Virus record (IMG/VR): IMGVR_UViG_3300014838_000017
Span: 18,349 to 82,348 of that record
DNA: 64,000 nt
Direction: 5' to 3' (one strand)
Source: a virus
This document shows, in pieces, positions 1 to 64,000 of the stretch. The notes under the pieces were generated by a model. That model did not search any database and was not told where the DNA came from. It saw nothing but the letters and a program-made list of their open reading frames with translations. Position numbers and translations under genes: made by a program. The first letter of the stretch is position 1. Every line of letters starts with the position of its first letter.

Positions 1-2
1 CT

Positions 3-2654
3 TTTGACAACACACCAAATAGGTTAGAGGCAGCGTTCGTTCAACGAGACACGTCTAACCAGTATTACGAGCAAATAAACATCTCCGGCTCGAACCTTAT
101 CGTGTACTTGGATGCGACTGGTTCTTTGACGGCTGATTCTGTTACTGTGTGGGCAGAAAAGTATGGGATTGGGACATCCACGACGGCATCATATGCATTA
201 ACTTCTTCATTTGCATTAAATGGAGGAGGTGGGGGAGGAGGGACATTTATTACGGGAGCATCCTATCCTATAACTTCCTCATGGACACTTACAGCATCAT
301 ATTTTAGTGGATCAACTTCGAATTCAAATTCATCCAGCTATGCCTTGACTGCTTCTTATGCATTGAATGGTGGTGGATCAAGTGTTTCGGCTAGCTGGGC
401 AAGTCAAAGTTTAAGTGCATCATATGCATTAACTGCATCATTCGCATTAAATGGAGGAGGTGGGGGTGGAACTTTTGTTACTGGGGCAACATATCAAATC
501 ACATCTAGTTGGGCTATTACCGCAAGTTATTTGAATAATATCAGTAACTCTATCGCTGTATTAAGTGCTAGTTACGCTAATTCTGCAAGTATTGCTATAA
601 CAGCGTCATATGTGCCATCGGCAAGTTTGGCGGTTACGGCATCATATGTTCCATCAGCAAGCATTGCGGTAACAGCGTCATATGTTCCATCGGCAAGCAT
701 TGCGGTAACAGCGTCATATGTTCCATCGGCAAGCATTGCGGTAACAGCATCATATGCTCCATCGGCAAGCATTGCGGTAACAGCGTCATATGTGCTATCG
801 GCTAGTTTGGGTATTTCTGCGTCATATGCGGCAACATCAAGTGTAACCCTTACCACCATCACCGCTAGTTTTGCCATATCATCATCTTACGCCTATACCG
901 CAAGTGTTGCTATAACCGCATCAAGTGTTCCATCTGCTAGTATAGCGATTACGGCATCTTATGTACCATCATCCGTTTTTTCGATATACGCATTATCAGC
1001 AAGTTCAGCACAAAATGCATCATATGTACCATCGGCGAGCGTTGCTGTAACAGCATCATATGTTCTATCATCTAGTTTAAGTATAACATCGAGTTATACC
1101 CCATCAGCGAGTGTTTCTGTAACAGCATCATATGTATCATCAGCCATAGTTTCTGTAACAGCATCATATGTATCATCATCAACCTATTCAGTATATGCGT
1201 CTTCCGCAAGCATTGCGATAACAGCATCATATGTTCTATCATCTAGTTTAAGCATAACATCGAGTTATACCCCATCGGCTAGTTACGCTCAAACTTCTAT
1301 ATCATCAAGCTTTTCCATAACAGCATCATATGCTCCATCATCAAGCATTGCGGTAACAGCATCATATGCTCCATCATCAAGCATTGCGGTAACAGCGTCA
1401 TATGCTCCATCGGCAAGTTTATCTGTTACAGCGTCATATGCTCCATCGGCTAGTTACGCTCAAACTTCTATATCATCAAGCTTTTCCATAACTGCATCAT
1501 ATGCTCCATCATCAAGCTTTTCCATAACAGCATCATATGTTCCATCATCAAGCATTGCGGTAACAGCATCATATGTTCCATCGGCAAGTTTATCTGTTAC
1601 AGCGTCATATGCTCCATCTGCTAGTATTGCGATAACGGCATCTTACACGTCAACATCAAGTTTTTCATTTGTTGCGGTATCATCAAGCTTTTCCATAACT
1701 GCATCATATGCTCCATCGGCAAGTTTATCTGTTACAGCATCTTACGTATCATCAGCTAGTATTGCGGTAACTGCCTCATATGTATCATCATCCACCACAT
1801 CTGTTACCTCAAGTTATTCTTCAACTGCAAGTTTTGCTATTACAACGTCATATGCTATAACATCGAGTTATTCTTTAAATTCGACATCCGCAAGTGTTTC
1901 TATAACTGCATCATATGTGCCATCAGCTAGTTTTGCTATAACTGCATCAATTACTCCAACGGCATCATTTATTATTAGTTCATCATATTCATTGACGGCA
2001 TCCTTTGCGTTAAACGGTGGAGGTGGTGGAGGCGCATCATTAACCACCGGGTCTTTTTATTATATAACATCGAGTTGGGCATCAAGTTCCATTAACTCTT
2101 CGATGTCATATCAAGCAGTCACATCTTATTTATCAAATACAGCAACCACCGCAAGTTATGCCCTAAACTCTGCATTCGCATATTCATCAAGTTATGCCTC
2201 CACTGCAAGTGTTAGCATAATTACATTTGTAACACAATCAGTAATATCATCATCATTTGCATCGTCGTCGGTGTCATCCAGTTATGTCCCACTTGGACGA
2301 GCTATAGTTCTTTGTTCTGCATATACCCCCCTTTTTAGCGGGGCCGATTTTGCGGAAATACCAATTCCATATTCTCCTACGGGTGGAAGTGTAACATGGA
2401 ACATAAAACGTGCTACGTTAAGAGCACAATTTCCAGAATCAAATGTTACCGCAATAAATCTTGAATATTCTTCGGGGACTGGTGTATTTAATGCTACAGT
2501 CGTCGGAACCGTGATTTTAACTGCTGGGTCATACGAAGCTTCAAGTGGCCCATTTACCACCATAGTAAATAGCGGGGATAAGGTTCGGTTCAATGTTATT
2601 ATACTTGGTGCGGCACAGAACTGGACTGTAATAATGGAACTTTCCAATACATAA
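3..2654 (+). CDS. Ser/Ala/Thr-rich repeat protein, probable tail fibre or virion appendage (5'-truncated by the window edge)
   Basis: The frame is open from nt 3 (FDNTPNRLEAAFVQRD...) into the tracked ORF at 102. It has many 12-aa TASY(V/A)PS(A/S)S(I/L)(A/S)(V/I) repeats, poly-Gly hinges and a short globular C-terminal domain, and lies upstream of tail genes. Confidence 0.6.
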   Translation, partial: FDNTPNRLEAAFVQRDTSNQYYEQINISGSNLIVYLDATGSLTADSVTVWAEKYGIGTSTTASYALTSSFALNGGGGGGGTFITGASYPITSSWTLTASYFSGSTSNSNSSSYALTASYALNGGGSSVSASWASQSLSASYALTASFALNGGGGGGTFVTGATYQITSSWAITASYLNNISNSIAVLSASYANSASIAITASYVPSASLAVTASYVPSASIAVTASYVPSASIAVTASYVPSASIAVTASYAPSASIAVTASYVLSASLGISASYAATSSVTLTTITASFAISSSYAYTASVAITASSVPSASIAITASYVPSSVFSIYALSASSAQNASYVPSASVAVTASYVLSSSLSITSSYTPSASVSVTASYVSSAIVSVTASYVSSSTYSVYASSASIAITASYVLSSSLSITSSYTPSASYAQTSISSSFSITASYAPSSSIAVTASYAPSSSIAVTASYAPSASLSVTASYAPSASYAQTSISSSFSITASYAPSSSFSITASYVPSSSIAVTASYVPSASLSVTASYAPSASIAITASYTSTSSFSFVAVSSSFSITASYAPSASLSVTASYVSSASIAVTASYVSSSTTSVTSSYSSTASFAITTSYAITSSYSLNSTSASVSITASYVPSASFAITASITPTASFIISSSYSLTASFALNGGGGGGASLTTGSFYYITSSWASSSINSSMSYQAVTSYLSNTATTASYALNSAFAYSSSYASTASVSIITFVTQSVISSSFASSSVSSSYVPLGRAIVLCSAYTPLFSGADFAEIPIPYSPTGGSVTWNIKRATLRAQFPESNVTAINLEYSSGTGVFNATVVGTVILTAGSYEASSGPFTTIVNSGDKVRFNVIILGAAQNWTVIMELSNT
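580..1950 (+). repeat. Degenerate 36-bp (12-aa) coding tandem repeats
   Basis: Units such as gcggtaacagcgtcatatgttccatcggcaagcatt recur in frame. Boundaries are approximate. Confidence 0.85.
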
Positions 2655-2670
2655 CCCTATTTATCAATAT

Positions 2671-3741
2671 ATGGCTACATCTCAGTTTACAATCTACACA
2701 TCTTCCGATGCCGGTGGTCCGGGGTTAATTACCGGCATTACTGGTTCATTATTGAGCGTTCTTGATGCTTGCCTTGTGAATGGTTATGGCACACAACCGG
2801 GTGCGGGGTGGACAAAGCCATTTGCCAATTTCTCAGGAGCTTTGGGATGCTATAAACAGCCAACGGGGTCGGCATTAACACTATTTGTCAATGACGGTGG
2901 TGGAAATTTATCGGCAGTGGGTCAAGAAGCGTGGGCATGTGGATATGAAGTCCTAACGTATTTGACGGGTTCGGGAAATGGTTCAGGCGTCATTTTTACG
3001 GGGTCATATGGAAATGGGCAGGGGTTTGGTCAATTTCCTCTTCCTTCTCAACTACTATCCACGGGACACGTCGTATGGAGAAAGAGCACAAGTGCTAATA
3101 CCGTAGGTAGGTCGTGGATTATTGCGGCTGATTCTTCGAGCATGTATTTGTGGATTCAGACAGGTGATACCGCAGGAATGTATTATCACGGTGCCTTTGG
3201 AGATTTTTATTCGTTAAAAGGACCAACTGATTTATACCGATGTCATATATATGGACGTAATGTTGAAAATACAAATGGTGGTGCTTCGAGTGCTCAGGAT
3301 TGGACCGATTCATTATCTGCTTGGAATAATAATAACCTAAATGCATTGACGATTGCTCAACCCGGGCATTTCTTAGATCGAAATTCGGGTGGAAGTGGAG
3401 CAAGTATTGCTTATACTAAAAAAGGAGATTCTGGACTTGGGGGTAGTTGTCAAAATAACACTCCGGCATCTGTTCCAATCCAAGGGATTTTACAAACCCC
3501 AAATGGGGCGGATAATTCATTGTACTTATCTCCGATATGGATCGTCGAACCATTAAATCTTTCGTATCGTGGAAGATTGCGTGGAATTGTTCAAATATGT
3601 CATCCTACCTCTAACTTTTCAGATGGTCAGATCATTCAAGGATCAGGAGACTATAATGGAAAATCATATATAATTATTAAACAAGGCCCTACTTCCGGAA
3701 TGTGGGGGCTTGAAACCTCTCCTACAGTGGAAACGAATTAA
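2671..3741 (+). CDS. Putative tail/virion structural protein, paralog 1 of 4
   Basis: Has the SQFTIY...LDACLVNGYG...AGWTKP N-terminus typical of phage tail-associated proteins; shares both termini with the next three ORFs. Confidence 0.6.
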   Translation: MATSQFTIYTSSDAGGPGLITGITGSLLSVLDACLVNGYGTQPGAGWTKPFANFSGALGCYKQPTGSALTLFVNDGGGNLSAVGQEAWACGYEVLTYLTGSGNGSGVIFTGSYGNGQGFGQFPLPSQLLSTGHVVWRKSTSANTVGRSWIIAADSSSMYLWIQTGDTAGMYYHGAFGDFYSLKGPTDLYRCHIYGRNVENTNGGASSAQDWTDSLSAWNNNNLNALTIAQPGHFLDRNSGGSGASIAYTKKGDSGLGGSCQNNTPASVPIQGILQTPNGADNSLYLSPIWIVEPLNLSYRGRLRGIVQICHPTSNFSDGQIIQGSGDYNGKSYIIIKQGPTSGMWGLETSPTVETN

Positions 3742-3744
3742 TTT

Positions 3745-4782
3745 ATGGCGACATCACAATTTACAATTTATACATCTGCGGATGTAGGTGGTCCAGGTCC
3801 AATATATGGAAATAGTGGTTCTTTGATAACAGTATTGAATGCTTGTCTTGTAACTGGTTATAGCGAAAAACCTGCGGCTGGATGGTTAAAACCATTAACT
3901 GATAGTAGTAGTTATGCTTGTTATCAACAACCATCTGGTTCCAAGTTTACCATGTTTGTAAATGATAATTTCATTCAATCTGGAATGGAGGCATCATTTA
4001 CGGGATGGGCAAATATGACATCATTAACAGGATCGGGAAATCCGTCAGCAGATTCAAATGTTGGTGCTGGCTATGGACAGTTTCCCTTACCTCAACAATC
4101 GATTACAGTTGGAAAGGTAATGATAAGAAAAAGTAGTACTTCGGATACAACATCGGCAAGAACTTGGATTATTGCTGCCGATAATTATACGATGTATATT
4201 TGGATATTAGCTGGAGATACCGCAGGATACTATTCACATGTAACATTTGGAGATTTTTATTCTTTATATGGAGCATCCGATGTTGGAAGATGTATGATAA
4301 AGGGACGTGCGGGAGAAGGCAGTCCTAATAATCAATATGATTTTACGGATGTAATGTCGATGGGGATTTATAATGCGATCAATTATTTAACTATTCCTTT
4401 TCCTGGAAATTATTTAGCAAAAAGCGCAGCTGGAACGGGCCAAAGCATTGGAAATACGATAAAAGGAGATGCGCTTGTAGCATATGGGCTTCAGGGAAAT
4501 TATCCATATGGATGTTCATTTGGAGGACAGCTCACATCACCAAATCCAACCGATAATAATTTATACTTATCATATTTATGGGTTGTTGACCCATCCAACT
4601 CCAGTTTGCGTGGAAAATATAGAGGAATCTATCAATTGTGTCACAATCCTTCAAATTTTGTGGATGGACAGCCGATTGTAGGAAGTGGAACCTTTGCCGG
4701 GAAAACATTTTTGATAATAAAAGGAGGATATAATCTTGGAATGTGGTGCCTTGAAACATCGAATACAGTTTTAACTAATTAA
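3745..4782 (+). CDS. Putative tail/virion structural protein, paralog 2 of 4
   Basis: Same N-terminal (LNACLVTGY..PAAGW.KP) and C-terminal (RG.YQ..H...F.DGQ...LETSNTVLTN) motifs. Confidence 0.6.
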   Translation: MATSQFTIYTSADVGGPGPIYGNSGSLITVLNACLVTGYSEKPAAGWLKPLTDSSSYACYQQPSGSKFTMFVNDNFIQSGMEASFTGWANMTSLTGSGNPSADSNVGAGYGQFPLPQQSITVGKVMIRKSSTSDTTSARTWIIAADNYTMYIWILAGDTAGYYSHVTFGDFYSLYGASDVGRCMIKGRAGEGSPNNQYDFTDVMSMGIYNAINYLTIPFPGNYLAKSAAGTGQSIGNTIKGDALVAYGLQGNYPYGCSFGGQLTSPNPTDNNLYLSYLWVVDPSNSSLRGKYRGIYQLCHNPSNFVDGQPIVGSGTFAGKTFLIIKGGYNLGMWCLETSNTVLTN

Positions 4783-4786
4783 TATC

Positions 4787-5836
4787 ATGCCTTCATCACA
4801 ATTTACAATCTACACTGCTGCCGATCCATATGGTCCAGGATACATGCATGGAAATAGTGGATCATTAGTGTCCATATTAAATGCCTGTCTCGTTAATGGA
4901 TATACAGGTAAACCCGCCGCAGGATGGACTAAACCATTACCAGATGTCTCTGGAGTATATGCTTGTTATAAACAAGCAACTGGGTCAAACATGACCTTAT
5001 TTATAAATGATAATGGACCAAATGTAACTTCTTTGGGATCGGAAGCGTGGGCAGTTGGATGGGAAAGTATGACTTCTCTAACGTCGGGGTCGGCAAATAC
5101 AAATAATGGTGTGGGAACGACCTCATTTCCAACACCAATACAATCTTTAAGTGGACATGTAGTTTGGAAAAAAAGTAATACGATTGACAATACCACAAAT
5201 AGATATTGGATTCTAGCAGCCGATTCAAGTTCCATGTATTTATGGGTTCAGACCGGGGATAATTCTGCCACGGCATATTATCACGCATCATTTGGTGATT
5301 GTTATTCATTAGTAGGGTCAAGCGATAAATGGAAATGTTATATTATGGGGAGATATGTGGAAAATACTACTAACATTGGTGGTGTTGATTGGACTGATGG
5401 TTTACCAACCACTACAGACCCATACTATAGTAGTAATGGATTATCTACCCCTCAGCCGGGACATTATTTAGCCAGGACTGCTTGGGGAGGTGGAACATCT
5501 CTATCATTCGCAAAACGAGGAGATTCCGGAGTAACCCAAGGATATGCAAATACATCTTTTCCTATATGTGCACAAATAAACGGAGTGCTGGGATGTCCAA
5601 ATTCATCGGATGGACAACTTTATATGTGTCCATTGTGGCTGGCCGAACCCGGAGTTTTGCTTAGAGGAAGATTTAGAGGGTTATATCAAGTGGGGCATCC
5701 TTCCACAATGTTTTCTGATGGACAAGTAATCCAAGGTGCGAATGATTATGCAGGAAAAACATTTATGATCGTTCACCAGAGTTATTATGGTAGTTATTGG
5801 GCATTAGAGATTTCAAACACCGTGGAGACAAATTAA
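4787..5836 (+). CDS. Putative tail/virion structural protein, paralog 3 of 4
   Basis: Same shared motifs, tightly packed with its neighbours. Confidence 0.6.
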   Translation: MPSSQFTIYTAADPYGPGYMHGNSGSLVSILNACLVNGYTGKPAAGWTKPLPDVSGVYACYKQATGSNMTLFINDNGPNVTSLGSEAWAVGWESMTSLTSGSANTNNGVGTTSFPTPIQSLSGHVVWKKSNTIDNTTNRYWILAADSSSMYLWVQTGDNSATAYYHASFGDCYSLVGSSDKWKCYIMGRYVENTTNIGGVDWTDGLPTTTDPYYSSNGLSTPQPGHYLARTAWGGGTSLSFAKRGDSGVTQGYANTSFPICAQINGVLGCPNSSDGQLYMCPLWLAEPGVLLRGRFRGLYQVGHPSTMFSDGQVIQGANDYAGKTFMIVHQSYYGSYWALEISNTVETN

Positions 5837-5837
5837 T

Positions 5838-6824
5838 ATGGCTCAGTTTACAATATATAAATCATCCGATGCATCATCTCCTATACTATATGGTACGACC
5901 GGGAGTCTATTAGTTGTTCTAGATGCTTGTTTAGTTAATGGATATGGAACAAAACCTGCTGCTGGATGGTTGAAGCCGATTGTCAATGCAACGGGTAATG
6001 GATCACCGATCTATGGGTGTTATCAACAACCAACCGGTTCTGGACTGACACTATTTATTAATGATAATAGTCCAAACCAATCAGCTCTTGGAACTGAAGC
6101 GTGGGCGACTGGATGGGAGAGTTTATCTAATTTGGGGGTCTCCCCTAACACCAATGGAACTGGATCGGGACAGTTTCCAACACCTGCACAATCTCTTACC
6201 TCGGGACATGTTGTAATTCGGAAAAGTGCAACGAATGATTCGAGTAGTGTAAGACAATGGATTGTTGCCGCAGATTCCAGTTCATTCTATATGTTTATGT
6301 CTACCGGAGATACGGCGACTATGTATTATGATTTCGCATTTGGAGATATTTATTCATTCAACACGACGGCTGATTCTTATAAATGTATTATCATTGGTAG
6401 AAATACAGAAAACACATCTACGGTAACAGATGATGGTTTAGATGCCTTTACAGCTTTAAATACACCAACGATTGGAAACTATATGGCACGGAGTTTTACC
6501 GGCTTGGGGACATCCGTTCAAGTTGGAAAACATGGAGATGGAGTTAAAGGAAGTTCATATTTTTATGGAAGTATTTTATATCCAAATCCATCCGATAGCG
6601 CATTATATTTAAGTCCCATATGGGTAGTTGAACCTTCATCTCCAACAATTCGAGGACAACTGCGTGGGTTATATCAACCCTTACACGCATCTACTAACTT
6701 TACGGATGGACAAATAATTAGTGGATCATTAGATTATAACGGAAAAATGTTCGAAGTAATCCGAGAATCTCCCAATGCAGGTGCATTTGTAATAGAAATA
6801 AGTAATACGTTATTAACTAACTAA
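5838..6824 (+). CDS. Putative tail/virion structural protein, paralog 4 of 4
   Basis: Same shared motifs, tightly packed with its neighbours. Confidence 0.6.
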   Translation: MAQFTIYKSSDASSPILYGTTGSLLVVLDACLVNGYGTKPAAGWLKPIVNATGNGSPIYGCYQQPTGSGLTLFINDNSPNQSALGTEAWATGWESLSNLGVSPNTNGTGSGQFPTPAQSLTSGHVVIRKSATNDSSSVRQWIVAADSSSFYMFMSTGDTATMYYDFAFGDIYSFNTTADSYKCIIIGRNTENTSTVTDDGLDAFTALNTPTIGNYMARSFTGLGTSVQVGKHGDGVKGSSYFYGSILYPNPSDSALYLSPIWVVEPSSPTIRGQLRGLYQPLHASTNFTDGQIISGSLDYNGKMFEVIRESPNAGAFVIEISNTLLTN

Positions 6825-6825
6825 A

Positions 6826-7470
6826 ATGCCATCAACCCAATTTGTAAGAGGAAACGATACTTCCAGAACGGGAGTTGGGGCGACTGTTATTTGGGATAGG
6901 CAAATGGAAGCATCTATAAATCCAACAGTATCTATTATTCAGGATCGATTGTTAGATACATCTGCATTGGGGGCTACTATGACGAGAGATCGGAGTGGAG
7001 AACCAGGAGTTACTTCTTATTTAAGAGGATTAGCATTTGGGTCTCCAACCAGTTTGGATGGACAGGGAAGTTTTGGACGCCATATGCAAGTTGGTATAAA
7101 TAAAGATGTTAACATAGGAAATCCATCAGCACCATCATTAAGACTTGATACTGTGGGGTTTTGGAGATTCCGATGGGTTGTCAATCCTGGATCACGGAGA
7201 ATATCGGCGTTGTCTCAACAACAAGCAGCGAGTGGTTCATATACACCATCGATGGTTATAAAAGCAAATCCAAATATTGGGTTAAATTTCGATGTTTCCG
7301 CATCTGCTGCGACTATAGCAGGATGGACAAGTATTGGACCATTAATGTTTAATGCTACAGCACAAGATGTAGTATGGGTTGAACTACATAATAATAATAT
7401 GAATGTACCAAATATAAACGGAAGTTTAGTTACATATCCAGCATACTTCGACCATATAGTGGTCGCTTAA
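6826..7470 (+). CDS. Hypothetical protein, probably structural (beta-rich C-terminal half)
   Basis: 214-aa ORF starting 1 nt after the previous stop. Confidence 0.55.
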   Translation: MPSTQFVRGNDTSRTGVGATVIWDRQMEASINPTVSIIQDRLLDTSALGATMTRDRSGEPGVTSYLRGLAFGSPTSLDGQGSFGRHMQVGINKDVNIGNPSAPSLRLDTVGFWRFRWVVNPGSRRISALSQQQAASGSYTPSMVIKANPNIGLNFDVSASAATIAGWTSIGPLMFNATAQDVVWVELHNNNMNVPNINGSLVTYPAYFDHIVVA

Positions 7471-7473
7471 TAT

Positions 7474-7653
7474 ATGGCACAACAACCAAATCCCAATGAG
7501 TTCAAAGTTTGGCAAAATCAGACTCCCGTAGTTAATATTAATACGGATTTAGAGTTTAATGTTTGGCAAAATCAGACTCCCAATGCCGACATTGATGAGA
7601 GTTATCCTATAACCCCCACACAAACAATGCGTCGAAGAGTTATGGAGTTTTAA
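7474..7653 (+). CDS. Small hypothetical protein (59 aa) with two EFxVWQNQTP repeats; not in the ORF track
   Basis: ATG 3 nt after the previous stop; translates as MAQQPNPNEFKVWQNQTPVVNINTDLEFNVWQNQTPNADIDESYPITPTQTMRRRVMEF. Confidence 0.6.
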   Translation: MAQQPNPNEFKVWQNQTPVVNINTDLEFNVWQNQTPNADIDESYPITPTQTMRRRVMEF

Positions 7654-7698
7654 AAATGTTGTGTAATGTTTTCAGAATCATACAAATATTTATATCAT

Positions 7699-8004
7699 AT
7701 GTCACAAACTAAAAAACTTACAGACGCCGAGTTCTCCGAAATAAAAATGCTGCAAGGCAAATTTCAGGAGAGTATTTTCAAGATGGGAAATCAACAAGTT
7801 CAAAAAATGGAACTTGACCGTCTTGTAACAGAATTTGTTGAAAACGAAAAGAAACTGAAGGACGAGTGGCAATCACTCCAAAAGCTTGAACGAGGTCTCC
7901 TTGACAAGCTCATCCAGAAGTATGGAGAAGGAAGTTTAAACATGACAGATGGGACGATGATAACTCCTGATTCTGTGGTCACAAGTGAACAGAGAAAGGT
8001 ATAA
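7699..8004 (+). CDS. Coiled-coil hypothetical protein
   Basis: Start MSQTKKL follows the TATTTATA motif at 7687; heptad-rich with a C-terminal KYGEGSLN motif. Confidence 0.65.
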   Translation: MSQTKKLTDAEFSEIKMLQGKFQESIFKMGNQQVQKMELDRLVTEFVENEKKLKDEWQSLQKLERGLLDKLIQKYGEGSLNMTDGTMITPDSVVTSEQRKV

Positions 8005-8092
8005 ATATTTGCATCTTCGTTTTTTTGACATATATTTATAAACTGAAAATATAAACTTTCTCTATCAACAATATTGAAAGAAGGATCATAAT

Positions 8093-11000
8093 ATGCCAAT
8101 AGTTCAAGGTGGATACTTTTCGCCAGATAATAACATCGTCAGCCCGGGTGTATTCACCCGAGAAATAGACCAGTCGCAAGTTGCCCAAGGTGTGGCTCAA
8201 ATTGGCGGTGTCGTAGTGGCCCCATTCGCCCAAGGACCGGGATTTACGCCGACCGTTTGCAACTCTGTCGCCCAACTCCAATCACAATTCGGTATTCCTG
8301 ACGGAACTCTTTACGGACCATATACCGCAACCCAATATCTCCAAGAGAAGGGATTCGTTACTGTGTGCCGTGTTGGTGCTATTACAGGATATTGGCAGCG
8401 TTATCCGTGGTTCATTTGGGCAGAAGAAGGTGTATGGACCCGTGCTAATGACGGTGGATGGACCAATCCATTAGCGTCTACGATTTCTTTCGCCGGTGCT
8501 TATTACTCTGGATCGTTCACAACTCCATATTCCGTAGCTACCACTGTTAGCTATTCTGCAAACATAACTCAATCGGTCTTGACGATCACGAGTGGTTTGT
8601 TCATGTCTTCATTGCTATCATCGTCCATTTCTTACGGTGTGATTTCCGCATCTAAGCAACAAGTCACCCAAAGCTTATACTACGCTGGATCGAGTATCAC
8701 GGGAGCAATTATATTCCCTAACTCGGTAGCTTCTATAACGTTGCAAGCAGGTGCTGCCACTGGTGTTGATTCCTTCGCTCCAAACATCACTAACTCATAT
8801 TCTGTTCCAAATAGTGGTTCCTCCTTGTATAACGGAGATTCAATCACTGGATATGTAACGGGATACTTCCCAATCACAAGTTCGATTAACTTGAACGTGT
8901 CTGTTAGCTTCAATTCGGCATCTATTGTGACCGAACTCCTCGGGGAACAAAAAGTAGTTGGAAACATCCAACTTCAGTATGTTTATGAGGGAAGCAGCAG
9001 TAACTTTAATGTAACGACCGATCCATTTGAAAACGCTGGATTTAGTAACTTGTCTACTACACAAATAAGTCAGTCACTTGACTTCTGCAATAATCCTACG
9101 ATCAACTTCTTGGCTTTGCTTGAAGGTGGAATTGGAAATTATAATGGACAATTTTCTCCAGGTTCCAACGTCACTTACGATCAATGTACGAAGACGTGGG
9201 TTGGTAGTGGTTCGGCTTATAAGGTGCTCGCAGTTCTTGCAAATACTGAATTTGCAGGTCTTGGGACTAACCTCCAAGAATCTGGATTCTATAACTCGGC
9301 CATGAGTTACAGCCCATCCATATCTGGAAGTAATTTCATTAATCATCAATTCAACTTGCAGTTGAGTAATTCATTGGGTGGTGGATATGGAACATATAAC
9401 TTCTCACTTTCTCCTAACGATCCTCAATACATCACAAATGTATTTGGAAATACTGCACAAGCTGGAAATCCATTGACCTATGCTCAGGGAACCAAGATTG
9501 AAGCCGCCTATATTTACTCCATCTTCCAAGATGACATTACGGTTGTTACTTCGAACCCAGTAAACTGGAAAGTTCATGGAACTGTGATGCCTTCAGGATC
9601 ATGGATTGATGAGGCTCTTAACTTCACAGATCAATATTCATTGGACCCCGCATCTGGTGATTCGCAGTATTCTTTGACGAACGCCACAACTCCTTGGGTT
9701 GTCTCTCAACAGATTTCTCCTTGGAATGGTGGACTTCCACATCGTTTCGAACTATTTCAGTTCGCAACTTTGTCTGACGGAACTTACACCAATCAACAGT
9801 TCAAGATTGAAATCAGCAACATTAAACTTGCTGGAACAGTAGCAGGAAGTGATTGGGGAACGTTCGATGTAATCGTTCGATCTTACAGTGACACGGACAA
9901 GAAACCAATTACTCTTGAAACATTCAAGGGTTGCACACTTGATCCAACCTCCACACAGTTTATCGGACGTGCAATTGGTGACCGATACAATTATATTCGC
10001 TACGATGGAAAGATCGTCGAATTTGGAACTTACAGCAACAACAGTACAAACATTCGTGTTATTGTGGCAACCAATCCATATCCATTAACGGCAGTGCCAT
10101 ACGGTTTCGAGGCATATACAACTCCCGTAGCTGGGGAGATGGGTCAATGGTGCAATCCAGTTGCTTATTCCCGTGCTTCTCTCTACAGTGAGAATCCCGG
10201 CAAGTATCCATCTGGTATTGACTTCCAAGGACCACCCGCTGGTGCTGATGCTGAGTTAACCGCATTATATCCAACATCTTCTGCGGGTGTAGGACACTGG
10301 CAGGATAATGAACAATATTTCACCCCAGTTCCAGTTGGTGCCACGGTTGGCAGTAACTTAACATTTGCACTTGATGCATATGATGGTTTGAATGGTGTAG
10401 GAACAGGTTCGTTGCTCAATCCAAATTTGGGTGGTAATGTTCCATCCATCTATGATGCAGCAAATGAACCAACTTACATCAAGATGCGCTCGTTTGTATT
10501 CGGATTCCAAGGTGGATTCGATGGACAAGACCCAGCAATCGAATTGAACATTGGTGAAAGTATTACTGCTGGTAACACTCAAGGTTTGAACTGCGCTACT
10601 AGCACGACCGCAGGTTCGATAGCTTACGCTCAGTGTATCGGTGCTCTCGGAAATGCCGATGAGTTCGACATAAACCTTATCGTAACGCCAGGTATCATCT
10701 ACTCACTCCATCCATATGTGACCAACCTCGTGGTTGAAATGTGCGAGACCCGGGGAGATTGTTTCTACATTCTCGATCTTTATCTCGACACAGGCAACCC
10801 CGGCGAAGGACAGATTGACCAAGTTGTTTCTCTCGCAAGTGAGTTTGACACGAACTATGCAGGAACTTACTATCCTTGGATTAAGATTCTGGATACAAAT
10901 ACAAATGATATTGTAATTGTTCCTCCATCTGTAGTAATCCCCGCAGTTTATGCATCCAATGACCGTGTTGCTGCTGAATGGTGGGCTGCTGCTGGTCTTA

Positions 11001-11482
11001 ATCGTGGTGGTATTCCACAGGCAACGCAAGTAACCGACCGCACGACGCATTTGGAACGTGATACTCTCTATGAGGGCATGGTTAATCCAATCGCAGCGTT
11101 TCCGGGTCAAGGTATAGTTGTTTGGGGTCAGAAGACCTTGCAAGTTGCGGACACTGCTCTTAACCGCATCAATGTTCGTCGCTTGCTCATCGAAGTTAAG
11201 AAATTCTTTGCTTCGACTGCTCGATTCTTGGTGTTCGAACAAAATACGGCTCAGACCCGTAACAAGTTCTTGGCAATCGTTAATCCATATTTGGAGAGCG
11301 TGCAACAACGCAGTGGTTTGTATGCCTTCCAAGTTGTGATGGATGATAGCAATAACACGCCAGATGTGATAGATCAAAATATTCTTTATGGTCAAATATA
11401 TCTCCAACCAGTTAAATCTGCCGAGTTTGTAATCTTAGATTTCAATATACTCCCGACCGGGGCATCTTTTCCTAATGCTTAA
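8093..11482 (+). CDS. Tail sheath protein (T4 gp18-like), 1129 aa with large insertions
   Basis: N-terminal VSPGVFTREID; C-terminal YYPW, WWAAAGLNRG, VNPI..FPGQGIVVWGQKTLQ, RINVRRLL and FVFEQN motifs. Confidence 0.95.
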   Translation: MPIVQGGYFSPDNNIVSPGVFTREIDQSQVAQGVAQIGGVVVAPFAQGPGFTPTVCNSVAQLQSQFGIPDGTLYGPYTATQYLQEKGFVTVCRVGAITGYWQRYPWFIWAEEGVWTRANDGGWTNPLASTISFAGAYYSGSFTTPYSVATTVSYSANITQSVLTITSGLFMSSLLSSSISYGVISASKQQVTQSLYYAGSSITGAIIFPNSVASITLQAGAATGVDSFAPNITNSYSVPNSGSSLYNGDSITGYVTGYFPITSSINLNVSVSFNSASIVTELLGEQKVVGNIQLQYVYEGSSSNFNVTTDPFENAGFSNLSTTQISQSLDFCNNPTINFLALLEGGIGNYNGQFSPGSNVTYDQCTKTWVGSGSAYKVLAVLANTEFAGLGTNLQESGFYNSAMSYSPSISGSNFINHQFNLQLSNSLGGGYGTYNFSLSPNDPQYITNVFGNTAQAGNPLTYAQGTKIEAAYIYSIFQDDITVVTSNPVNWKVHGTVMPSGSWIDEALNFTDQYSLDPASGDSQYSLTNATTPWVVSQQISPWNGGLPHRFELFQFATLSDGTYTNQQFKIEISNIKLAGTVAGSDWGTFDVIVRSYSDTDKKPITLETFKGCTLDPTSTQFIGRAIGDRYNYIRYDGKIVEFGTYSNNSTNIRVIVATNPYPLTAVPYGFEAYTTPVAGEMGQWCNPVAYSRASLYSENPGKYPSGIDFQGPPAGADAELTALYPTSSAGVGHWQDNEQYFTPVPVGATVGSNLTFALDAYDGLNGVGTGSLLNPNLGGNVPSIYDAANEPTYIKMRSFVFGFQGGFDGQDPAIELNIGESITAGNTQGLNCATSTTAGSIAYAQCIGALGNADEFDINLIVTPGIIYSLHPYVTNLVVEMCETRGDCFYILDLYLDTGNPGEGQIDQVVSLASEFDTNYAGTYYPWIKILDTNTNDIVIVPPSVVIPAVYASNDRVAAEWWAAAGLNRGGIPQATQVTDRTTHLERDTLYEGMVNPIAAFPGQGIVVWGQKTLQVADTALNRINVRRLLIEVKKFFASTARFLVFEQNTAQTRNKFLAIVNPYLESVQQRSGLYAFQVVMDDSNNTPDVIDQNILYGQIYLQPVKSAEFVILDFNILPTGASFPNA

Positions 11483-11504
11483 CATTCAATAACTTACACG
11501 TCAT

Positions 11505-11534
11505 AAAAGACCCTCAATTTGAGGGTCTTTTTTT
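11505..11534 (+). terminator. Rho-independent terminator after the sheath gene
   Basis: aaaagaccctca-att-tgagggtctttt followed by a T run. Confidence 0.85.
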
Positions 11535-11599
11535 ATGTTATAAAAAATTGATTATTATAATGGTCGTATTATACTTATGAGTATATTCCATGAGAATCG

Positions 11600-13138
11600 A
11601 TGTATTGTATGACTGAACGAGGCCAAAAAATTAAAGACGCATTTAGGAAAAAATATGGGGTGGATCATCCATCTCAACTCCCATCTGTTAAAGAAAAAAT
11701 TAAACAAAAAAGACTAAATGGAGCATATTCCAACATGATAACAAATATGAAGAAAACATGTATGGAAAAATATGGCGATGCAAATTATAATAATAACGAA
11801 AAAAATAAACAAACCAAACTTGAACGATATGGTGATGCAAATTATAATAATCGGCCCAAGATGATACATACAAACCAAGCGAAATATGGTATGAATGTAT
11901 CGGAAAATACTCTTAAAAGTACATTATATAGATTATCGGAAAATAACATTGGGTTTAATTCGAAAAAATATAAAAGTTTTTTGGATTCTCATGGAGTGAC
12001 TAATATATCTCAACTTTCGTCGGTCAAAAAAATTATACAGGAAAAGAAAACTGATCGGGCCGTAAAAAATATTTTTTTTGGAACTAGATTAAAAGGAACG
12101 GTTATTCCTTTATTTTCCGAAAAAGATTATATTGGAACCGATTATAACACATTATATAAGTTTAAATGTTGTATTTGTAATAATGAATTTGAAGACACAT
12201 TATATTCTGGTAATATTCCACGGTGTTTGGTATGTTATCCTTATAATAAATTCAAGTCTAAGATAGAAATTGACATTTCAGAGTTCTTACAATCCAATAA
12301 TATAAAATGTATATCTCACGATAGAGCCATTCTCAATGGAAATGAAATTGATATATTAATACCAGACAAAAAATTCGGAATTGAAGTGGATGGAATACTT
12401 TGGCATAGTGAGTTATTCGGGAAAAAAGACAGATTATATCATTTAGCTAAAACAAATGCTTCCAAATTAAAAAACGTAGACCTTATTCATGTGTGGGATT
12501 GGGAATGGATAAACAAGGGAGATATAATAAAGAGTATTATCACTAATAGATGTGGTTCAAACAATAGAATATTTGCTAGAAAATGTGGGGTAGTTGATTT
12601 ATCCGAGGATGAAAAAAGTAATTTTTTATGTAATAACCATATACAAGGAAACGACCGCAGTTCTGTTAGATTGGGCCTATTATATAATTCCGAACTTGTT
12701 TCCGTTATGACTTTCTCCAAATCTCGATATGATAAGAAATATGAATGGGAATTAACGAGGTTTTGTAATATATTAAATACATCCATCATTGGAGGTGCTA
12801 GTAAGTTATTTTCTTATTTTTTAAAAAAATACAACCCTAAATCAATAGTATCTTATTCCGATAGAAGATTTTTTACAGGAACCGTTTATATTGCATTAGG
12901 TATGAAATTGGTTGATACGACAATTCCCGGTTATCATTATTTTCATAAAAATAATTGTGTTCCTATAAACCGTCTTCATTTTCAAAAACATAAATTGAAA
13001 TCAATTCTTAAATCATTTGATTCTAATCTCACGGAATGGCAGAATATGCAATTGAATGGTTATGATAGAATTTGGGATTGTGGAAATTTAAAATATGAGT
13101 GGCAGGCTCCATTAATAAGGCAAAATGTTAGCATATAG
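11600..13138 (+). CDS. Hef-like homing endonuclease (KYG repeats, Zn ribbon, PD-(D/E)XK domain, C-terminal ARKC domain)
   Basis: Motifs KYGVDHPSQ, CxxC pairs, EIDILIPDKKFGIEVDGILWHS, ARKC...NHIQG...RFC..GGASKL and YDRIWDCG. Confidence 0.75.
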   Translation: MYCMTERGQKIKDAFRKKYGVDHPSQLPSVKEKIKQKRLNGAYSNMITNMKKTCMEKYGDANYNNNEKNKQTKLERYGDANYNNRPKMIHTNQAKYGMNVSENTLKSTLYRLSENNIGFNSKKYKSFLDSHGVTNISQLSSVKKIIQEKKTDRAVKNIFFGTRLKGTVIPLFSEKDYIGTDYNTLYKFKCCICNNEFEDTLYSGNIPRCLVCYPYNKFKSKIEIDISEFLQSNNIKCISHDRAILNGNEIDILIPDKKFGIEVDGILWHSELFGKKDRLYHLAKTNASKLKNVDLIHVWDWEWINKGDIIKSIITNRCGSNNRIFARKCGVVDLSEDEKSNFLCNNHIQGNDRSSVRLGLLYNSELVSVMTFSKSRYDKKYEWELTRFCNILNTSIIGGASKLFSYFLKKYNPKSIVSYSDRRFFTGTVYIALGMKLVDTTIPGYHYFHKNNCVPINRLHFQKHKLKSILKSFDSNLTEWQNMQLNGYDRIWDCGNLKYEWQAPLIRQNVSI

Positions 13139-13165
13139 AGGTCGTCATCGTATATTTATACGTGT

Positions 13166-15700
13166 ATGGATATTGAATATCTTCAAAATGTGATGGGGTC
13201 TCCTTATGTTACCGAAGGAGCGTTCGACCGTTTAAAGGCTCGGGGCGCACAAGCAATGGGTGCTATAGGTGCAACAGCGGGGTATCAAATCAAAAATCCC
13301 GCTGAGACGAAGATACAATCATTGTGGTGGGGATTTATCTCATCTCTAAACAGAGTAATGATGGATTGGAAAAATCAAGTGTCTCCTATGTTTGGCTCTG
13401 ATGTTAAAATTCCGGTGGAAGTTCGCCGAATCAAGAAAGCATTAGATTCTATTGCTCAAACACTCACTCCAAATCCATATATAAATAAACCTGTAAACCA
13501 AAACCTTAAGACTCTTACGAAAGAAGGATTGTGGGATGCCGCCAAGCGTGATATGGGATTGAATAAGGCACTTGCTTCGAATAATCCAACATCCATTTTG
13601 AATTCATATAAGAATTACGTTCTATCTTTATTTCAGAATTTCATGAAGGATGCTATGAAGTCTACGAAGCTACCTCCGAAGGAAATATATTCTATTTTGG
13701 CTAAGATTCAACCGAAAGAAAATGGATGGCAAGCCACGGGGAACATGCAAAAAATAGTTCAACAGTTGCAGAAGTTACAAACTCCTACGGTTCCTACGAA
13801 TGCCCCCGCAGCAAATCTGACTGCTACAATTCCAACACAAAATCCATCGGTAACAACAACCCCGACTGTTCCACCTCCATTTCCGACCCAACAGCCATCG
13901 ACAGCCGTAGCTGGTTCTTCGGCTCCATCGTCAACTCCTCCCGTTGCCCAACAACAATCAACATTTCCTCCTCAGACTCAGACACCTTATGGTCAAGGAT
14001 TACCGTCATCGGATACCGATAGCATTCCATCACAAGATATGCCATATGTTATAATAGCGGCATTAAGAATTATTATTGATGCTGCAAAATCTGATGAAGA
14101 CCATGCACTTGGATTGTTTGGAACTACCGATCCTAAGACTAAGGTAAAATCGGGATACCCACCATTGGCAACTAATTGGGACAGTGGACCAAGCGTCACG
14201 GCATCATTGCAAGAAATTGACGTTGGTCCTAAACCAAAATCGGGTGGAATCAAACCTGATGATGATCTAAATCCAGACAAAGAGGCTGATAAAAAAGCTA
14301 AAGAAGAAATAATATACAAGGAATATCCTGGCGAATTTCTATACAATTTTCATAGCCGATACAGCAAGCATCCTGGCACTCCATTTACGATACGAGTAAC
14401 TCCCATAAATATATCATCGGAGATAAAGAATATCCCCGGTGCATCGGTTGAAGTGTGGTGGCATAACGATGGTGGAACAAACCAAATTTATGTTTCGGAA
14501 GTAAAGGATGGTAAGAAGACCAGACCTACATTGATAATCGAATTTGATGACCATGAAATAAACCCAAAATCTGGGGCTTCAACCCCCGGAAATATTAACT
14601 TTTTCTCAATTGAGAAAGTAGTTCAAAACAGCAATCCATATTCTAATAGTAAATTAAGTTCTGCTCCCGCAGATGTTAAGTCTGAAATCAAAGGACTTGA
14701 AGACGATGTTCTTCGTGCTCTCCTTGCTACCGTCCAACGAAAAAACATGGAATTCGTATCCCGGGGATGGCAGGAAAAGAAGGCAGCAGATAAGGCTAAC
14801 CAACAAGTAAAAGCAGAACAATCAACGTCTGCAATTGGAGATGATGGAAGCCTTACTTATACGGATGATGTATCTAAACAACAGGTGTCGGTGAGCATGG
14901 ACCAAATAAAACAGATACTTAAAGGTCCATTGGAACCTGCTAGTCTCATGAGAAAACGACTTGAGACTTTTGGGTATTTCGAACAATTTCCAGACTCGAT
15001 GCCTCCCCCAGCAAATGCCACCAATGTATGGAAAGATGCCAATGCTGCATTGACTACACTTGGATTCACTAAAAATAAGGCTAATACGTTATTGGCACAG
15101 GCGTGGATGTATATTAAAGATAACAACCCCACTGCAAGCGTGTGGGAGGATGACGCAAACATTACTCCCGAGTTCTTTGTAAGCAAAGCCCTTAAGAAAA
15201 AGCCTATGGATGCCACAAACAAACCCTCCGACCAAGCTAATGGTGTTTCTACATCTGCGGCACAAACCCCCAACGTGACAGCCCCAGTATCAACACCCGT
15301 CTCTAAACCCGTCTCCAAGCCCGCAGGAGAGGCTCCAGTCGAGAATCCCGTGTCAGCACCCGTTTCAGGTGGTGCATCGGCTCCTGTGACCACGCAAGCG
15401 ACCAAGCCCGTGTCAAATAAACCAACTGACCCCGGAAATAATATCGGGAAAATTGAATTAAATGGAAATGAATTGACTTGGGAGCATCCTAAAACTCATG
15501 AAGTCCATACAATAAGTGCAGATCAACTTGAAAAGTTTGCTAAAAAACAACCGAAGTTTGTGCAAGCATTGAAGTCTCATCCCGAGTTGTATGATAAATT
15601 TAAGGCATTGAATCAAAAGAAGTCCGAAGGTGGAGAACAACAGAAAGTTCAGGAAAGGATTGAATACATCAACCCATTCAGTCCAGAAAATTTCCTGTAA
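13166..15700 (+). CDS. Large Pro/Thr-rich hypothetical protein, possibly a head-internal protein
   Basis: 844-aa ORF after the TATTTATA motif at 13153; low-complexity linkers and several (I/L/V)xE sites. Confidence 0.7.
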   Translation: MDIEYLQNVMGSPYVTEGAFDRLKARGAQAMGAIGATAGYQIKNPAETKIQSLWWGFISSLNRVMMDWKNQVSPMFGSDVKIPVEVRRIKKALDSIAQTLTPNPYINKPVNQNLKTLTKEGLWDAAKRDMGLNKALASNNPTSILNSYKNYVLSLFQNFMKDAMKSTKLPPKEIYSILAKIQPKENGWQATGNMQKIVQQLQKLQTPTVPTNAPAANLTATIPTQNPSVTTTPTVPPPFPTQQPSTAVAGSSAPSSTPPVAQQQSTFPPQTQTPYGQGLPSSDTDSIPSQDMPYVIIAALRIIIDAAKSDEDHALGLFGTTDPKTKVKSGYPPLATNWDSGPSVTASLQEIDVGPKPKSGGIKPDDDLNPDKEADKKAKEEIIYKEYPGEFLYNFHSRYSKHPGTPFTIRVTPINISSEIKNIPGASVEVWWHNDGGTNQIYVSEVKDGKKTRPTLIIEFDDHEINPKSGASTPGNINFFSIEKVVQNSNPYSNSKLSSAPADVKSEIKGLEDDVLRALLATVQRKNMEFVSRGWQEKKAADKANQQVKAEQSTSAIGDDGSLTYTDDVSKQQVSVSMDQIKQILKGPLEPASLMRKRLETFGYFEQFPDSMPPPANATNVWKDANAALTTLGFTKNKANTLLAQAWMYIKDNNPTASVWEDDANITPEFFVSKALKKKPMDATNKPSDQANGVSTSAAQTPNVTAPVSTPVSKPVSKPAGEAPVENPVSAPVSGGASAPVTTQATKPVSNKPTDPGNNIGKIELNGNELTWEHPKTHEVHTISADQLEKFAKKQPKFVQALKSHPELYDKFKALNQKKSEGGEQQKVQERIEYINPFSPENFL

Positions 15701-15791
15701 TTAGTACTATTATTTATTACTTTCTATTATCTTTATTCTTCTTATTCTTTTCTTTATATTAATAATATAATAAATTATTATTTCATAGTAC

Positions 15792-15819
15792 ATTATAACA
15801 GGAAAAAATTGCCTGTCAA
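15792..15819 (-). promoter_or_regulatory. Sigma70-type promoter (TTGACA-16-TATAAT, extended -10) pointing into an AT-rich tract
   Basis: Minus strand reads TTGACAggcaattttttcctgtTATAAT. Confidence 0.65.
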
Positions 15820-15828
15820 TTTATTTTA

Positions 15829-15930
15829 ATGAAGAATCTGGACTACATTTTATATCTCGATATGGACGGTTTCGGGTTATGGTTAAAATCAGAAGATAAA
15901 ATGAAATTTTTACAAGAGGTAATTTCTTAA
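15829..15930 (+). pseudogene. 33-aa remnant of a HAD-phosphatase paralog
   Basis: MKNLDYILYLDMDG matches the start of the next gene (MKNSEYALFLDLDG), then ends after 33 aa. Confidence 0.5.
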
Positions 15931-15931
15931 T

Positions 15932-16516
15932 ATGAAAAATTCCGAGTACGCACTTTTTTTAGACCTGGATGGCGTGCTTGTGGATTATAGCTCTGGATGG
16001 TGGGCTGTGGCCAAACAGTTAGGTATTAGTGACACAAAGAAAAAAGAGGATGCCAACCGAGTTGCCCGTCAAACTAAGAATCCTTCCTTCTGGGCAAGCC
16101 TTGGCTGGGAGTATGGTGGTGAGGCGTTATGGAAAGCATCCAATGAATTGTTCGAGAATGTCCACATTCTTACATCAACGGCAGCTAGGAATGACAATGA
16201 TTATCATAAGATTGTAGCATCAGGAAAAATGGAATGGATTTCCGAGAATTTGTCAGGAATTAGTCCATCAAATGTTCACGTTGTGAATGAAGGACTTCGT
16301 AAGGCTGAATTTGCATCAAAAAACTCTATTCTAGTAGATGATCGCCGAAGCACAATCGAAGCATTCAATAAAGCTGGTGGATATGGAATTATCCATAGTG
16401 CGAAGCATTTCAAGAAAACGATTTATGATTTGGCAGAGATTGCCGAACCTGTAAACCTTGGCGAGATAGCAAAACGATTGCCTATAGTGACTCGTCAGTT
16501 CTGGAACGGAAAGTAA
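15932..16516 (+). CDS. HAD-family 5'(3')-deoxyribonucleotidase-like phosphatase
   Basis: Motif I FLDLDGVLVD, then ILTS, K..W and ILVDDR...N.AGGYGI. Confidence 0.85.
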   Translation: MKNSEYALFLDLDGVLVDYSSGWWAVAKQLGISDTKKKEDANRVARQTKNPSFWASLGWEYGGEALWKASNELFENVHILTSTAARNDNDYHKIVASGKMEWISENLSGISPSNVHVVNEGLRKAEFASKNSILVDDRRSTIEAFNKAGGYGIIHSAKHFKKTIYDLAEIAEPVNLGEIAKRLPIVTRQFWNGK

Positions 16517-16523
16517 TATTTAT

Positions 16524-16724
16524 ATGGATAAAGACCTTAAAAAAATAATAGACCTAACACTGGATGAGATGTTTGATGACTCGGTGAAACGTGAATGGAG
16601 AACTTCTACGGAAGTGTATGAGGATATTTGTCCTCATTGCCGAAGAATAATCGTGGAACGTCATGATTATACCGACGATGGTGGAAAAACGTGGAAGCAT
16701 TTGGATTGTGGAGGAGTTATATGA
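16524..16724 (+). CDS. Small Zn-ribbon-like hypothetical protein
   Basis: CPHC...HLDC; ATGA overlap with the next gene. Confidence 0.55.
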   Translation: MDKDLKKIIDLTLDEMFDDSVKREWRTSTEVYEDICPHCRRIIVERHDYTDDGGKTWKHLDCGGVI

Positions 16725-17134
16725 AAGAACTCACTTATTTTATAGCTCCGTTTATAACGGAAGCACGGGAGCAACGCCATGATGCACGTAAGGCTTTGGG
16801 ACTTGAAGTAGTTACCCAAGGATTTGCCCCCGAAGATCAAACGGAGAAGACTGATCTTCCTCCAAGCGGCGAAGAAAAATATAATAAACAAGAACCCACG
16901 GGACCAATGTCGGCGGTCAATCTTGAGGAATCTGAATCAAATCAATCTGAACGAGAAGAGCGTCAATCAGTGTCTTCCCGTGATTATGTCAAATTAATGG
17001 ATGGAGCCGTCAGATTTGTGAATACAACTAGGATTCCAGTTGAAGTTGTTATAAGCGAATTTACATCGGTGAATGGTGGATCGGTTGGTAAAGCTTACAT
17101 CGTTCGCATTAATGATGTTTCCAACGGTGTATAA
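16721..17134 (+). CDS. Hypothetical protein
   Basis: ATG at 16721 overlaps the previous stop, with GGAGGAG upstream. Confidence 0.55.
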   Translation: MKELTYFIAPFITEAREQRHDARKALGLEVVTQGFAPEDQTEKTDLPPSGEEKYNKQEPTGPMSAVNLEESESNQSEREERQSVSSRDYVKLMDGAVRFVNTTRIPVEVVISEFTSVNGGSVGKAYIVRINDVSNGV

Positions 17135-17135
17135 T

Positions 17136-19046
17136 ATGTCAAACTTCAGAATATACAATGATGTGTTATGTCCCGATATATGGGATTCAGCACAGCATCT
17201 TAGACCAAAGATTCGGGCAAATCTTTTACAAATAGCGTATGACTTTTATGAAAAAACGGACCTTCCCTCTCCGATTATTGATGTCTATCTTATAGGGTCC
17301 AGTGCGAATTATAATTGGACTCCCGACAGTGACGTTGATGTTCATGTTATCATTGATTACTCAAAATTACAGATTCCCCCCGATCCTGCGTTTGAAGTCG
17401 TCAAGACAGCGGGAGCACAGTGGAACTCCGAACATAATATTTTTATAAAAGGACACGAGGTTGAGATGAATATTCAGAACTCTGCGGAACAGAAGCCTCA
17501 TGTAACGGGTATTTACTCTTTAATTAAGGATCAATGGATTCGAACACCAGTTAAGACACCATTTCAGTTGGATAAACAAGTTCTCAAAGTTCAGTATGAA
17601 GCAATGAAAAATTATGTTGCGACCACCATAGCAAGTGGTGATCGTGAAAAAATGAAGTCGGCTAAAAAGTATTTGGATACATACCGTCAATATGGACTTG
17701 ATACTTATGGGGAACTAAGTTATGAAAACATAATTTACAAGATGCTCCGTGCTCGTGGACATATCAAGCAACTAAAAGATTCCATCATACAAGTATATGA
17801 CGCCGAATTTACCGTGGATGAAGTTGGAGAACGTGATATTAAACAAATTCACCCCTATCTAAGTGCTTCGGACCATGAGACGGTTGGCAATCCAAAATTT
17901 GATCGTAGTTATTGGGATAAGAATAATAGGTCTACGGGAAATTTCGACATTAGTCGTCTTACTTTGGATGAATTAAAGGCTTTACGAGAAAAGGCTCGTA
18001 GAATGTATTTATCGGCATCCAACAATGAGAATCAATGGCGTCAAGAATATAGGGATGATTTCAAATTATACAGTGATGAAATAAAGCGAAGGTTAGGATA
18101 CATAAATTCTCCGATCACTGAATCTCCAATGATGTCGAATGACGGTTCTCACGCTATGGCGGGTGATAAGCCTCTTAAGCAGTCAAAGGTCGAAGATGTT
18201 TATGGAAACATCGTAGTTATTCGTCAACCATCCAATGGAGGATTTTTTCCAGAAGGATATACGTTGGTATATTTCATGGATTCTGATGAAGCTGCCGAAT
18301 CTATGTCTAAAGGTGATATTCCATATCTAATGGTTCCTCGTGGAACTTTTATGGGTGGGGGGAGTCCAATTACTGATATTTGGAAGAAGAAGTTCCAAAA
18401 GCCAGGAACAGAACATATTCTTGGTGTCATTGAGGGAAGCAGTTTGGAAAATACTATTTTCATTGATATGATTACTGTGCGTCCGGGATGGAAGCGCAAC
18501 CATATTGCAAAGTTGATGATTGACCGATTGAAGAAATCCTTTCCGAAAGCCAAGCTTACAACATCAACTCAGACGTTCAATGGTGAGAAGTTCTTTGATA
18601 AATATGGAACCGACAATCCTAAAAAGGTCAAAGAAGGAGTTGGGTCAGGAATTCCCGAGGATGATCGTTTGAAAATTGACAATACAGATGGGTCTGTTCG
18701 TCGTTGGCAAGTTCGAAGTAAAGATGCTCCTAAGACTCCAAAATTTACGGGTGAAGAAGTCATTGCAGTTCCAAAATTTGATAACCCACAAGAGGTTAAT
18801 GAGGATATGGACCCGTCTGCCCCATCTATTCCACCATTTCCTCCGACCGATCAAATTGATCCTTCCTATCACGCTCGTCCTGATCTTTTTCCACAGACGG
18901 TTGCTGACGTAATACCTCCCGACATTAAGAAATTACTGTCGGTTGCCGAGCGAGTATTGGATAATAAGTCTATTACTCGTCCTTTCTTCGAGGAAGATTA
19001 TGTCGAGGATTTGCTTGGAGACATTCTAGCATCTGAGTATCCATAA
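17136..19046 (+). CDS. Multidomain protein: Pol-beta-superfamily nucleotidyltransferase plus GNAT-like acetyltransferase
   Basis: NTase motif IGSSANYNWTPDSDVDVH and VEMNIQ; GNAT-like IDMITVRPGWKRNHIAKLMIDRL...GEKFF. The likely start MSNFR is 1 nt after the previous stop. Confidence 0.75.
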   Translation: MSNFRIYNDVLCPDIWDSAQHLRPKIRANLLQIAYDFYEKTDLPSPIIDVYLIGSSANYNWTPDSDVDVHVIIDYSKLQIPPDPAFEVVKTAGAQWNSEHNIFIKGHEVEMNIQNSAEQKPHVTGIYSLIKDQWIRTPVKTPFQLDKQVLKVQYEAMKNYVATTIASGDREKMKSAKKYLDTYRQYGLDTYGELSYENIIYKMLRARGHIKQLKDSIIQVYDAEFTVDEVGERDIKQIHPYLSASDHETVGNPKFDRSYWDKNNRSTGNFDISRLTLDELKALREKARRMYLSASNNENQWRQEYRDDFKLYSDEIKRRLGYINSPITESPMMSNDGSHAMAGDKPLKQSKVEDVYGNIVVIRQPSNGGFFPEGYTLVYFMDSDEAAESMSKGDIPYLMVPRGTFMGGGSPITDIWKKKFQKPGTEHILGVIEGSSLENTIFIDMITVRPGWKRNHIAKLMIDRLKKSFPKAKLTTSTQTFNGEKFFDKYGTDNPKKVKEGVGSGIPEDDRLKIDNTDGSVRRWQVRSKDAPKTPKFTGEEVIAVPKFDNPQEVNEDMDPSAPSIPPFPPTDQIDPSYHARPDLFPQTVADVIPPDIKKLLSVAERVLDNKSITRPFFEEDYVEDLLGDILASEYP

Positions 19047-19141
19047 TTGGAATCACATAAAGTTTCATACATTGTTCAAGAATTACTTCTATGGCTTGCG
19101 AGAGATTATGATATTCGATATAAAGGAAAGCGAGTAGGATA

Positions 19142-19579
19142 ATGATTAAGTTAAAGTCATTATTGCGTGAGGAATTGGAGCAGCTTTCAAGTATTTCTAA
19201 AATTGATAATACTGTAAAACAACAGTTAGCACAAGCTGCCCAAATCGTATATGACCAATGGTCTCAAGATACGGACGGTAATGACGAAGAACTTGGTGCC
19301 GGTGGTATCTGTGATGAGATCGCTAACATGTTGATATATGTTCTGAATAGTCATGGAATTTTCGATATTCAAACGCAATACAATGAGCCACACACCTATG
19401 TCATTGGGAAGTTTAAGGAAGGTATTTTCACCATAGACATACCTTATTCTGTGTATGAGAGTGGATACCGTTATACTTGGAAAAAGAAGCCTGATGTAAA
19501 GTTTGAGGCAACCCATATTGAGATTTATCAATTAACCCCTGATAATGGAAATTGGGAGAAATATACGGAGTATGACTAA
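19142..19579 (+). CDS. Hypothetical protein with an MIKLKSLLREE N-terminus
   Basis: 145 aa; contains GGICDEIA...H...IDIP, a possible papain-like Cys-His-Asp triad (weak). Confidence 0.6.
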   Translation: MIKLKSLLREELEQLSSISKIDNTVKQQLAQAAQIVYDQWSQDTDGNDEELGAGGICDEIANMLIYVLNSHGIFDIQTQYNEPHTYVIGKFKEGIFTIDIPYSVYESGYRYTWKKKPDVKFEATHIEIYQLTPDNGNWEKYTEYD

Positions 19580-19629
19580 ATAATAGAAAATATTCAGTCG
19601 TTTTATATTCAGTCTCTATATTTATTAAT

Positions 19630-19779
19630 ATGGGAAGAAAATCACTATATAGGACTGAATATGAATTACGAGAACAAAAACGACTTCGCAACCAACGTTA
19701 CTATCAACTCCACCAAGATAGAATCAAACATCGTCAAATGCAAAGATATAAAAGGAAAACATTGGTGGACAGCAGGTAA
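19630..19779 (+). CDS. Basic leader peptide (49 aa), copy 1, overlapping an HNH gene; not in the ORF track
   Basis: MGRKSLYRTEYELREQKRLRNQRYYQLHQDRIKHRQMQRYKRKTLVDSR. The ATG is 3 nt after TATTTATT, and it aligns without gaps to the ORFs at 31482 and 57669. Confidence 0.75.
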   Translation: MGRKSLYRTEYELREQKRLRNQRYYQLHQDRIKHRQMQRYKRKTLVDSR

Positions 19780-20323
19780 TTTTATTGATTTGTGTGGCAA
19801 GAAATATCATAAACTAACAGTAATTAAGAGGTTGCCAAACGATAAACACGAACAATCCGTATGGTTATGTAAATGTGATTGTGGGACGGTAAAACCCGTT
19901 AGCGGTGCAAATTTACGAAATGGCCACAGCAAATCATGTGGGTGTGGTAAGAAGGAAGTAACTACAAAACGAAATTTGAAACCACCATATTATTGGATAT
20001 ATTCCATGTTATGTAGAACTGCTAAATATAGGAAGATGGAATGTAACGTAAAATATGAGGATATTCTCGAGTTTGTTAAAATAAACAAATGTCATTATTG
20101 TAACGAACCCGTGGAGTGGAAACAACATGGTATAAGTGAAAATCTTCACAGTTATCAATTGGACCGTATAGATAATTCTATCGGATATACAAAAGATAAT
20201 TGTGTGGTGTGCTGTAAAGTATGCAATCGTGTTAAGAGCAATTATTTTACTTATCGTGAAATGTTGAAGTTAGGAAATATAATAAAAGATATAAACGAAA
20301 GTCGAGCATATGATAACTCTTAA
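19661..20323 (+). CDS. HNH-type homing endonuclease (true start uncertain)
   Basis: IDLCGKKYHKLTV...WLCKCDCG...SKSCGC module, CHYC, and LDRIDNSIGYTKDNCVVCCKVCNRVK. Confidence 0.8.
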   Translation: MNYENKNDFATNVTINSTKIESNIVKCKDIKGKHWWTAGNFIDLCGKKYHKLTVIKRLPNDKHEQSVWLCKCDCGTVKPVSGANLRNGHSKSCGCGKKEVTTKRNLKPPYYWIYSMLCRTAKYRKMECNVKYEDILEFVKINKCHYCNEPVEWKQHGISENLHSYQLDRIDNSIGYTKDNCVVCCKVCNRVKSNYFTYREMLKLGNIIKDINESRAYDNS

Positions 20324-20391
20324 ATTACGTATGTGAAATTTAAGAACGCCGGTAGACAAGAGGTTGAAGATGTAGACGTGGAACCTATAAA

Positions 20392-21951
20392 TCAATGAAT
20401 GGTCCATATCCATTTTCCATTGCCACAATCCCAAATCCTATCATATCCATTAACCTTCATATTTTCCCATTCAGATAAAGCGGGGTCAAATGATTTTAGT
20501 TTCATTTTTAATTTATGCTTTTGCCAACAGATTCTATTTTGTGTAGTCTGATAATTATCAATGATATAATATCCATTTGGAGACGTATTTCCCATAAAGT
20601 TAAATCCGAGTTTCATATATACTTTACCGTCAAAATATCTCCGATCACTATACGATACAATGGATGTGGGGTTATATTTTTTAAGAAAATAGGAAAATAA
20701 TTTTGATGCTCCGCCGTGTATTTGATATCCCAATTTGTTACAAAATCTTCCCATTTCATATTGTATTTTTTTATCAAATCTTGATTTTAAAAAAGTCATA
20801 ACCGACATTAAGTTATTAAATTCATCAAACAATCCAAGTTTAATCGATGAGTGATCGGCTCCTTGTAAATGATTTTCCTTTAAAAAATCTACACATATCC
20901 GTGAGGATATTTCACGGACATTACATTTACGCCCGAATATGGTATTCGATGGTTTATTTAGCATAGATGAAATGACTGATTTTACAATATTTTTTTTCAT
21001 TCTCCATTCATTATCCCATATATGAATGAGTCTATATCCTCGTGAAATACAACCAGATGTTTTGTTTAAATGATATATTTTATTTTTATGTCCAAATAAT
21101 TCACTGTGCCAAAGAATACTGTCACATTCAAATGCTATATTTATACTTGGTATAACAATATCCAATTCTTTAGGTGATAGTATTTGCCGGTCGTTTATTT
21201 TTATATCAGTTGTAATATCAACTATCGATTTTATATATTCGTATATTTCACTTTGAAATGTGGATGTGTTATTTTTATCACATGACGGACATATGGGATA
21301 CTTCCCATCATCGATAGAATATGATTTTATAGTACCGCATCTATTACATTTAAAAATATAATCCTGTGCCGCTACTCCTTTAAATTCATCAATTGTAAAT
21401 TGGGGTGTGAAATTTACAAAATTGGGGTGTAAAGTGAATTTTTCAAATGTAGTTTTGTTATGCTTCTGTTTAAATGTCTTACTCATAGATGCATGAGGAA
21501 ATCCATATTTCAATAAACAAGTTAATTTATATTTTTCTTTATATTCTTCCGTCATCATATAGTTCGTTACACCATAACGATCCATACATGTTTTTTTTGC
21601 CTTGTCTTGGTTTAAATAATTTTCATTACCATAAAGTTTAAGTTTTGTTGCCCGAACCCTATTTATCCATCCATCCGATTTGGAAACCCAATCGACTCCA
21701 TATTTTTTCATTACAGAATCTTTTAAATTTTGTTTGGTAGCCTCTGTTTTCATGGGATGCATTCCATATTTTTCCGTAAATGTTTTAACTTGAGATGCAA
21801 TTATCTTTTTCTTTACATCCGGATCTGCATTTGCACATTTTTTCCCGCAATACGTTCGTTTATTTCTTAAGTAATATGATACCGAAAATTTTGTGTGACA
21901 TGTCGGACATGTTTTTTCTATGAACTCTGGTAATGTTTTAGGTCTAGCCAT
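20392..21951 (-). CDS. Hef-like homing endonuclease, paralog of 11600..13138
   Basis: KYG repeats, ELDIVIPSINIAFECDSILWHS, GRKC...NHLQG, RFC..GGASKL and YDRIWDCG. Confidence 0.75.
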   Translation of the reverse strand: MARPKTLPEFIEKTCPTCHTKFSVSYYLRNKRTYCGKKCANADPDVKKKIIASQVKTFTEKYGMHPMKTEATKQNLKDSVMKKYGVDWVSKSDGWINRVRATKLKLYGNENYLNQDKAKKTCMDRYGVTNYMMTEEYKEKYKLTCLLKYGFPHASMSKTFKQKHNKTTFEKFTLHPNFVNFTPQFTIDEFKGVAAQDYIFKCNRCGTIKSYSIDDGKYPICPSCDKNNTSTFQSEIYEYIKSIVDITTDIKINDRQILSPKELDIVIPSINIAFECDSILWHSELFGHKNKIYHLNKTSGCISRGYRLIHIWDNEWRMKKNIVKSVISSMLNKPSNTIFGRKCNVREISSRICVDFLKENHLQGADHSSIKLGLFDEFNNLMSVMTFLKSRFDKKIQYEMGRFCNKLGYQIHGGASKLFSYFLKKYNPTSIVSYSDRRYFDGKVYMKLGFNFMGNTSPNGYYIIDNYQTTQNRICWQKHKLKMKLKSFDPALSEWENMKVNGYDRIWDCGNGKWIWTIH

Positions 21952-22116
21952 AATAGAGTTTGGTTCTTATATCGTAATCAAGATTATATATGCCATGTAA
22001 TACGTAAAATGTCAATAAATTATTGTTTATTAGGGTATTTATAATTGTAATTGACTACCTAATATACATATCAATGTATTAAATGTATGTCGTAACCCTA
22101 TGAAAGACAACTACTT

Positions 22117-22608
22117 ATGGCTGATTTACTAACAAATAACGAAATGTTCTATAGTTTATGGGAACCAAAAACGAAGAACCGTTTTCTCATGTATATTGAT
22201 GGCATCCCAACTTATCTTATCCGCAAGACTGACCGCCCTAAGTGGAGTCAGGAGCGTAAGACGGTTGATTATATAAACTTGCAATGGTTCTATAAGGGAA
22301 AGACCACATGGGCAGAAATTTCTCTGGAACTTTACGACCCAGTCGTTCCTTCCGCTACGCAGACTGTATTCGAGTGGTTTCGTCTATCACACGAATCTGT
22401 TACTGGTCGTGATGGCTATCAAGACTTCTATAAGAAGGAGTGTACGATTGATGTGCTTGGTCCTGTAGGCGATAAAGTGGAAGAATGGACACTTAAAGGT
22501 GCATTCCCTACCGACTACGATGGAGGCACATTGGATTGGACCGATGCTGGTGATGCTATGACTTTAACGATAAAGCTATCCTACGATTATGCGATTTTGC
22601 AGTATTAA
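22117..22608 (+). CDS. Tail tube protein (T4 gp19-like)
   Basis: 163 aa with EPKTKNRF, KGKTTW..I.LELYDP, YKK...LGPVGDKVEEWTLKGAFP and LSYDYA. Confidence 0.9.
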   Translation: MADLLTNNEMFYSLWEPKTKNRFLMYIDGIPTYLIRKTDRPKWSQERKTVDYINLQWFYKGKTTWAEISLELYDPVVPSATQTVFEWFRLSHESVTGRDGYQDFYKKECTIDVLGPVGDKVEEWTLKGAFPTDYDGGTLDWTDAGDAMTLTIKLSYDYAILQY

Positions 22609-22675
22609 GTTCACTTATGATTATGATAGGATTGCTTAATCAAAGCATAATCATAAATAAAATATATTGACTTTC

Positions 22676-22712
22676 AAAATCCTTCTGCTATAGTTATACG
22701 TAGAAGGATTTT
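22676..22712 (+). promoter_or_regulatory. 13-bp hairpin masking the RBS of the downstream HNH gene, with promoter elements in the loop
   Basis: aaaatccttctgc pairs with gtagaaggatttt; the loop is tatagttatac; TTGACT lies at 22667. Confidence 0.55.
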
Positions 22713-22714
22713 TT

Positions 22715-23527
22715 ATGCCCAAATACAAATGTAAGTTATGTGAAAATGTTGAGTTTAACAACTATACCTCATTGAGCCGCCATATGGGTCGGACTCACAA
22801 AATGGATACGACGCAATTCTATGTTGATTACCATTTGGAAGGTGTATGGCCACTGTGCAAATGTGGATGTGGAGAGCGGTTGAATTATTCATATAACTTA
22901 AAGGGATTTACCGAATATCGTAAAGGTCACATTGCCCGAATAAAAAATAATTGGGGCCATAACCAAAAGGCGATAGATGCATCGGCGGAAACTCGTCGGC
23001 AGCAATATGCATCGGGTGAGCGTATTCAATGGAATAAGGGGTTGACTATTGATGACCCACGAGTTAAAATAAACGCATCCGCCTCTGCTGCATCAATAAA
23101 TTCCGACCCCGAAGAAATAAAGCGTAGGTCTGAATTGATGACACAAATAAGTCAGAATGGAGTATTAACCATATTGAATGGCCCCGCTCATCCAAATTGG
23201 AAAGGAGGTGTCTCGGAAATCAACATACTTGCTCGTAATGACCGTAGGTTATATGATGATTGGAAGTATCCTATTTTGATTCGGGACAAGTTTAAGTGTG
23301 TGGAGTGTGGCGGGACGGATGGTGGTTTACACATACATCACGATAAGGAGTTGATGTGTGAGATTGTGAAGAAGCACATGCCTGATGAAGACGAGATAAC
23401 GGATTTTGAATTGAAGAAGTCTATTGCGTCTAAAATCGTTGATTATCACATCAACAACAAGGTATCTGGGATTACGTTATGTGGTAAGTGTCACGAAGAA
23501 AAGCATCCATCTTTGAACTTTCGATGA
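22715..23527 (+). CDS. HNH homing endonuclease with an N-terminal C2H2 finger and NUMOD-like motifs
   Basis: CKLC...HMGRTH, CKCGCG, WNKGL, HPNWKGG, RDKFKCVECG..LHIHH and GITLCGKCHEEKH. Confidence 0.85.
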   Translation: MPKYKCKLCENVEFNNYTSLSRHMGRTHKMDTTQFYVDYHLEGVWPLCKCGCGERLNYSYNLKGFTEYRKGHIARIKNNWGHNQKAIDASAETRRQQYASGERIQWNKGLTIDDPRVKINASASAASINSDPEEIKRRSELMTQISQNGVLTILNGPAHPNWKGGVSEINILARNDRRLYDDWKYPILIRDKFKCVECGGTDGGLHIHHDKELMCEIVKKHMPDEDEITDFELKKSIASKIVDYHINNKVSGITLCGKCHEEKHPSLNFR

Positions 23528-23540
23528 TATTTATACACAT

Positions 23541-24350
23541 ATGAACAAGCTGCCAACAAAACTTTTAGAATATCTCGTTCGTCAATGCACGAGGGAAGTC
23601 CTTAATCAGATTTCAGAGGAAAAAGAATATAAGGCGAGCGAAGCCAAAGATAAAAAAAAAGTTATTAAGGCTAAGTTTGCCAAGGAGAAGGCGTTTAAGC
23701 CGAAGATCAAGAAGCTTAACGAAGACGAAGAAGAGAATACTGGAATGGCACCACCAGCAAACGGTCAAGGAACTGCTGATGAACCCGCAATTCCAACTCC
23801 AAAAGACACGGAACCCGAAGCTCCTTCACAGCCAGAAACTCCCCAACCATCCAATGGTCCGGCGTTAATCAATCCAAAAGATAAGTCTAAACTTCAGCCT
23901 GTAAGATTTCAAGGATGTGATGAATCAGCAGTTGAACGCACATTGCATAGTTTGGCAGTGAGTGTGATTGGTCCAAGGGCGAAGGTATCTCTCGGAGCTA
24001 AACGCTTGGCTCGTGAAGCAGCATCTAATCCCAATGCTAAAATATTTTTCTATTTCGGAAAGACTGATCCAGAATCTGAAGAAGTGTTTTTGATGGCAGA
24101 TAAAAGTTTACAAATAGCCAAGGATGAATCCGTTGATCCATCCGAACTTCAAGGTGTTCCATCATCCCAACCATCCAATCCAGATGATATTAGTGCAGAC
24201 TATGATCGACACAATTTGAATCACATGGATGACAGACAATATAATGCTTATCAAGCTCAGAAGATTCGTGGAACTCCTCGATATGGAATCGATGAACAAA
24301 CTCATCAAATGATTAAAAAAGCGGTCAACAAAATTCTTGACAGCAAATAA
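23541..24350 (+). CDS. Hypothetical protein, possibly head-internal
   Basis: 269-aa ORF following TATTTATA at 23528. Confidence 0.65.
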   Translation: MNKLPTKLLEYLVRQCTREVLNQISEEKEYKASEAKDKKKVIKAKFAKEKAFKPKIKKLNEDEEENTGMAPPANGQGTADEPAIPTPKDTEPEAPSQPETPQPSNGPALINPKDKSKLQPVRFQGCDESAVERTLHSLAVSVIGPRAKVSLGAKRLAREAASNPNAKIFFYFGKTDPESEEVFLMADKSLQIAKDESVDPSELQGVPSSQPSNPDDISADYDRHNLNHMDDRQYNAYQAQKIRGTPRYGIDEQTHQMIKKAVNKILDSK

Positions 24351-24748
24351 TGAAAGTCACACAAAAACAGTTAAACGAACTTATCTATCTCATTACTCGT
24401 GGGGTAGTTAAGGAGTATGGTCTAATGTCTTCTCAAGATGATGAGGAAAGCACTCAGGGAACTGCTGATACTGGAGCAAAGCCCACGGATGCTATGACTA
24501 CATATGAAAAATCGAAAGCCGAGCGTGAAGCGAAGAAGAAGCAACAAGATGCTCTAAGAACTGCCAAGTTTGATTTGGATATGACAAAAAAACAAACAGA
24601 TTACTTCAAGGCTCAAGATAAGAAGAATACTTTGGATATTCAGGCTAAAACCAAGAATATTCAACAGTTAAGTGGTGCTCCAAAAGGAATAGTTCCAGCG
24701 GGTGGAACGATTGCGGAAATTGTTAGAAAAGTACGTTCTAAAATATAA
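24350..24748 (+). CDS. Hypothetical protein
   Basis: TAATG overlap with the previous gene; N-terminus MKVTQKQLNELI. Confidence 0.65.
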   Translation: MKVTQKQLNELIYLITRGVVKEYGLMSSQDDEESTQGTADTGAKPTDAMTTYEKSKAEREAKKKQQDALRTAKFDLDMTKKQTDYFKAQDKKNTLDIQAKTKNIQQLSGAPKGIVPAGGTIAEIVRKVRSKI

Positions 24749-24812
24749 AAACGCAAAAAAGTCTTGGAAGGTCATATATATTTTCAAGACCAGTAACAAC
24801 AATAACAGTTTT

Positions 24813-25640
24813 ATGGACCAAATTATTCCTATCACCCGACCATCAGTCAATCAGCCCGTTCCGCCCGCTCAAAAGGCAGAGTCTCGGTTTCCAACCGAAG
24901 TAATAAATCTTCCCTCACAAGGATGGTTTTATGCTACCGATAATCCGCTTTCTAGTGGTCAACTTGAACTTAAGATGATGACTGCCAAGGAAGAGGATAT
25001 TCTTACGTCTCCCAACCTCATTCAGAAGAACATTGTGTTGGATAAACTGTTGGAATCCGTAGTTGTAAACAAGGGTATCAATCTTGATGAAATGCTCATT
25101 TGTGATAGAAATTCTGCTTTTTTTGCTATTCGCCGACTGGCTTATGGTGACCAGTATGAAGCGACTCTCACTTGTCCTCGTTGTGGTAAGGAGAATTCTA
25201 TAACGATTGACCTTTCCAAGATGGATAGCCGCCCATTCGACTTTGATAAGTGTCCAAAAGGAGAGAACGCCTTTCAATTCAAACTTCCATACACGGGAAA
25301 GACTTTAACGTTTAAGCTTCTGACCAAGAAAGATGAAAATCTCATTGAGGCAGAACTGAAGGGAATGGAAAAGGTATCTAAAGACCTGCGTAAAGAAGTC
25401 ACCACTCGTCTTGCTCATATCATTACTGCTGTAGATGGAAACAACAATCAAGCCGTTATTCGTCGTTTTGTTAATGAAGAACTTGTCTCCAAGGATAGTT
25501 TAGCTCTTCGCACTCATTTGCGAGAATTCATGCCCGACATTGATACCACATTTGCATTTGTGTGTAACAATTGTCAGCTTGAAAGGAAGGAGGAGACTCC
25601 TATGGGAGTTTCCTTTTTTTGGCCTAACACCGGAGTATAA
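24813..25640 (+). CDS. Baseplate hub / tail assembly chaperone (T4 gp26-like)
   Basis: FPTEVINLPSQG, MTAKEEDIL, two CxxC pairs and a FFWP C-terminus; lies upstream of the tape measure gene. Confidence 0.75.
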   Translation: MDQIIPITRPSVNQPVPPAQKAESRFPTEVINLPSQGWFYATDNPLSSGQLELKMMTAKEEDILTSPNLIQKNIVLDKLLESVVVNKGINLDEMLICDRNSAFFAIRRLAYGDQYEATLTCPRCGKENSITIDLSKMDSRPFDFDKCPKGENAFQFKLPYTGKTLTFKLLTKKDENLIEAELKGMEKVSKDLRKEVTTRLAHIITAVDGNNNQAVIRRFVNEELVSKDSLALRTHLREFMPDIDTTFAFVCNNCQLERKEETPMGVSFFWPNTGV

Positions 25641-25860
25641 GGGTCAGCTTCACGATCTCGTTTTCGACCTCGTTCATTACGGCAAAATTGAATATTTTGC
25701 CGCTTATGATATGCCTGTTCAGTATCGAATGTTTTACATTCGTAAACTCATAAGCATTAAGGAAAAAGAGAAGAATGATATTGAAAAAGCATCTTCGTCT
25801 GCAAGGGAGGCTCCATCCCAAGGAAAAATTGTAAAAGGACCGAGTGTTAACAGAGGTTAA
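25614..25860 (+). CDS. Chaperone extension (gp51/gpT-like), probably reached by a +1/-2 frameshift at a T7 run
   Basis: Reads FFGLTPEYKGQLHDLVFDLVHYGKIEYFAAYDMPVQYRMFYIRKL. No ATG precedes the conserved-looking part, which begins at TCC TTT TTT TGG. Confidence 0.6.
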
Positions 25861-26119
25861 CGGCGAAAACGATTATCCACGCAACCAATGCAAGCCCCCA
25901 CAGGCATATCCACACGGTTTTCATTGCGGTCTTGACTCTTTGCTCGCAGTCATTGTAAAGACAGTAGTATTCGTAAAGATAGCCCTTTATCCATTCTCCA
26001 AAAATTGGGGCAATCATAGCTCCAATGAACACTGTAATCATGCAAACCACGGCTCCTGCGCCGATTCTACGGTAAATTGCGTGTTCCCACTCGGTTATTG
26101 GGTCTCTTTCGTCATTCAT
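25847..26119 (-). CDS. Small two-TM membrane protein antisense to the tail operon
   Basis: Two hydrophobic segments; has its own TTGACA-17-TATAGT promoter 6 nt upstream of the ATG at 26119. Confidence 0.6.
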   Translation of the reverse strand: MNDERDPITEWEHAIYRRIGAGAVVCMITVFIGAMIAPIFGEWIKGYLYEYYCLYNDCEQRVKTAMKTVWICLWGLALVAWIIVFAVNLC

Positions 26120-26125
26120 ACCTCC

Positions 26126-26154
26126 ACTATACTTCATTTTTATAATCTTGTCAA
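26126..26154 (-). promoter_or_regulatory. Sigma70-type promoter
   Basis: TTGACA agattataaaaatgaag TATAGT (17-nt spacer). Confidence 0.7.
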
Positions 26155-26197
26155 TAGCGAAAAGTCATCGGTTGTCCCTATTTATAAATGATAACAT

Positions 26198-28783
26198 ATG
26201 GCCGATCCATTAATACATCAGGATAAAGCGAATATTGAGCAAGCAAAGGCAATGCTTGATATTCAAGTATTGATAACAGAGAATATCAAGAAGCAACAAA
26301 ATCTTTTTCAAGACATCGGGCGAATCAATAAAGACGTTGCGGCTCAAGTGAATGCTCGTGGAGAAGATGAAAAGAAAATGATAGATGTTATTAGTGCAAA
26401 AACTGTGCTCTATTATCAAGAACTTCAACGGGGTAATAATATTCAAAGCGAAACTGTAACAAAAGCGTATCTTAAAAACCTAGCAAATATTAAAGATTCT
26501 ATGAAAAGAGCCAAGGAACAATTGGCTATATCTCGGGAAATAAGTAAGCTTCAGATTTCTATGGAGCAGAAGCGGCACGAGGAAGATACAAAGTGGATAA
26601 AGTTTTCAACGAGTAAATTTAAAGAAATGACTGGTTTGAAAACGACCGAATTCGATATGACTAAGAATATCGGAGATCAACTGATTAAGAATGGAATTGA
26701 ATCTGAAGCAATAGCCTATACGTTTAGTGCTATATTAGTTATGGTAAAGAGCACGTATGATTTATTCAATAAATTAGATTTGTCGGCGTTTGCATTTAGA
26801 AAAGTGATGGGTATGACTCGAATTGAATCTCAATTTATTCGCAAAGATGCCCAAGACATTGCCATTTCATACATGGCAATGGGTGTAACCATTGATGGGG
26901 TTTATAAGTCTTATGCTGCTATTGGACGAGTGGTGGGTGGAGTTCATAATGTTACAAAAGATATGGCTCGGGATGTTTCTTTAATGTCCTCCCAACTCGG
27001 AATATCCGAAGAATTAAGTGTGGGGTTGCTAAGTAATTTGGCGGCGGTTTCGAATAGCACTATAGAGTCACAGACAAATATGCTTGGAATGGCACAATCA
27101 CTTTCATCTGCCGCAGGAGTTCCATTGGCTGATGTAATGAAGGATGTTTCGAGTAGGTCTCAGACTACTTTGACTATGATGTCTCGTATGCCAATCGTGG
27201 CATTGAGAACTTCTATTGAATTGCATCGTATGGGAACATCAATGGAAGAAGCGTCTAAGTCGAGTCGCCACATTCTTGATTTCTCTGAGAATATTAACGA
27301 GGAAATGAATGCATCGGTGCTTTTGGGAAGGTCGATTAATTTACAACGTGCTCGTGAATTGGCATATCATAGAGACATTGAAGGCTCCACCAAGGAAATT
27401 CTTCGTATTACAAAATCCATTGGATTTGCACAACTTGATACATTCCAACAAGAAGCATTTGCAACGGCAACGGGTAAGAGTGTTGATGAATTGATGAGAA
27501 TGCTTCAGACCGATAAACAGATTGCATTAATTAGGAATGGAACCGATGCTAAAGCCAAGGAGGAGCTTGCTACTTACGAAAAAATGCGTATGGAAAACGA
27601 AGCCACTGCTAAATTACGAGCTGAAGATTCAATGACTACGATCCGAACAATGCTTAACCAAGAGAGAATTTCACAGATTACTAACCACTGGAACCAACTT
27701 TTAGCTAAAGCTGAACAGTTCTTACTTCCAATTGTTGATTTGATGCTTCGGGGTGCATTAGCCATTATAGATTGGGTTCCAGCCATTATGGCATTCTCAA
27801 TGCCATTGGGACGAGTAATAAAAGATTTAGCTGTATGGATTTTATCTGGAGAAAGAATTGCCAAATCATTTGATTCGATTGGAAGTTTTGTGATGAAATT
27901 TGGAAAAGTGTTTGATGGTGTTGCCGGTATTGTTTTAAGAATTGGTACGGGAGTATCTAAGTTTGTGGGGGGACTTGGAAAAGCGTTTGGAGTTTTTGGA
28001 AAACTTTTAGGGTTTGCGGGCATTTTTGCTAAATGGGTTCCAGTTCTTGGATGGATTATTATGGCATTTCAGTTTATCAGTAGTTTGATTACAAGGATTT
28101 CCAATGCTGGATTTGTAAAAGGTGATTTAGGGGGTAACATACTGAAAGGATTAAAAGCGGTGGGGTTAGCCATTTATGATGTATTAATTGCCCCGTTTGC
28201 TAATGCCTTCAAATGGATATGGCACTTATTGGGACTTGGAATTGTAAAAGGTATTGTTGGTATTGGGTCTATGCTGTTCAATGCTATAATTGCCCCGTTT
28301 GCTAATGCCTTCAAATGGATATGGCACTTATTCGGCGGACATTCACCATCTCTTTTGGGACTTGGAATTGTAAAAGGTATTGTTGGTATTGGGTCTATGC
28401 TGTTCAATGCTATAATTGCACCGTGGAGAATGGCATTTGGATGGATCGCAAACAAATTTGCTGGTATAGGTCGATTTTTTGGTCGTATTTTTGGGAGACA
28501 TGATTCGGTGGAGAAAAAAGCACAAGCTGCTTATGTTACGGCGGTTAAAGTGACTCCAAATGGAACGACCATTGAAACTCCTACCGCAAAATCTACTTCC
28601 GTCAAGAAAAAAGACGATGATTCAATTATTGGAATGACTGAAGAGACGGGTAAGAAAATGTTAGCATTGCTTGAGAAAATTCTAACGAAGGATACAAGCA
28701 TTCGTATGGATGGTCAGTTACTTAGCTCTACCTTGGCTCGACAAACCGAGTTTAAGGGAGGTTACGGAGTTAACAAGGTATAA
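26198..28783 (+). CDS. Tail tape measure protein
   Basis: 861 aa, helical, with W/F-spaced amphipathic repeats, HSPS and a MDGQLL C-terminus; follows the chaperone genes. Confidence 0.85.
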   Translation: MADPLIHQDKANIEQAKAMLDIQVLITENIKKQQNLFQDIGRINKDVAAQVNARGEDEKKMIDVISAKTVLYYQELQRGNNIQSETVTKAYLKNLANIKDSMKRAKEQLAISREISKLQISMEQKRHEEDTKWIKFSTSKFKEMTGLKTTEFDMTKNIGDQLIKNGIESEAIAYTFSAILVMVKSTYDLFNKLDLSAFAFRKVMGMTRIESQFIRKDAQDIAISYMAMGVTIDGVYKSYAAIGRVVGGVHNVTKDMARDVSLMSSQLGISEELSVGLLSNLAAVSNSTIESQTNMLGMAQSLSSAAGVPLADVMKDVSSRSQTTLTMMSRMPIVALRTSIELHRMGTSMEEASKSSRHILDFSENINEEMNASVLLGRSINLQRARELAYHRDIEGSTKEILRITKSIGFAQLDTFQQEAFATATGKSVDELMRMLQTDKQIALIRNGTDAKAKEELATYEKMRMENEATAKLRAEDSMTTIRTMLNQERISQITNHWNQLLAKAEQFLLPIVDLMLRGALAIIDWVPAIMAFSMPLGRVIKDLAVWILSGERIAKSFDSIGSFVMKFGKVFDGVAGIVLRIGTGVSKFVGGLGKAFGVFGKLLGFAGIFAKWVPVLGWIIMAFQFISSLITRISNAGFVKGDLGGNILKGLKAVGLAIYDVLIAPFANAFKWIWHLLGLGIVKGIVGIGSMLFNAIIAPFANAFKWIWHLFGGHSPSLLGLGIVKGIVGIGSMLFNAIIAPWRMAFGWIANKFAGIGRFFGRIFGRHDSVEKKAQAAYVTAVKVTPNGTTIETPTAKSTSVKKKDDDSIIGMTEETGKKMLALLEKILTKDTSIRMDGQLLSSTLARQTEFKGGYGVNKV
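28185..28419 (+). repeat. Near-perfect 102-bp tandem duplication inside the tape measure gene
   Basis: Copies start at 28185 and 28287; the second carries an extra 24 nt (FGGHSPSL). Confidence 0.85.
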
Positions 28784-28796
28784 GATACTTATAGAT

Positions 28797-31139
28797 ATGC
28801 CACAAGCAGACTTTCAACCTACGTGGGCATTAATAGCCCGACCAACCGGATACTCTACTGGACCATCAGTTGGTAAATCGGAATTGTTGCTTAATGCAAA
28901 TTCTACTGAATTGTATCATAGGTTCTCACCATACTCAAATTATTCTCAGAATGGAGGGTTGCTTAATTGGGGAGATCAGCCATTTTATTATGTCTATGTT
29001 GACCAAGCCAAGAATTTTCCAAATAATCGTGCGGGACAAAGCCAAGTATTTCCGCTTCAAGATTCAATCATTGATGTTCAGAGAGTAACCAAATTTCTTG
29101 CTTCGGGAAATGGAATTACATTCATGGCTACTCAGTTGCTTCTACAAACTGGAAATGCATTTGATGAAACTCGGATATACAATCCAACATCTCCGATTGT
29201 TGCTGCTGGAATGGGATTGACTTTTAATGCGGTTCGTCCAGAACGTTTTCTTGATATATCTAGTCTTTCTGGATTGGCTACAAGTTTGTTGGGTGGGGCT
29301 GGAGCACTTCTTGCTGGTGGATCGGTGGTAAATGCCCCCGCAAGCACTACGGGAACAGGAGCATTGCCGACCCGAAACCAATCGACCGATGGTAAAGGAT
29401 TGCTTCGTGGTGGTGATGCCAATAAGGGATTAGCCAATTTCAAATCTAAATGGAATCCATCGCAAGGTGGAACCAACTCATTCATGTCGGCAGTTGCTAG
29501 TATTGCATCGTCAATGTTTAGTAACTTTATTCCTTCTAGACAGACGGGGATTCAATACCGTAGCGATGAAGGTTCATATGGATTAATGTTGGCGGCTGCT
29601 TCTCCACAATTGGATTCTTTGGATTCTTCCGGAAATCCGATTGCATTTGGCCAATTATGGGTTGCGGGAGGAAAAGGAATGCGTAAGCAGGGACAATATC
29701 CTAATAAACCAACCAGACTATTTGTTCAAGTTCAAAATGGTAAAGTAATTTCAAATCTTGTAAGTGCTGCAGGAGGTTTGAGTGTATATGCTTCAGGATT
29801 GGGGACCGTTGGATATTCCATTACTCCAAGCACTAATGTTACTAAGCCTGGGTATCGCTATGGTGATTCGATGGGAACATTATTCATAAATAATAATGGA
29901 TACATGGGGTCAGATATAATGTATCAATACAAATATTATATTGATCCTACACAAGCATTCCCAACCAAAGACCCAGAATCAACCATAGCAGATTCTGTTG
30001 ATAAAATGGGAGGTAATGCTGGAACCATCCAGAAAAACTTGAATAACATTCTCAAGGCTAGTGGAGGTAAGACATATACCACAGTAAACCCCGATGGAGT
30101 TATTTTAAGAACCCCGTCGGTTAATTACAATTATGATCGTCTGTCGTCTAAGTCGAAGTCCACGCCTATAAATCAATATATTCTCGGGTCTTTGTCCTCA
30201 TATAGAAATTCAGGGGTGCGAATGGTTAGTGATGATTTAGTTTCTAATGTGAATCAATCGATGGGACTCCCAACGTCATTCAAATCGGATAGAATAAATA
30301 CATTTAATGTGTTGGATAGTTCGGCTAAGGGTACTACGTGGAACCCATTTAGTGATGATTTGGTAGCATTGTATTTTTACGATGTTGTAAATGACAAATA
30401 TATTCCGTTCCGTGCAATTATTAGTGGTATTGGGGAAAGCGGAAATGCATCGTGGGATGAAATGGCATTTATTGGGAGGGCCGATAAAGTTTATTCATAT
30501 GGAGGATTCAATCGCAATTTTAATTTTACGATTAACATTGTCATTAACAGTATTGCGGAACTAGCTCCAACTTGGCAGAGAATTAACTACATGATGACTG
30601 CATATAAGCCTGCTAATTATACCCGAAAGGCAAGTTCTACGGGCGGTGATTTGGTATATGACCGATTTATGGTACCACCAATGTTTATGTTTACGTTGGG
30701 AGACTTATATCGTGACCAACCTATACTTATTCAATCTGTGGCTATGACTATTCCTGATGGTGCGTCGTGGGAGACTTTAAATCAAGAGAATCAAGGAAGC
30801 ACATGGGCATACATGGCTAATACGATTAAAGCTTCGGGAGCAAAGTTCGGTCAAGTTCCAAGAGAAATACAACTTGCGTTTACTATGATTTTTCTTGAGA
30901 AGGAACGTGCGGTTGTTGGTGGAGCAAATTTTGGTCATGCACCTAGAACGGAGGACTTTAACAACTTCAACTACGACACCGCAGTGCCAGAGACGTTTAA
31001 CGCATGGAACGTAAACTATGTAGTTAATATTCCAAACTTGACTACACAGGATACTAAAAAAACCTTGGCAAATGGGTTTCAAACACCATCGGGAGCATCT
31101 GTAATAAATCAAGCAATCGTTCCTACTAATTTGTTCTAA
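28797..31139 (+). CDS. Baseplate / tail-tube initiator-like protein
   Basis: Start MPQADF follows TACTTATA; C-terminal domain IPFRA...W....FIGRADKVYSYGGFNR...PPMFMFTLGDLY; lies after the TMP. Confidence 0.6.
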   Translation: MPQADFQPTWALIARPTGYSTGPSVGKSELLLNANSTELYHRFSPYSNYSQNGGLLNWGDQPFYYVYVDQAKNFPNNRAGQSQVFPLQDSIIDVQRVTKFLASGNGITFMATQLLLQTGNAFDETRIYNPTSPIVAAGMGLTFNAVRPERFLDISSLSGLATSLLGGAGALLAGGSVVNAPASTTGTGALPTRNQSTDGKGLLRGGDANKGLANFKSKWNPSQGGTNSFMSAVASIASSMFSNFIPSRQTGIQYRSDEGSYGLMLAAASPQLDSLDSSGNPIAFGQLWVAGGKGMRKQGQYPNKPTRLFVQVQNGKVISNLVSAAGGLSVYASGLGTVGYSITPSTNVTKPGYRYGDSMGTLFINNNGYMGSDIMYQYKYYIDPTQAFPTKDPESTIADSVDKMGGNAGTIQKNLNNILKASGGKTYTTVNPDGVILRTPSVNYNYDRLSSKSKSTPINQYILGSLSSYRNSGVRMVSDDLVSNVNQSMGLPTSFKSDRINTFNVLDSSAKGTTWNPFSDDLVALYFYDVVNDKYIPFRAIISGIGESGNASWDEMAFIGRADKVYSYGGFNRNFNFTINIVINSIAELAPTWQRINYMMTAYKPANYTRKASSTGGDLVYDRFMVPPMFMFTLGDLYRDQPILIQSVAMTIPDGASWETLNQENQGSTWAYMANTIKASGAKFGQVPREIQLAFTMIFLEKERAVVGGANFGHAPRTEDFNNFNYDTAVPETFNAWNVNYVVNIPNLTTQDTKKTLANGFQTPSGASVINQAIVPTNLF

Positions 31140-31143
31140 TATT

Positions 31144-31440
31144 ATGCGATATGATAGCACGCCAATTCAAAACCGATGGGATGGAAAGAGAGTTTATAAG
31201 ACAACCCAATATCCACCCATCCCTGTTCAAGCAACGGATGTTCAAGTCATAACGAATACGGAAGATTATCTCGATTCGTTGGCGTTGAAGTATTATGACG
31301 ATCCATCTTTGTATTGGATTATTGCTCACGCAAATAATTTAGGTAAGGGTCGGTTGAGTGTTCCACCGGGCATCATCATACGTATTCCTGTGGATATAAG
31401 CACTATCCAATCCAAATTTAATCAACTCAACTCACAATAA
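31144..31440 (+). CDS. LysM/gp53-like baseplate wedge protein
   Basis: DYLDSLALKYYDDPSLYWIIAHAN...PGIIIRIP. Confidence 0.85.
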   Translation: MRYDSTPIQNRWDGKRVYKTTQYPPIPVQATDVQVITNTEDYLDSLALKYYDDPSLYWIIAHANNLGKGRLSVPPGIIIRIPVDISTIQSKFNQLNSQ

Positions 31441-31467
31441 TTCCGTCGTTTTATGTTCCGATGATAT

Positions 31468-32334
31468 ATGTATAATGTGTTATGGGACGAAAAGCATTAC
31501 ATAGAACCGAATATGAACTCCGAGAACAAAAACGAATCCGTGATAAACGTTATTACCAACGACACCACTATGACATTCTCGAAAGAAGAATGCGAAGATA
31601 CTGGAAATTGGACAAAAAATTGTCCTAAATGTGGGATGAAACAGGTATATTCTTCGTGGGATTCATTAAGATTCGCTATTCGGAAACATACCATATGTAA
31701 TAAATGCCGTGCAAATAAACTAAAAACACGCCCCACCTCTGACAAATGGAAACGAATATGTCCCGCTTGTCAAAAAGAAATTTTGTATAAGTCTGTCAAA
31801 AGTTATTTGCTTTGTGTTAGAACTAAGACAAAATGTCGGAAATGTGGTAGTGCAGAAATAGTAAAACATAGGGATACATCATTTTTTAAAACACAAGAAT
31901 ATCGGAAAAAAATGAGTGAAATTTTAAAAGTTAAACGTAAAACGAATAGCTATGGAGATAGTTTTAAGAAAAAATGTCGTATAAATAGAGCGAAAAGTGC
32001 ATTGTTGGGAGTTCAAAACAAGCCAAATTATAATAAAAATGCGTGTTTATTTATTGATGCTATAAATAAGAAATTCGGGTGGAATTTGCAACATGCTGAA
32101 AGTGGGGGGGAGAAGGTCGTGGAAGGATTTTTTCTGGATGGGTATGATGATGGAAGGAATATTGTTTTTGAGTATGATGAGCCTAAACATAATACATTGT
32201 CGCATGAAAAACGAGACCGAATAAAAGAAAAAGTAGTGATAAAGAAAATAAGTCCTTGGAAATTTATTCGATTTAGTGAAAAATACAATAAATTGTATGA
32301 TATTATAAACGGGGAGGAAATTATATGGCAGTAA
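31468..32334 (+). CDS. Zn-ribbon plus PD-(D/E)XK (Vsr-like) putative homing endonuclease (true start uncertain)
   Basis: Repeated CPxC/CxxC modules and QHAESGGE...FLDGYD...VFEYDEPKH. Confidence 0.75.
   Translation: MYNVLWDEKHYIEPNMNSENKNESVINVITNDTTMTFSKEECEDTGNWTKNCPKCGMKQVYSSWDSLRFAIRKHTICNKCRANKLKTRPTSDKWKRICPACQKEILYKSVKSYLLCVRTKTKCRKCGSAEIVKHRDTSFFKTQEYRKKMSEILKVKRKTNSYGDSFKKKCRINRAKSALLGVQNKPNYNKNACLFIDAINKKFGWNLQHAESGGEKVVEGFFLDGYDDGRNIVFEYDEPKHNTLSHEKRDRIKEKVVIKKISPWKFIRFSEKYNKLYDIINGEEIIWQ
31482..31628 (+). CDS. Basic leader peptide (48 aa), copy 2; not in the ORF track
   Basis: MGRKALHRTEYELREQKRIRDKRYYQRHHYDILERRMRRYWKLDKKLS, following TATGTATA at 31467. Confidence 0.75.
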   Translation: MGRKALHRTEYELREQKRIRDKRYYQRHHYDILERRMRRYWKLDKKLS

Positions 32335-34808
32335 CAAATAATTCTCCAAATCCTGGTAGTGGAGGAGACCCATCGGTAGTTATACCTTGGGAGCCGTGCA
32401 ACTTCCCAATAGCTTTGCAAGATGAATTAAATCGTCGTAAAAAGAATCGAAGTCTTCGTTATGTTCAATCCACGCAAGGAAACTGGGATAGTCAAAATGG
32501 TGATTGGTCAAAATATCGGGGTCCGATGGTTCCGTGGGTTCGTCTGTGTTCAAATAGCAAAGGAAAACGAGGAACGACTGGTAAAGAAGGGTTCGTTCTG
32601 TTTGGTGGTAAAGGATTCTACACGGATTATGGATTCACTGCCGCAAAAAATAACCCATCGGTTATTGGATATGTTCCCAATGGACAGAATGCTACGCATA
32701 CTATTGATAATGATATTAATGAACAGTATCCCATTCACGTTCCCGCTCCTGAGATTGAAAAGATTAGTGTAAGCATTCAGAAGGAACTCTATCGTCGGGT
32801 TGAAATCGAGTGGGTGTGTTTTTCTAAAAAGCAGTTGGAATACATGACCCCATACTTCCTAGTTCCGGGAATATCAGCAATTATGGAGTGGGGATGGAAT
32901 CATTACAATCCAGTGTCATTGATAGATTTGTCTGACACGGGGACACTGCAAGATTACTTCAATAACCCATATTCTCTCTACACCAATAACATCATTAAGT
33001 CTAGAGGAAATTATGATGTTATTTTTGGAATTGTGACAAACTTTGGATGGACGGTTGACGGAAACAAGTTCCGATGCAAAACCGAAATCACTTCCAAAGA
33101 TCGTATCTATTCTGGGTTAATCGTGGATTCTACGGTTACAGAGAAATCATCAACTGGTGAGGACGCCGAGACTAAGGATAAGCCGTTTGACAGTCTGACT
33201 CAATTCATTGATAAGTCACTCGACCTGTTTCGTAATGTAGTCACTCAAACACCAGATTCTATATCGGACCTTTCGGCTTTATGTTCGTATATTCGAGCGG
33301 CACACCCAACTAATGCAAACGAATATTTGTATGGTGTATTTACGGGTCGAGACCCGAAGGATTTAAAGAACAAATTTGCGAAGGGTGCCAACACAAATTA
33401 TGATTTTGATTGTTTGAATAAGAACTCGGAATTATGGGTTAACCTTGGACTTGTCATTGAAGTATTAAACTTCCACGCAAAGTTGAAAGCTACCAAGGGA
33501 AAAGAAATGTTTCGAGTAGATATTGATGACGTGGTTGTTAGTGCCCACCCCAATATGATTTCAAGTGATGGGTCCATTTGTTTGATTCCAAATTGGGAAT
33601 CTCCACATTATTTCTATGGAAAATATGGCATTCGTGAGGCTATACATAATGATAAGTCGGGTATTGGGCTTCCTCTTAATCCTCCATCGAGCACTAATGG
33701 GCCTATTTCGTTTCCATCAAAACATGCAGACGCAATAAAATCTAAGCAGGCAGCAGATTGGAGATTAGGTAGAATATGTGGACAATTTAATAAAGCGTAT
33801 AGGGATGATATTGACCAAATTATTAATGCGGTTCGTTATGAAAATGGCGTCCCGGCGGGAACTTGCTGCTTTCCATTCAAGAAACCTACCCAAGGACTAA
33901 ATAACAATCCATATCCCCCCCATTTCTCTGGATATTTGAGAAATATTTATGTGAGCGTGTCTTACTTGAAAGCATTGTTGGATAATAGCTCGGATATTAC
34001 AACGTATCTTCAACTCGTTGAGAAATTAGCATCTGATATTAATGGCGCATGTGGAACATTTTGGGACTTGAGATTGGTAAGTGCTCCCGGCGATGCGAAA
34101 ATATCCAATACAGATGCTGCCCCCATGAAACTTGTAGACTACAAGTTCATGTACTTTTCCAATCGTGGAAAAGTATGGTCGTTTGATTATTTTGATGCTG
34201 ACAGTTTGTTGCAGGGTATTGGATTCAACCCGACATTGAGCAATGCTCAAGCAATTCGAACCATTTATTCCCCAACGAACAATGTTGATAAGAATATAGT
34301 CATAACGAATGGTGACAATGAACTTCTTGACTATGGTGCTGAAGATAGGTTAAACTTGGGACAAAATGTGGGAAATACGTCATCGTCAACTTCGACTGAA
34401 GACACCAGTGGGTTTGACGACACGATGCGGGCATTACAACAAATCGAACCTCCGACTGATGGGTCGTACCAAATAACATCGAATGGAACCGTTTATCGTC
34501 TTGCGCTTCCCGCCAGTGATATTCAGAAACTTTTACTTGATGATAGCGATGAGGATAACAATCCTAAATACACTGGAATCATGCCGGGTATTCAGGCGAC
34601 ATTTACCGTTCAAGGTATTGGAGGTCTTCGAACTTTCATGATGTTTTTGTGCAAAAACTTGGCCGATCCATATTCCGAGAATAATATTGTGTTTAGAATT
34701 GTTAATGTTGAGGAAAATATTGAGCCGGGAAAATGGACCACCACGATAACGGCGGGCGTTATTCCTCTGCGTGGATTTATAAAATCACGCCTTGGAATCT
34801 CGCCTTAA
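32325..34808 (+). CDS. Putative baseplate hub protein
   Basis: 827 aa; PWVRL, YFLVPG...MEWGWN, NYD..FGIVTNF.W and a GIGGLR...W.TTI C-terminus; follows the LysM wedge gene. Confidence 0.6.
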   Translation: MAVTNNSPNPGSGGDPSVVIPWEPCNFPIALQDELNRRKKNRSLRYVQSTQGNWDSQNGDWSKYRGPMVPWVRLCSNSKGKRGTTGKEGFVLFGGKGFYTDYGFTAAKNNPSVIGYVPNGQNATHTIDNDINEQYPIHVPAPEIEKISVSIQKELYRRVEIEWVCFSKKQLEYMTPYFLVPGISAIMEWGWNHYNPVSLIDLSDTGTLQDYFNNPYSLYTNNIIKSRGNYDVIFGIVTNFGWTVDGNKFRCKTEITSKDRIYSGLIVDSTVTEKSSTGEDAETKDKPFDSLTQFIDKSLDLFRNVVTQTPDSISDLSALCSYIRAAHPTNANEYLYGVFTGRDPKDLKNKFAKGANTNYDFDCLNKNSELWVNLGLVIEVLNFHAKLKATKGKEMFRVDIDDVVVSAHPNMISSDGSICLIPNWESPHYFYGKYGIREAIHNDKSGIGLPLNPPSSTNGPISFPSKHADAIKSKQAADWRLGRICGQFNKAYRDDIDQIINAVRYENGVPAGTCCFPFKKPTQGLNNNPYPPHFSGYLRNIYVSVSYLKALLDNSSDITTYLQLVEKLASDINGACGTFWDLRLVSAPGDAKISNTDAAPMKLVDYKFMYFSNRGKVWSFDYFDADSLLQGIGFNPTLSNAQAIRTIYSPTNNVDKNIVITNGDNELLDYGAEDRLNLGQNVGNTSSSTSTEDTSGFDDTMRALQQIEPPTDGSYQITSNGTVYRLALPASDIQKLLLDDSDEDNNPKYTGIMPGIQATFTVQGIGGLRTFMMFLCKNLADPYSENNIVFRIVNVEENIEPGKWTTTITAGVIPLRGFIKSRLGISP

Positions 34809-34811
34809 ATC

Positions 34812-34840
34812 TTGACTTCGGGATGGGGTAGTGATATTAT
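34812..34840 (+). promoter_or_regulatory. Sigma70-type promoter of the DNA polymerase gene
   Basis: TTGACT-17-TATTAT with TGn; the start codon is 6 nt downstream. Confidence 0.6.
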
Positions 34841-34846
34841 GAGTGG

Positions 34847-36196
34847 TTGATGATCGAAACACCCACAGACCTCATACGCTTTCAACTTGAAAATCAAGTT
34901 GGAGATTGGATTGTTCACGTCGTTCCCGTAGCAGATATTCATCCTGTCATTTCCACTTCAAGTCTTCTATTCATCCGAAACATTCTAACGGGTAAAACAT
35001 ATTACTATTCTTTTAATCATCCCGATTCCAAACCTTGTAATTTGTTATTCGATGAAATAATTCGCAAATCTTCCAACCGAAAATGGGCACTCGATAAAAA
35101 GGCATTTGACCAAATGTTTCGAGGAGTTTCAAACACACTTGATGCCAATGCGTTGGCGTGGATGTGTGGGGAGGATGTCCTCGAACTGTCAGAATATGAT
35201 ACTCCTGCCCATTATCTTATTCGTAAAAATGCGGCGGGACATGAGCGATTAAATCTTGTCATTCCGTTGATGAAGCACAAGGAAATGTTTGATGATTTGG
35301 CAAATGATTTGAGTGAACTCATAAAAGATTTTTCTCCGGATTCTACATTTACTCGGTTTAATGATCTTATTATAGGGACGTTGGGAGATTTGGAAACACA
35401 GGGAATTTCTGTGGACCCGACTCTTTTTAGAGAACGATATAAACAAGAACCTGAGATCAATAACATGGTGCATAGTCAATATAATGTCTATACATCTACA
35501 GGAAGACCAAGCAACAGTTTTAATGGCGTAAACTATGCGGCACTGAATCAGAGTGATGGCACTAGAAAATGTTTTCGTTCTAGGTATGGGGCTGATGGTT
35601 GTATGGCAGTTCTCGACTATACGAGTTTTCATCCACGTATAGTTAGCCACATGGTTAAACACGAGGTTCCACTCGATGTTGACATTTATGCCTATCTCGC
35701 CAAACTTTACTTCCATAAGAAAGATGTGGATGAGACAGATGTTAAAAATTCTAAATCGTTGACATTCAGACAGTTTTATGGAGGTATTGAAGATAAGTAT
35801 TTGCACATAAAATACTTGGCTAACATTAAGAGTTTTACTGAAGAACAATGGGAGTTATTTAACACCCGAGGATATGTTGAAACACCGTTCTTTAAGCGTA
35901 GGATCACGTCCAAGCACATTTCAGAGCCTAATCCTCCCAAAGTATTCAATTACATTCTTCAAGCCACAGAGGGCGAACTAAGCATTCCAAAGGTAAAGTC
36001 TGTGCTTGCTCATTTGGTAGGCAAACAGACAAAAGCGGTGCTTTACACTTACGATGCTATTCTCTATGACTTTTACAAGCCCGAGGGAATGAAGTTGCTT
36101 CGTGAATTGAAGAGTATAATGAGTTTTGATGGACGCTTTCCAATGAAGGCTTACATAGGTGAAACCTATAATGATATGAAGCTTATCACGTTATAG
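34847..36196 (+). CDS. Compact family A DNA polymerase
   Basis: TSTGRPS, motif A LDYTSFHPRI, motif B KSLTFRQFYG, NYILQATE and motif C YTYDAIL. Confidence 0.85.
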   Translation: MMIETPTDLIRFQLENQVGDWIVHVVPVADIHPVISTSSLLFIRNILTGKTYYYSFNHPDSKPCNLLFDEIIRKSSNRKWALDKKAFDQMFRGVSNTLDANALAWMCGEDVLELSEYDTPAHYLIRKNAAGHERLNLVIPLMKHKEMFDDLANDLSELIKDFSPDSTFTRFNDLIIGTLGDLETQGISVDPTLFRERYKQEPEINNMVHSQYNVYTSTGRPSNSFNGVNYAALNQSDGTRKCFRSRYGADGCMAVLDYTSFHPRIVSHMVKHEVPLDVDIYAYLAKLYFHKKDVDETDVKNSKSLTFRQFYGGIEDKYLHIKYLANIKSFTEEQWELFNTRGYVETPFFKRRITSKHISEPNPPKVFNYILQATEGELSIPKVKSVLAHLVGKQTKAVLYTYDAILYDFYKPEGMKLLRELKSIMSFDGRFPMKAYIGETYNDMKLITL

Positions 36197-36311
36197 TTGG
36201 GTAAATATTAACGGGCAATCCGTTTACATATCAGGTCTTTTACCCATATGGTATAACATCGAAATATATTAATAGATTAGACCATTAAATGTATATTTAT
36301 ACGTGAACGTT

Positions 36312-37127
36312 ATGACACGTATATCTGACCGCATATTCAACGAAGTTTGCCTCGACGAGAGAATTACAGATGGCATTTTCAAGATGGACAACGCAACTCA
36401 CATGGATGCGTTAAGGGACTATTTTGTTAAACGAGGTATTACTAAAGAAGCGGCAGTTCATGTAACTAATCGAATGGTTGAAGGTAAATATCCTGAACGT
36501 CAGGCTTATAATAGAGATGGTATTCTCGTCACCTTTCCAACTCCTCAACATAAGTCCAAGGCAATTGCTCGTGGGACTCATTTTGAAAAGAATCCAATCC
36601 CACAGGCTCAACAACCACAGGTCGAAGAGCCAGAACCAAAACAAGCTCCTCCCGGTTCTAATCCAGAACCCGGTGAACGTCCAAATGATGACGCTGATAA
36701 AGAGGAGGACACCAATGATGAAGAAGATGACGATATAGGCGGTGGGAGCGGTGGTGGTCACGGAGGCGGAGGTGGAAGTGGTGGCGGTGAAGGATCGGTT
36801 TTCCAAGGTGATAAACAATTGGAAGTAGAACCTCCTCGTGGTCAAGATGCGCCTGAACCTCCTCCAGCCCCAGCACAGCCAGAAGTGCCTCCTCTCCCAA
36901 GAACACCCGAGAGAGTTGCAGCAGAGAAAGAAATAGTCAAACAAATTTTGAGCACCGATGATACTACCCTATCCAACATCGGTGGACCCATTAAAGTGAA
37001 CGAACTCACGGAATCCGAATTGAATGAGTATCTAAAGCGTCATCAACTTCGTGAGTTGTATAAAAGAGCAGACGAGTGGGGATTTAGGGAAGCTATTAAA
37101 TTTTTAACTCCGTACGTGAAGCCTTAA
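36312..37127 (+). CDS. Hypothetical protein with a Pro/Glu/Gly-rich middle
   Basis: ORF follows TATTTATA at 36294; the start is either 36303 (GTG) or 36312 (ATG). Confidence 0.65.
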   Translation: MTRISDRIFNEVCLDERITDGIFKMDNATHMDALRDYFVKRGITKEAAVHVTNRMVEGKYPERQAYNRDGILVTFPTPQHKSKAIARGTHFEKNPIPQAQQPQVEEPEPKQAPPGSNPEPGERPNDDADKEEDTNDEEDDDIGGGSGGGHGGGGGSGGGEGSVFQGDKQLEVEPPRGQDAPEPPPAPAQPEVPPLPRTPERVAAEKEIVKQILSTDDTTLSNIGGPIKVNELTESELNEYLKRHQLRELYKRADEWGFREAIKFLTPYVKP

Positions 37128-37134
37128 ACACATT

Positions 37135-37533
37135 ATGATCGACCATGATACCAGACAACTATTATGCACATTTTCTACAGCTAAAGATTTTAGAACCGAT
37201 GCCGACGAAATCCGAAAGTTTTATGAAGTGTATAGCAATCGAGTATTTGCATTTGTCAATACACAAAATCAAAAAGAGATGTATTTGACCTACAACGTGT
37301 TGAATATGCGAAAGGATGCGCCTAAATTTTCAAACACTATTCTTATCCATAGAAAAAAGCAGACGAATACGCTCTATACGCTCAATGCAATGAACCGTCT
37401 CATCGAAGAAGAAAACGGCCACGCCGACAAGAGTTTCATCATTAATTGGAAGCTCTATGAGAACAGTCTTATAATAACTGGGGATGTTTTTATACGTATA
37501 ATTCCTTTGAAAATCGTGTCTGTAATTGAGTGA
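37135..37533 (+). CDS. Hypothetical phage protein
   Basis: 132 aa; QLLCTF...TILIHRKKQTNTLYTLNAMN. Confidence 0.7.
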   Translation: MIDHDTRQLLCTFSTAKDFRTDADEIRKFYEVYSNRVFAFVNTQNQKEMYLTYNVLNMRKDAPKFSNTILIHRKKQTNTLYTLNAMNRLIEEENGHADKSFIINWKLYENSLIITGDVFIRIIPLKIVSVIE

Positions 37534-37599
37534 ATTAAAATAAATAAAAGTTATTAAAATAAATAGTTTTAATCTTCTCATGTGCTATGTATATGGCAT

Positions 37600-37878
37600 A
37601 TGAAAACCTCCAAAAATGAAAAACGAGTTGTAAACCTTCCAAAGCACGATTTTGATGCTATTCGGTCATATTGTGATAAACGTTCCTTAAACATGCCCAA
37701 ATGGCTCGCCCAAATTGGGATGGATAGAATAACCCGTGATGATGTGAAACGAGAGATAGAGTTTGCTATTGGCGAAGCATCTATGTGTTGGAGCACTGTT
37801 CCGACAGGTGTGTTCAATTCCACCAAATCTTCCGAAATTTCCGAACGTCTTTATAGCGTAATAAAGAAGATGGTATGA
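37600..37878 (+). CDS. Possible ribbon-helix-helix DNA-binding protein
   Basis: KRVVNLPKHDFDAIRSYCDKRSLNMPKWL pattern; TATGTATA upstream. Confidence 0.45.
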   Translation: MKTSKNEKRVVNLPKHDFDAIRSYCDKRSLNMPKWLAQIGMDRITRDDVKREIEFAIGEASMCWSTVPTGVFNSTKSSEISERLYSVIKKMV

Positions 37879-38279
37879 CTGCTGAAGAAATCCGTGGGCG
37901 TAATCGAGCGTATTATCTTAAGAACAAAGATAAATTCAGAGAGCGAAATGCGATAAGTTATATTAAGAACAAAGATAAATATAAGGGTGTGTATAATAGC
38001 CGTAAGAAGGGATATATGGCTAATTTTCATTTGAAAAGAAAATATGGGATTGATGAAAACACCTATAATGAATTGTTCTCGTTGCAATATGGTCGTTGTG
38101 CTATTTGTGGAAAATCATCATCGAAATATAAACGAAAAATGGCGGTTGACCATGACCATGTTACTGGTAAAAATCGAGGACTGTTGTGTGTAAAATGTAA
38201 TAGTGGATTGGGATGTTTCGAGGAAAATCCATTGTTTTTCGACAGTGCTAAAAAATATATGGCTAAATATTCCCAATAA
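37875..38279 (+). CDS. Endonuclease VII-type (His-Me finger) homing endonuclease
   Basis: KYGI...Q.GRCAICG...AVDHDHVTGKNRGLLCVKCNSGLG. Confidence 0.9.
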   Translation: MTAEEIRGRNRAYYLKNKDKFRERNAISYIKNKDKYKGVYNSRKKGYMANFHLKRKYGIDENTYNELFSLQYGRCAICGKSSSKYKRKMAVDHDHVTGKNRGLLCVKCNSGLGCFEENPLFFDSAKKYMAKYSQ

Positions 38280-38433
38280 TAATGGGCATATACGATTTTT
38301 GATTATAATAAGTTGTTAAAAATGACGTTTTTTGATATTCTTTGTTATGTATAAAGGTAATAGTTGAGACTTAATCTTCCGATTAACGATTAACCAATTA
38401 TCTAATTAAACTAATTAAAAAAAAGAAAAACAT

Positions 38434-39321
38434 ATGTCAGTAAACGTATCTATACTTGTCGCTCGTCTCAAAGAATTTGAAGATGGAGCCAAAGCCTCAG
38501 AATTCGCAAAGCTTCTTTGGAAACCCAAAGAAGGGACTCAAACAATTCGCATCGTCCCCTACAAGTTCAACTCTGAGAATCCGTTCATTGAGTTGAAGTT
38601 CTACTACAAGTTAGCGGGAAATAACTACCTCGCCCCATGCACATTCGGGAAGCCCGATCCGATCATGGAAACCATCGAATCGCTCCGCTCCAGCGGTAGC
38701 AATGAAGAGAAGGAACTCGCAGCCAAAATCTCTCCTGTAACTCGCACTTATGCTCCTATCATCGTTCGTGGTGAAGAGGACCAGGGTGTTCGTTTCTGGG
38801 GATTCGGAGTCCAAGTCTATAAGCAACTTTTGAAGCTGATGACTAACTCCAAGTATGGTGACATTACTTCATGGAGTGATGGTCGTGACATCGAAGTCGA
38901 ATTCCACAAGGAAAGCAAGAAGAAAGGTAAAGACGGGAAGTCATTCCCCGAGACCACGATTCTTGCTGACCCCGCAACTACTCCGGTGGTCGATCCTACT
39001 CGTCGAGACCTCATGGAAAAGCTCAAAGATCAAACTGATATTTTGACCATTTTCCCATTGAAGTCCTACGACGAACTCAAAGCCGCCGTGGATAAATGGT
39101 TGAATCCCGAAGAAGAGGCGTCTGGTGCCGCAAATCAACCGGCAGCAACGACCCTTGCTGAGGCTCATGCCAAGGCAACCGCCAAAGCTTCGACTCCCGC
39201 ACCTGTAACTACTCCCGCAGCTACAGCATCCGCAGATGCCGCCGCTCCCGTCCCCGTTGCGTCGGCAACTCCCTCGAATCCAAATCTCGCCAATGAGTTC
39301 GAGAAGTTCTTCCAGAGTTAA
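38434..39321 (+). CDS. Single-stranded DNA-binding protein (T4 gp32-like)
   Basis: WKPKEG...IRIVP, PF.E..FYY, G..DPI, IVRGEE..GVRFWGFG, YGDIT...GRDI, and an acidic/aromatic tail. Confidence 0.85.
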   Translation: MSVNVSILVARLKEFEDGAKASEFAKLLWKPKEGTQTIRIVPYKFNSENPFIELKFYYKLAGNNYLAPCTFGKPDPIMETIESLRSSGSNEEKELAAKISPVTRTYAPIIVRGEEDQGVRFWGFGVQVYKQLLKLMTNSKYGDITSWSDGRDIEVEFHKESKKKGKDGKSFPETTILADPATTPVVDPTRRDLMEKLKDQTDILTIFPLKSYDELKAAVDKWLNPEEEASGAANQPAATTLAEAHAKATAKASTPAPVTTPAATASADAAAPVPVASATPSNPNLANEFEKFFQS

Positions 39322-39350
39322 TCTCTGTTAGAAAGTAATTAAAATAACTT

Positions 39351-39381
39351 GAGTGGGTTACTATCTTATGGTAACCTACTC
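39351..39381 (+). terminator. 14-bp hairpin after the SSB gene (terminator or processing/stability element)
   Basis: gagtgggttactat-ctt-atggtaacctactc; only a weak T tail. Confidence 0.5.
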
Positions 39382-39410
39382 TCGTCTTGTTAAACAATCA
39401 AAGAAAATTT

Positions 39411-40601
39411 ATGGCAGACAAAGATAAAAAGAAATCCCCCAGTAAGCATATTGATAGCGATGTATCCGTTGATCGTGATGATTTAGCATTGTTACTCCAA
39501 AAGGAAATGAACAAAGCCAATAAGGACGGTGCAAAAGTAGCATGGTTCTTGGATGAAGAGGATAATCCATGGGATATAACGGATTGGGTTTCCACGGGGT
39601 CCACTATGTTGGATTTGGCTATTTCTAATCGAGCAAATGGAGGTCTACCAGTAGGTAAGATTGCTGAAATTAGTGGGTTGGAAGGAACTGGAAAATCTCT
39701 TGTATGCGGTCATATCATTGCTGAGACCCAAAAGCGTGGAGGTCTTGCTGTATTTTTCGATTCCGAATCAGCCATTGACAAGAATTACTGGAAGGCACTC
39801 GGAGTAAATATCTCCAGCGTTCCCACCATTCCATTCACTACTTTGGAAGAGTTATTCAACAATTTGGAATTGTGCATTGGAACTTTCCGCAAAAACAGCA
39901 AAGATAGGTTGCTTACTATTTTGGTTGATTCTGTTGCCCAAGCGTCGATTGAAAAGGAAATGGAAGCTGAGCATGGTGTTGATGGATATAACACCGGCAA
40001 GTCCCTAATCTTGGGTAAGGCGATGAGAAAGATTACCAATCTTCTAGCACGTCAACGTATTCTGTTGCTTTTTACAAATCAAGTTCGTTACAACATGAAT
40101 GCCGGACCTTTCGGTGATAAGTGGATTACTCCCGGTGGAAAAGCACTTCCGTTTGCTTGTTCCGTTCGTCTTCGTGTTGCCAACCTTGGAAAGATCAAAA
40201 AGGATGAAGAAGTCATCGGAATGAAGTGTCAATGTCAAGTCATTAAGAGTCGTTGCGGTCCTAATTTCAAATTCGCTGAGTTTGAAGTCCATTATGACTC
40301 GGGCATTCAGAACTTGGCGAGTTGGCTTAAGTTCATGAAGGAACATGGTATTATCACTGGCGATGGACGTGGATATGAATACAAGCGAACCAGTGGGGAG
40401 AAGATCGAATTTAACACCGCTAAGTTCGTTGAACTTATGCAGACTGATGCTGTTCTGAAAGAAGAAATTTATCAGGCTATCTGTGCCAAGTATATAATGC
40501 AATACCGTAGCCCCGATTCCGCTATTGTTGAGAATGTTACATTTCAGGAAGGTGAAAATGATGACATCACAAAAAATGCAGTTAAAGACGAAGAGAAATG
40601 A
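39411..40601 (+). CDS. recA: RecA/UvsX recombinase
   Basis: STGS..LDLAI..GGLPVGKIAEISGLEGTGKS, DSE, VDSVA, FTNQVR and PGGKALPF. Confidence 0.95.
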   Translation: MADKDKKKSPSKHIDSDVSVDRDDLALLLQKEMNKANKDGAKVAWFLDEEDNPWDITDWVSTGSTMLDLAISNRANGGLPVGKIAEISGLEGTGKSLVCGHIIAETQKRGGLAVFFDSESAIDKNYWKALGVNISSVPTIPFTTLEELFNNLELCIGTFRKNSKDRLLTILVDSVAQASIEKEMEAEHGVDGYNTGKSLILGKAMRKITNLLARQRILLLFTNQVRYNMNAGPFGDKWITPGGKALPFACSVRLRVANLGKIKKDEEVIGMKCQCQVIKSRCGPNFKFAEFEVHYDSGIQNLASWLKFMKEHGIITGDGRGYEYKRTSGEKIEFNTAKFVELMQTDAVLKEEIYQAICAKYIMQYRSPDSAIVENVTFQEGENDDITKNAVKDEEK

Positions 40602-40667
40602 ATAATCTTCCGTCTTATTGTTTGGAAATTTTACAGAAACAGATTGATAATCTGTTAAAGGAATAAC

Positions 40668-41741
40668 ATGGAACTTACCAAAGAAGAAAAGTCCAGACTT
40701 TATGGCATCCTTCATGGTATGAGGGATAACCCGAAGAAAGATTGGAAGCGGAATACTAACTCTAGTGTTCTGCTTGTGGATGGAAATAATCTTTTTTTAA
40801 GAGCGTGGAATGCCAATCCTGCGATGGATGACAATGGAAATCATACTGGTGGAATAACGGGGTCGCTGAAATCATTAGGATACGCAATTAAATTATTGGC
40901 ACCCACTCGATGCGTTGTGGTTTTTGATGGAGTAGGAGGTTCATATAAACGACGCCAATTATTTCCTGAATATAAGGCGCATAGGAAAAATAAAATTCGT
41001 CTTAATAGAGCATATGAAGAAATGTCGGATGCTCCTACGGAAGAAGAAAGTTGTAAGAAACAATATATAAGATTTTCCCAATATCTACAAGTTCTTCCTG
41101 TAAACATTATTTCTATCAATCAACAAGAAGCGGATGATGTTATTGCATATCTTGCTACTGATTTTTTTAAGATGTCTGAGAAGGTATATATTATGTCCGC
41201 CGACAGAGATTTCCTTCAGCTATGTGATGGAAGGGTGTCGGTGTATTCTCCTACTAAGAAGCGTATCTATGGACCAACCGAAGTATTAGCAGATTACAGC
41301 ATACATCCCAATAACTTCGTGTTGTATAGAGCACTCGATGGTGATGATTCCGATGATGTCCCTAGTATTGAGTTGGCGGGTCCAAAAACTATTGTAAAAC
41401 ATTTTCCGTGGTTAAACGAAGAAAAACTTCACACGATTGACGAGATTGTTCTTCATGCTGATGGATTGAAAAATAAATACAAAGTCTGCGATAATATCGT
41501 TAACGGAAAAAGTATTTTGGATAGAAATGTTGCATTGATGCAATTGAAAGAAACTGCATTAACGACGGTTGCCCAACTGCATTGCAATGAATGTCTTGAA
41601 ACCTCTAAGATTCCAATGCTTGATCGGAATTCATTTTTTAAAATGGTGCGTGAGGATGGAATTGATAGTAATTTGCCCAACCATATAAACTGGTTACAAG
41701 ATACATTTTCTTCATTAGATTCTGTTACACGAAAAGATTGA
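40668..41741 (+). CDS. 5'-3' exonuclease / flap endonuclease (T4 RNase H-like)
   Basis: LLVDGNN, VFDG, YKAHR, EADDVIA, SADRDFLQL and GDDSDDVP. Confidence 0.92.
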   Translation: MELTKEEKSRLYGILHGMRDNPKKDWKRNTNSSVLLVDGNNLFLRAWNANPAMDDNGNHTGGITGSLKSLGYAIKLLAPTRCVVVFDGVGGSYKRRQLFPEYKAHRKNKIRLNRAYEEMSDAPTEEESCKKQYIRFSQYLQVLPVNIISINQQEADDVIAYLATDFFKMSEKVYIMSADRDFLQLCDGRVSVYSPTKKRIYGPTEVLADYSIHPNNFVLYRALDGDDSDDVPSIELAGPKTIVKHFPWLNEEKLHTIDEIVLHADGLKNKYKVCDNIVNGKSILDRNVALMQLKETALTTVAQLHCNECLETSKIPMLDRNSFFKMVREDGIDSNLPNHINWLQDTFSSLDSVTRKD

Positions 41742-41742
41742 T

Positions 41743-41946
41743 ATGTCAAAGTATGTAGTTTATCAATATTTGCCTGCGGAAGAAATTGAATGGACATTGC
41801 AACGGTTGTTTCCATATCCAGAGGATATGCGTCCGAAACCGGAGGAACGTTATTGGGTGCATGTTAAACTCGTCCCTACGGAAGACGTGCAAGTTTTTCC
41901 TATGTCTAACCCATTAAATACTGTTTTTTACATGGAGCTAATATGA
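41743..41946 (+). CDS. Hypothetical protein
   Basis: 67-aa ORF coupled to both neighbours. Confidence 0.5.
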   Translation: MSKYVVYQYLPAEEIEWTLQRLFPYPEDMRPKPEERYWVHVKLVPTEDVQVFPMSNPLNTVFYMELI

Positions 41947-42296
41947 AAAAGTATAAACTGTTAAGATTCGGACATTGCTATGTTAATAGAGATGGAACCT
42001 TTATTATTGGTCTTGTGGGTGGAAATAAGCGACACGGTTATACTATGTTAGCAAGTCATGCTCATCCGTATGTTTTTTTACAAAACATTAATGTCATGTC
42101 ACGGATAGTTCCTAATGATGGAAATTGGATGGAAATAACGCCCTATCAATATAATGCTATTTCTTCGTATCATGCGGATGGGTACATAGTAAAGCCCTCC
42201 CCGAAGGGAGGGCCATTTGTGATCTCTAAGTTTATCCCTTCCAGTCTTTCGGTGGAACAGAATATTTGTTCCCTACAAATGGTTCCGGAAAACTAA
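41943..42296 (+). CDS. Hypothetical protein
   Basis: ATGA overlap upstream; the 3' end overlaps the convergent gene. Confidence 0.5.
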   Translation: MKKYKLLRFGHCYVNRDGTFIIGLVGGNKRHGYTMLASHAHPYVFLQNINVMSRIVPNDGNWMEITPYQYNAISSYHADGYIVKPSPKGGPFVISKFIPSSLSVEQNICSLQMVPEN

Positions 42297-43155
42297 CTTG
42301 CTTTTCATTTCCAAGGGGCACACCCATTTCAACAAGTGACTCACGGCTGGCGTAATAGATGTTGGTTGTAAGTGCGAGAATACCTTTTTCGAATTCAACC
42401 TCAATGACTCGGCTTTCTTTCGATTCTCCGTAACGGGTGCCCATATCGAATCCTTGGGGTTTTACATGAGAACGAAGCATGTTAGTAGATTGTCCTCCAG
42501 CCATCGTTCTACCTCTTGATGCACCTTTGGTTGGAATGTGGTCGCATGAATATTTTTCTGGACCGGAACTCCGTTCACGTTCTACATCTCCAAATCCGAT
42601 ACTGTTATCGGCAGAATCCATTGTGGGATCACTATTACATGTGCTTCCGTATAGTGTGCAGGTTGGAGGGCCGTAAGGATTCCACGTTGGAGTCCACGGG
42701 TTAATGGGATAGTCGTGATGATGGTGATGATGCTCTTCCCTCACGATGATTGGAGTAGGAGGCAAGGGCTTAATTTTCTCATTGAAGAGACGAACGCCGA
42801 TTACACCGACATTTTTTTCCGATCCGTCTTCTTTGGAAGCAGCATAAGAACCGCCTTTGTAATCGAATAGGAACCTGGCAACCTTTTCGTCAGAAATACG
42901 GAATCCGTCAATTTTGACAGAATTGTTTCCATTGATGACATAACCGTTTCCATTTTCATCGGCTTTTTTGCCGTTGAGAATGTCGAGACCATCCACGGAA
43001 CAGACCGCAAGAATGCGCTGCCATGAATTATTTTTGATGCGGATTGAGTATTCGGCTCCCTTGTGTGCTTCGACAAAAAGTTTGCCGTCATGTGGGAATT
43101 GCCTGAGAGGTTTATCGTTGACCAGGATGTCAACTGTGTAGTTTTCGTTTGTCAT
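42232..43155 (-). CDS. Hypothetical protein with a His run
   Basis: 307 aa; YSIRIKN...SVDGLDIL.G...GYVI...IDGFR...NVGVIGV domain and HHHHHH. Confidence 0.7.
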   Translation of the reverse strand: MTNENYTVDILVNDKPLRQFPHDGKLFVEAHKGAEYSIRIKNNSWQRILAVCSVDGLDILNGKKADENGNGYVINGNNSVKIDGFRISDEKVARFLFDYKGGSYAASKEDGSEKNVGVIGVRLFNEKIKPLPPTPIIVREEHHHHHHDYPINPWTPTWNPYGPPTCTLYGSTCNSDPTMDSADNSIGFGDVERERSSGPEKYSCDHIPTKGASRGRTMAGGQSTNMLRSHVKPQGFDMGTRYGESKESRVIEVEFEKGILALTTNIYYASRESLVEMGVPLGNEKQVSFPEPFVGNKYSVPPKDWKG

Positions 43156-43335
43156 ATACTGTTTACTCCTATTGGAGATTTTTAAAATCTAACGTTATGT
43201 TAGACGTTAATAATATATCAGGTTGCAAATGAAATACAACTTATTATATTTAAAAGAAAAGTTATTATAAGTTGCCGTGGTATTTTTTATAGCGTAACAT
43301 TCACGTAACAATAAGAGCACAAAGATGAATAATAT

Positions 43336-44178
43336 ATGGAACTAAATCAAGGTGAAGTAAACAACCTCAAGAAGTTTGGCACTGCATTTCAAGCCAAATG
43401 CCTAGCAGCAATGCTTTCCGACCGTGCATTTTTGGAACGTGTCATTGACATCGTATCTCCCGATTTCTTCGAAACTGATGCCCATAAATGGGTTGTCAAG
43501 TTTATCGCATCGTATTTTCCGACGTATCATGACACCCCTACAATGGCTGTGTTTGCATGTGAAATTCAAAAGATTCCCGATGCTGTATTGAATATGGCAG
43601 TGAAGGAACAAGTAAAAATTTGTTACCTAGAAGTATCTACCGCAAAAGACCTAACTTACGTGAAGGAACAGTTTTTGTCATTCTGCCGCAACCAGAAGTT
43701 GAAAAATGCTATTTGGGCCTCGGAAGCACTTTTGAAGCAAGGTAACTACGAAGGTATTTGGAATGCCATTAACGAGGCATCCAAAGCAGGAATGGAACGT
43801 GATCTAGGTCATGAGTATCTCGCTGATATGGACAAGCGTATGTCCGCAATGGCCCGTGAGACAGTGAAGACCAACTGGCCGATTATTGATACCCATCTTG
43901 ATGGCGGGCTTGGAAAAGGTGAACTTGGGTTTGTTGTTGCGCCAGCGGGCGCAGGTAAGTGCGTTGGGCCAAATACCGAAATTGAAATCAAGTATATGGA
44001 TACCGGAATTCCGGTCGTTGGTAACTCAGGTAAGGAATATATCATTTGGATTAAACCATTTGAGAAATTTGATTTCGATGGAAAAATATTATATGGGTGG
44101 CAAATCGATAATATTTTCTTTGAACTTGAGAAAATGAAGTCGCAACTACTGGGACGGGAAAATATACAGAAAAAGTGA
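43336..44178 (+). CDS. Replicative helicase (gp41/DnaB) fragment 1 fused to split-intein-1 N-part
   Basis: GLGKGELGFVVAPAGAGK (Walker A) is followed directly by CVGPNTEI (intein block A, Cys1 at 43960); stop 72 aa later. Confidence 0.9.
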   Translation: MELNQGEVNNLKKFGTAFQAKCLAAMLSDRAFLERVIDIVSPDFFETDAHKWVVKFIASYFPTYHDTPTMAVFACEIQKIPDAVLNMAVKEQVKICYLEVSTAKDLTYVKEQFLSFCRNQKLKNAIWASEALLKQGNYEGIWNAINEASKAGMERDLGHEYLADMDKRMSAMARETVKTNWPIIDTHLDGGLGKGELGFVVAPAGAGKCVGPNTEIEIKYMDTGIPVVGNSGKEYIIWIKPFEKFDFDGKILYGWQIDNIFFELEKMKSQLLGRENIQKK

Positions 44179-44297
44179 AGTTTTTGTGTCTGTGTTAATA
44201 TGTATAAGAGATCATGAAAGTAAAAATGTTATCCGAATTGCTTCATGGGAATTTTCTCTGATAAATTGCGATGGTTATCAATCATATACAAATAAGG

Positions 44298-45221
44298 ATG
44301 AATAAGTTAAAATGTCAAATTTGTGGATTTGAGGGAATGAATTTAGTAACTCACTTGAAGTTTAAGCATTTTCAGTCGGTGGACGATTATCGAAAGAAAT
44401 ATGGACAGCGCCAAGTTTATCTTCACTCCGACGAATTGCGGAATAAAATTTCAAATACACTTAAAAAATTAAATGAAAATATAGAATTTAGGCGAGAAAA
44501 TTCCAATCGTCAGAAAAATGGCGCTTCGTGTTTAACAATTAAGTATTGGACGAATAGGGGGGTCTCCGAAGAAAATGCTCGAATAAAAATATCCGAATTA
44601 CAAAAAAATAATTGTCGGAAACATTTGGTCAATGGTGATTTACAGGAATGTTCACATTTTTCTACCAAATATTGGATAAAGCGAGGATGCACTGAACAGG
44701 AAGCGATTAAAAATGTGTATAACATACAGAGTGAACTATCATCCAAATCTTCTAAATTTCAGGGACATATTCATACCGATGAAGAAAAAGAAAGAATTTC
44801 ATCGTCTCTCAAAAAGATGATTGATGTTGTGGGAAGGGGAAAATGGGCACGCCATTTTGGGGAGTTTAATGGTCGTAGTAAAGCTGAAATCGAGTTTTAC
44901 AATTACATAAAGGAAAACATAGATTTGTCAGTTCAAGCAAATGTTTCCGTCGGAAATTATATTGTAGATGTTATTAAAACTCGGAAAATAATTGAATTTT
45001 ATGGTGATTTTTGGCACGCCAATCCATTGATTTTTTCTAAATGTAATAAGTTGTATCCACATGGCCGACGTGTTATGATGGCGGAAGATATATGGAAAAA
45101 GGATAATGCTCGTATATCTTGGCTGAGAAGTGAGGGGTATGAAGTTTTAATTGTATGGGAAACGGAGTGGAAAAAGCAAAAAGAAGTGTGTATTGAAAAG
45201 ATTAGGAAATATCTGTTATGA
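44298..45221 (+). CDS. Free-standing Vsr/DUF559-like homing endonuclease inside split intein 1
   Basis: C2H2 finger, KYW..RG repeats and YIVD...IIEFYGDFWHANP...D..R...GYEVLIVWE. Confidence 0.8.
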   Translation: MNKLKCQICGFEGMNLVTHLKFKHFQSVDDYRKKYGQRQVYLHSDELRNKISNTLKKLNENIEFRRENSNRQKNGASCLTIKYWTNRGVSEENARIKISELQKNNCRKHLVNGDLQECSHFSTKYWIKRGCTEQEAIKNVYNIQSELSSKSSKFQGHIHTDEEKERISSSLKKMIDVVGRGKWARHFGEFNGRSKAEIEFYNYIKENIDLSVQANVSVGNYIVDVIKTRKIIEFYGDFWHANPLIFSKCNKLYPHGRRVMMAEDIWKKDNARISWLRSEGYEVLIVWETEWKKQKEVCIEKIRKYLL

Positions 45222-46357
45222 TTTATAAGCGTGTTACGACCGAGAAAATAAAGATGGTAGAATTGTTTTCCCGCCTTGGCGTGGAGAACAAAGAAAATGC
45301 CAAGATTTCCGTCCCATTTCCGTTGGGAGTGAATACTCCATACGGATACAAAAATATTATCACGGTATTTAGGACCGAAAAGCAGCGGGCAGTGACGACC
45401 TATTTCAAAAATAATAAGACATTGAAAACTTCCAATGATCATTTATTGAAAGTAAATGGCGATTGGAAGAAAGTCCGGGACATTGTAAAATCCGATATTA
45501 TCGAAACTGAAGTGGGAACGACCTCTATAAAGATGCAACATATTGGGAAGTTGGAAATTTTATATGATATTTCGGTGGAAGATGTACATTGTTATTATTC
45601 GAACGGTATAGTATCTCATAATTCGTGGGTATTAGCTCATCTTGGGGCCGAGGCTATGCTGCAAGGTAAGAACGTTATGCATTTCACGATGGAGTTGAAT
45701 GCGGAGTATGTTGGCCTTCGCTACGACTCTATCTTTTCGGGAGTAGCATTTCAAGACGTTCGGAAGAATCGACCACTTGTTCAGAAGAAAGTTGATGAAA
45801 TCAAGGCCAAGGGCTGTGGGAAACTCTTCATTAAATATTTTCCTACCAAGACTACATCGCCCGCTTCATTGAAGATGCATATTGAACGATTGCAGTTGAT
45901 CACTGGTGTCAAAATTGATTTCGTGGTCGTTGATTATGCCGACTTACTTCGTCCATTCATGCAAGATCGCAACTCCAACAGTTATAGCATTGGGGGCGAT
46001 ATTTATGGTGAACTTCGTGGTGTTATGGGAGAACTCCAAGTTCCTGGTTGGTCGGCGAGTCAAAGTAATAGATGTCTAACTTTAGACACGAAGGTTATAG
46101 TAAAACGTAATAATTTACATGATATGGAAGATATAATAGGGAATATCAAAGTAGGTGATCAACTACTTACGCATTGTGGTTATAAATATGTATCTCGTGT
46201 ATTTCCAATACAGACACAACCGGTGTATAAAATTTGTTTAAAAAGCGGTAAAACTATAACATGTTCGGCGAATCATGAATTCCCATTAAAATATGGAATT
46301 TTAAGATCAATTAGTGATGGTCTCTCTGTTGGAGATAAATTATTTACTAAAAAGTGA
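45218..46357 (+). CDS. Helicase fragment 2: intein-1 C-part, 150-aa helicase core, intein-2 N-part
   Basis: YDISVEDVHCYYSNGIVSHN|SWVL (junction 45622/45623), HFTMEL, VVVDYADLL, SASQSNR|CLTLDT (Cys1 at 46073) and TCSANHEF. Confidence 0.92.
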   Translation: MIYKRVTTEKIKMVELFSRLGVENKENAKISVPFPLGVNTPYGYKNIITVFRTEKQRAVTTYFKNNKTLKTSNDHLLKVNGDWKKVRDIVKSDIIETEVGTTSIKMQHIGKLEILYDISVEDVHCYYSNGIVSHNSWVLAHLGAEAMLQGKNVMHFTMELNAEYVGLRYDSIFSGVAFQDVRKNRPLVQKKVDEIKAKGCGKLFIKYFPTKTTSPASLKMHIERLQLITGVKIDFVVVDYADLLRPFMQDRNSNSYSIGGDIYGELRGVMGELQVPGWSASQSNRCLTLDTKVIVKRNNLHDMEDIIGNIKVGDQLLTHCGYKYVSRVFPIQTQPVYKICLKSGKTITCSANHEFPLKYGILRSISDGLSVGDKLFTKK

Positions 46358-46390
46358 TATTTTGGGTTACACTCCATATTTATTATATAT

Positions 46391-47602
46391 ATGAAAGAAC
46401 TTTATTATAAGGATAGAAATCATTTTTTAAGTCAAAAATTTGCAATTTTATTTGAAAAAACTCTAAGTCAACATTCGTTAATGCAAATTGATAATATTAT
46501 TAAGAGATTTAACAAAAAGTATCTTAATAATATTAAAAAAGACATGGTAATTAATTTACTAAAATATAATGTTGATGGTGATTGGGTTGATCGATTATTG
46601 AAAAGTGAAAAATTTAAAAAAGATGGATTCTCGTGGGATTCTTGTCAATTACGATATGGAAATGTAGGCGAAAAAATATTTCATGATAGAGTAGAAATGA
46701 TAAGGCATACTAGAGAAAAATATACGGAAGAACAATGGAAAAAAATATGTGTTAGTAAACGTTCCAATCTTGGTCTGAAGGGTTATATTTTAAAATATGG
46801 TGAGACGGATGGAACTCAGAGATGGAATTCTTATTTGAAGAAATGGAAAATTGGAATTAATAAGAAGAAAAAATATGGGTGGAATAGTGGATGTACGCTT
46901 GAAAATTTTCAAAGATTATATGGGGTGCTAGAGGGATATAATATATGGAAAAATAAATCTATAAAACATAAAAAATCATTATCCTTGGATGGATATATTG
47001 AAAAATATGGGATGTACAATGGAACTAAAATGTGGAAAGAGGCGTGTAATAATAGAGCCGTAACATCATTATCAGCATTTATTAAACGGTATGGTAAAAT
47101 CGACGGTGCATTACGACATAAAATTCTTTGCCATCGGCTTTCCTATATTAGTTCGGAGGCATATTATATCGAAAAATATGGAGAAAAACTGGGAACTGAA
47201 AAATATAAAGAAAAAATAATAAGAGCGTCCGAACATAAATTTGATGGATATAGTAAAATATCGCAGGAATTATTTTGGGAAATATATAATAGACTATATG
47301 ATCAATTAAAATTGGAATGTCATTTTCATAGTTTGGATTATGAAGTTTATTTTTTTGTAAATAAAGAGTGGGCTAAAATAATAAATGTCGATTTCAAATG
47401 TAGGAATGCTATAATTGAATTCGATGGTACATATTGGCATCAATTGCCCTTTCATGTTAAACGAGACCCTCTACGAGATCAATATTTGATTGAACGTAAG
47501 TATAAAATTTTGAGAGTAAAAGAAGCCGATTATAATAATAATAAGCAACGAATGATTGATATGTGTGTTAAGTTTGTAAAGGAAAATTATGAAAACCCAT
47601 AA
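46391..47602 (+). CDS. Free-standing PD-(D/E)XK homing endonuclease with KYG..G repeats inside split intein 2
   Basis: Repeated YI.KYG...G...W, then SKISQELFW and VDF...IIEFDGTYWH...D..RD. Confidence 0.8.
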   Translation: MKELYYKDRNHFLSQKFAILFEKTLSQHSLMQIDNIIKRFNKKYLNNIKKDMVINLLKYNVDGDWVDRLLKSEKFKKDGFSWDSCQLRYGNVGEKIFHDRVEMIRHTREKYTEEQWKKICVSKRSNLGLKGYILKYGETDGTQRWNSYLKKWKIGINKKKKYGWNSGCTLENFQRLYGVLEGYNIWKNKSIKHKKSLSLDGYIEKYGMYNGTKMWKEACNNRAVTSLSAFIKRYGKIDGALRHKILCHRLSYISSEAYYIEKYGEKLGTEKYKEKIIRASEHKFDGYSKISQELFWEIYNRLYDQLKLECHFHSLDYEVYFFVNKEWAKIINVDFKCRNAIIEFDGTYWHQLPFHVKRDPLRDQYLIERKYKILRVKEADYNNNKQRMIDMCVKFVKENYENP

Positions 47603-48074
47603 ATTGAACCCAATGGAATTCTCAATGGATGAAATTATAAGCATTGACTGTATCGGAGATGCTCCTACGGTGGATATTACGGTAGAAGATGTTCATATGT
47701 TTTATGCCAATGATATTTATACGCATAATAGTGTTCATGAAAGTGACATTATTGAAGCTGGCGACGTAGCTGATAGTTATCAGAAAATTATGATCGGTGA
47801 TTTTATTATGTCTTTGTCCCGTAAAAAGGAAGATAAGATGGCGGGCACTGGACGCATGTATATTATGAAGAATCGGTTTGGTCCCGATGGAACTTGGTAT
47901 CCATTGTCATTCGATGCATCGTGTGGAAAAATCGACCTCTACGAACAAAACTCAGTCGAAGCGAATGAAATAATTAGTCGAGTGAAGACCGTTGAAGACC
48001 AACTTAAAGAAATTTTTAAAAAGTCTTGGAACGAGAATAAGAAAAAACAGAGCGGCGATAACAGTGGTTCCTAA
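47589..48074 (+). CDS. Helicase fragment 3: intein-2 C-part plus helicase C-terminus
   Basis: DEIISID...TVDITVEDVHMFYANDIYTHN|SVHESD (junction 47729/47730), ADSYQK..DFIMSLSR and KNRFGPDG. Confidence 0.92.
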   Translation: MKTHKLNPMEFSMDEIISIDCIGDAPTVDITVEDVHMFYANDIYTHNSVHESDIIEAGDVADSYQKIMIGDFIMSLSRKKEDKMAGTGRMYIMKNRFGPDGTWYPLSFDASCGKIDLYEQNSVEANEIISRVKTVEDQLKEIFKKSWNENKKKQSGDNSGS

Positions 48075-48175
48075 ATAGCAGGTTCATAAAAATAAACGCT
48101 TGTTGACCGAGAAATTTACTTTAGTAGTTACATATTAAAATTATCTACTTATACTCACCTACAAAAATATAGAAT

Positions 48176-50797
48176 ATGGAAACGATAACGAAGTTCGATG
48201 ACGTAAAGAAGCAAACCACCGAGGAATATTTTCAAAACAATCAATTTAGCATAGATGCTTTTAAAAAGAAATATGCTATAAATCCTGAAGAGACGTATGT
48301 CCAAGCAGTTAAACGAGTTTGCGATTTTGTCGCATCGGTTGAATCTACGCAGGAGCTTCGGGACTATTGGAGTGCTCGGTGGTTCAGTGAAATCTACAAC
48401 GATTGGTGGCACCCCGCTGGTTCTATTATGCAGGGGGCTGGGAGTGGAAGAAAGATTAGTTTAGCTAACTGTACTCATATATCCCTTGGAGGTTTACGTG
48501 ATTCGGAAGATTGGGATAATCTCGAATCCATTATTAAAAATACTTCTTATACGACCGCAAAATGTGCTGCCTATAGACAAGGTTTAGGTATTGATTTTTC
48601 TAAGTTGCGTCCAAATGGTTGTAAAGTTTTAAATTCAGCCAACCAAAGTACTGGCACGGTACATTGGATGGAATATGAAGATAAAATTGGTTATTTTGTT
48701 GGTCAAAAAGGACGTATTCCGGCAATGTTATTCAGTCTTTCCTGTGATCATCCGGACGTGGAGGAGTTTATTCAAATCAAGTCTGACTACACAAAAATTC
48801 AGAACGCAAATATCAGTGTTCAATGCACCGAGAAGTTTTACAAGGCGGTGGATAATGATGAAGATTGGGAACTACGGTTTGAAGTTCCCGGCATTAAGAA
48901 AGGTGATCGTATTTATGTTGATGTCCATAGCATTGATATGAGTTGCACTCGTGAGAAGGAAAGCGGTCGTTATTATCGCATTGCTACCCATGATAAGAAA
49001 AGAGAAGTGTTCACCAAGATAGTTAAAGCTCGTACGTTGATGGAGTTGATTGCCAAGAATATGCATACCAACGCAGAACCTGGTATTCAAAATATTGACA
49101 TTGCTCGTAAATATAGTAATTCGGATGCTGTTTATGACGAAAATGATGAGTATGATTCTCGAATTATTGGGACAAATGCGTGTTCCGAACAGTATCTTTC
49201 TCGGGAATCTCTCTGTGTGCTCGCATCACTAAACTGCGGACGTTTTTCGGCGAAGCGGGAATTATTTGCCGTGCAACTGGATAAAATTGGACACTCGGTT
49301 AATCGTTTTCTTGATGACGTAAATGAATGTGAATTGGTATATCAAACTTATGCCACTCCTCATCAGGCACTTGCTATTCGTAAATTGCGCCGAACTGGCG
49401 CAGGAGTTACTAACATTGCGGCTTGGTTATTCAAGTGTAATGTGGCGTATGGAACCAAAGAGGGTAATGATGCTATTGAAGAGTTTATCAAGTGGTATAA
49501 CTACTGGCTGTATGTTAGCACAGAAGAGCTTGGTCTTGAAAAGGGGGACTTTGGTCTATTCAATAAGGAAAAATGGCGTAATGCCCCGTTTGTAGCTCGT
49601 ATTATCAAAGAGTCTGAGAAGATGAACTCTGAATATAAGGTTCCGATCATCAAAGGCACTCATGCTCGCAATGTGACAGTCAGTTCGATTGCCCCGACTG
49701 GTACATTATCATTGATGTTCCGTGATTTCGTTCTTTCTTATGGGATCGAACCCGCATTCTTCATGTATTTCTGGAAACGCACTCGTATGGTGGGTAAGTA
49801 TGAATATTACTTCTGCGTGCCACGGGTTGTTCGTGATGCATTCACTGAGGCAGGCATTCCTATTCCAATGACTTCCGATACTGTTAAAGATACGTGGGAT
49901 GGAAAAATTGGAGCACCGATTGCCAAGTTCATCGAAGAGCATAGGAGTAAGTTTAATTTTAAGGAATCGCCTGATATTAATCCGTTGGATAAACTCAACC
50001 TTATGGCGCAAGTCATGAAGTGGGTGGATAGTTCTATTTCGGTCACTTATATGTTGCCGATTGGATCGACGTGGAAGGAAGTTTATAATTTCATTTTGGA
50101 AGCTCATAAGCGAGAAGTTAAAAGTATTGCCGCTTTCCCCGATAAGAAAATGTATGGTATTGTATCCAACATGCCATTTCGAGGGCTTGCTTTCAAGTTG
50201 AAGGATGAGAATATTGTTATTGGGCATCAGAACTTTTCCGATGATGAATTGAAGGAATTGAATCTATCTCGTGAGAATATTACGAATCCAAAGAATACTT
50301 ATCCCAAGCGTTTGCCATCCATTGATGCAGATATTTATGTGGTCAGCGTCAAGGGACAGAAGTTTGTTATTGTCGTTGGTGTTCAGAATGGACAGCCATA
50401 TGAAATCTTCGGAGGTCACGTTAATGGGTTTGGATTCAAGTTTGCTTATAAAAAAGGTAAACTGACCAAAGTCAAACAAGGGCAGTATGCTCTTGAAATT
50501 GATGATATTTGCATTGATGACTTCTCGAAACAGTTTACTCCGACGGAGCAAATTCTATTCCGTATGGCTTCGATGGCAATGCGCCACGGTGTCCCAGTAC
50601 AGTTTGTAGTTGAACAACTTCAGAAGGGAACGAATGATATTACATCAATGGGTGCCGCCGCCGCACGTTGCTTGAAGAAATATATTAAGGATGGTACCGC
50701 AATAAATGGCCAAAAATGCCCATCGTGTGGTAAAGAACTCGTATATTTAGAGGGGTGCTGTTCGTGCCCATCATGTGGTTGGTCTAGATGTAGTTGA
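48176..50797 (+). CDS. nrdJ: Class II (adenosylcobalamin-dependent) ribonucleotide reductase
   Basis: SLANC, GIDFSKLRP, AEPG, TNACSE, SIAPTGTLS, GIEP, DSSISVT, a TSCPD-like region and a C-terminal Cys cluster; no nrdB nearby. Confidence 0.88.
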   Translation: METITKFDDVKKQTTEEYFQNNQFSIDAFKKKYAINPEETYVQAVKRVCDFVASVESTQELRDYWSARWFSEIYNDWWHPAGSIMQGAGSGRKISLANCTHISLGGLRDSEDWDNLESIIKNTSYTTAKCAAYRQGLGIDFSKLRPNGCKVLNSANQSTGTVHWMEYEDKIGYFVGQKGRIPAMLFSLSCDHPDVEEFIQIKSDYTKIQNANISVQCTEKFYKAVDNDEDWELRFEVPGIKKGDRIYVDVHSIDMSCTREKESGRYYRIATHDKKREVFTKIVKARTLMELIAKNMHTNAEPGIQNIDIARKYSNSDAVYDENDEYDSRIIGTNACSEQYLSRESLCVLASLNCGRFSAKRELFAVQLDKIGHSVNRFLDDVNECELVYQTYATPHQALAIRKLRRTGAGVTNIAAWLFKCNVAYGTKEGNDAIEEFIKWYNYWLYVSTEELGLEKGDFGLFNKEKWRNAPFVARIIKESEKMNSEYKVPIIKGTHARNVTVSSIAPTGTLSLMFRDFVLSYGIEPAFFMYFWKRTRMVGKYEYYFCVPRVVRDAFTEAGIPIPMTSDTVKDTWDGKIGAPIAKFIEEHRSKFNFKESPDINPLDKLNLMAQVMKWVDSSISVTYMLPIGSTWKEVYNFILEAHKREVKSIAAFPDKKMYGIVSNMPFRGLAFKLKDENIVIGHQNFSDDELKELNLSRENITNPKNTYPKRLPSIDADIYVVSVKGQKFVIVVGVQNGQPYEIFGGHVNGFGFKFAYKKGKLTKVKQGQYALEIDDICIDDFSKQFTPTEQILFRMASMAMRHGVPVQFVVEQLQKGTNDITSMGAAAARCLKKYIKDGTAINGQKCPSCGKELVYLEGCCSCPSCGWSRCS

Positions 50798-50862
50798 GTA
50801 TATACTTTATATTCGTTTAAGTACTTTGAATAGTATTTATATCAGAACGTTACGTTCAAACT

Positions 50863-51372
50863 ATGCCACAACGTCTAAGTATGGATTCCAATAACCGTCA
50901 ACTAGAGCCAAGGGTAGCAAAACTTGAAGTAGGACTAGATCGTCTGACCGAAGACGTGAGAAGTCTTGCTGGTATTGTTCGAGACCAAGGAGCCAATGTT
51001 GAGAAACAACTTCAGTCATTGACAATCGCCGTTACTGAGGCGCAAGCTCCGAGGAAAACTGATTGGTCAGTCATCATATCGGCTGTCTTATTAATGATGG
51101 CTATAGGGTCGGCAATTTTCTGGCCGTTGAATCAAACGAGTCAAATCAATAAAGAAGCTATTGACAAGCTGGAAGTGAAATTTGAACAGCACGAACAGTT
51201 GCAGGGGCATCCAGTGGGCGTGGCATTGATTCAACAATTGGATAATAGGGTAACCAATTTGGAATTGCAAAATCGAACAGATACCGAGCGGGAAAAGGAT
51301 GAATTGACATTATGGCGGCAAAAATCTATGGGGTTACAGCCATCTAATATCATTTCTACATCAACAAAGTAA
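50863..51372 (+). CDS. Coiled-coil single-TM membrane protein
   Basis: RVAKLE coiled coil and TM segment VIISAVLLMMAIGSAIFW; TATTTATA at 50834. Confidence 0.65.
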   Translation: MPQRLSMDSNNRQLEPRVAKLEVGLDRLTEDVRSLAGIVRDQGANVEKQLQSLTIAVTEAQAPRKTDWSVIISAVLLMMAIGSAIFWPLNQTSQINKEAIDKLEVKFEQHEQLQGHPVGVALIQQLDNRVTNLELQNRTDTEREKDELTLWRQKSMGLQPSNIISTSTK

Positions 51373-51405
51373 ACTTTTCTGTTATTCCATAGATATTTAT
51401 AATGT

Positions 51406-52176
51406 ATGGATGCAAAAGACCTTCAAAAAATGATTCGCCACACTCTCCTCGAAGAGGTAGAGAAGCGCAGCGGTGTAACCGATAAAGAGATTTACGAGCG
51501 TGTTCCCGAGGTTACGCACGGCGATGAGTATGAGGACATTGTTCCCCATAAGCAAGATGGACAGACCAAAGAGGAAATTCTTGATGCTATTTTGAAAGTC
51601 GCAAAGGCTGCTGATTCCACTGCTACGGTTGTGTGGGATGACCATGATGACATTTCCGTTTCTGCCCGTGATTTATTTCGTGTTCGCATCTCTCCACGTT
51701 GGGAAAACAGCTACAATATTGAAGCTATGATTCGCAACGAGGATCGTATTTACATTACTAATCAAACCATTGACCAAGTTGTTGAGTTCCTAAAAATAAA
51801 CCTTAAAAATGCGGAGACCCGCACCAGAAAAGCTTACGACAAGTCCATTAAAAATGGTGACATGAAGGCTGATAAAACGACTGCTCCCGACAAAGGGTTG
51901 CCTCAGACAAACAAGCCCAAGACACTTCCATTAACAAACGAAGCTCCTAAAACTGAAAAGAATAAAGATCGTAATTATACCGAGAAGCAAGTGAAAGATG
52001 AAAAAGACCTTCCCGAGAAGCCCATGCGTGAGGTAAAAGGTGGTAAACTTCAAATTGATTACAAGGCTAATAATCCTAAAACTTTGATGAAAGACAAGAC
52101 CAAATTTCCAGAAAATAAGCCCAATACAACATTGAGTATTAAGATTCCAAAGCAGGACACCAGTAAATTCAAATAA
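51406..52176 (+). CDS. Hypothetical protein with a Lys-rich C-terminus
   Basis: 256 aa following TATTTATA at 51394. Confidence 0.7.
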   Translation: MDAKDLQKMIRHTLLEEVEKRSGVTDKEIYERVPEVTHGDEYEDIVPHKQDGQTKEEILDAILKVAKAADSTATVVWDDHDDISVSARDLFRVRISPRWENSYNIEAMIRNEDRIYITNQTIDQVVEFLKINLKNAETRTRKAYDKSIKNGDMKADKTTAPDKGLPQTNKPKTLPLTNEAPKTEKNKDRNYTEKQVKDEKDLPEKPMREVKGGKLQIDYKANNPKTLMKDKTKFPENKPNTTLSIKIPKQDTSKFK

Positions 52177-52190
52177 TACATTACATCTTT

Positions 52191-52218
52191 AAAGCGACCC
52201 ATTTTGGGTCGCTTTTTT
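52191..52218 (+). terminator. Rho-independent terminator
   Basis: aaagcgaccca-ttt-tgggtcgcttttt. Confidence 0.85.
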
Positions 52219-52219
52219 A

Positions 52220-52248
52220 TTGACACTGTTGGCAGGGTATGATACGAT
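52220..52248 (+). promoter_or_regulatory. Sigma70-type promoter
   Basis: TTGACA-17-TACGAT with TGn; ATG 6 nt downstream. Confidence 0.7.
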
Positions 52249-52254
52249 TAGGGC

Positions 52255-53187
52255 ATGAAAGATTCAGAAGTAGATGACATCTTGCGGACTTGTATCTCTC
52301 TCAAGCCAAAAGAATTAATAATTTCGGACCTGAAGTGGAAATATCTTGTTCGCTCCATTATTCGGGGCAAGAATATCATGATTGTAGGTCCAAGTGGGTG
52401 TGCTAAAACGATGGCCGCTCGATGCGTTGCGAGTGCGCTTAAGAGAGAGTTTTTCAAAATAAACATCGGCAGCACACAAGATGCGAGGGCAACCCTCATT
52501 GGTAACACCACATATAAAAAGGAAATTGGAACGGTTTTTCATAAATCGGCGTTCGTTAACGCCATAACTACTCCAAATGCTATTATTCTACTTGACGAAT
52601 TCACTCGTGGAACTCATGATGCCCATAATATACTTATGCCTACGGTTGACCCGACTCAACGATGTATTCGGTTGGATGAGGACGACAATAGTCCTATTGT
52701 TAATGTAGCAGATGGGGTGTGTTTTATAGCAACTTGTAACGTAGGAAATGAATATACCGCTACGAAGGTTCTCGATAAAGCAATGGCACGCCGGTTCCCC
52801 ATTAAGCTTGAAATGGCTCCATTGACAGGTGCCGAACTCAAATATTTATTCGGTATTCTTTTCAAATTTCGAATGGACGATGAAATTGCATTGATGAATA
52901 CACTTGCATCCATTTATGATGATTTAGTAGCCCAAAGTGCAATGGAAGACAATAAGATTTCAACGTTTGTATCAGTTGCATCAATGGTTGAAATGGCCGA
53001 ATTGGTTTTGGACGGATTTAAGCTCGAAGAAATTGCTGAAGCAGCTATTTATCCTGAGTATGCTGATGATGGTGGTGCGGACAGTGAACGAGTATTCGTT
53101 CGTTCGCTGTTACAAAAATATATTCCTTCCAATGCTAAATCTCCAATAAACGACCCGTTGGCAGGTAAACGTAAAGAATCATTTTGA
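52255..53187 (+). CDS. MoxR/CbbQ/CobS-like AAA+ ATPase
   Basis: GPSGCAKT, LIG, ILLDEFTR, FIATCNVG.EY and LDKAMARRF. Confidence 0.88.
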   Translation: MKDSEVDDILRTCISLKPKELIISDLKWKYLVRSIIRGKNIMIVGPSGCAKTMAARCVASALKREFFKINIGSTQDARATLIGNTTYKKEIGTVFHKSAFVNAITTPNAIILLDEFTRGTHDAHNILMPTVDPTQRCIRLDEDDNSPIVNVADGVCFIATCNVGNEYTATKVLDKAMARRFPIKLEMAPLTGAELKYLFGILFKFRMDDEIALMNTLASIYDDLVAQSAMEDNKISTFVSVASMVEMAELVLDGFKLEEIAEAAIYPEYADDGGADSERVFVRSLLQKYIPSNAKSPINDPLAGKRKESF

Positions 53188-53188
53188 T

Positions 53189-53452
53189 ATGAATATTGAC
53201 TATGATATTTCCGATGAGGAGTTAAAGCTTGTTATACATGAGGTTACCGATAAACTCACGGACATCAATGATAGTAATGCTTGGGTTTATACCATTGTAT
53301 TCCCCGATGATGCCCTGAAGCAGTTTATTATAACCACCATTTATATGGCAGGAATGAGTGATAACGCATGGTCAGACAATCTTCCTGAAACTCAGTTTAG
53401 ACGGAGAATTCTACGCAATTTTTTTGGAATTGATAGGCGTATCCATCATTGA
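53189..53452 (+). CDS. Hypothetical protein
   Basis: 87-aa ORF 1 nt after the previous stop. Confidence 0.55.
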   Translation: MNIDYDISDEELKLVIHEVTDKLTDINDSNAWVYTIVFPDDALKQFIITTIYMAGMSDNAWSDNLPETQFRRRILRNFFGIDRRIHH

Positions 53453-53464
53453 CCCCGACGTTGA

Positions 53465-55687
53465 ATGAACTTAGGCAAGAAAGTTTCCCCATCCGAAGTT
53501 GACTTCTGGTTGGATACCGGAAAGTACTCTAGCTTCATTGAAGAGGGTCTCGACCCATCGAAGGGTCTTGTCTTTAACGTTGATATGATACGTCTGTCAT
53601 CAATTCGGTCTGCCGTATCTAACTTCGTTCGTATTCTTACTAGGAAAGCAATTCCGGTTTATTTCTGTGATGCTCCTACTAGTTTCAACCTTGACGGACG
53701 ACAGATTTATATTTCATCAAAAATAACCACTAAGCGGGAGTTTGATGTAACAGTAGGATTAGCTCTCCATGAAGCGGGTCATACTTTACTCACAGATTTT
53801 GATGTCATTAAGCACGCATATCAAAATGTCCCCCGAAGCATTTATAAGTTATCTGATGCCAAGAATATTCGTCGGGCATCTATGGAGAAGTTCATACATG
53901 GAATGTGGAATGTGATTGAAGATAGATATATTGATACCTACGTCTTTAATGAGGCTCCCGGTTATCGTGGATACTATGCAGCTTTATATGAGGAGTTGTG
54001 GAATTCTCCGGAGATAGATTTATTACTTCAAAGTGATGAATGTAAGTATCCTAGTCTAAAATCCTATGATTTCCGCATTACAAATTTCACGAATGAGAAT
54101 ACAGACTTAATGGCATTGCCTCGGCTCGATGATATTGCCCGGCTTATTGATATAAGTCATATAGATCGTCTTACGACTACTCGTAAGCGTATAGAGACTG
54201 CATTCAAAGTGACTGAGATCGTATTGGAATGCATAGATAAGCAAGAGAAGCTTGAGGCAAATGGCGGAGGTAAAAGTCAAAAAAAGAAGAGTGGGCTTGC
54301 CGATCCCCGAGACTTTTTCGATTTCGGTGATGGTGATTCCGAGTCAGACGATGGGGGAGAAAAGTCATCTGACGATAAGGGTAAGAAGGATGGATATGGT
54401 TCCGATGAAGAAACAAAGGACGTTGGAACCGAGATGGTCAAAGAAATCTCGGATGTCATATCTGGAAGGAATCCCCATCCCGAAAAACTTAAAGAAAATG
54501 AAAAGGCAGTAAGACAGATAAATGATGCGTCTCCGACTGACCAATCATCTAAAGAGTTGGATGCTATCATGGATAGCCAGCGGAAATTTTTGATCGGAGA
54601 AATTGATAAGGAAATAGTGACTGCCGATCAAAAAGCTTTGTTAGACTTAATTGAAAAGCACGGGATTGTTATTGTTCAGGTGGAAGTGCCTATGTTGGTT
54701 GCGGGTAATGACACCTGTTTCAAGGTGGATTGCATATTGGTTCATAAAATGAGCAAGGAACTTGTCCTGTCGGGTCAGGAGATGTTTCCGCTGTCGGGAG
54801 CCATGAAGATGGGGCAAGCTACCCCTACGCCTCCTAAAGAGGTTGGCGATGCCGTTAAAAAGGGAATATCCCTCGGTAGTAAACTAGGTCGTAAATTGCA
54901 AATTCGGTCGGAAGACCATCCCATTACGGTAATTCGAAAGAAAACAGGTAAAATCAATCGCCGAATTCTTCACGAAGCATCGTTTGATTCTGAGGAACTA
55001 TTCAAAAAGATTGAAATTGAACGGCAACCCGATGCAAATCTACATATTACTGTAGATGCGAGTGGTTCTATGACTGGAGATAAGTGGTATCGCACGATGA
55101 CTGCGGTAGTGGCTATTTGTAAAGCGGCAAGTATGGTGAATAACATCCATGTGACAGTATCGTTTAGAACAACTCAATCATCGAATGGTAAGATGCTTCC
55201 TTATGTGGTTTTGGCATATGATTCCAAGATTGATAAGTTTAATAAAATTAGGACTTTATTTCCTTATTTGGTTCCGTGTGGTTGCACTCCCGAGGGATTG
55301 GCGTTTGGGGCTACTATGAGTTTGTTTGAAGGCATTACGCCTGATGAAGAGGAGCGTTATTTTTTGAATCTTTCCGATGGTGAACCTTATTTCACTTGCA
55401 CATCCGGTAATGGAATGGCACTTGGGTATCATGGAGATACGGGAGCAACCCACACTAAGAATCAAGTGGATAAAATACGTCGGCTCGGGGTGAACATACT
55501 AAGTTATTTTATTGAGAGTGAGTATAAGGTTGAATCCCTACCTATAAAAAATACTGTTTCCATTGATACACCACAAAGAATTCAATTTCGTAAGATGTAC
55601 GGGCCTTCCTCCAAGTTTATTGACGTTAATAGCATTGTGGAATTGGCTAAGACCATTAATGCACTTTTTATACCTACGCATCAATAA
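53465..55687 (+). CDS. vWA-domain protein with an N-terminal HExxH domain (CobT-like MoxR partner)
   Basis: LHEAGH...WNVIEDRYID, acidic linker, GKINRR, MIDAS motif VDASGSM, TPE and LSDGEP. Confidence 0.85.
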   Translation: MNLGKKVSPSEVDFWLDTGKYSSFIEEGLDPSKGLVFNVDMIRLSSIRSAVSNFVRILTRKAIPVYFCDAPTSFNLDGRQIYISSKITTKREFDVTVGLALHEAGHTLLTDFDVIKHAYQNVPRSIYKLSDAKNIRRASMEKFIHGMWNVIEDRYIDTYVFNEAPGYRGYYAALYEELWNSPEIDLLLQSDECKYPSLKSYDFRITNFTNENTDLMALPRLDDIARLIDISHIDRLTTTRKRIETAFKVTEIVLECIDKQEKLEANGGGKSQKKKSGLADPRDFFDFGDGDSESDDGGEKSSDDKGKKDGYGSDEETKDVGTEMVKEISDVISGRNPHPEKLKENEKAVRQINDASPTDQSSKELDAIMDSQRKFLIGEIDKEIVTADQKALLDLIEKHGIVIVQVEVPMLVAGNDTCFKVDCILVHKMSKELVLSGQEMFPLSGAMKMGQATPTPPKEVGDAVKKGISLGSKLGRKLQIRSEDHPITVIRKKTGKINRRILHEASFDSEELFKKIEIERQPDANLHITVDASGSMTGDKWYRTMTAVVAICKAASMVNNIHVTVSFRTTQSSNGKMLPYVVLAYDSKIDKFNKIRTLFPYLVPCGCTPEGLAFGATMSLFEGITPDEEERYFLNLSDGEPYFTCTSGNGMALGYHGDTGATHTKNQVDKIRRLGVNILSYFIESEYKVESLPIKNTVSIDTPQRIQFRKMYGPSSKFIDVNSIVELAKTINALFIPTHQ

Positions 55688-55693
55688 AAACGC

Positions 55694-55722
55694 TTGACAT
55701 ATTATATCCAATCTGATAAGAT
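55694..55722 (+). promoter_or_regulatory. Sigma70-type promoter
   Basis: TTGACA-17-TAAGAT with TGn. Confidence 0.6.
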
Positions 55723-55773
55723 GGATAGCGTTATACCGATAAGGTATATATACCCGAAAACTCTAGTTAACCT

Positions 55774-56145
55774 ATGAAACAAAAGAAAAACAAGACAAAT
55801 CAAGTTGTAACATGGCCATCGGCTACTCTATGGTCAATTAAAGAACTCCATCGCCTCAATCCCAAGTTCGTTGAGATTACGCTGAGGGTGCGATTGGCTA
55901 AGGCAGTTGAATCGGCGCAGGTTGCCGAAATCGGGTGTATCCCCGGTGAAAAGGGTCGTCCTCAGAAAGTATTCTCGATGATGCCGGTGACTCAACTCAC
56001 CTTGGATCGTGCAAGATCGGAACAAATCAATCTCGTTGATAACGCCGATAAAATGGTTCAAGTTATTGCGATAAGCAATCAACCAATGGCTCCCAAAGTA
56101 AATCCGGTTGCTCCCTCTGCACCTATTACATCCGTACTTCGATAA
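55774..56145 (+). CDS. Probable winged-helix DNA-binding protein
   Basis: SIKEL...ITLRVRL.K.VE...V..IG...GEKGRPQKVF wing motif. Confidence 0.55.
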   Translation: MKQKKNKTNQVVTWPSATLWSIKELHRLNPKFVEITLRVRLAKAVESAQVAEIGCIPGEKGRPQKVFSMMPVTQLTLDRARSEQINLVDNADKMVQVIAISNQPMAPKVNPVAPSAPITSVLR

Positions 56146-56170
56146 TTGTCCACCCAATGCCGTATATCAT

Positions 56171-56371
56171 ATGAAACCTTCAAAAAATAAAAAGACCGTC
56201 TTAAAAAAGTTACGCCCGTCGGTTTATTTGATATACGGCATTTTCGATTTCAAAAATGAAAAGCTTATCTATGTAAGTCTTGACCAAGAAGAAGTAGAAC
56301 TCAAGTTTGAGTTGGAAGACTACAGTGATGAGGATTACGACATCATTACCGTTAAGATAATGGTGAAGTGA
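56171..56371 (+). CDS. Small hypothetical protein
   Basis: MKPSKNKK...IYGIFDF; the start is uncertain. Confidence 0.5.
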   Translation: MKPSKNKKTVLKKLRPSVYLIYGIFDFKNEKLIYVSLDQEEVELKFELEDYSDEDYDIITVKIMVK

Positions 56372-56677
56372 TTAGTAGCGGATAAGGTATTTACCAATGC
56401 TTTCGATAGGTCCATTGTAAGTTTGGATTTTTCTAAAGCCATTGGTGTAATCCATGATGTAGGAGTAAATTCTAACGGTTGTGGTTGCGGGAACATTCAT
56501 TTCGGTGTCGATCTTCTTGAGGTATCCAATACAGACGGATTTATTTCCCCAAATTATTGGCACATTCAAATCCTTATCGAATAGAACAAGGGTGTTAAGG
56601 TCCATATAAAATAAGTGAAACGTTTTACCGTTAATCTTCTCCCGCTTCTCTGGATTTATGACGTTTTGAGGTAGCAT
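56372..56677 (-). CDS. Hypothetical protein
   Basis: 101 aa; sense-strand TATTTATA 3 nt before the ATG. Confidence 0.6.
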   Translation of the reverse strand: MLPQNVINPEKREKINGKTFHLFYMDLNTLVLFDKDLNVPIIWGNKSVCIGYLKKIDTEMNVPATTTVRIYSYIMDYTNGFRKIQTYNGPIESIGKYLIRY

Positions 56678-56798
56678 AACTATAAATAGTGATTAAAATA
56701 AGTTGCGTGATAGTTATTGGCTTGATAGAATACTTGATAATATGAGTGGGGGATTTGAAAAAGTATATCCTCTAACAAGACATAAAATAATAGTGAGT

Positions 56799-56936
56799 AT
56801 GGGAAAAACATACAGGAAAGACAAAACATTCCGTCCAAAAGGACGTGACAAGACCTTTGGTAAAGACCCTCAACCTTGGAAAAGACCTGAGCGTCCAAAA
56901 GATTCGGACAAACAACCATCAAAATTTGACCCATGA
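56799..56936 (+). CDS. Small basic protein
   Basis: MGKTYRKDKTFRPKGRDK...; ATGA overlap with the next gene. Confidence 0.5.
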   Translation: MGKTYRKDKTFRPKGRDKTFGKDPQPWKRPERPKDSDKQPSKFDP

Positions 56937-57178
56937 TTACATCTATTCTCCTTACCGTATTGATTATCGTCGTAGTAGTGCTTGGATGGTTAGTATTTGC
57001 ACTCCATATCAAGTTACAGAAAATGGACAAGACCCAAGCGATTATGCTTGGTTGGTTTGACGGCATTCAAAAGAACGAAGAGACGTTGCAAGATGACATA
57101 AAGAAAATATTCTATGAGTTCAAAACCATCGGCAAAGAAATCGGCAAAAAGCCCCGAGTCTCTCCTCCCAAAGCGTAA
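56933..57178 (+). CDS. Small membrane-anchored protein
   Basis: N-terminal TM helix followed by a coiled coil. Confidence 0.6.
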   Translation: MITSILLTVLIIVVVVLGWLVFALHIKLQKMDKTQAIMLGWFDGIQKNEETLQDDIKKIFYEFKTIGKEIGKKPRVSPPKA

Positions 57179-57629
57179 GAGTCTGTTCGATCATATCAAA
57201 GCAATTCGGCAGATAAAAGACCCGAATTACTATACGAACTTATCGGAAGATGATCGGAAGAGTTTTAGTCATTTCATGATTCTTCGTGCTCTTTCGATGG
57301 ATGCTACCATCGTGGAGGAAATGGCACAGTTGTATCAACTATTTGATAAGATTCCATCCCCACAGTTTTATCAATTGCTCATTGCGGTTGTTCCAAAAGA
57401 TTTTCGATTCTATCCTTGGATCAAGTCCAAGAAAATGACTCATAAGAAAGAATTGCTTGCATTAGTTTCCAAGCGATTTCAGGTTTCCAAATTTGAAGCA
57501 AATGAATATGTCAATTTATTGCTTCGGAGTGAGGATGGTCAAGCGGAGTTAGTAAACATATGCCGAGCGTTCGGAAATAGTGAAGCGGAAATAGAAGCAT
57601 TGTTTAACCCTAAAAAGGATGAAGAATGA
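57114..57629 (+). CDS. Possible clamp-loader small subunit (T4 gp62-like)
   Basis: SLFD...FMILRALS...FYQLL..VPK...PWIK...EA.EY..LL pattern. Confidence 0.5.
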   Translation: MSSKPSAKKSAKSPESLLPKRKSLFDHIKAIRQIKDPNYYTNLSEDDRKSFSHFMILRALSMDATIVEEMAQLYQLFDKIPSPQFYQLLIAVVPKDFRFYPWIKSKKMTHKKELLALVSKRFQVSKFEANEYVNLLLRSEDGQAELVNICRAFGNSEAEIEALFNPKKDEE

Positions 57630-57668
57630 TATTTCAGTGTTTTATTCAGTAGTATAATACTTATAGAT

Positions 57669-57830
57669 ATGGGAAGATACAAGAAGTATATGACCGAGAA
57701 AGACCGCCAACAAGCCAAACAAAGGTGGAACCATGAGTATTATATCAGAAACAAAGAACGAGTTGATGCTGCCGCTAAAAAACGATACCACAAAAAATTG
57801 TCCAAAATGCGGAACGCTTCTACATTATAG
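57669..57830 (+). CDS. Basic leader peptide (53 aa), copy 3; not in the ORF track
   Basis: MGRYKKYMTEKDRQQAKQRWNHEYYIRNKERVDAAAKKRYHKKLSKMRNASTL; ATG 3 nt after TACTTATA. Confidence 0.7.
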   Translation: MGRYKKYMTEKDRQQAKQRWNHEYYIRNKERVDAAAKKRYHKKLSKMRNASTL

Positions 57831-58596
57831 TAATAAATATGATTGTAGGAAATCAATCCGTAAGAACAGTCCGTGTCGAGAATGTGTAACGGAAGAACAT
57901 AGGGCGAGTGGTCGTTACTGTGGAGCAAAAAATCCATTCTATGGAAGGCGTCATACGGAAAAGACTCGGAGCATGATGTCAGCGGTTGATAGGTCGTGGA
58001 TGACTGGTTCTGAAAACCCAATGAAGAATGAGGATACTAAGAAATATTTTTCTGAGTTGTTTACTGGACATGGACCTATGTCGGGAAAGCATCACACAGA
58101 TGCAGCTAAAAAGAAATTATCCATTGCTAATAGTGGAAAAAATAATCCGATGTATGGTAAGCCCACTCCAAATGGAGCGGGGAATGGTTGGGCAAATTGG
58201 TATAAAGGACGACATTTTAGGAGTTTAAGAGAACTTCAATATTATGTTAGTGAAATAGATACACACAATATTTTATGTGAAAGTGCTCAACAAAAAAGAT
58301 TTCGGATTCCATACAAAGATTATAATGGCGTTGATAGAACATATAGACCAGACTTCTTTGTTGATAATCATTTGCTTATAGAAATTAAGCCGAAGAAATT
58401 GTGGAACACTAAAGAAGTAGTAGCAAAGAAAAATGCAGCGGAGGAATTTTGTAGAAAAATGGGTTATGAATACAAACTCGTGGATGTAGAACCAAACTCA
58501 TTGTGTCTCAAAGAAAAATATCTCAATGGTGAAATAAAGTTTGTAGATAAATACAAACTCCGATTTGAGAAATACATAGGAATCAAAAACATATGA
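57733..58596 (+). CDS. NUMOD3 plus TnsA-like PD-(D/E)XK homing endonuclease (true start uncertain)
   Basis: CPKC, NPFYGRRHT / NPMYGK NUMOD3 motifs, FRSLREL and RTYRPDF...IEIKP. Confidence 0.8.
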   Translation: MSIISETKNELMLPLKNDTTKNCPKCGTLLHYSNKYDCRKSIRKNSPCRECVTEEHRASGRYCGAKNPFYGRRHTEKTRSMMSAVDRSWMTGSENPMKNEDTKKYFSELFTGHGPMSGKHHTDAAKKKLSIANSGKNNPMYGKPTPNGAGNGWANWYKGRHFRSLRELQYYVSEIDTHNILCESAQQKRFRIPYKDYNGVDRTYRPDFFVDNHLLIEIKPKKLWNTKEVVAKKNAAEEFCRKMGYEYKLVDVEPNSLCLKEKYLNGEIKFVDKYKLRFEKYIGIKNI

Positions 58597-59294
58597 AAGT
58601 AATTGGCGTCGGCGGTATGGCCCGAGCGGGCAAAGACACGTTTGTGGCCATTGCCATTGAGATTTTGAAAGCCAATAGTTATCGTCCTATGCGAGTAGCA
58701 TTTGCTGATAAGTTGAAGGATGAAGTTGAGGATATGCTCATCGACAACAAGTTTAATGCTACCGTCAAGACTGGCGACACGGCGGCAAAGACGCTTGTCC
58801 GTCCACTTTTAGTATGGTGGGGATGTCAGAGACGCCTTGAAAATGGAAATGGGTTATATTGGGTTAATGAAATAGATAAGAACCTCAATGATCTTTGCGC
58901 CGATTATATTGCTCACGGTGAAAGCCATGAGAACGTTGTCGTATTAGTTTCCGATGTTAGGTTTCCAAATGAAGTTCAGTGGATTCAAGACAAATGGAAC
59001 GGATCGGTAATCCACTTAAAGCGGTGGCAGATCGAATGGTGTAGAGGAGGTCAAGATGGAAGTGATGAATTTGCCGCCAAGTTGTATGATGCTGCTCCAA
59101 ACGAGGAAGAAGCCAAACAAGACCCCTTGGTGGAAGGATTGGCTAATGTTCATGCTGAATGGGAAAATCAGAATCTTGTAACGACCTCTGATGCCATTAA
59201 GAGTGAAAAACTCAAGGCAACCGTGTGGGAATCATTGAATGAAACTCACTACTTTAGACTTCCACGTCCCGTTACCGGCACACTAGTCCTATAA
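58593..59294 (+). CDS. Deoxynucleoside monophosphate kinase (T4 gp1-like)
   Basis: IGVGGMARAGKDT, AFADKLK, RPLLVWWG and SDVRFPNE. Confidence 0.85.
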   Translation: MKVIGVGGMARAGKDTFVAIAIEILKANSYRPMRVAFADKLKDEVEDMLIDNKFNATVKTGDTAAKTLVRPLLVWWGCQRRLENGNGLYWVNEIDKNLNDLCADYIAHGESHENVVVLVSDVRFPNEVQWIQDKWNGSVIHLKRWQIEWCRGGQDGSDEFAAKLYDAAPNEEEAKQDPLVEGLANVHAEWENQNLVTTSDAIKSEKLKATVWESLNETHYFRLPRPVTGTLVL

Positions 59295-59565
59295 GGGTTC
59301 CATTCTCTAGAAAGAAATTGATTTGCCTTTCCTCAGTTTTGGATAGAAATTCATTTTTAAACCGAGGAACTATCTGTCTAACGGAGTTCATGTACATCAC
59401 ATTACATGACTCATATACTCTTCGTTTATCTGCCCCGCCGTGGCAGTTACACATCTTTGATACATTATCAATGCATGTTACTATTTGTATAAATATCATG
59501 TCAAGATTTTGCAACCCTCCTTGTTTTATAAAGTTGGCAAATTGTGTTGGGTTTCGAATGTCCAT
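59272..59565 (-). CDS. Hypothetical Cys-containing protein
   Basis: 97 aa, last gene of the minus-strand operon. Confidence 0.55.
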   Translation of the reverse strand: MDIRNPTQFANFIKQGGLQNLDMIFIQIVTCIDNVSKMCNCHGGADKRRVYESCNVMYMNSVRQIVPRFKNEFLSKTEERQINFFLENGTLIGLVCR

Positions 59566-59566
59566 A

Positions 59567-59902
59567 TTATTCTAATAGCCGGTTTATTATAAGATACAAC
59601 GTCAATCCTCCTATGATGTAGATTGGAGTCAGGAATACTCCCGTAAATAGTCCGAATATAACCCCCCACCATACTGATTGACAAACTGGACAGGTAATCA
59701 GTCTTACGAAAAAACAATTGTGATTCCTACGTAGATAATCAATATATGTAAGCATTACGTCTTCTTTGTATTTTTGGTCGAAGTCCTTGTAGAAGGAAAG
59801 GAAGTTAAGATGGAACAGTCGGGTATATTCAATCCACGCATCAGTGCGAAACCATAATAGTAGCACTGTAGCAATAAAGCATATAACGATCAAAACAACC
59901 AT
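59567..59902 (-). CDS. Membrane protein with a CPxCxSxW motif (DUF1360-like)
   Basis: TM segments and LITCPVCQSVWWG. Confidence 0.6.
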   Translation of the reverse strand: MVVLIVICFIATVLLLWFRTDAWIEYTRLFHLNFLSFYKDFDQKYKEDVMLTYIDYLRRNHNCFFVRLITCPVCQSVWWGVIFGLFTGVFLTPIYIIGGLTLYLIINRLLE

Positions 59903-59913
59903 ACCTATAACTA

Positions 59914-60831
59914 TTATAGGAATGTTAGTTTCGATTCGTCAATCGGAGGGTTCGTGACTACAATTTTCGTGAGAATTTCGGGATTACTGGCTATGATGGG
60001 AGTGACTTCTCGGAGAGAAGATGGGTGGGCAAAGAATCCCCATTTTTTTGTAAACCGTTCCAATTCTATGGCATCGTTCTTGCGGCGGACTTCTTCTTTA
60101 GCTTTATTCTCTGCTATCCACCATTTCAATCCTCTACTGCTGGTGCAAGTAAAATGATATACGATAGCGTCCCAACACTGCTTCATTTCATATCCCTTAA
60201 GAGCGAACCGAAGGGCAATGTCGCTGTCTTCTCTAGACTTAAGGAAACTAACGTCATGACCTCCAATATCGTTCCACAGGTGCTTATACAGCGTGAACGG
60301 GGCAAAGAAATAGTTTGTTAGCTTGGTTGCGTTTATATTAGCTTCGGAGAACTTTAGGAAGTTCTCATATTGAAACTCCTCGGGAATAACCCCGAAGTTT
60401 CGGACGTAGGTGATTGGATTATCATACTGCGTATGTAGAGGAGGCTCACAACGAGTTGAACAAAGGATTTGATTGTCTGCCATGTGGCTAAGAAGCTTTT
60501 TATCGTAATCCAAGCACACAATCATATCAGACTGAAGGAATGATACCACCTCGGTCTTCGCTTTAGAGAACATGTAATTGATGTTCCCGGCGTATCCAAA
60601 TGGGCGTCCATTATTCTTGATTATGGTAAGATTGGGAAATAGTTTCTTCTGTTCCACTAACATTTCGGTGGTTCCCTGATTGTCGGAGTCCACGAATATA
60701 AGAATGTCGTGATAATCGACAGCAATACCATTCAACAGAGATTCCAAGAGCAATGTTATGTATGCCTTCTCGTTTTGAGAAGTGTTTACACAGAATGTAA
60801 TCTTATTTTTTGAGTCGTTCATAACATTCAT
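59914..60831 (-). CDS. Glycosyltransferase family 2
   Basis: ILIFVDSDNQGT, FLQSDM, IGGHD..F...REDSD and VYHF. Confidence 0.85.
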   Translation of the reverse strand: MNVMNDSKNKITFCVNTSQNEKAYITLLLESLLNGIAVDYHDILIFVDSDNQGTTEMLVEQKKLFPNLTIIKNNGRPFGYAGNINYMFSKAKTEVVSFLQSDMIVCLDYDKKLLSHMADNQILCSTRCEPPLHTQYDNPITYVRNFGVIPEEFQYENFLKFSEANINATKLTNYFFAPFTLYKHLWNDIGGHDVSFLKSREDSDIALRFALKGYEMKQCWDAIVYHFTCTSSRGLKWWIAENKAKEEVRRKNDAIELERFTKKWGFFAHPSSLREVTPIIASNPEILTKIVVTNPPIDESKLTFL

Positions 60832-61639
60832 GTATTCCTACATTTAATCCTTTGAATGGAATATTTAATTCGGATAGTCGTTTTCCATATCCGCTATAAT
60901 TCTTACACCACTCAATATTTTCAATTATAATTTCTACTTTGTAGTCGTCTAAATTGTTTATGGTGGAGGCAATTTCACTCAATTTCGAAGTTTTAGGATA
61001 GGACATGTTTAAGTCTATGGATTTTCCATTTAATGATGTCGGTCGGAAAAAATACTTTATAACTGTTGCTAAATCTTCCATGTAGAAAAAATCCATATAT
61101 TTATCTTGTGATATGGTAATTGGACGGTGATTTATGTAGTTTTCTATACTTGATCTTATCATTCTGGATGGGAGTTCGTTATGATAAAAACAACCGAATG
61201 TCCGTAAGTTTATAGCATTTGGAAATATGCTCATTCTTTTCGCAATTATGTTTTTCGCAAGACCATAATAATCATGTGGAACGTTATCCCATAATGCCCC
61301 TTCAAATGTCTTGGCAATATTTTTTTCACGATTATATTCCGCCCCACTCCCAATGTTTATAAATAAATGACCGTAATACTTTGAGTATAAGTTCTCAAAC
61401 ATCAATAGATTATTATAAAAGTTATTGGGTGTATCAGTCTCTCCCCCATTTCCTTCTATGGCGCAATGAATAATGGCATTAATTTGATTTTTTTCTTTGA
61501 ATTCACGCACCATTTTACTTGAATACAAGTCGATAGTATCACGGGTGCCCGCAAATAGTTTGATGTTAGGTACGTCGGCAAGTAGGGTCATTAAATTTGA
61601 CCCAATAAAGCCCTTTGCTCCAGTAATAAGTACATTCAT
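60803..61639 (-). CDS. NAD-dependent epimerase/reductase (extended SDR)
   Basis: LITGAKGFIG, IIHCA, GSGAEY, YGLAK and DFFY.EDL. Confidence 0.9.
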   Translation of the reverse strand: MNVLITGAKGFIGSNLMTLLADVPNIKLFAGTRDTIDLYSSKMVREFKEKNQINAIIHCAIEGNGGETDTPNNFYNNLLMFENLYSKYYGHLFINIGSGAEYNREKNIAKTFEGALWDNVPHDYYGLAKNIIAKRMSIFPNAINLRTFGCFYHNELPSRMIRSSIENYINHRPITISQDKYMDFFYMEDLATVIKYFFRPTSLNGKSIDLNMSYPKTSKLSEIASTINNLDDYKVEIIIENIEWCKNYSGYGKRLSELNIPFKGLNVGIHECYERLKK

Positions 61640-62166
61640 TTTGTTTTGCAGAAATCTGCGGATTCTACGAGAATAGTGCTGAATTTACTTTTGAGTGCAT
61701 TTTCATATTCTGGTACTATTTGTTCTGCTTCGGTAAGTCGAACTATAGTAATGCTCTTACACATTAGTCTAAAAGAATCCGTAAAGTCCCCTTTATGTTG
61801 GTTCTGAGGGTCTACCGGGTGTTCACTGCCAATGGCTACTCGAATAATAACTTTGGGAATAACGTCTCCATTACTCATTCCGGGGTAAGCGTCCAAGTGA
61901 TTTACAATTTGATCGGTGGCACTTAAAAGAAAGTTCCATCTAGGAAAAATGCAAATGGGAATTAAGCCTCCAATGGCTAATCCAGTGCAGACCCCCATTT
62001 GAAGATTTTCTGCTACGGGAAACTCATACTTCTTGTCGTCGGGAATATGAGTAAGAGACTCATACATACCCGTACCTGGGTAACGTACCGCTTGACCTAT
62101 AAACATAGTTTTGGGATGTTCAGCGAGCAATGACATTGCCTTTTTTATTTCGTCGTAGTATTTCAT
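61636..62166 (-). CDS. ThDP enzyme beta-type subunit (PDH E1-beta / transketolase pyrimidine-binding domain only)
   Basis: FIGQAV, EFPVAENLQMG..TGLA, DQIVN and PQNQH. Confidence 0.85.
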   Translation of the reverse strand: MKYYDEIKKAMSLLAEHPKTMFIGQAVRYPGTGMYESLTHIPDDKKYEFPVAENLQMGVCTGLAIGGLIPICIFPRWNFLLSATDQIVNHLDAYPGMSNGDVIPKVIIRVAIGSEHPVDPQNQHKGDFTDSFRLMCKSITIVRLTEAEQIVPEYENALKSKFSTILVESADFCKTK

Positions 62167-62807
62167 TAAAATTGGACCCTCATTCCTGCGCCAGCATGAG
62201 GAAACTTATTATTGGTGTATCGGTAGTAAATCATTTTGTTCGGGGTATCCCATACAATGCCGTCTGATTGTTCGTAAATGTAATCGAACGTGGCCGCAGG
62301 ATGGCGGAATCCCCACATTTCTCGGGTCGGAGTTTCGACTGATTTACCGTTGTCTTCAATGATCCACGTTATCGGGAGATTGTGTACTATACTATATCTC
62401 CACGCTTCACTGAATGCCCCGGTCGCAGCGGACATATCACCGACGAAGCACCATACGTGGTTGCCTTCACTTTTGAGTTTCTCAGCCCAAGCAATCCCCG
62501 TGGCGATGGATGGAATGCCCCCGACAATAGAACTGCATATGATACGATGTTCGGGGATGCACATGACCATTGACTTACCATTCAAGATGCGACGTTTGAG
62601 GTCTTCTTTTGGCACGCCTTTTAAAAGGCACATAAAATGATTCCTCCACGCCCCACAAACCCAATCATTTGATTTGATATTTTCAAATGCTTTTATTGTA
62701 TGGTCTTCATTCCCCGAACTCAAATGGACAGGAGCCTTTATTTTTCCACCGTTGAATAAATTTGCAATATCATCTTCGAATGCTATAAGGTCTTCTTTAG
62801 TTACCAT
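62166..62807 (-). CDS. ThDP enzyme alpha-type subunit (PDH E1-alpha-like)
   Basis: PVHLSSGNE, WRNH, SSIVGG and the ThDP motif GDM...EDN. Confidence 0.88.
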   Translation of the reverse strand: MVTKEDLIAFEDDIANLFNGGKIKAPVHLSSGNEDHTIKAFENIKSNDWVCGAWRNHFMCLLKGVPKEDLKRRILNGKSMVMCIPEHRIICSSIVGGIPSIATGIAWAEKLKSEGNHVWCFVGDMSAATGAFSEAWRYSIVHNLPITWIIEDNGKSVETPTREMWGFRHPAATFDYIYEQSDGIVWDTPNKMIYYRYTNNKFPHAGAGMRVQF

Positions 62808-62967
62808 AATATAGATTTTTTAACTTGTGAATGTGATTGATCGCTCCAGCCAAGTTTTCTGCTTTTTTATATTGTTCAAAATCGTTTGGGTTTAAAATAA
62901 TTGGAACTTTATCCCATTCTTTAATAAGTTCGGTTTCCATTTCTTCCAGTTGAAGTAAATAATCCAT
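62797..62967 (-). CDS. Small hypothetical protein (56 aa); not in the ORF track
   Basis: MDYLLQLEEMETELIKEW...; overlaps both neighbours, including an ATGA coupling. Confidence 0.5.
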   Translation of the reverse strand: MDYLLQLEEMETELIKEWDKVPIILNPNDFEQYKKAENLAGAINHIHKLKNLYYGN

Positions 62968-63983
62968 CACCATACAAATTTGTCTTTGTAGTATGCTACC
63001 ACAGACGGCAACTCAATGTCAAGATCGCATTTGTTTTTCCAATCAAGTTTTCTAAGCTTGCTGTCATTGAGACTATATCTCACATCTACACCCGGACGAT
63101 GGAATGAGAAATCGCAGATTTGAGATTGGAATCCTATCATAGTATCTGTTAATGGGTTGAATATTTGTGGTAATAGTTCTATTTTATTTGAGAAATCATC
63201 TTCTTTTTCCAATAATTTTACAATCTTAGATACTATTTTATAGTTTGGGAGTTCGGCGTTTCCGCTGATATTGAAAATTTCATTTTGGCATTTATTGTTA
63301 ATGATATAAATTACAGCATCGGCAGTATCTTTAGCGTGTAGCCATATGCGGGTGGGAGTTCCATAATTGTGGAGTGGTATCTTTTTCCCCATCAGAAGGA
63401 GTTTACAGGTTTTAGGAATGAGTTTTTCCACATATTGTCCAATACCATAGTTGTTAGTCGGGCGAACAATGATGTAGGGAACCTTGAACGTTCGATTCCA
63501 CGCAAGGATTAACATATCCGCCGCCGCTTTGGTTGCTGAGTAAGGATTGGATGGTTTAAGCAAATTCTCTTCTGTGTGGGAACCTTCGGTGATGTCACCA
63601 TAAACTTCATCAGTGCTAAAATGAAGTAGTGTTGGTATACGAAAGCGTTCTTTGCTCCTAACTAACTCTAACAGGTGATGCACGCCATTGACATTGGAAC
63701 GGAGGAACTCCTTACTACTTACGATAGAGTTATCGACGTGAGTCTCGGCAGCGCAGTTTATTATATAATCGCAATCATACAGACGGTCCAAGTCATTAAT
63801 GTCCGATTCTATGAATTTGAAATGATTTGGTCCCCATCCTTTAAAATATTCAAGTTTATCTGGTTGAGATGCATACGTCATCTTATCCACGCCAATGACG
63901 TGCCATCCTTGATTAAGACAAGCTTCAGTTACATAGGCTCCAATGAAGCCAAGACATCCAGTTACATATACAGTTAGACTCAT
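62967..63983 (-). CDS. rfbB: dTDP-glucose 4,6-dehydratase
   Basis: VTGCLGFIG, DKMTYA, AAETHVDNSI, STDEVYG, PSNPYSATKA, NNYG..Q..EKLIP and RPG.D.RY. Confidence 0.92.
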   Translation of the reverse strand: MSLTVYVTGCLGFIGAYVTEACLNQGWHVIGVDKMTYASQPDKLEYFKGWGPNHFKFIESDINDLDRLYDCDYIINCAAETHVDNSIVSSKEFLRSNVNGVHHLLELVRSKERFRIPTLLHFSTDEVYGDITEGSHTEENLLKPSNPYSATKAAADMLILAWNRTFKVPYIIVRPTNNYGIGQYVEKLIPKTCKLLLMGKKIPLHNYGTPTRIWLHAKDTADAVIYIINNKCQNEIFNISGNAELPNYKIVSKIVKLLEKEDDFSNKIELLPQIFNPLTDTMIGFQSQICDFSFHRPGVDVRYSLNDSKLRKLDWKNKCDLDIELPSVVAYYKDKFVW

Positions 63984-64000
63984 ATTGATTTCTTCTTCAT

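Follow-up and report, generated by a model that had tools for sequence, protein, structure and literature searches.

A candidate doubly fractured replicative helicase gene, predicted to be joined by two split inteins, in a large uncultured phage

In an uncultured large phage, of peat or permafrost origin, the DnaB/gp41-type replicative helicase is spread over three genes. We put the probability at about 0.85 that the locus is a doubly fractured gene, whose three polypeptides would be joined by two trans-splicing inteins. It lies in the window, defined as the whole stretch of 64,000 nucleotides of the virus record that was analysed. In the literature searched, a natural three-piece gene of this kind was not found, and the three-fragment systems encountered were engineered ones only. 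Engineers join three or more fragments into large proteins with orthogonal split inteins taken from unrelated genes; here, such a pair appears to be maintained naturally in one essential enzyme in many phage lineages. The origin and the fixation of split inteins would thereby become directly comparable inside one gene family.

Layout of the locus and the helicase exteins

The open reading frames (ORFs) of the locus and the parts into which they were divided are as follows, where Ext denotes a helicase extein, IntN and IntC the N- and C-pieces of an intein, and HEG an endonuclease gene.

43336-44178, + strand: ORF 1 (ExtN-IntN1), 280 aa
43336..43959, + strand: ExtN, 208 aa; helicase N-terminal domain through the Walker A lysine (GAGK)
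43960..44178, + strand: IntN1, 72 aa then stop; N-piece of intein 1, beginning at Cys1
44271-45221, + strand: ORF 2 (HEG1), 316 aa; putative free-standing Vsr-like/EDxHD homing endonuclease
45218-46357, + strand: ORF 3 (IntC1-ExtM-IntN2), 379 aa
45218..45622, + strand: IntC1, 135 aa; C-piece of intein 1
45623..46072, + strand: ExtM, 150 aa; RecA-like core, Walker A serine through motif H4 (SQSNR)
46073..46357, + strand: IntN2, 94 aa then stop; N-piece of intein 2 (Cys1, block B SxxH)
46391-47602, + strand: ORF 4 (HEG2), 403 aa; second putative free-standing Vsr-like/EDxHD endonuclease
47589-48074, + strand: ORF 5 (IntC2-ExtC), 161 aa
47589..47729, + strand: IntC2, 47 aa; C-piece of intein 2, His-Asn at its end
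47730..48074, + strand: ExtC, 114 aa then stop; the +1 serine is its first residue

The ORF listing bore out the three helicase ORFs and the junction motifs (GAGK/C, SHN/S, SQSNR/C and THN/S) that an earlier note on this DNA had described, and cutting the ORFs at these motifs returned the extein lengths given there, 208 + 150 + 114 = 472 aa. As had also been claimed, ExtM is flanked within the middle polypeptide by an intein half on either side, IntC1 before it and IntN2 after it. The starts of the helicase ORFs modulo 3 are 1, 2 and 0; the three ORFs thus occupy three different frames of one strand, which makes their fusion by simple stop read-through impossible.

The PHROG family phrog_19 (DnaB-like helicase) was matched consecutively by ExtN (positions 163-366), ExtM (367-507) and ExtC (511-610). 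ExtM was also aligned to the T4-type helicase 8dtp (residues 203-358), while the middle piece alone scored 26.6 bits against Pfam DnaB_C, slightly below the cut-off of 27. When the joined 472-aa exteins were compared with eight intact homologues of 463-473 aa, which their sources label "replicative DNA helicase", both junctions were free of gaps. The earlier note had likened the joined exteins in size to T4 gp41, with Walker A and SQSNR-S intact, and this gapless, colinear alignment agrees with that reading. Identity to the closest intact homologue, P0127, which has the same length of 472 aa, was 88% for ExtN, 91% for ExtM and 88% for ExtC, with neither a frameshift nor an internal stop in the exteins. 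The joined product displays the features of an SF4 (DnaB/gp41-type) helicase, namely an N-terminal domain and, after it, a RecA-like core that contains Walker A as well as motif H4, in the same order as in the family profiles. Insertion site 1 is located in Walker A (the P-loop) and site 2 in motif H4, the latter presumably being the insertion site of gp41-8 as well.

The predicted inteins and their pairing

IntN1 is composed of the first ~12 core residues of intein 1 and a conserved ~55-aa insertion, and its length among relatives ranges from 55 to 72 aa. It matched no Pfam model. Its Cys1 (Cys209) was invariant in all 49 rows of alignment A2, as were the insertion residues W238, P241, G254 and W255. 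The insertion was found too in relatives of intein 1 that are contiguous and 182-205 aa long, the N-part of which aligned to IntN1 and the remainder to IntC1. Recognisable within IntC1 are an alpha1-like segment (IKMVELF), a [TS]SxxH that resembles block B, block F and a His-Asn at the end; H75, H134 and N135 were invariant (29/29 rows of alignment A3), and the +1 residue S136 occurred in at least 90% of these rows, with Thr in the remainder. The middle ORF scored 42.4 bits against Pfam Intein_splicing (cut-off 35.8), and positions 31-135 of the 137-position PT-HINT profile fell within IntC1.

Among solved structures, the best match of the intein 1 profile (A4) was VidaL (6vgv, 2.8e-8), and CatC was also matched (6dsl, 6e-6). 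Extrapolation of the profile alignments places VidaL residue 25 and CatC residue 1 immediately past the alpha1-like segment. Judged from its sequence, intein 1 appears to be an atypical, VidaL-like intein, in which the break would precede both helix alpha1 and block B and lie close to the N-terminus; with the alpha1-like segment in IntC1, the break looks S1-like. We take intein 1 to belong to class 1, given Cys1 and what we read as an Asp at the usual position in block F.

The predicted intein 2 is a canonical, gp41-1-like split intein with a complete set of class-1 residues. IntN2 aligned to positions 17-90 of the gp41-1 intein 6qaz (E 4.4e-13) and IntC2 to positions 87-128 (E 2.2e-8). Cys1 (C286) and the block B His (H353) of IntN2 were invariant in 29/29 rows of A3, as was the terminal His-Asn of IntC2 (H46, N47) in 37/37 rows, and the +1 Ser (S48) was present in at least 90% of the latter. 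The start at 47589 is supported by the conserved MKxHxLNP at the N-terminus of IntC2. Canonical splits have an IntN of ~100 aa and an IntC of ~35-50 aa (PMC13014065), and the two pieces of intein 2, with 94 and 47 aa, agree with the canonical split position.

In the proposed mechanism, the three polypeptides would be made separately, IntN1 would pair with IntC1 and IntN2 with IntC2, and each reassembled intein would undergo class-1 splicing through a Cys1 thioester, attack by Ser+1 and Asn cyclisation. The outcome would be a helicase of 472 aa, seamlessly joined, with an ATP site that is present only once the first ligation is done.

Cross-reaction between the two splicing reactions is probably absent, since the inteins are split at different positions of the fold, which would provide a structural reason for their orthogonality. 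IntN1 holds the first strands and the extra module and IntC1 holds block B through block G, while IntN2 holds blocks A and B and leaves only blocks F and G to IntC2. Bulk charge points the same way, as the net charges of IntN1 (-1) and IntC1 (+6) are opposite in polarity to those of IntN2 (+6) and IntC2 (-7). Over their final 19 residues, however, the two C-pieces IntC1 and IntC2 share 63% identity, which counts against orthogonality. A bolder and distinctly tentative suggestion, which we would not yet favour, is that the two inteins are a naturally co-evolved orthogonal pair, kept apart by an S1-type atypical break in one and a canonical break in the other as well as by opposite charge polarity, and that the ~55-aa module is a previously undescribed capture or docking element that enables an intein split near its N-terminus to function in a P-loop. 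On that reading, the phage, or the selfish cassettes themselves, could also time the activation of the helicase, as its ATP site would form only with the first ligation.

Endonuclease genes, recurrence and alternative explanations

The earlier note had placed a different endonuclease in each gap. This held insofar as HEG1 and HEG2 are separate genes, with 25% identity over the 84-aa nuclease core, but both matched one Vsr-like family (phrog_22677). Both were slightly above the Pfam DUF559 cut-off of 20.6 bits (HEG1 22.4, HEG2 20.8), and the best match of their joint profile (A5) was I-Bth0305I (3r3p, E 4.4e-5), compared with 0.02 for Vsr. The two genes share a C-terminal nuclease core with the conserved acidic and His residues of EDxHD/Vsr-like enzymes; in an endonuclease alignment of 10 rows, D233, E242 and D278 were invariant and H249 was conserved in at least 90%. 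The HEG1 stop overlaps the start of the fragment 2 ORF by 4 nt, and HEG2 overlaps the fragment 3 ORF by 14 nt. To judge from its homologues, HEG1 may instead start at 44298, at an internal ATG. Of all 2-kb bins of the window, the one that contains HEG2 is the richest in AT (GC 0.31). Homologues of HEG1 occupy the equivalent gap in loci L004-L007, L036, L040, L043 and L051, and those of HEG2, with an identical 14-nt overlap, in L028, L036 and L040. The cassettes are scattered over the extein tree, and in some pairs intein similarity exceeds extein similarity. We infer that HEG1 and HEG2 could be active homing enzymes which spread the cassettes.

By its sequence signature, the three-piece helicase layout is common in environmental phages. 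Doubly flanked middle pieces made up 30 of 120 homologues among the matches listed. Of 150 representatives at 50% identity, 11 were of this type, and both sites were split in 5 of 80 viral loci. In one of the loci split at both sites (L039), neither gap contains an endonuclease gene. The layout is kept in lineages whose exteins are just ~40-45% identical.

The stop codons separating the fragments might be assembly or sequencing errors, given that the sequence comes from a metagenome assembly, and the endonuclease regions might be self-splicing introns that are removed from the RNA, given that group I introns also host Vsr-like endonucleases (PMC2677866, PMC3239194). We regard both as extremely improbable. 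Errors in the stops would have to account for pieces lying in three different frames, and two other studies supplied contigs that match at 99% identity or above; these span the stop of fragment 1 as well as the overlap between HEG1 and fragment 2, with neither indels nor joints. Among the matches listed, such independent contigs bridged the boundaries of the first gap and not those of the second. Identical termini were, in addition, found in dozens of independent metagenomic proteins. Against introns, a search of 43000-48400 with Rfam intron models returned zero matches at E up to 1, each gap is bordered by intein halves that are in frame and have their full set of catalytic blocks, and the site 2 spacer in L039 measures just 21 nt. 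A contig from an RNA library likewise crossed the boundary between HEG1 and fragment 2 in unspliced form and had no joints, with thin coverage and possible carry-over of DNA.

It could also be argued that the intein halves merely dock the three polypeptides as a non-covalent clasp and that the helicase functions unspliced, as the pieces would be brought together by the intein halves either way. We consider this very unlikely. The splicing residues are all present and are invariant across 29-49 homologues, an intein fold of ~200 aa would separate the Walker A Lys from its Ser, and PMC6195587 regards disruption of the ATPase by P-loop inteins as likely. Somewhat less likely still is a decaying relic, with replication carried out by a host helicase or by one from the ~78% of the genome that is unsequenced. 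With the record 22% complete (CheckV), a second, intact helicase may be encoded elsewhere; the helicase genes found on the record are these three pieces only. Decay is nevertheless at odds with exteins that remain 88-91% identical to an intact homologue and uninterrupted, with a pN that falls far short of pS throughout (in exteins and intein halves as well as in the two endonuclease genes), with a layout conserved at such low extein identity, and with the retention of all three pieces in L039 after both endonuclease genes had been lost. The doubly fractured, trans-spliced helicase is the reading that we prefer.

Comparison with known systems

Fractured genes were described by Dassa, London, Stoddard, Schueler-Furman and Pietrokovski in 2009, and include gp41-1 to gp41-9, NrdJ-1, IMPDH-1 and others (PMC2677866). 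As in those loci, a split intein interrupts the gene of a conserved replication enzyme in a phage setting, and a free-standing, often Vsr-like endonuclease gene is located on the same strand between the halves. [quoted passage not shown] The spacers preceding HEG1 and HEG2 are 92 and 33 nt, respectively, compared with 27-51 nt in the published loci (PMC2677866). The loci as described there have one fracture each, whereas here two are found in one gene; in the same account, DnaE-1 has only the C-part of an additional intein, and gp41-8 and gp41-9 have different integration points.

The presence of two inteins in one DnaB helicase is itself documented (PMC6195587, PMC4760082). Cellular DnaB has contiguous inteins at point b (P-loop) and points a/c (motif H4), such as DnaBi1 and DnaBi2 of M. 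smegmatis, and both motifs are likewise targeted in the phage gene, where the Walker A serine is the +1 nucleophile at site 1. In contrast to the predicted phage inteins, those of cellular DnaB splice in cis from a single polypeptide, and DnaBi1 is described as a class 3 mini-intein (PMC6195587, PMC4760082), whereas intein 1 has Cys1.

The atypical split inteins that are known comprise an S1 type (VidaL, with an IntN of 16 aa, and PolB16, 15 aa) and an S2 type (AceL TerL, 25 aa, GOS TerL, and Cat, 30 aa), with a natural IntN range of 15-37 aa (PMC13014065). In the S1 type, the chain is broken between beta2 and helix alpha1, so that block B falls on the C-piece. Intein 1 would resemble the atypical inteins in its break near the N-terminus, with block B and most of the fold on the C-piece, and it has the Cys1, terminal His-Asn and +1 nucleophile expected of an S1-type split. 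It differs in its host site, the helicase P-loop, and in its 72-aa IntN1, a length explained by the conserved insertion that stays on the N-piece. This length is outside the natural range, but the conservation of IntN1 suggests that it may complement IntC1.

I-Bth0305I, the prototype EDxHD (Vsr-like) homing endonuclease (PMC3239194, PDB 3r3p), resembles HEG1 and HEG2 in its nuclease core and in having a repeat-rich N-terminal region before the C-terminal nuclease domain. It is encoded in a recA group I intron, whereas HEG1 and HEG2 are free-standing between intein halves.

Engineered ligation of three fragments with two orthogonal split inteins has been described for dystrophin delivered by triple AAV (PMC11271493), and other engineered cases include a four-domain ligation (PMC11168065) and a preprint on the gp41-1 structure (10.1101/546465). 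As in the phage helicase, the middle fragment of these systems combines the IntC of one pair with the IntN of another, and their orthogonality is needed against cyclisation and mis-ligation; differing split sites are among the means that engineers have used to achieve it. The engineered pairs are man-made combinations from unrelated genes, while the phage pair would be a natural one, kept by selection within one gene. Intein 1 would further enlarge a sparse natural class, combining Cys1 and Ser+1 with an N-terminal split and an unusual N-piece.

Layout of the split helicase gene

The five ORFs proposed in the earlier note were recovered at exactly its positions in the ORF listing of the window, and cutting at the splice motifs it had named yielded the following pieces (Ext, extein; Int, intein half; HEG, free-standing Vsr-like/EDxHD endonuclease gene):

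43336-44178, first helicase piece: ExtN (208 aa), IntN1 (72 aa)
44271-45221, HEG1, in gap 1
45218-46357, middle helicase piece: IntC1 (135 aa), ExtM (150 aa), IntN2 (94 aa)
46391-47602, HEG2, in gap 2
47589-48074, third helicase piece: IntC2 (47 aa), ExtC (114 aa)

The three-piece layout was thereby confirmed. The three helicase ORFs occupy three different reading frames; the stop of HEG1 shares 4 nt with the beginning of the middle ORF, and there is a 14-nt overlap between HEG2 and the start of the third ORF. The N-terminus of the third piece is conserved in its alignment (A1), which favours the start at 47589 over a shorter gene call of 153 aa.

The identification of the product as a replicative helicase was borne out by the PHROG search, in which the DnaB-like family phrog_19 matched the pieces consecutively (profile positions 163-366, 367-507 and 511-610). 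The middle ORF also exceeded the Pfam Intein_splicing cut-off. When spliced in silico at site 1 (Walker A, GAGK-S) and site 2 (motif H4, SQSNR-S), the 472-aa product aligned without gaps at both junctions to eight intact homologues (463-473 aa). The closest of these, P0127 (472 aa), was 88, 91 and 88% identical to ExtN, ExtM and ExtC, and in the more distant intact homologues Gly stands at the position of the +1 Ser of site 2. Across the 82,348-base IMG/VR record, which is estimated to be 22% complete, phrog_19 matched only the three pieces, and the four Intein_splicing matches all lay within the helicase locus. An identical middle piece also occurs on a longer contig, of 194,012 bases. We consider it highly probable (roughly 0.85) that two trans-splicing reactions would yield the 472-aa helicase predicted from these pieces.

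Upstream of the helicase lie genes for an SSB, a UvsX-like recombinase and a FEN-type exonuclease, and downstream lies one for a ribonucleotide reductase. The order exonuclease-helicase-reductase was found again in relatives, several of which lie on contigs of about 300-360 kb, so the phages are probably very large. No GenBank phage matched the locus in a megablast search. Two further regions were observed upstream. Immediately upstream of the helicase lies a 307-aa ORF at 42232-43155 (-); it includes six consecutive histidines and matched no Pfam or PHROG family. The 449-aa ORF at 34847-36196 (+) partially matched Pfam DNA_pol_A below the cut-off (positions 104-221 of 381) and matched phrog_17 at positions 957-1235 of 1445, while the ORFs upstream of it, at 28710-31139 (809 aa) and 32325-34808 (827 aa), had no match in either database; the family A DNA polymerase of the window may be divergent or in pieces.

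The splicing residues were conserved among the relatives.

Conservation in the alignments of the helicase pieces
A2, first piece, 49 rows: Cys1 of IntN1 invariant
A3, doubly flanked middle piece, 29 rows: in IntC1, block B His and the terminal His-Asn invariant; in IntN2, Cys1 and the block B His invariant
A1, third piece, 37 rows: invariant terminal His-Asn; Ser at +1 in at least 90% of rows; conserved N-terminus

By Nei-Gojobori counting, with the nearest DNA relatives as reference, pN was far below pS in every segment, for example 0.087/0.737 in ExtM, 0.071/0.630 in IntN1, 0.190/0.483 in IntC2 and 0.320/0.636 in HEG2, ratios that are rough as dS is at or near saturation.

Assembly or sequencing errors and introns removed from the RNA are very unlikely causes of the interrupted reading frames. 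Parts of the stretch were present in 20 public runs from 15 studies of peat, permafrost and freshwater metagenomes, the runs with small word shares (X14-X20) being excluded from the habitat evidence. Contigs from two of the 15 studies matched at 99% or more, without indels or joints, which argues that the stops are not assembly errors. These independent contigs bridge the first-piece stop and the HEG1/middle-piece overlap, and thus cover the boundaries of gap 1, whereas neither boundary of gap 2 is bridged by those listed; stretches that the contigs do not cover were taken as evidence in neither direction. Contigs from two RNA libraries lay on HEG1, on its boundary with the middle piece and on IntC1; they provide weak evidence of transcription of the locus, and no spliced RNA form was seen among them. 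The Rfam search returned no intron match in the helicase locus at E up to 1. At position 44723, inside HEG1, one RNA-library contig (run X19, depth 6) carries T where the DNA carries C, which may reflect strain variation or an error. Scanning for promoters and terminators yielded 28 and 2 sites, compared with 23.4±4.8 and 2.6±1.7 in shuffles, and supports no claim.

Split sites and predicted pairing of the two inteins

Intein 2 is split canonically, as shown by the alignment of its halves to the solved gp41-1 intein: IntN2 (94 aa) covers chain positions 17-90 (E 4.4e-13) and IntC2 (47 aa) positions 87-128 (E 2.2e-8). The break in intein 1 is of a different kind. Six naturally contiguous relatives (182-205 aa) align as IntN1 followed by IntC1, which places the break at about residue 65-70. 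A block B-like [TS]SxxH and an alpha1-like IKMVELF are located in IntC1, which also holds positions 31-135 of the 137 of Pfam PT-HINT. When the intein 1 profile (A4) was compared with the sequences of solved structures, a comparison that maps blocks and not fold, VidaL (6vgv) was the best match (E 2.8e-8), followed by gp41-1 and by CatC (6dsl), a consensus atypical intein.

IntN1 carries a conserved insertion of ~55 aa for which family searches and the ESM Atlas gave no explanatory match; for the IntN1 residues 209-280 the ESM Atlas returned no usable match and no model. A class 3 mechanism, by analogy with M. smegmatis DnaBi1, was considered for intein 1 and set aside, since Cys1 is invariant and the conserved block F Cys lies at the His-x position and not at what we take to be position F:4. 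Natural atypical inteins are described as broken either after beta2 (S1: VidaL, PolB16) or after alpha1 (S2: AceL TerL, GOS TerL), with N-pieces of 15-37 aa (PMC13014065). As the break in intein 1 lies upstream of the alpha1-like segment, the alignments suggest an S1-like split. At 72 aa, however, IntN1 is longer than these N-pieces (PMC13014065), because it retains the insertion, which is shared with the contiguous relatives.

The two inteins would probably be orthogonal, as judged from the composition of their halves. The cross-pair IntN1+IntC2 would lack block B, and IntN2+IntC1 would contain it twice. The net charges are +6 for IntN2 and -7 for IntC2, and -1 for IntN1 and +6 for IntC1, so that like charges would meet in both cross-pairs; gp41-1 and gp41-8 are reported with the same polarity as IntN2/IntC2 (Dassa et al. 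2009, PMC2677866). Against orthogonality, IntC1 and IntC2 end in 19-residue stretches that are 63% identical.

Endonuclease genes and the distribution of the cassettes

The earlier note had placed a different free-standing endonuclease in each gap. This holds in that identity between HEG1 and HEG2 is only 25% across an 84-aa core, but both match phrog_22677, and both narrowly pass the Pfam DUF559 cut-off. A ten-row profile of HEG1, HEG2 and relatives from other loci found 3r3p best (E 4.4e-5), followed by Vsr endonucleases, while HEG2 alone had no match among PDB sequences at E up to 1. The 3r3p structure is described as the catalytic domain of I-Bth0305I, the prototype of the EDxHD family, which was first seen in fractured genes (PMC3239194). 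The bin 46001-48000, which holds HEG2 and IntC2, has a GC content of 0.31 versus about 0.38-0.42 for most bins, consistent with a foreign cassette; the only lower bin is 20001-22000 (0.305). HEG1 homologues begin at a Met matching the internal ATG at 44298. An AAGGA-like stretch lies ahead of this codon, and the true start may lie 27 nt downstream of 44271. In four homologues, P0327 (818 aa), P0349 (764 aa), P0080 (433 aa) and P0118 (397 aa), the middle piece extends tens to hundreds of residues beyond IntN2. P0080 has DUF559/MTES_1575 matches and the tail of P0118 resembles the repeat region of the endonucleases; the four may be IntN2-endonuclease fusions.

Intein states among 120 listed middle-ORF homologues (1972 with E up to 0.001)
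Doubly flanked middle piece, window's own included: 30/120
IntC1, ExtM and ExtC, site 1 alone split: 75/120
Site 2 alone split, without intein 1: 3/120
Contiguous intein 1, split intein 2: 7/120
Split intein 1, contiguous intein 2: 2/120
Contiguous intein 1 alone: 3/120

Among the first 24 viral loci, five were fractured at site 1 only, one at site 2 only and 18 were uninterrupted. A further survey used the IntC2+ExtC alignment.

States of the best 80 of 587 viral loci
Both sites split, both endonuclease genes: 3 (L036, L040, L041)
Both sites split, endonuclease gene in gap 1 only: 1 (L043)
Both sites split, gaps free of endonuclease genes (spacers of 170 and 21 nt): 1 (L039)
Contiguous intein 1, split intein 2: 3 (L034, L035, L037)
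Site 2 alone split: 7 (L028, L031-L033, L042, L044, L045)
Site 1 alone split: 4 (L051, L060, L084, L100)
Distant loci carrying intein-2 halves: 3 (L047, L054, L057)
Uninterrupted: 58

Extein identity to the window is only ~40-45% in L036 and L040, yet the 14-nt overlap between HEG2 and the third piece is present in both. An N-terminal IntC1 together with a C-terminal IntN2 occurred in 11 of the best 150 representatives of 50%-identity clusters (21,443 with E up to 0.001).

On a FastTree of the middle extein (177 rows and 146 columns, after five rows whose state was unclear had been left out), the three-piece state required 19 changes, and well-supported branches force at least 12 of them; shuffling gave a mean of 27.8, and none of 500 shuffles was as low as 19. 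The nearest neighbour of the window is the intein-free P0127. Because the tree is short, with many poorly resolved forks, and homing can co-convert flanking sequence, we read it only as showing apparent repeated gain and loss of cassettes. In line with this, the window and P0002 share 84% identity in IntC1 but 61% in the exteins, and the IntN2 of the window is closest (77%) to that of P0042, itself without intein 1.

IntC1-like stretches were also observed 3-4 kb upstream of the helicase in five loci (L028:1366-1587, L030:4357-4587, L036:852-1220, L045:3227-3451, L051:1899-2252), indicating a second gene there with a related intein; the window holds no second such stretch. In L034, a gene downstream of the helicase (8494-9618) has an intein N-piece-like end followed by a stop, and may be fractured too.

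Comparison with known systems

The component parts and insertion sites of this gene are already known. Cellular DnaB inteins are described at point b in the P-loop and at points a and c in motif H4, and b and a occur together as contiguous inteins in some Actinobacteria and Cyanobacteria, the studied case being M. smegmatis DnaBi1/DnaBi2 (PMC6195587, PMC4760082). Orthogonal split inteins, in some cases split at different sites, have been used to engineer ligations of three and four fragments (PMC11271493, PMC11168065, 10.1101/546465). The gp41-8 junction residues were not found in the main texts of 10.1101/546465 and PMC2677866. A literature search, conducted outside most subscription journals and supplementary tables, found only engineered cases and no natural gene needing two trans-splicing reactions. 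The natural three-piece combination appears undescribed, as does the putative long-N, S1-like split of intein 1. The interpretation of the earlier note is supported at the sequence level, from which we infer splicing, orthogonality and homing. The single-fracture version was described by Dassa et al. (2009, PMC2677866) and includes nine gp41 loci; as presented in the main text, each of these carries one fracture, whereas the helicase gene of the window carries two.
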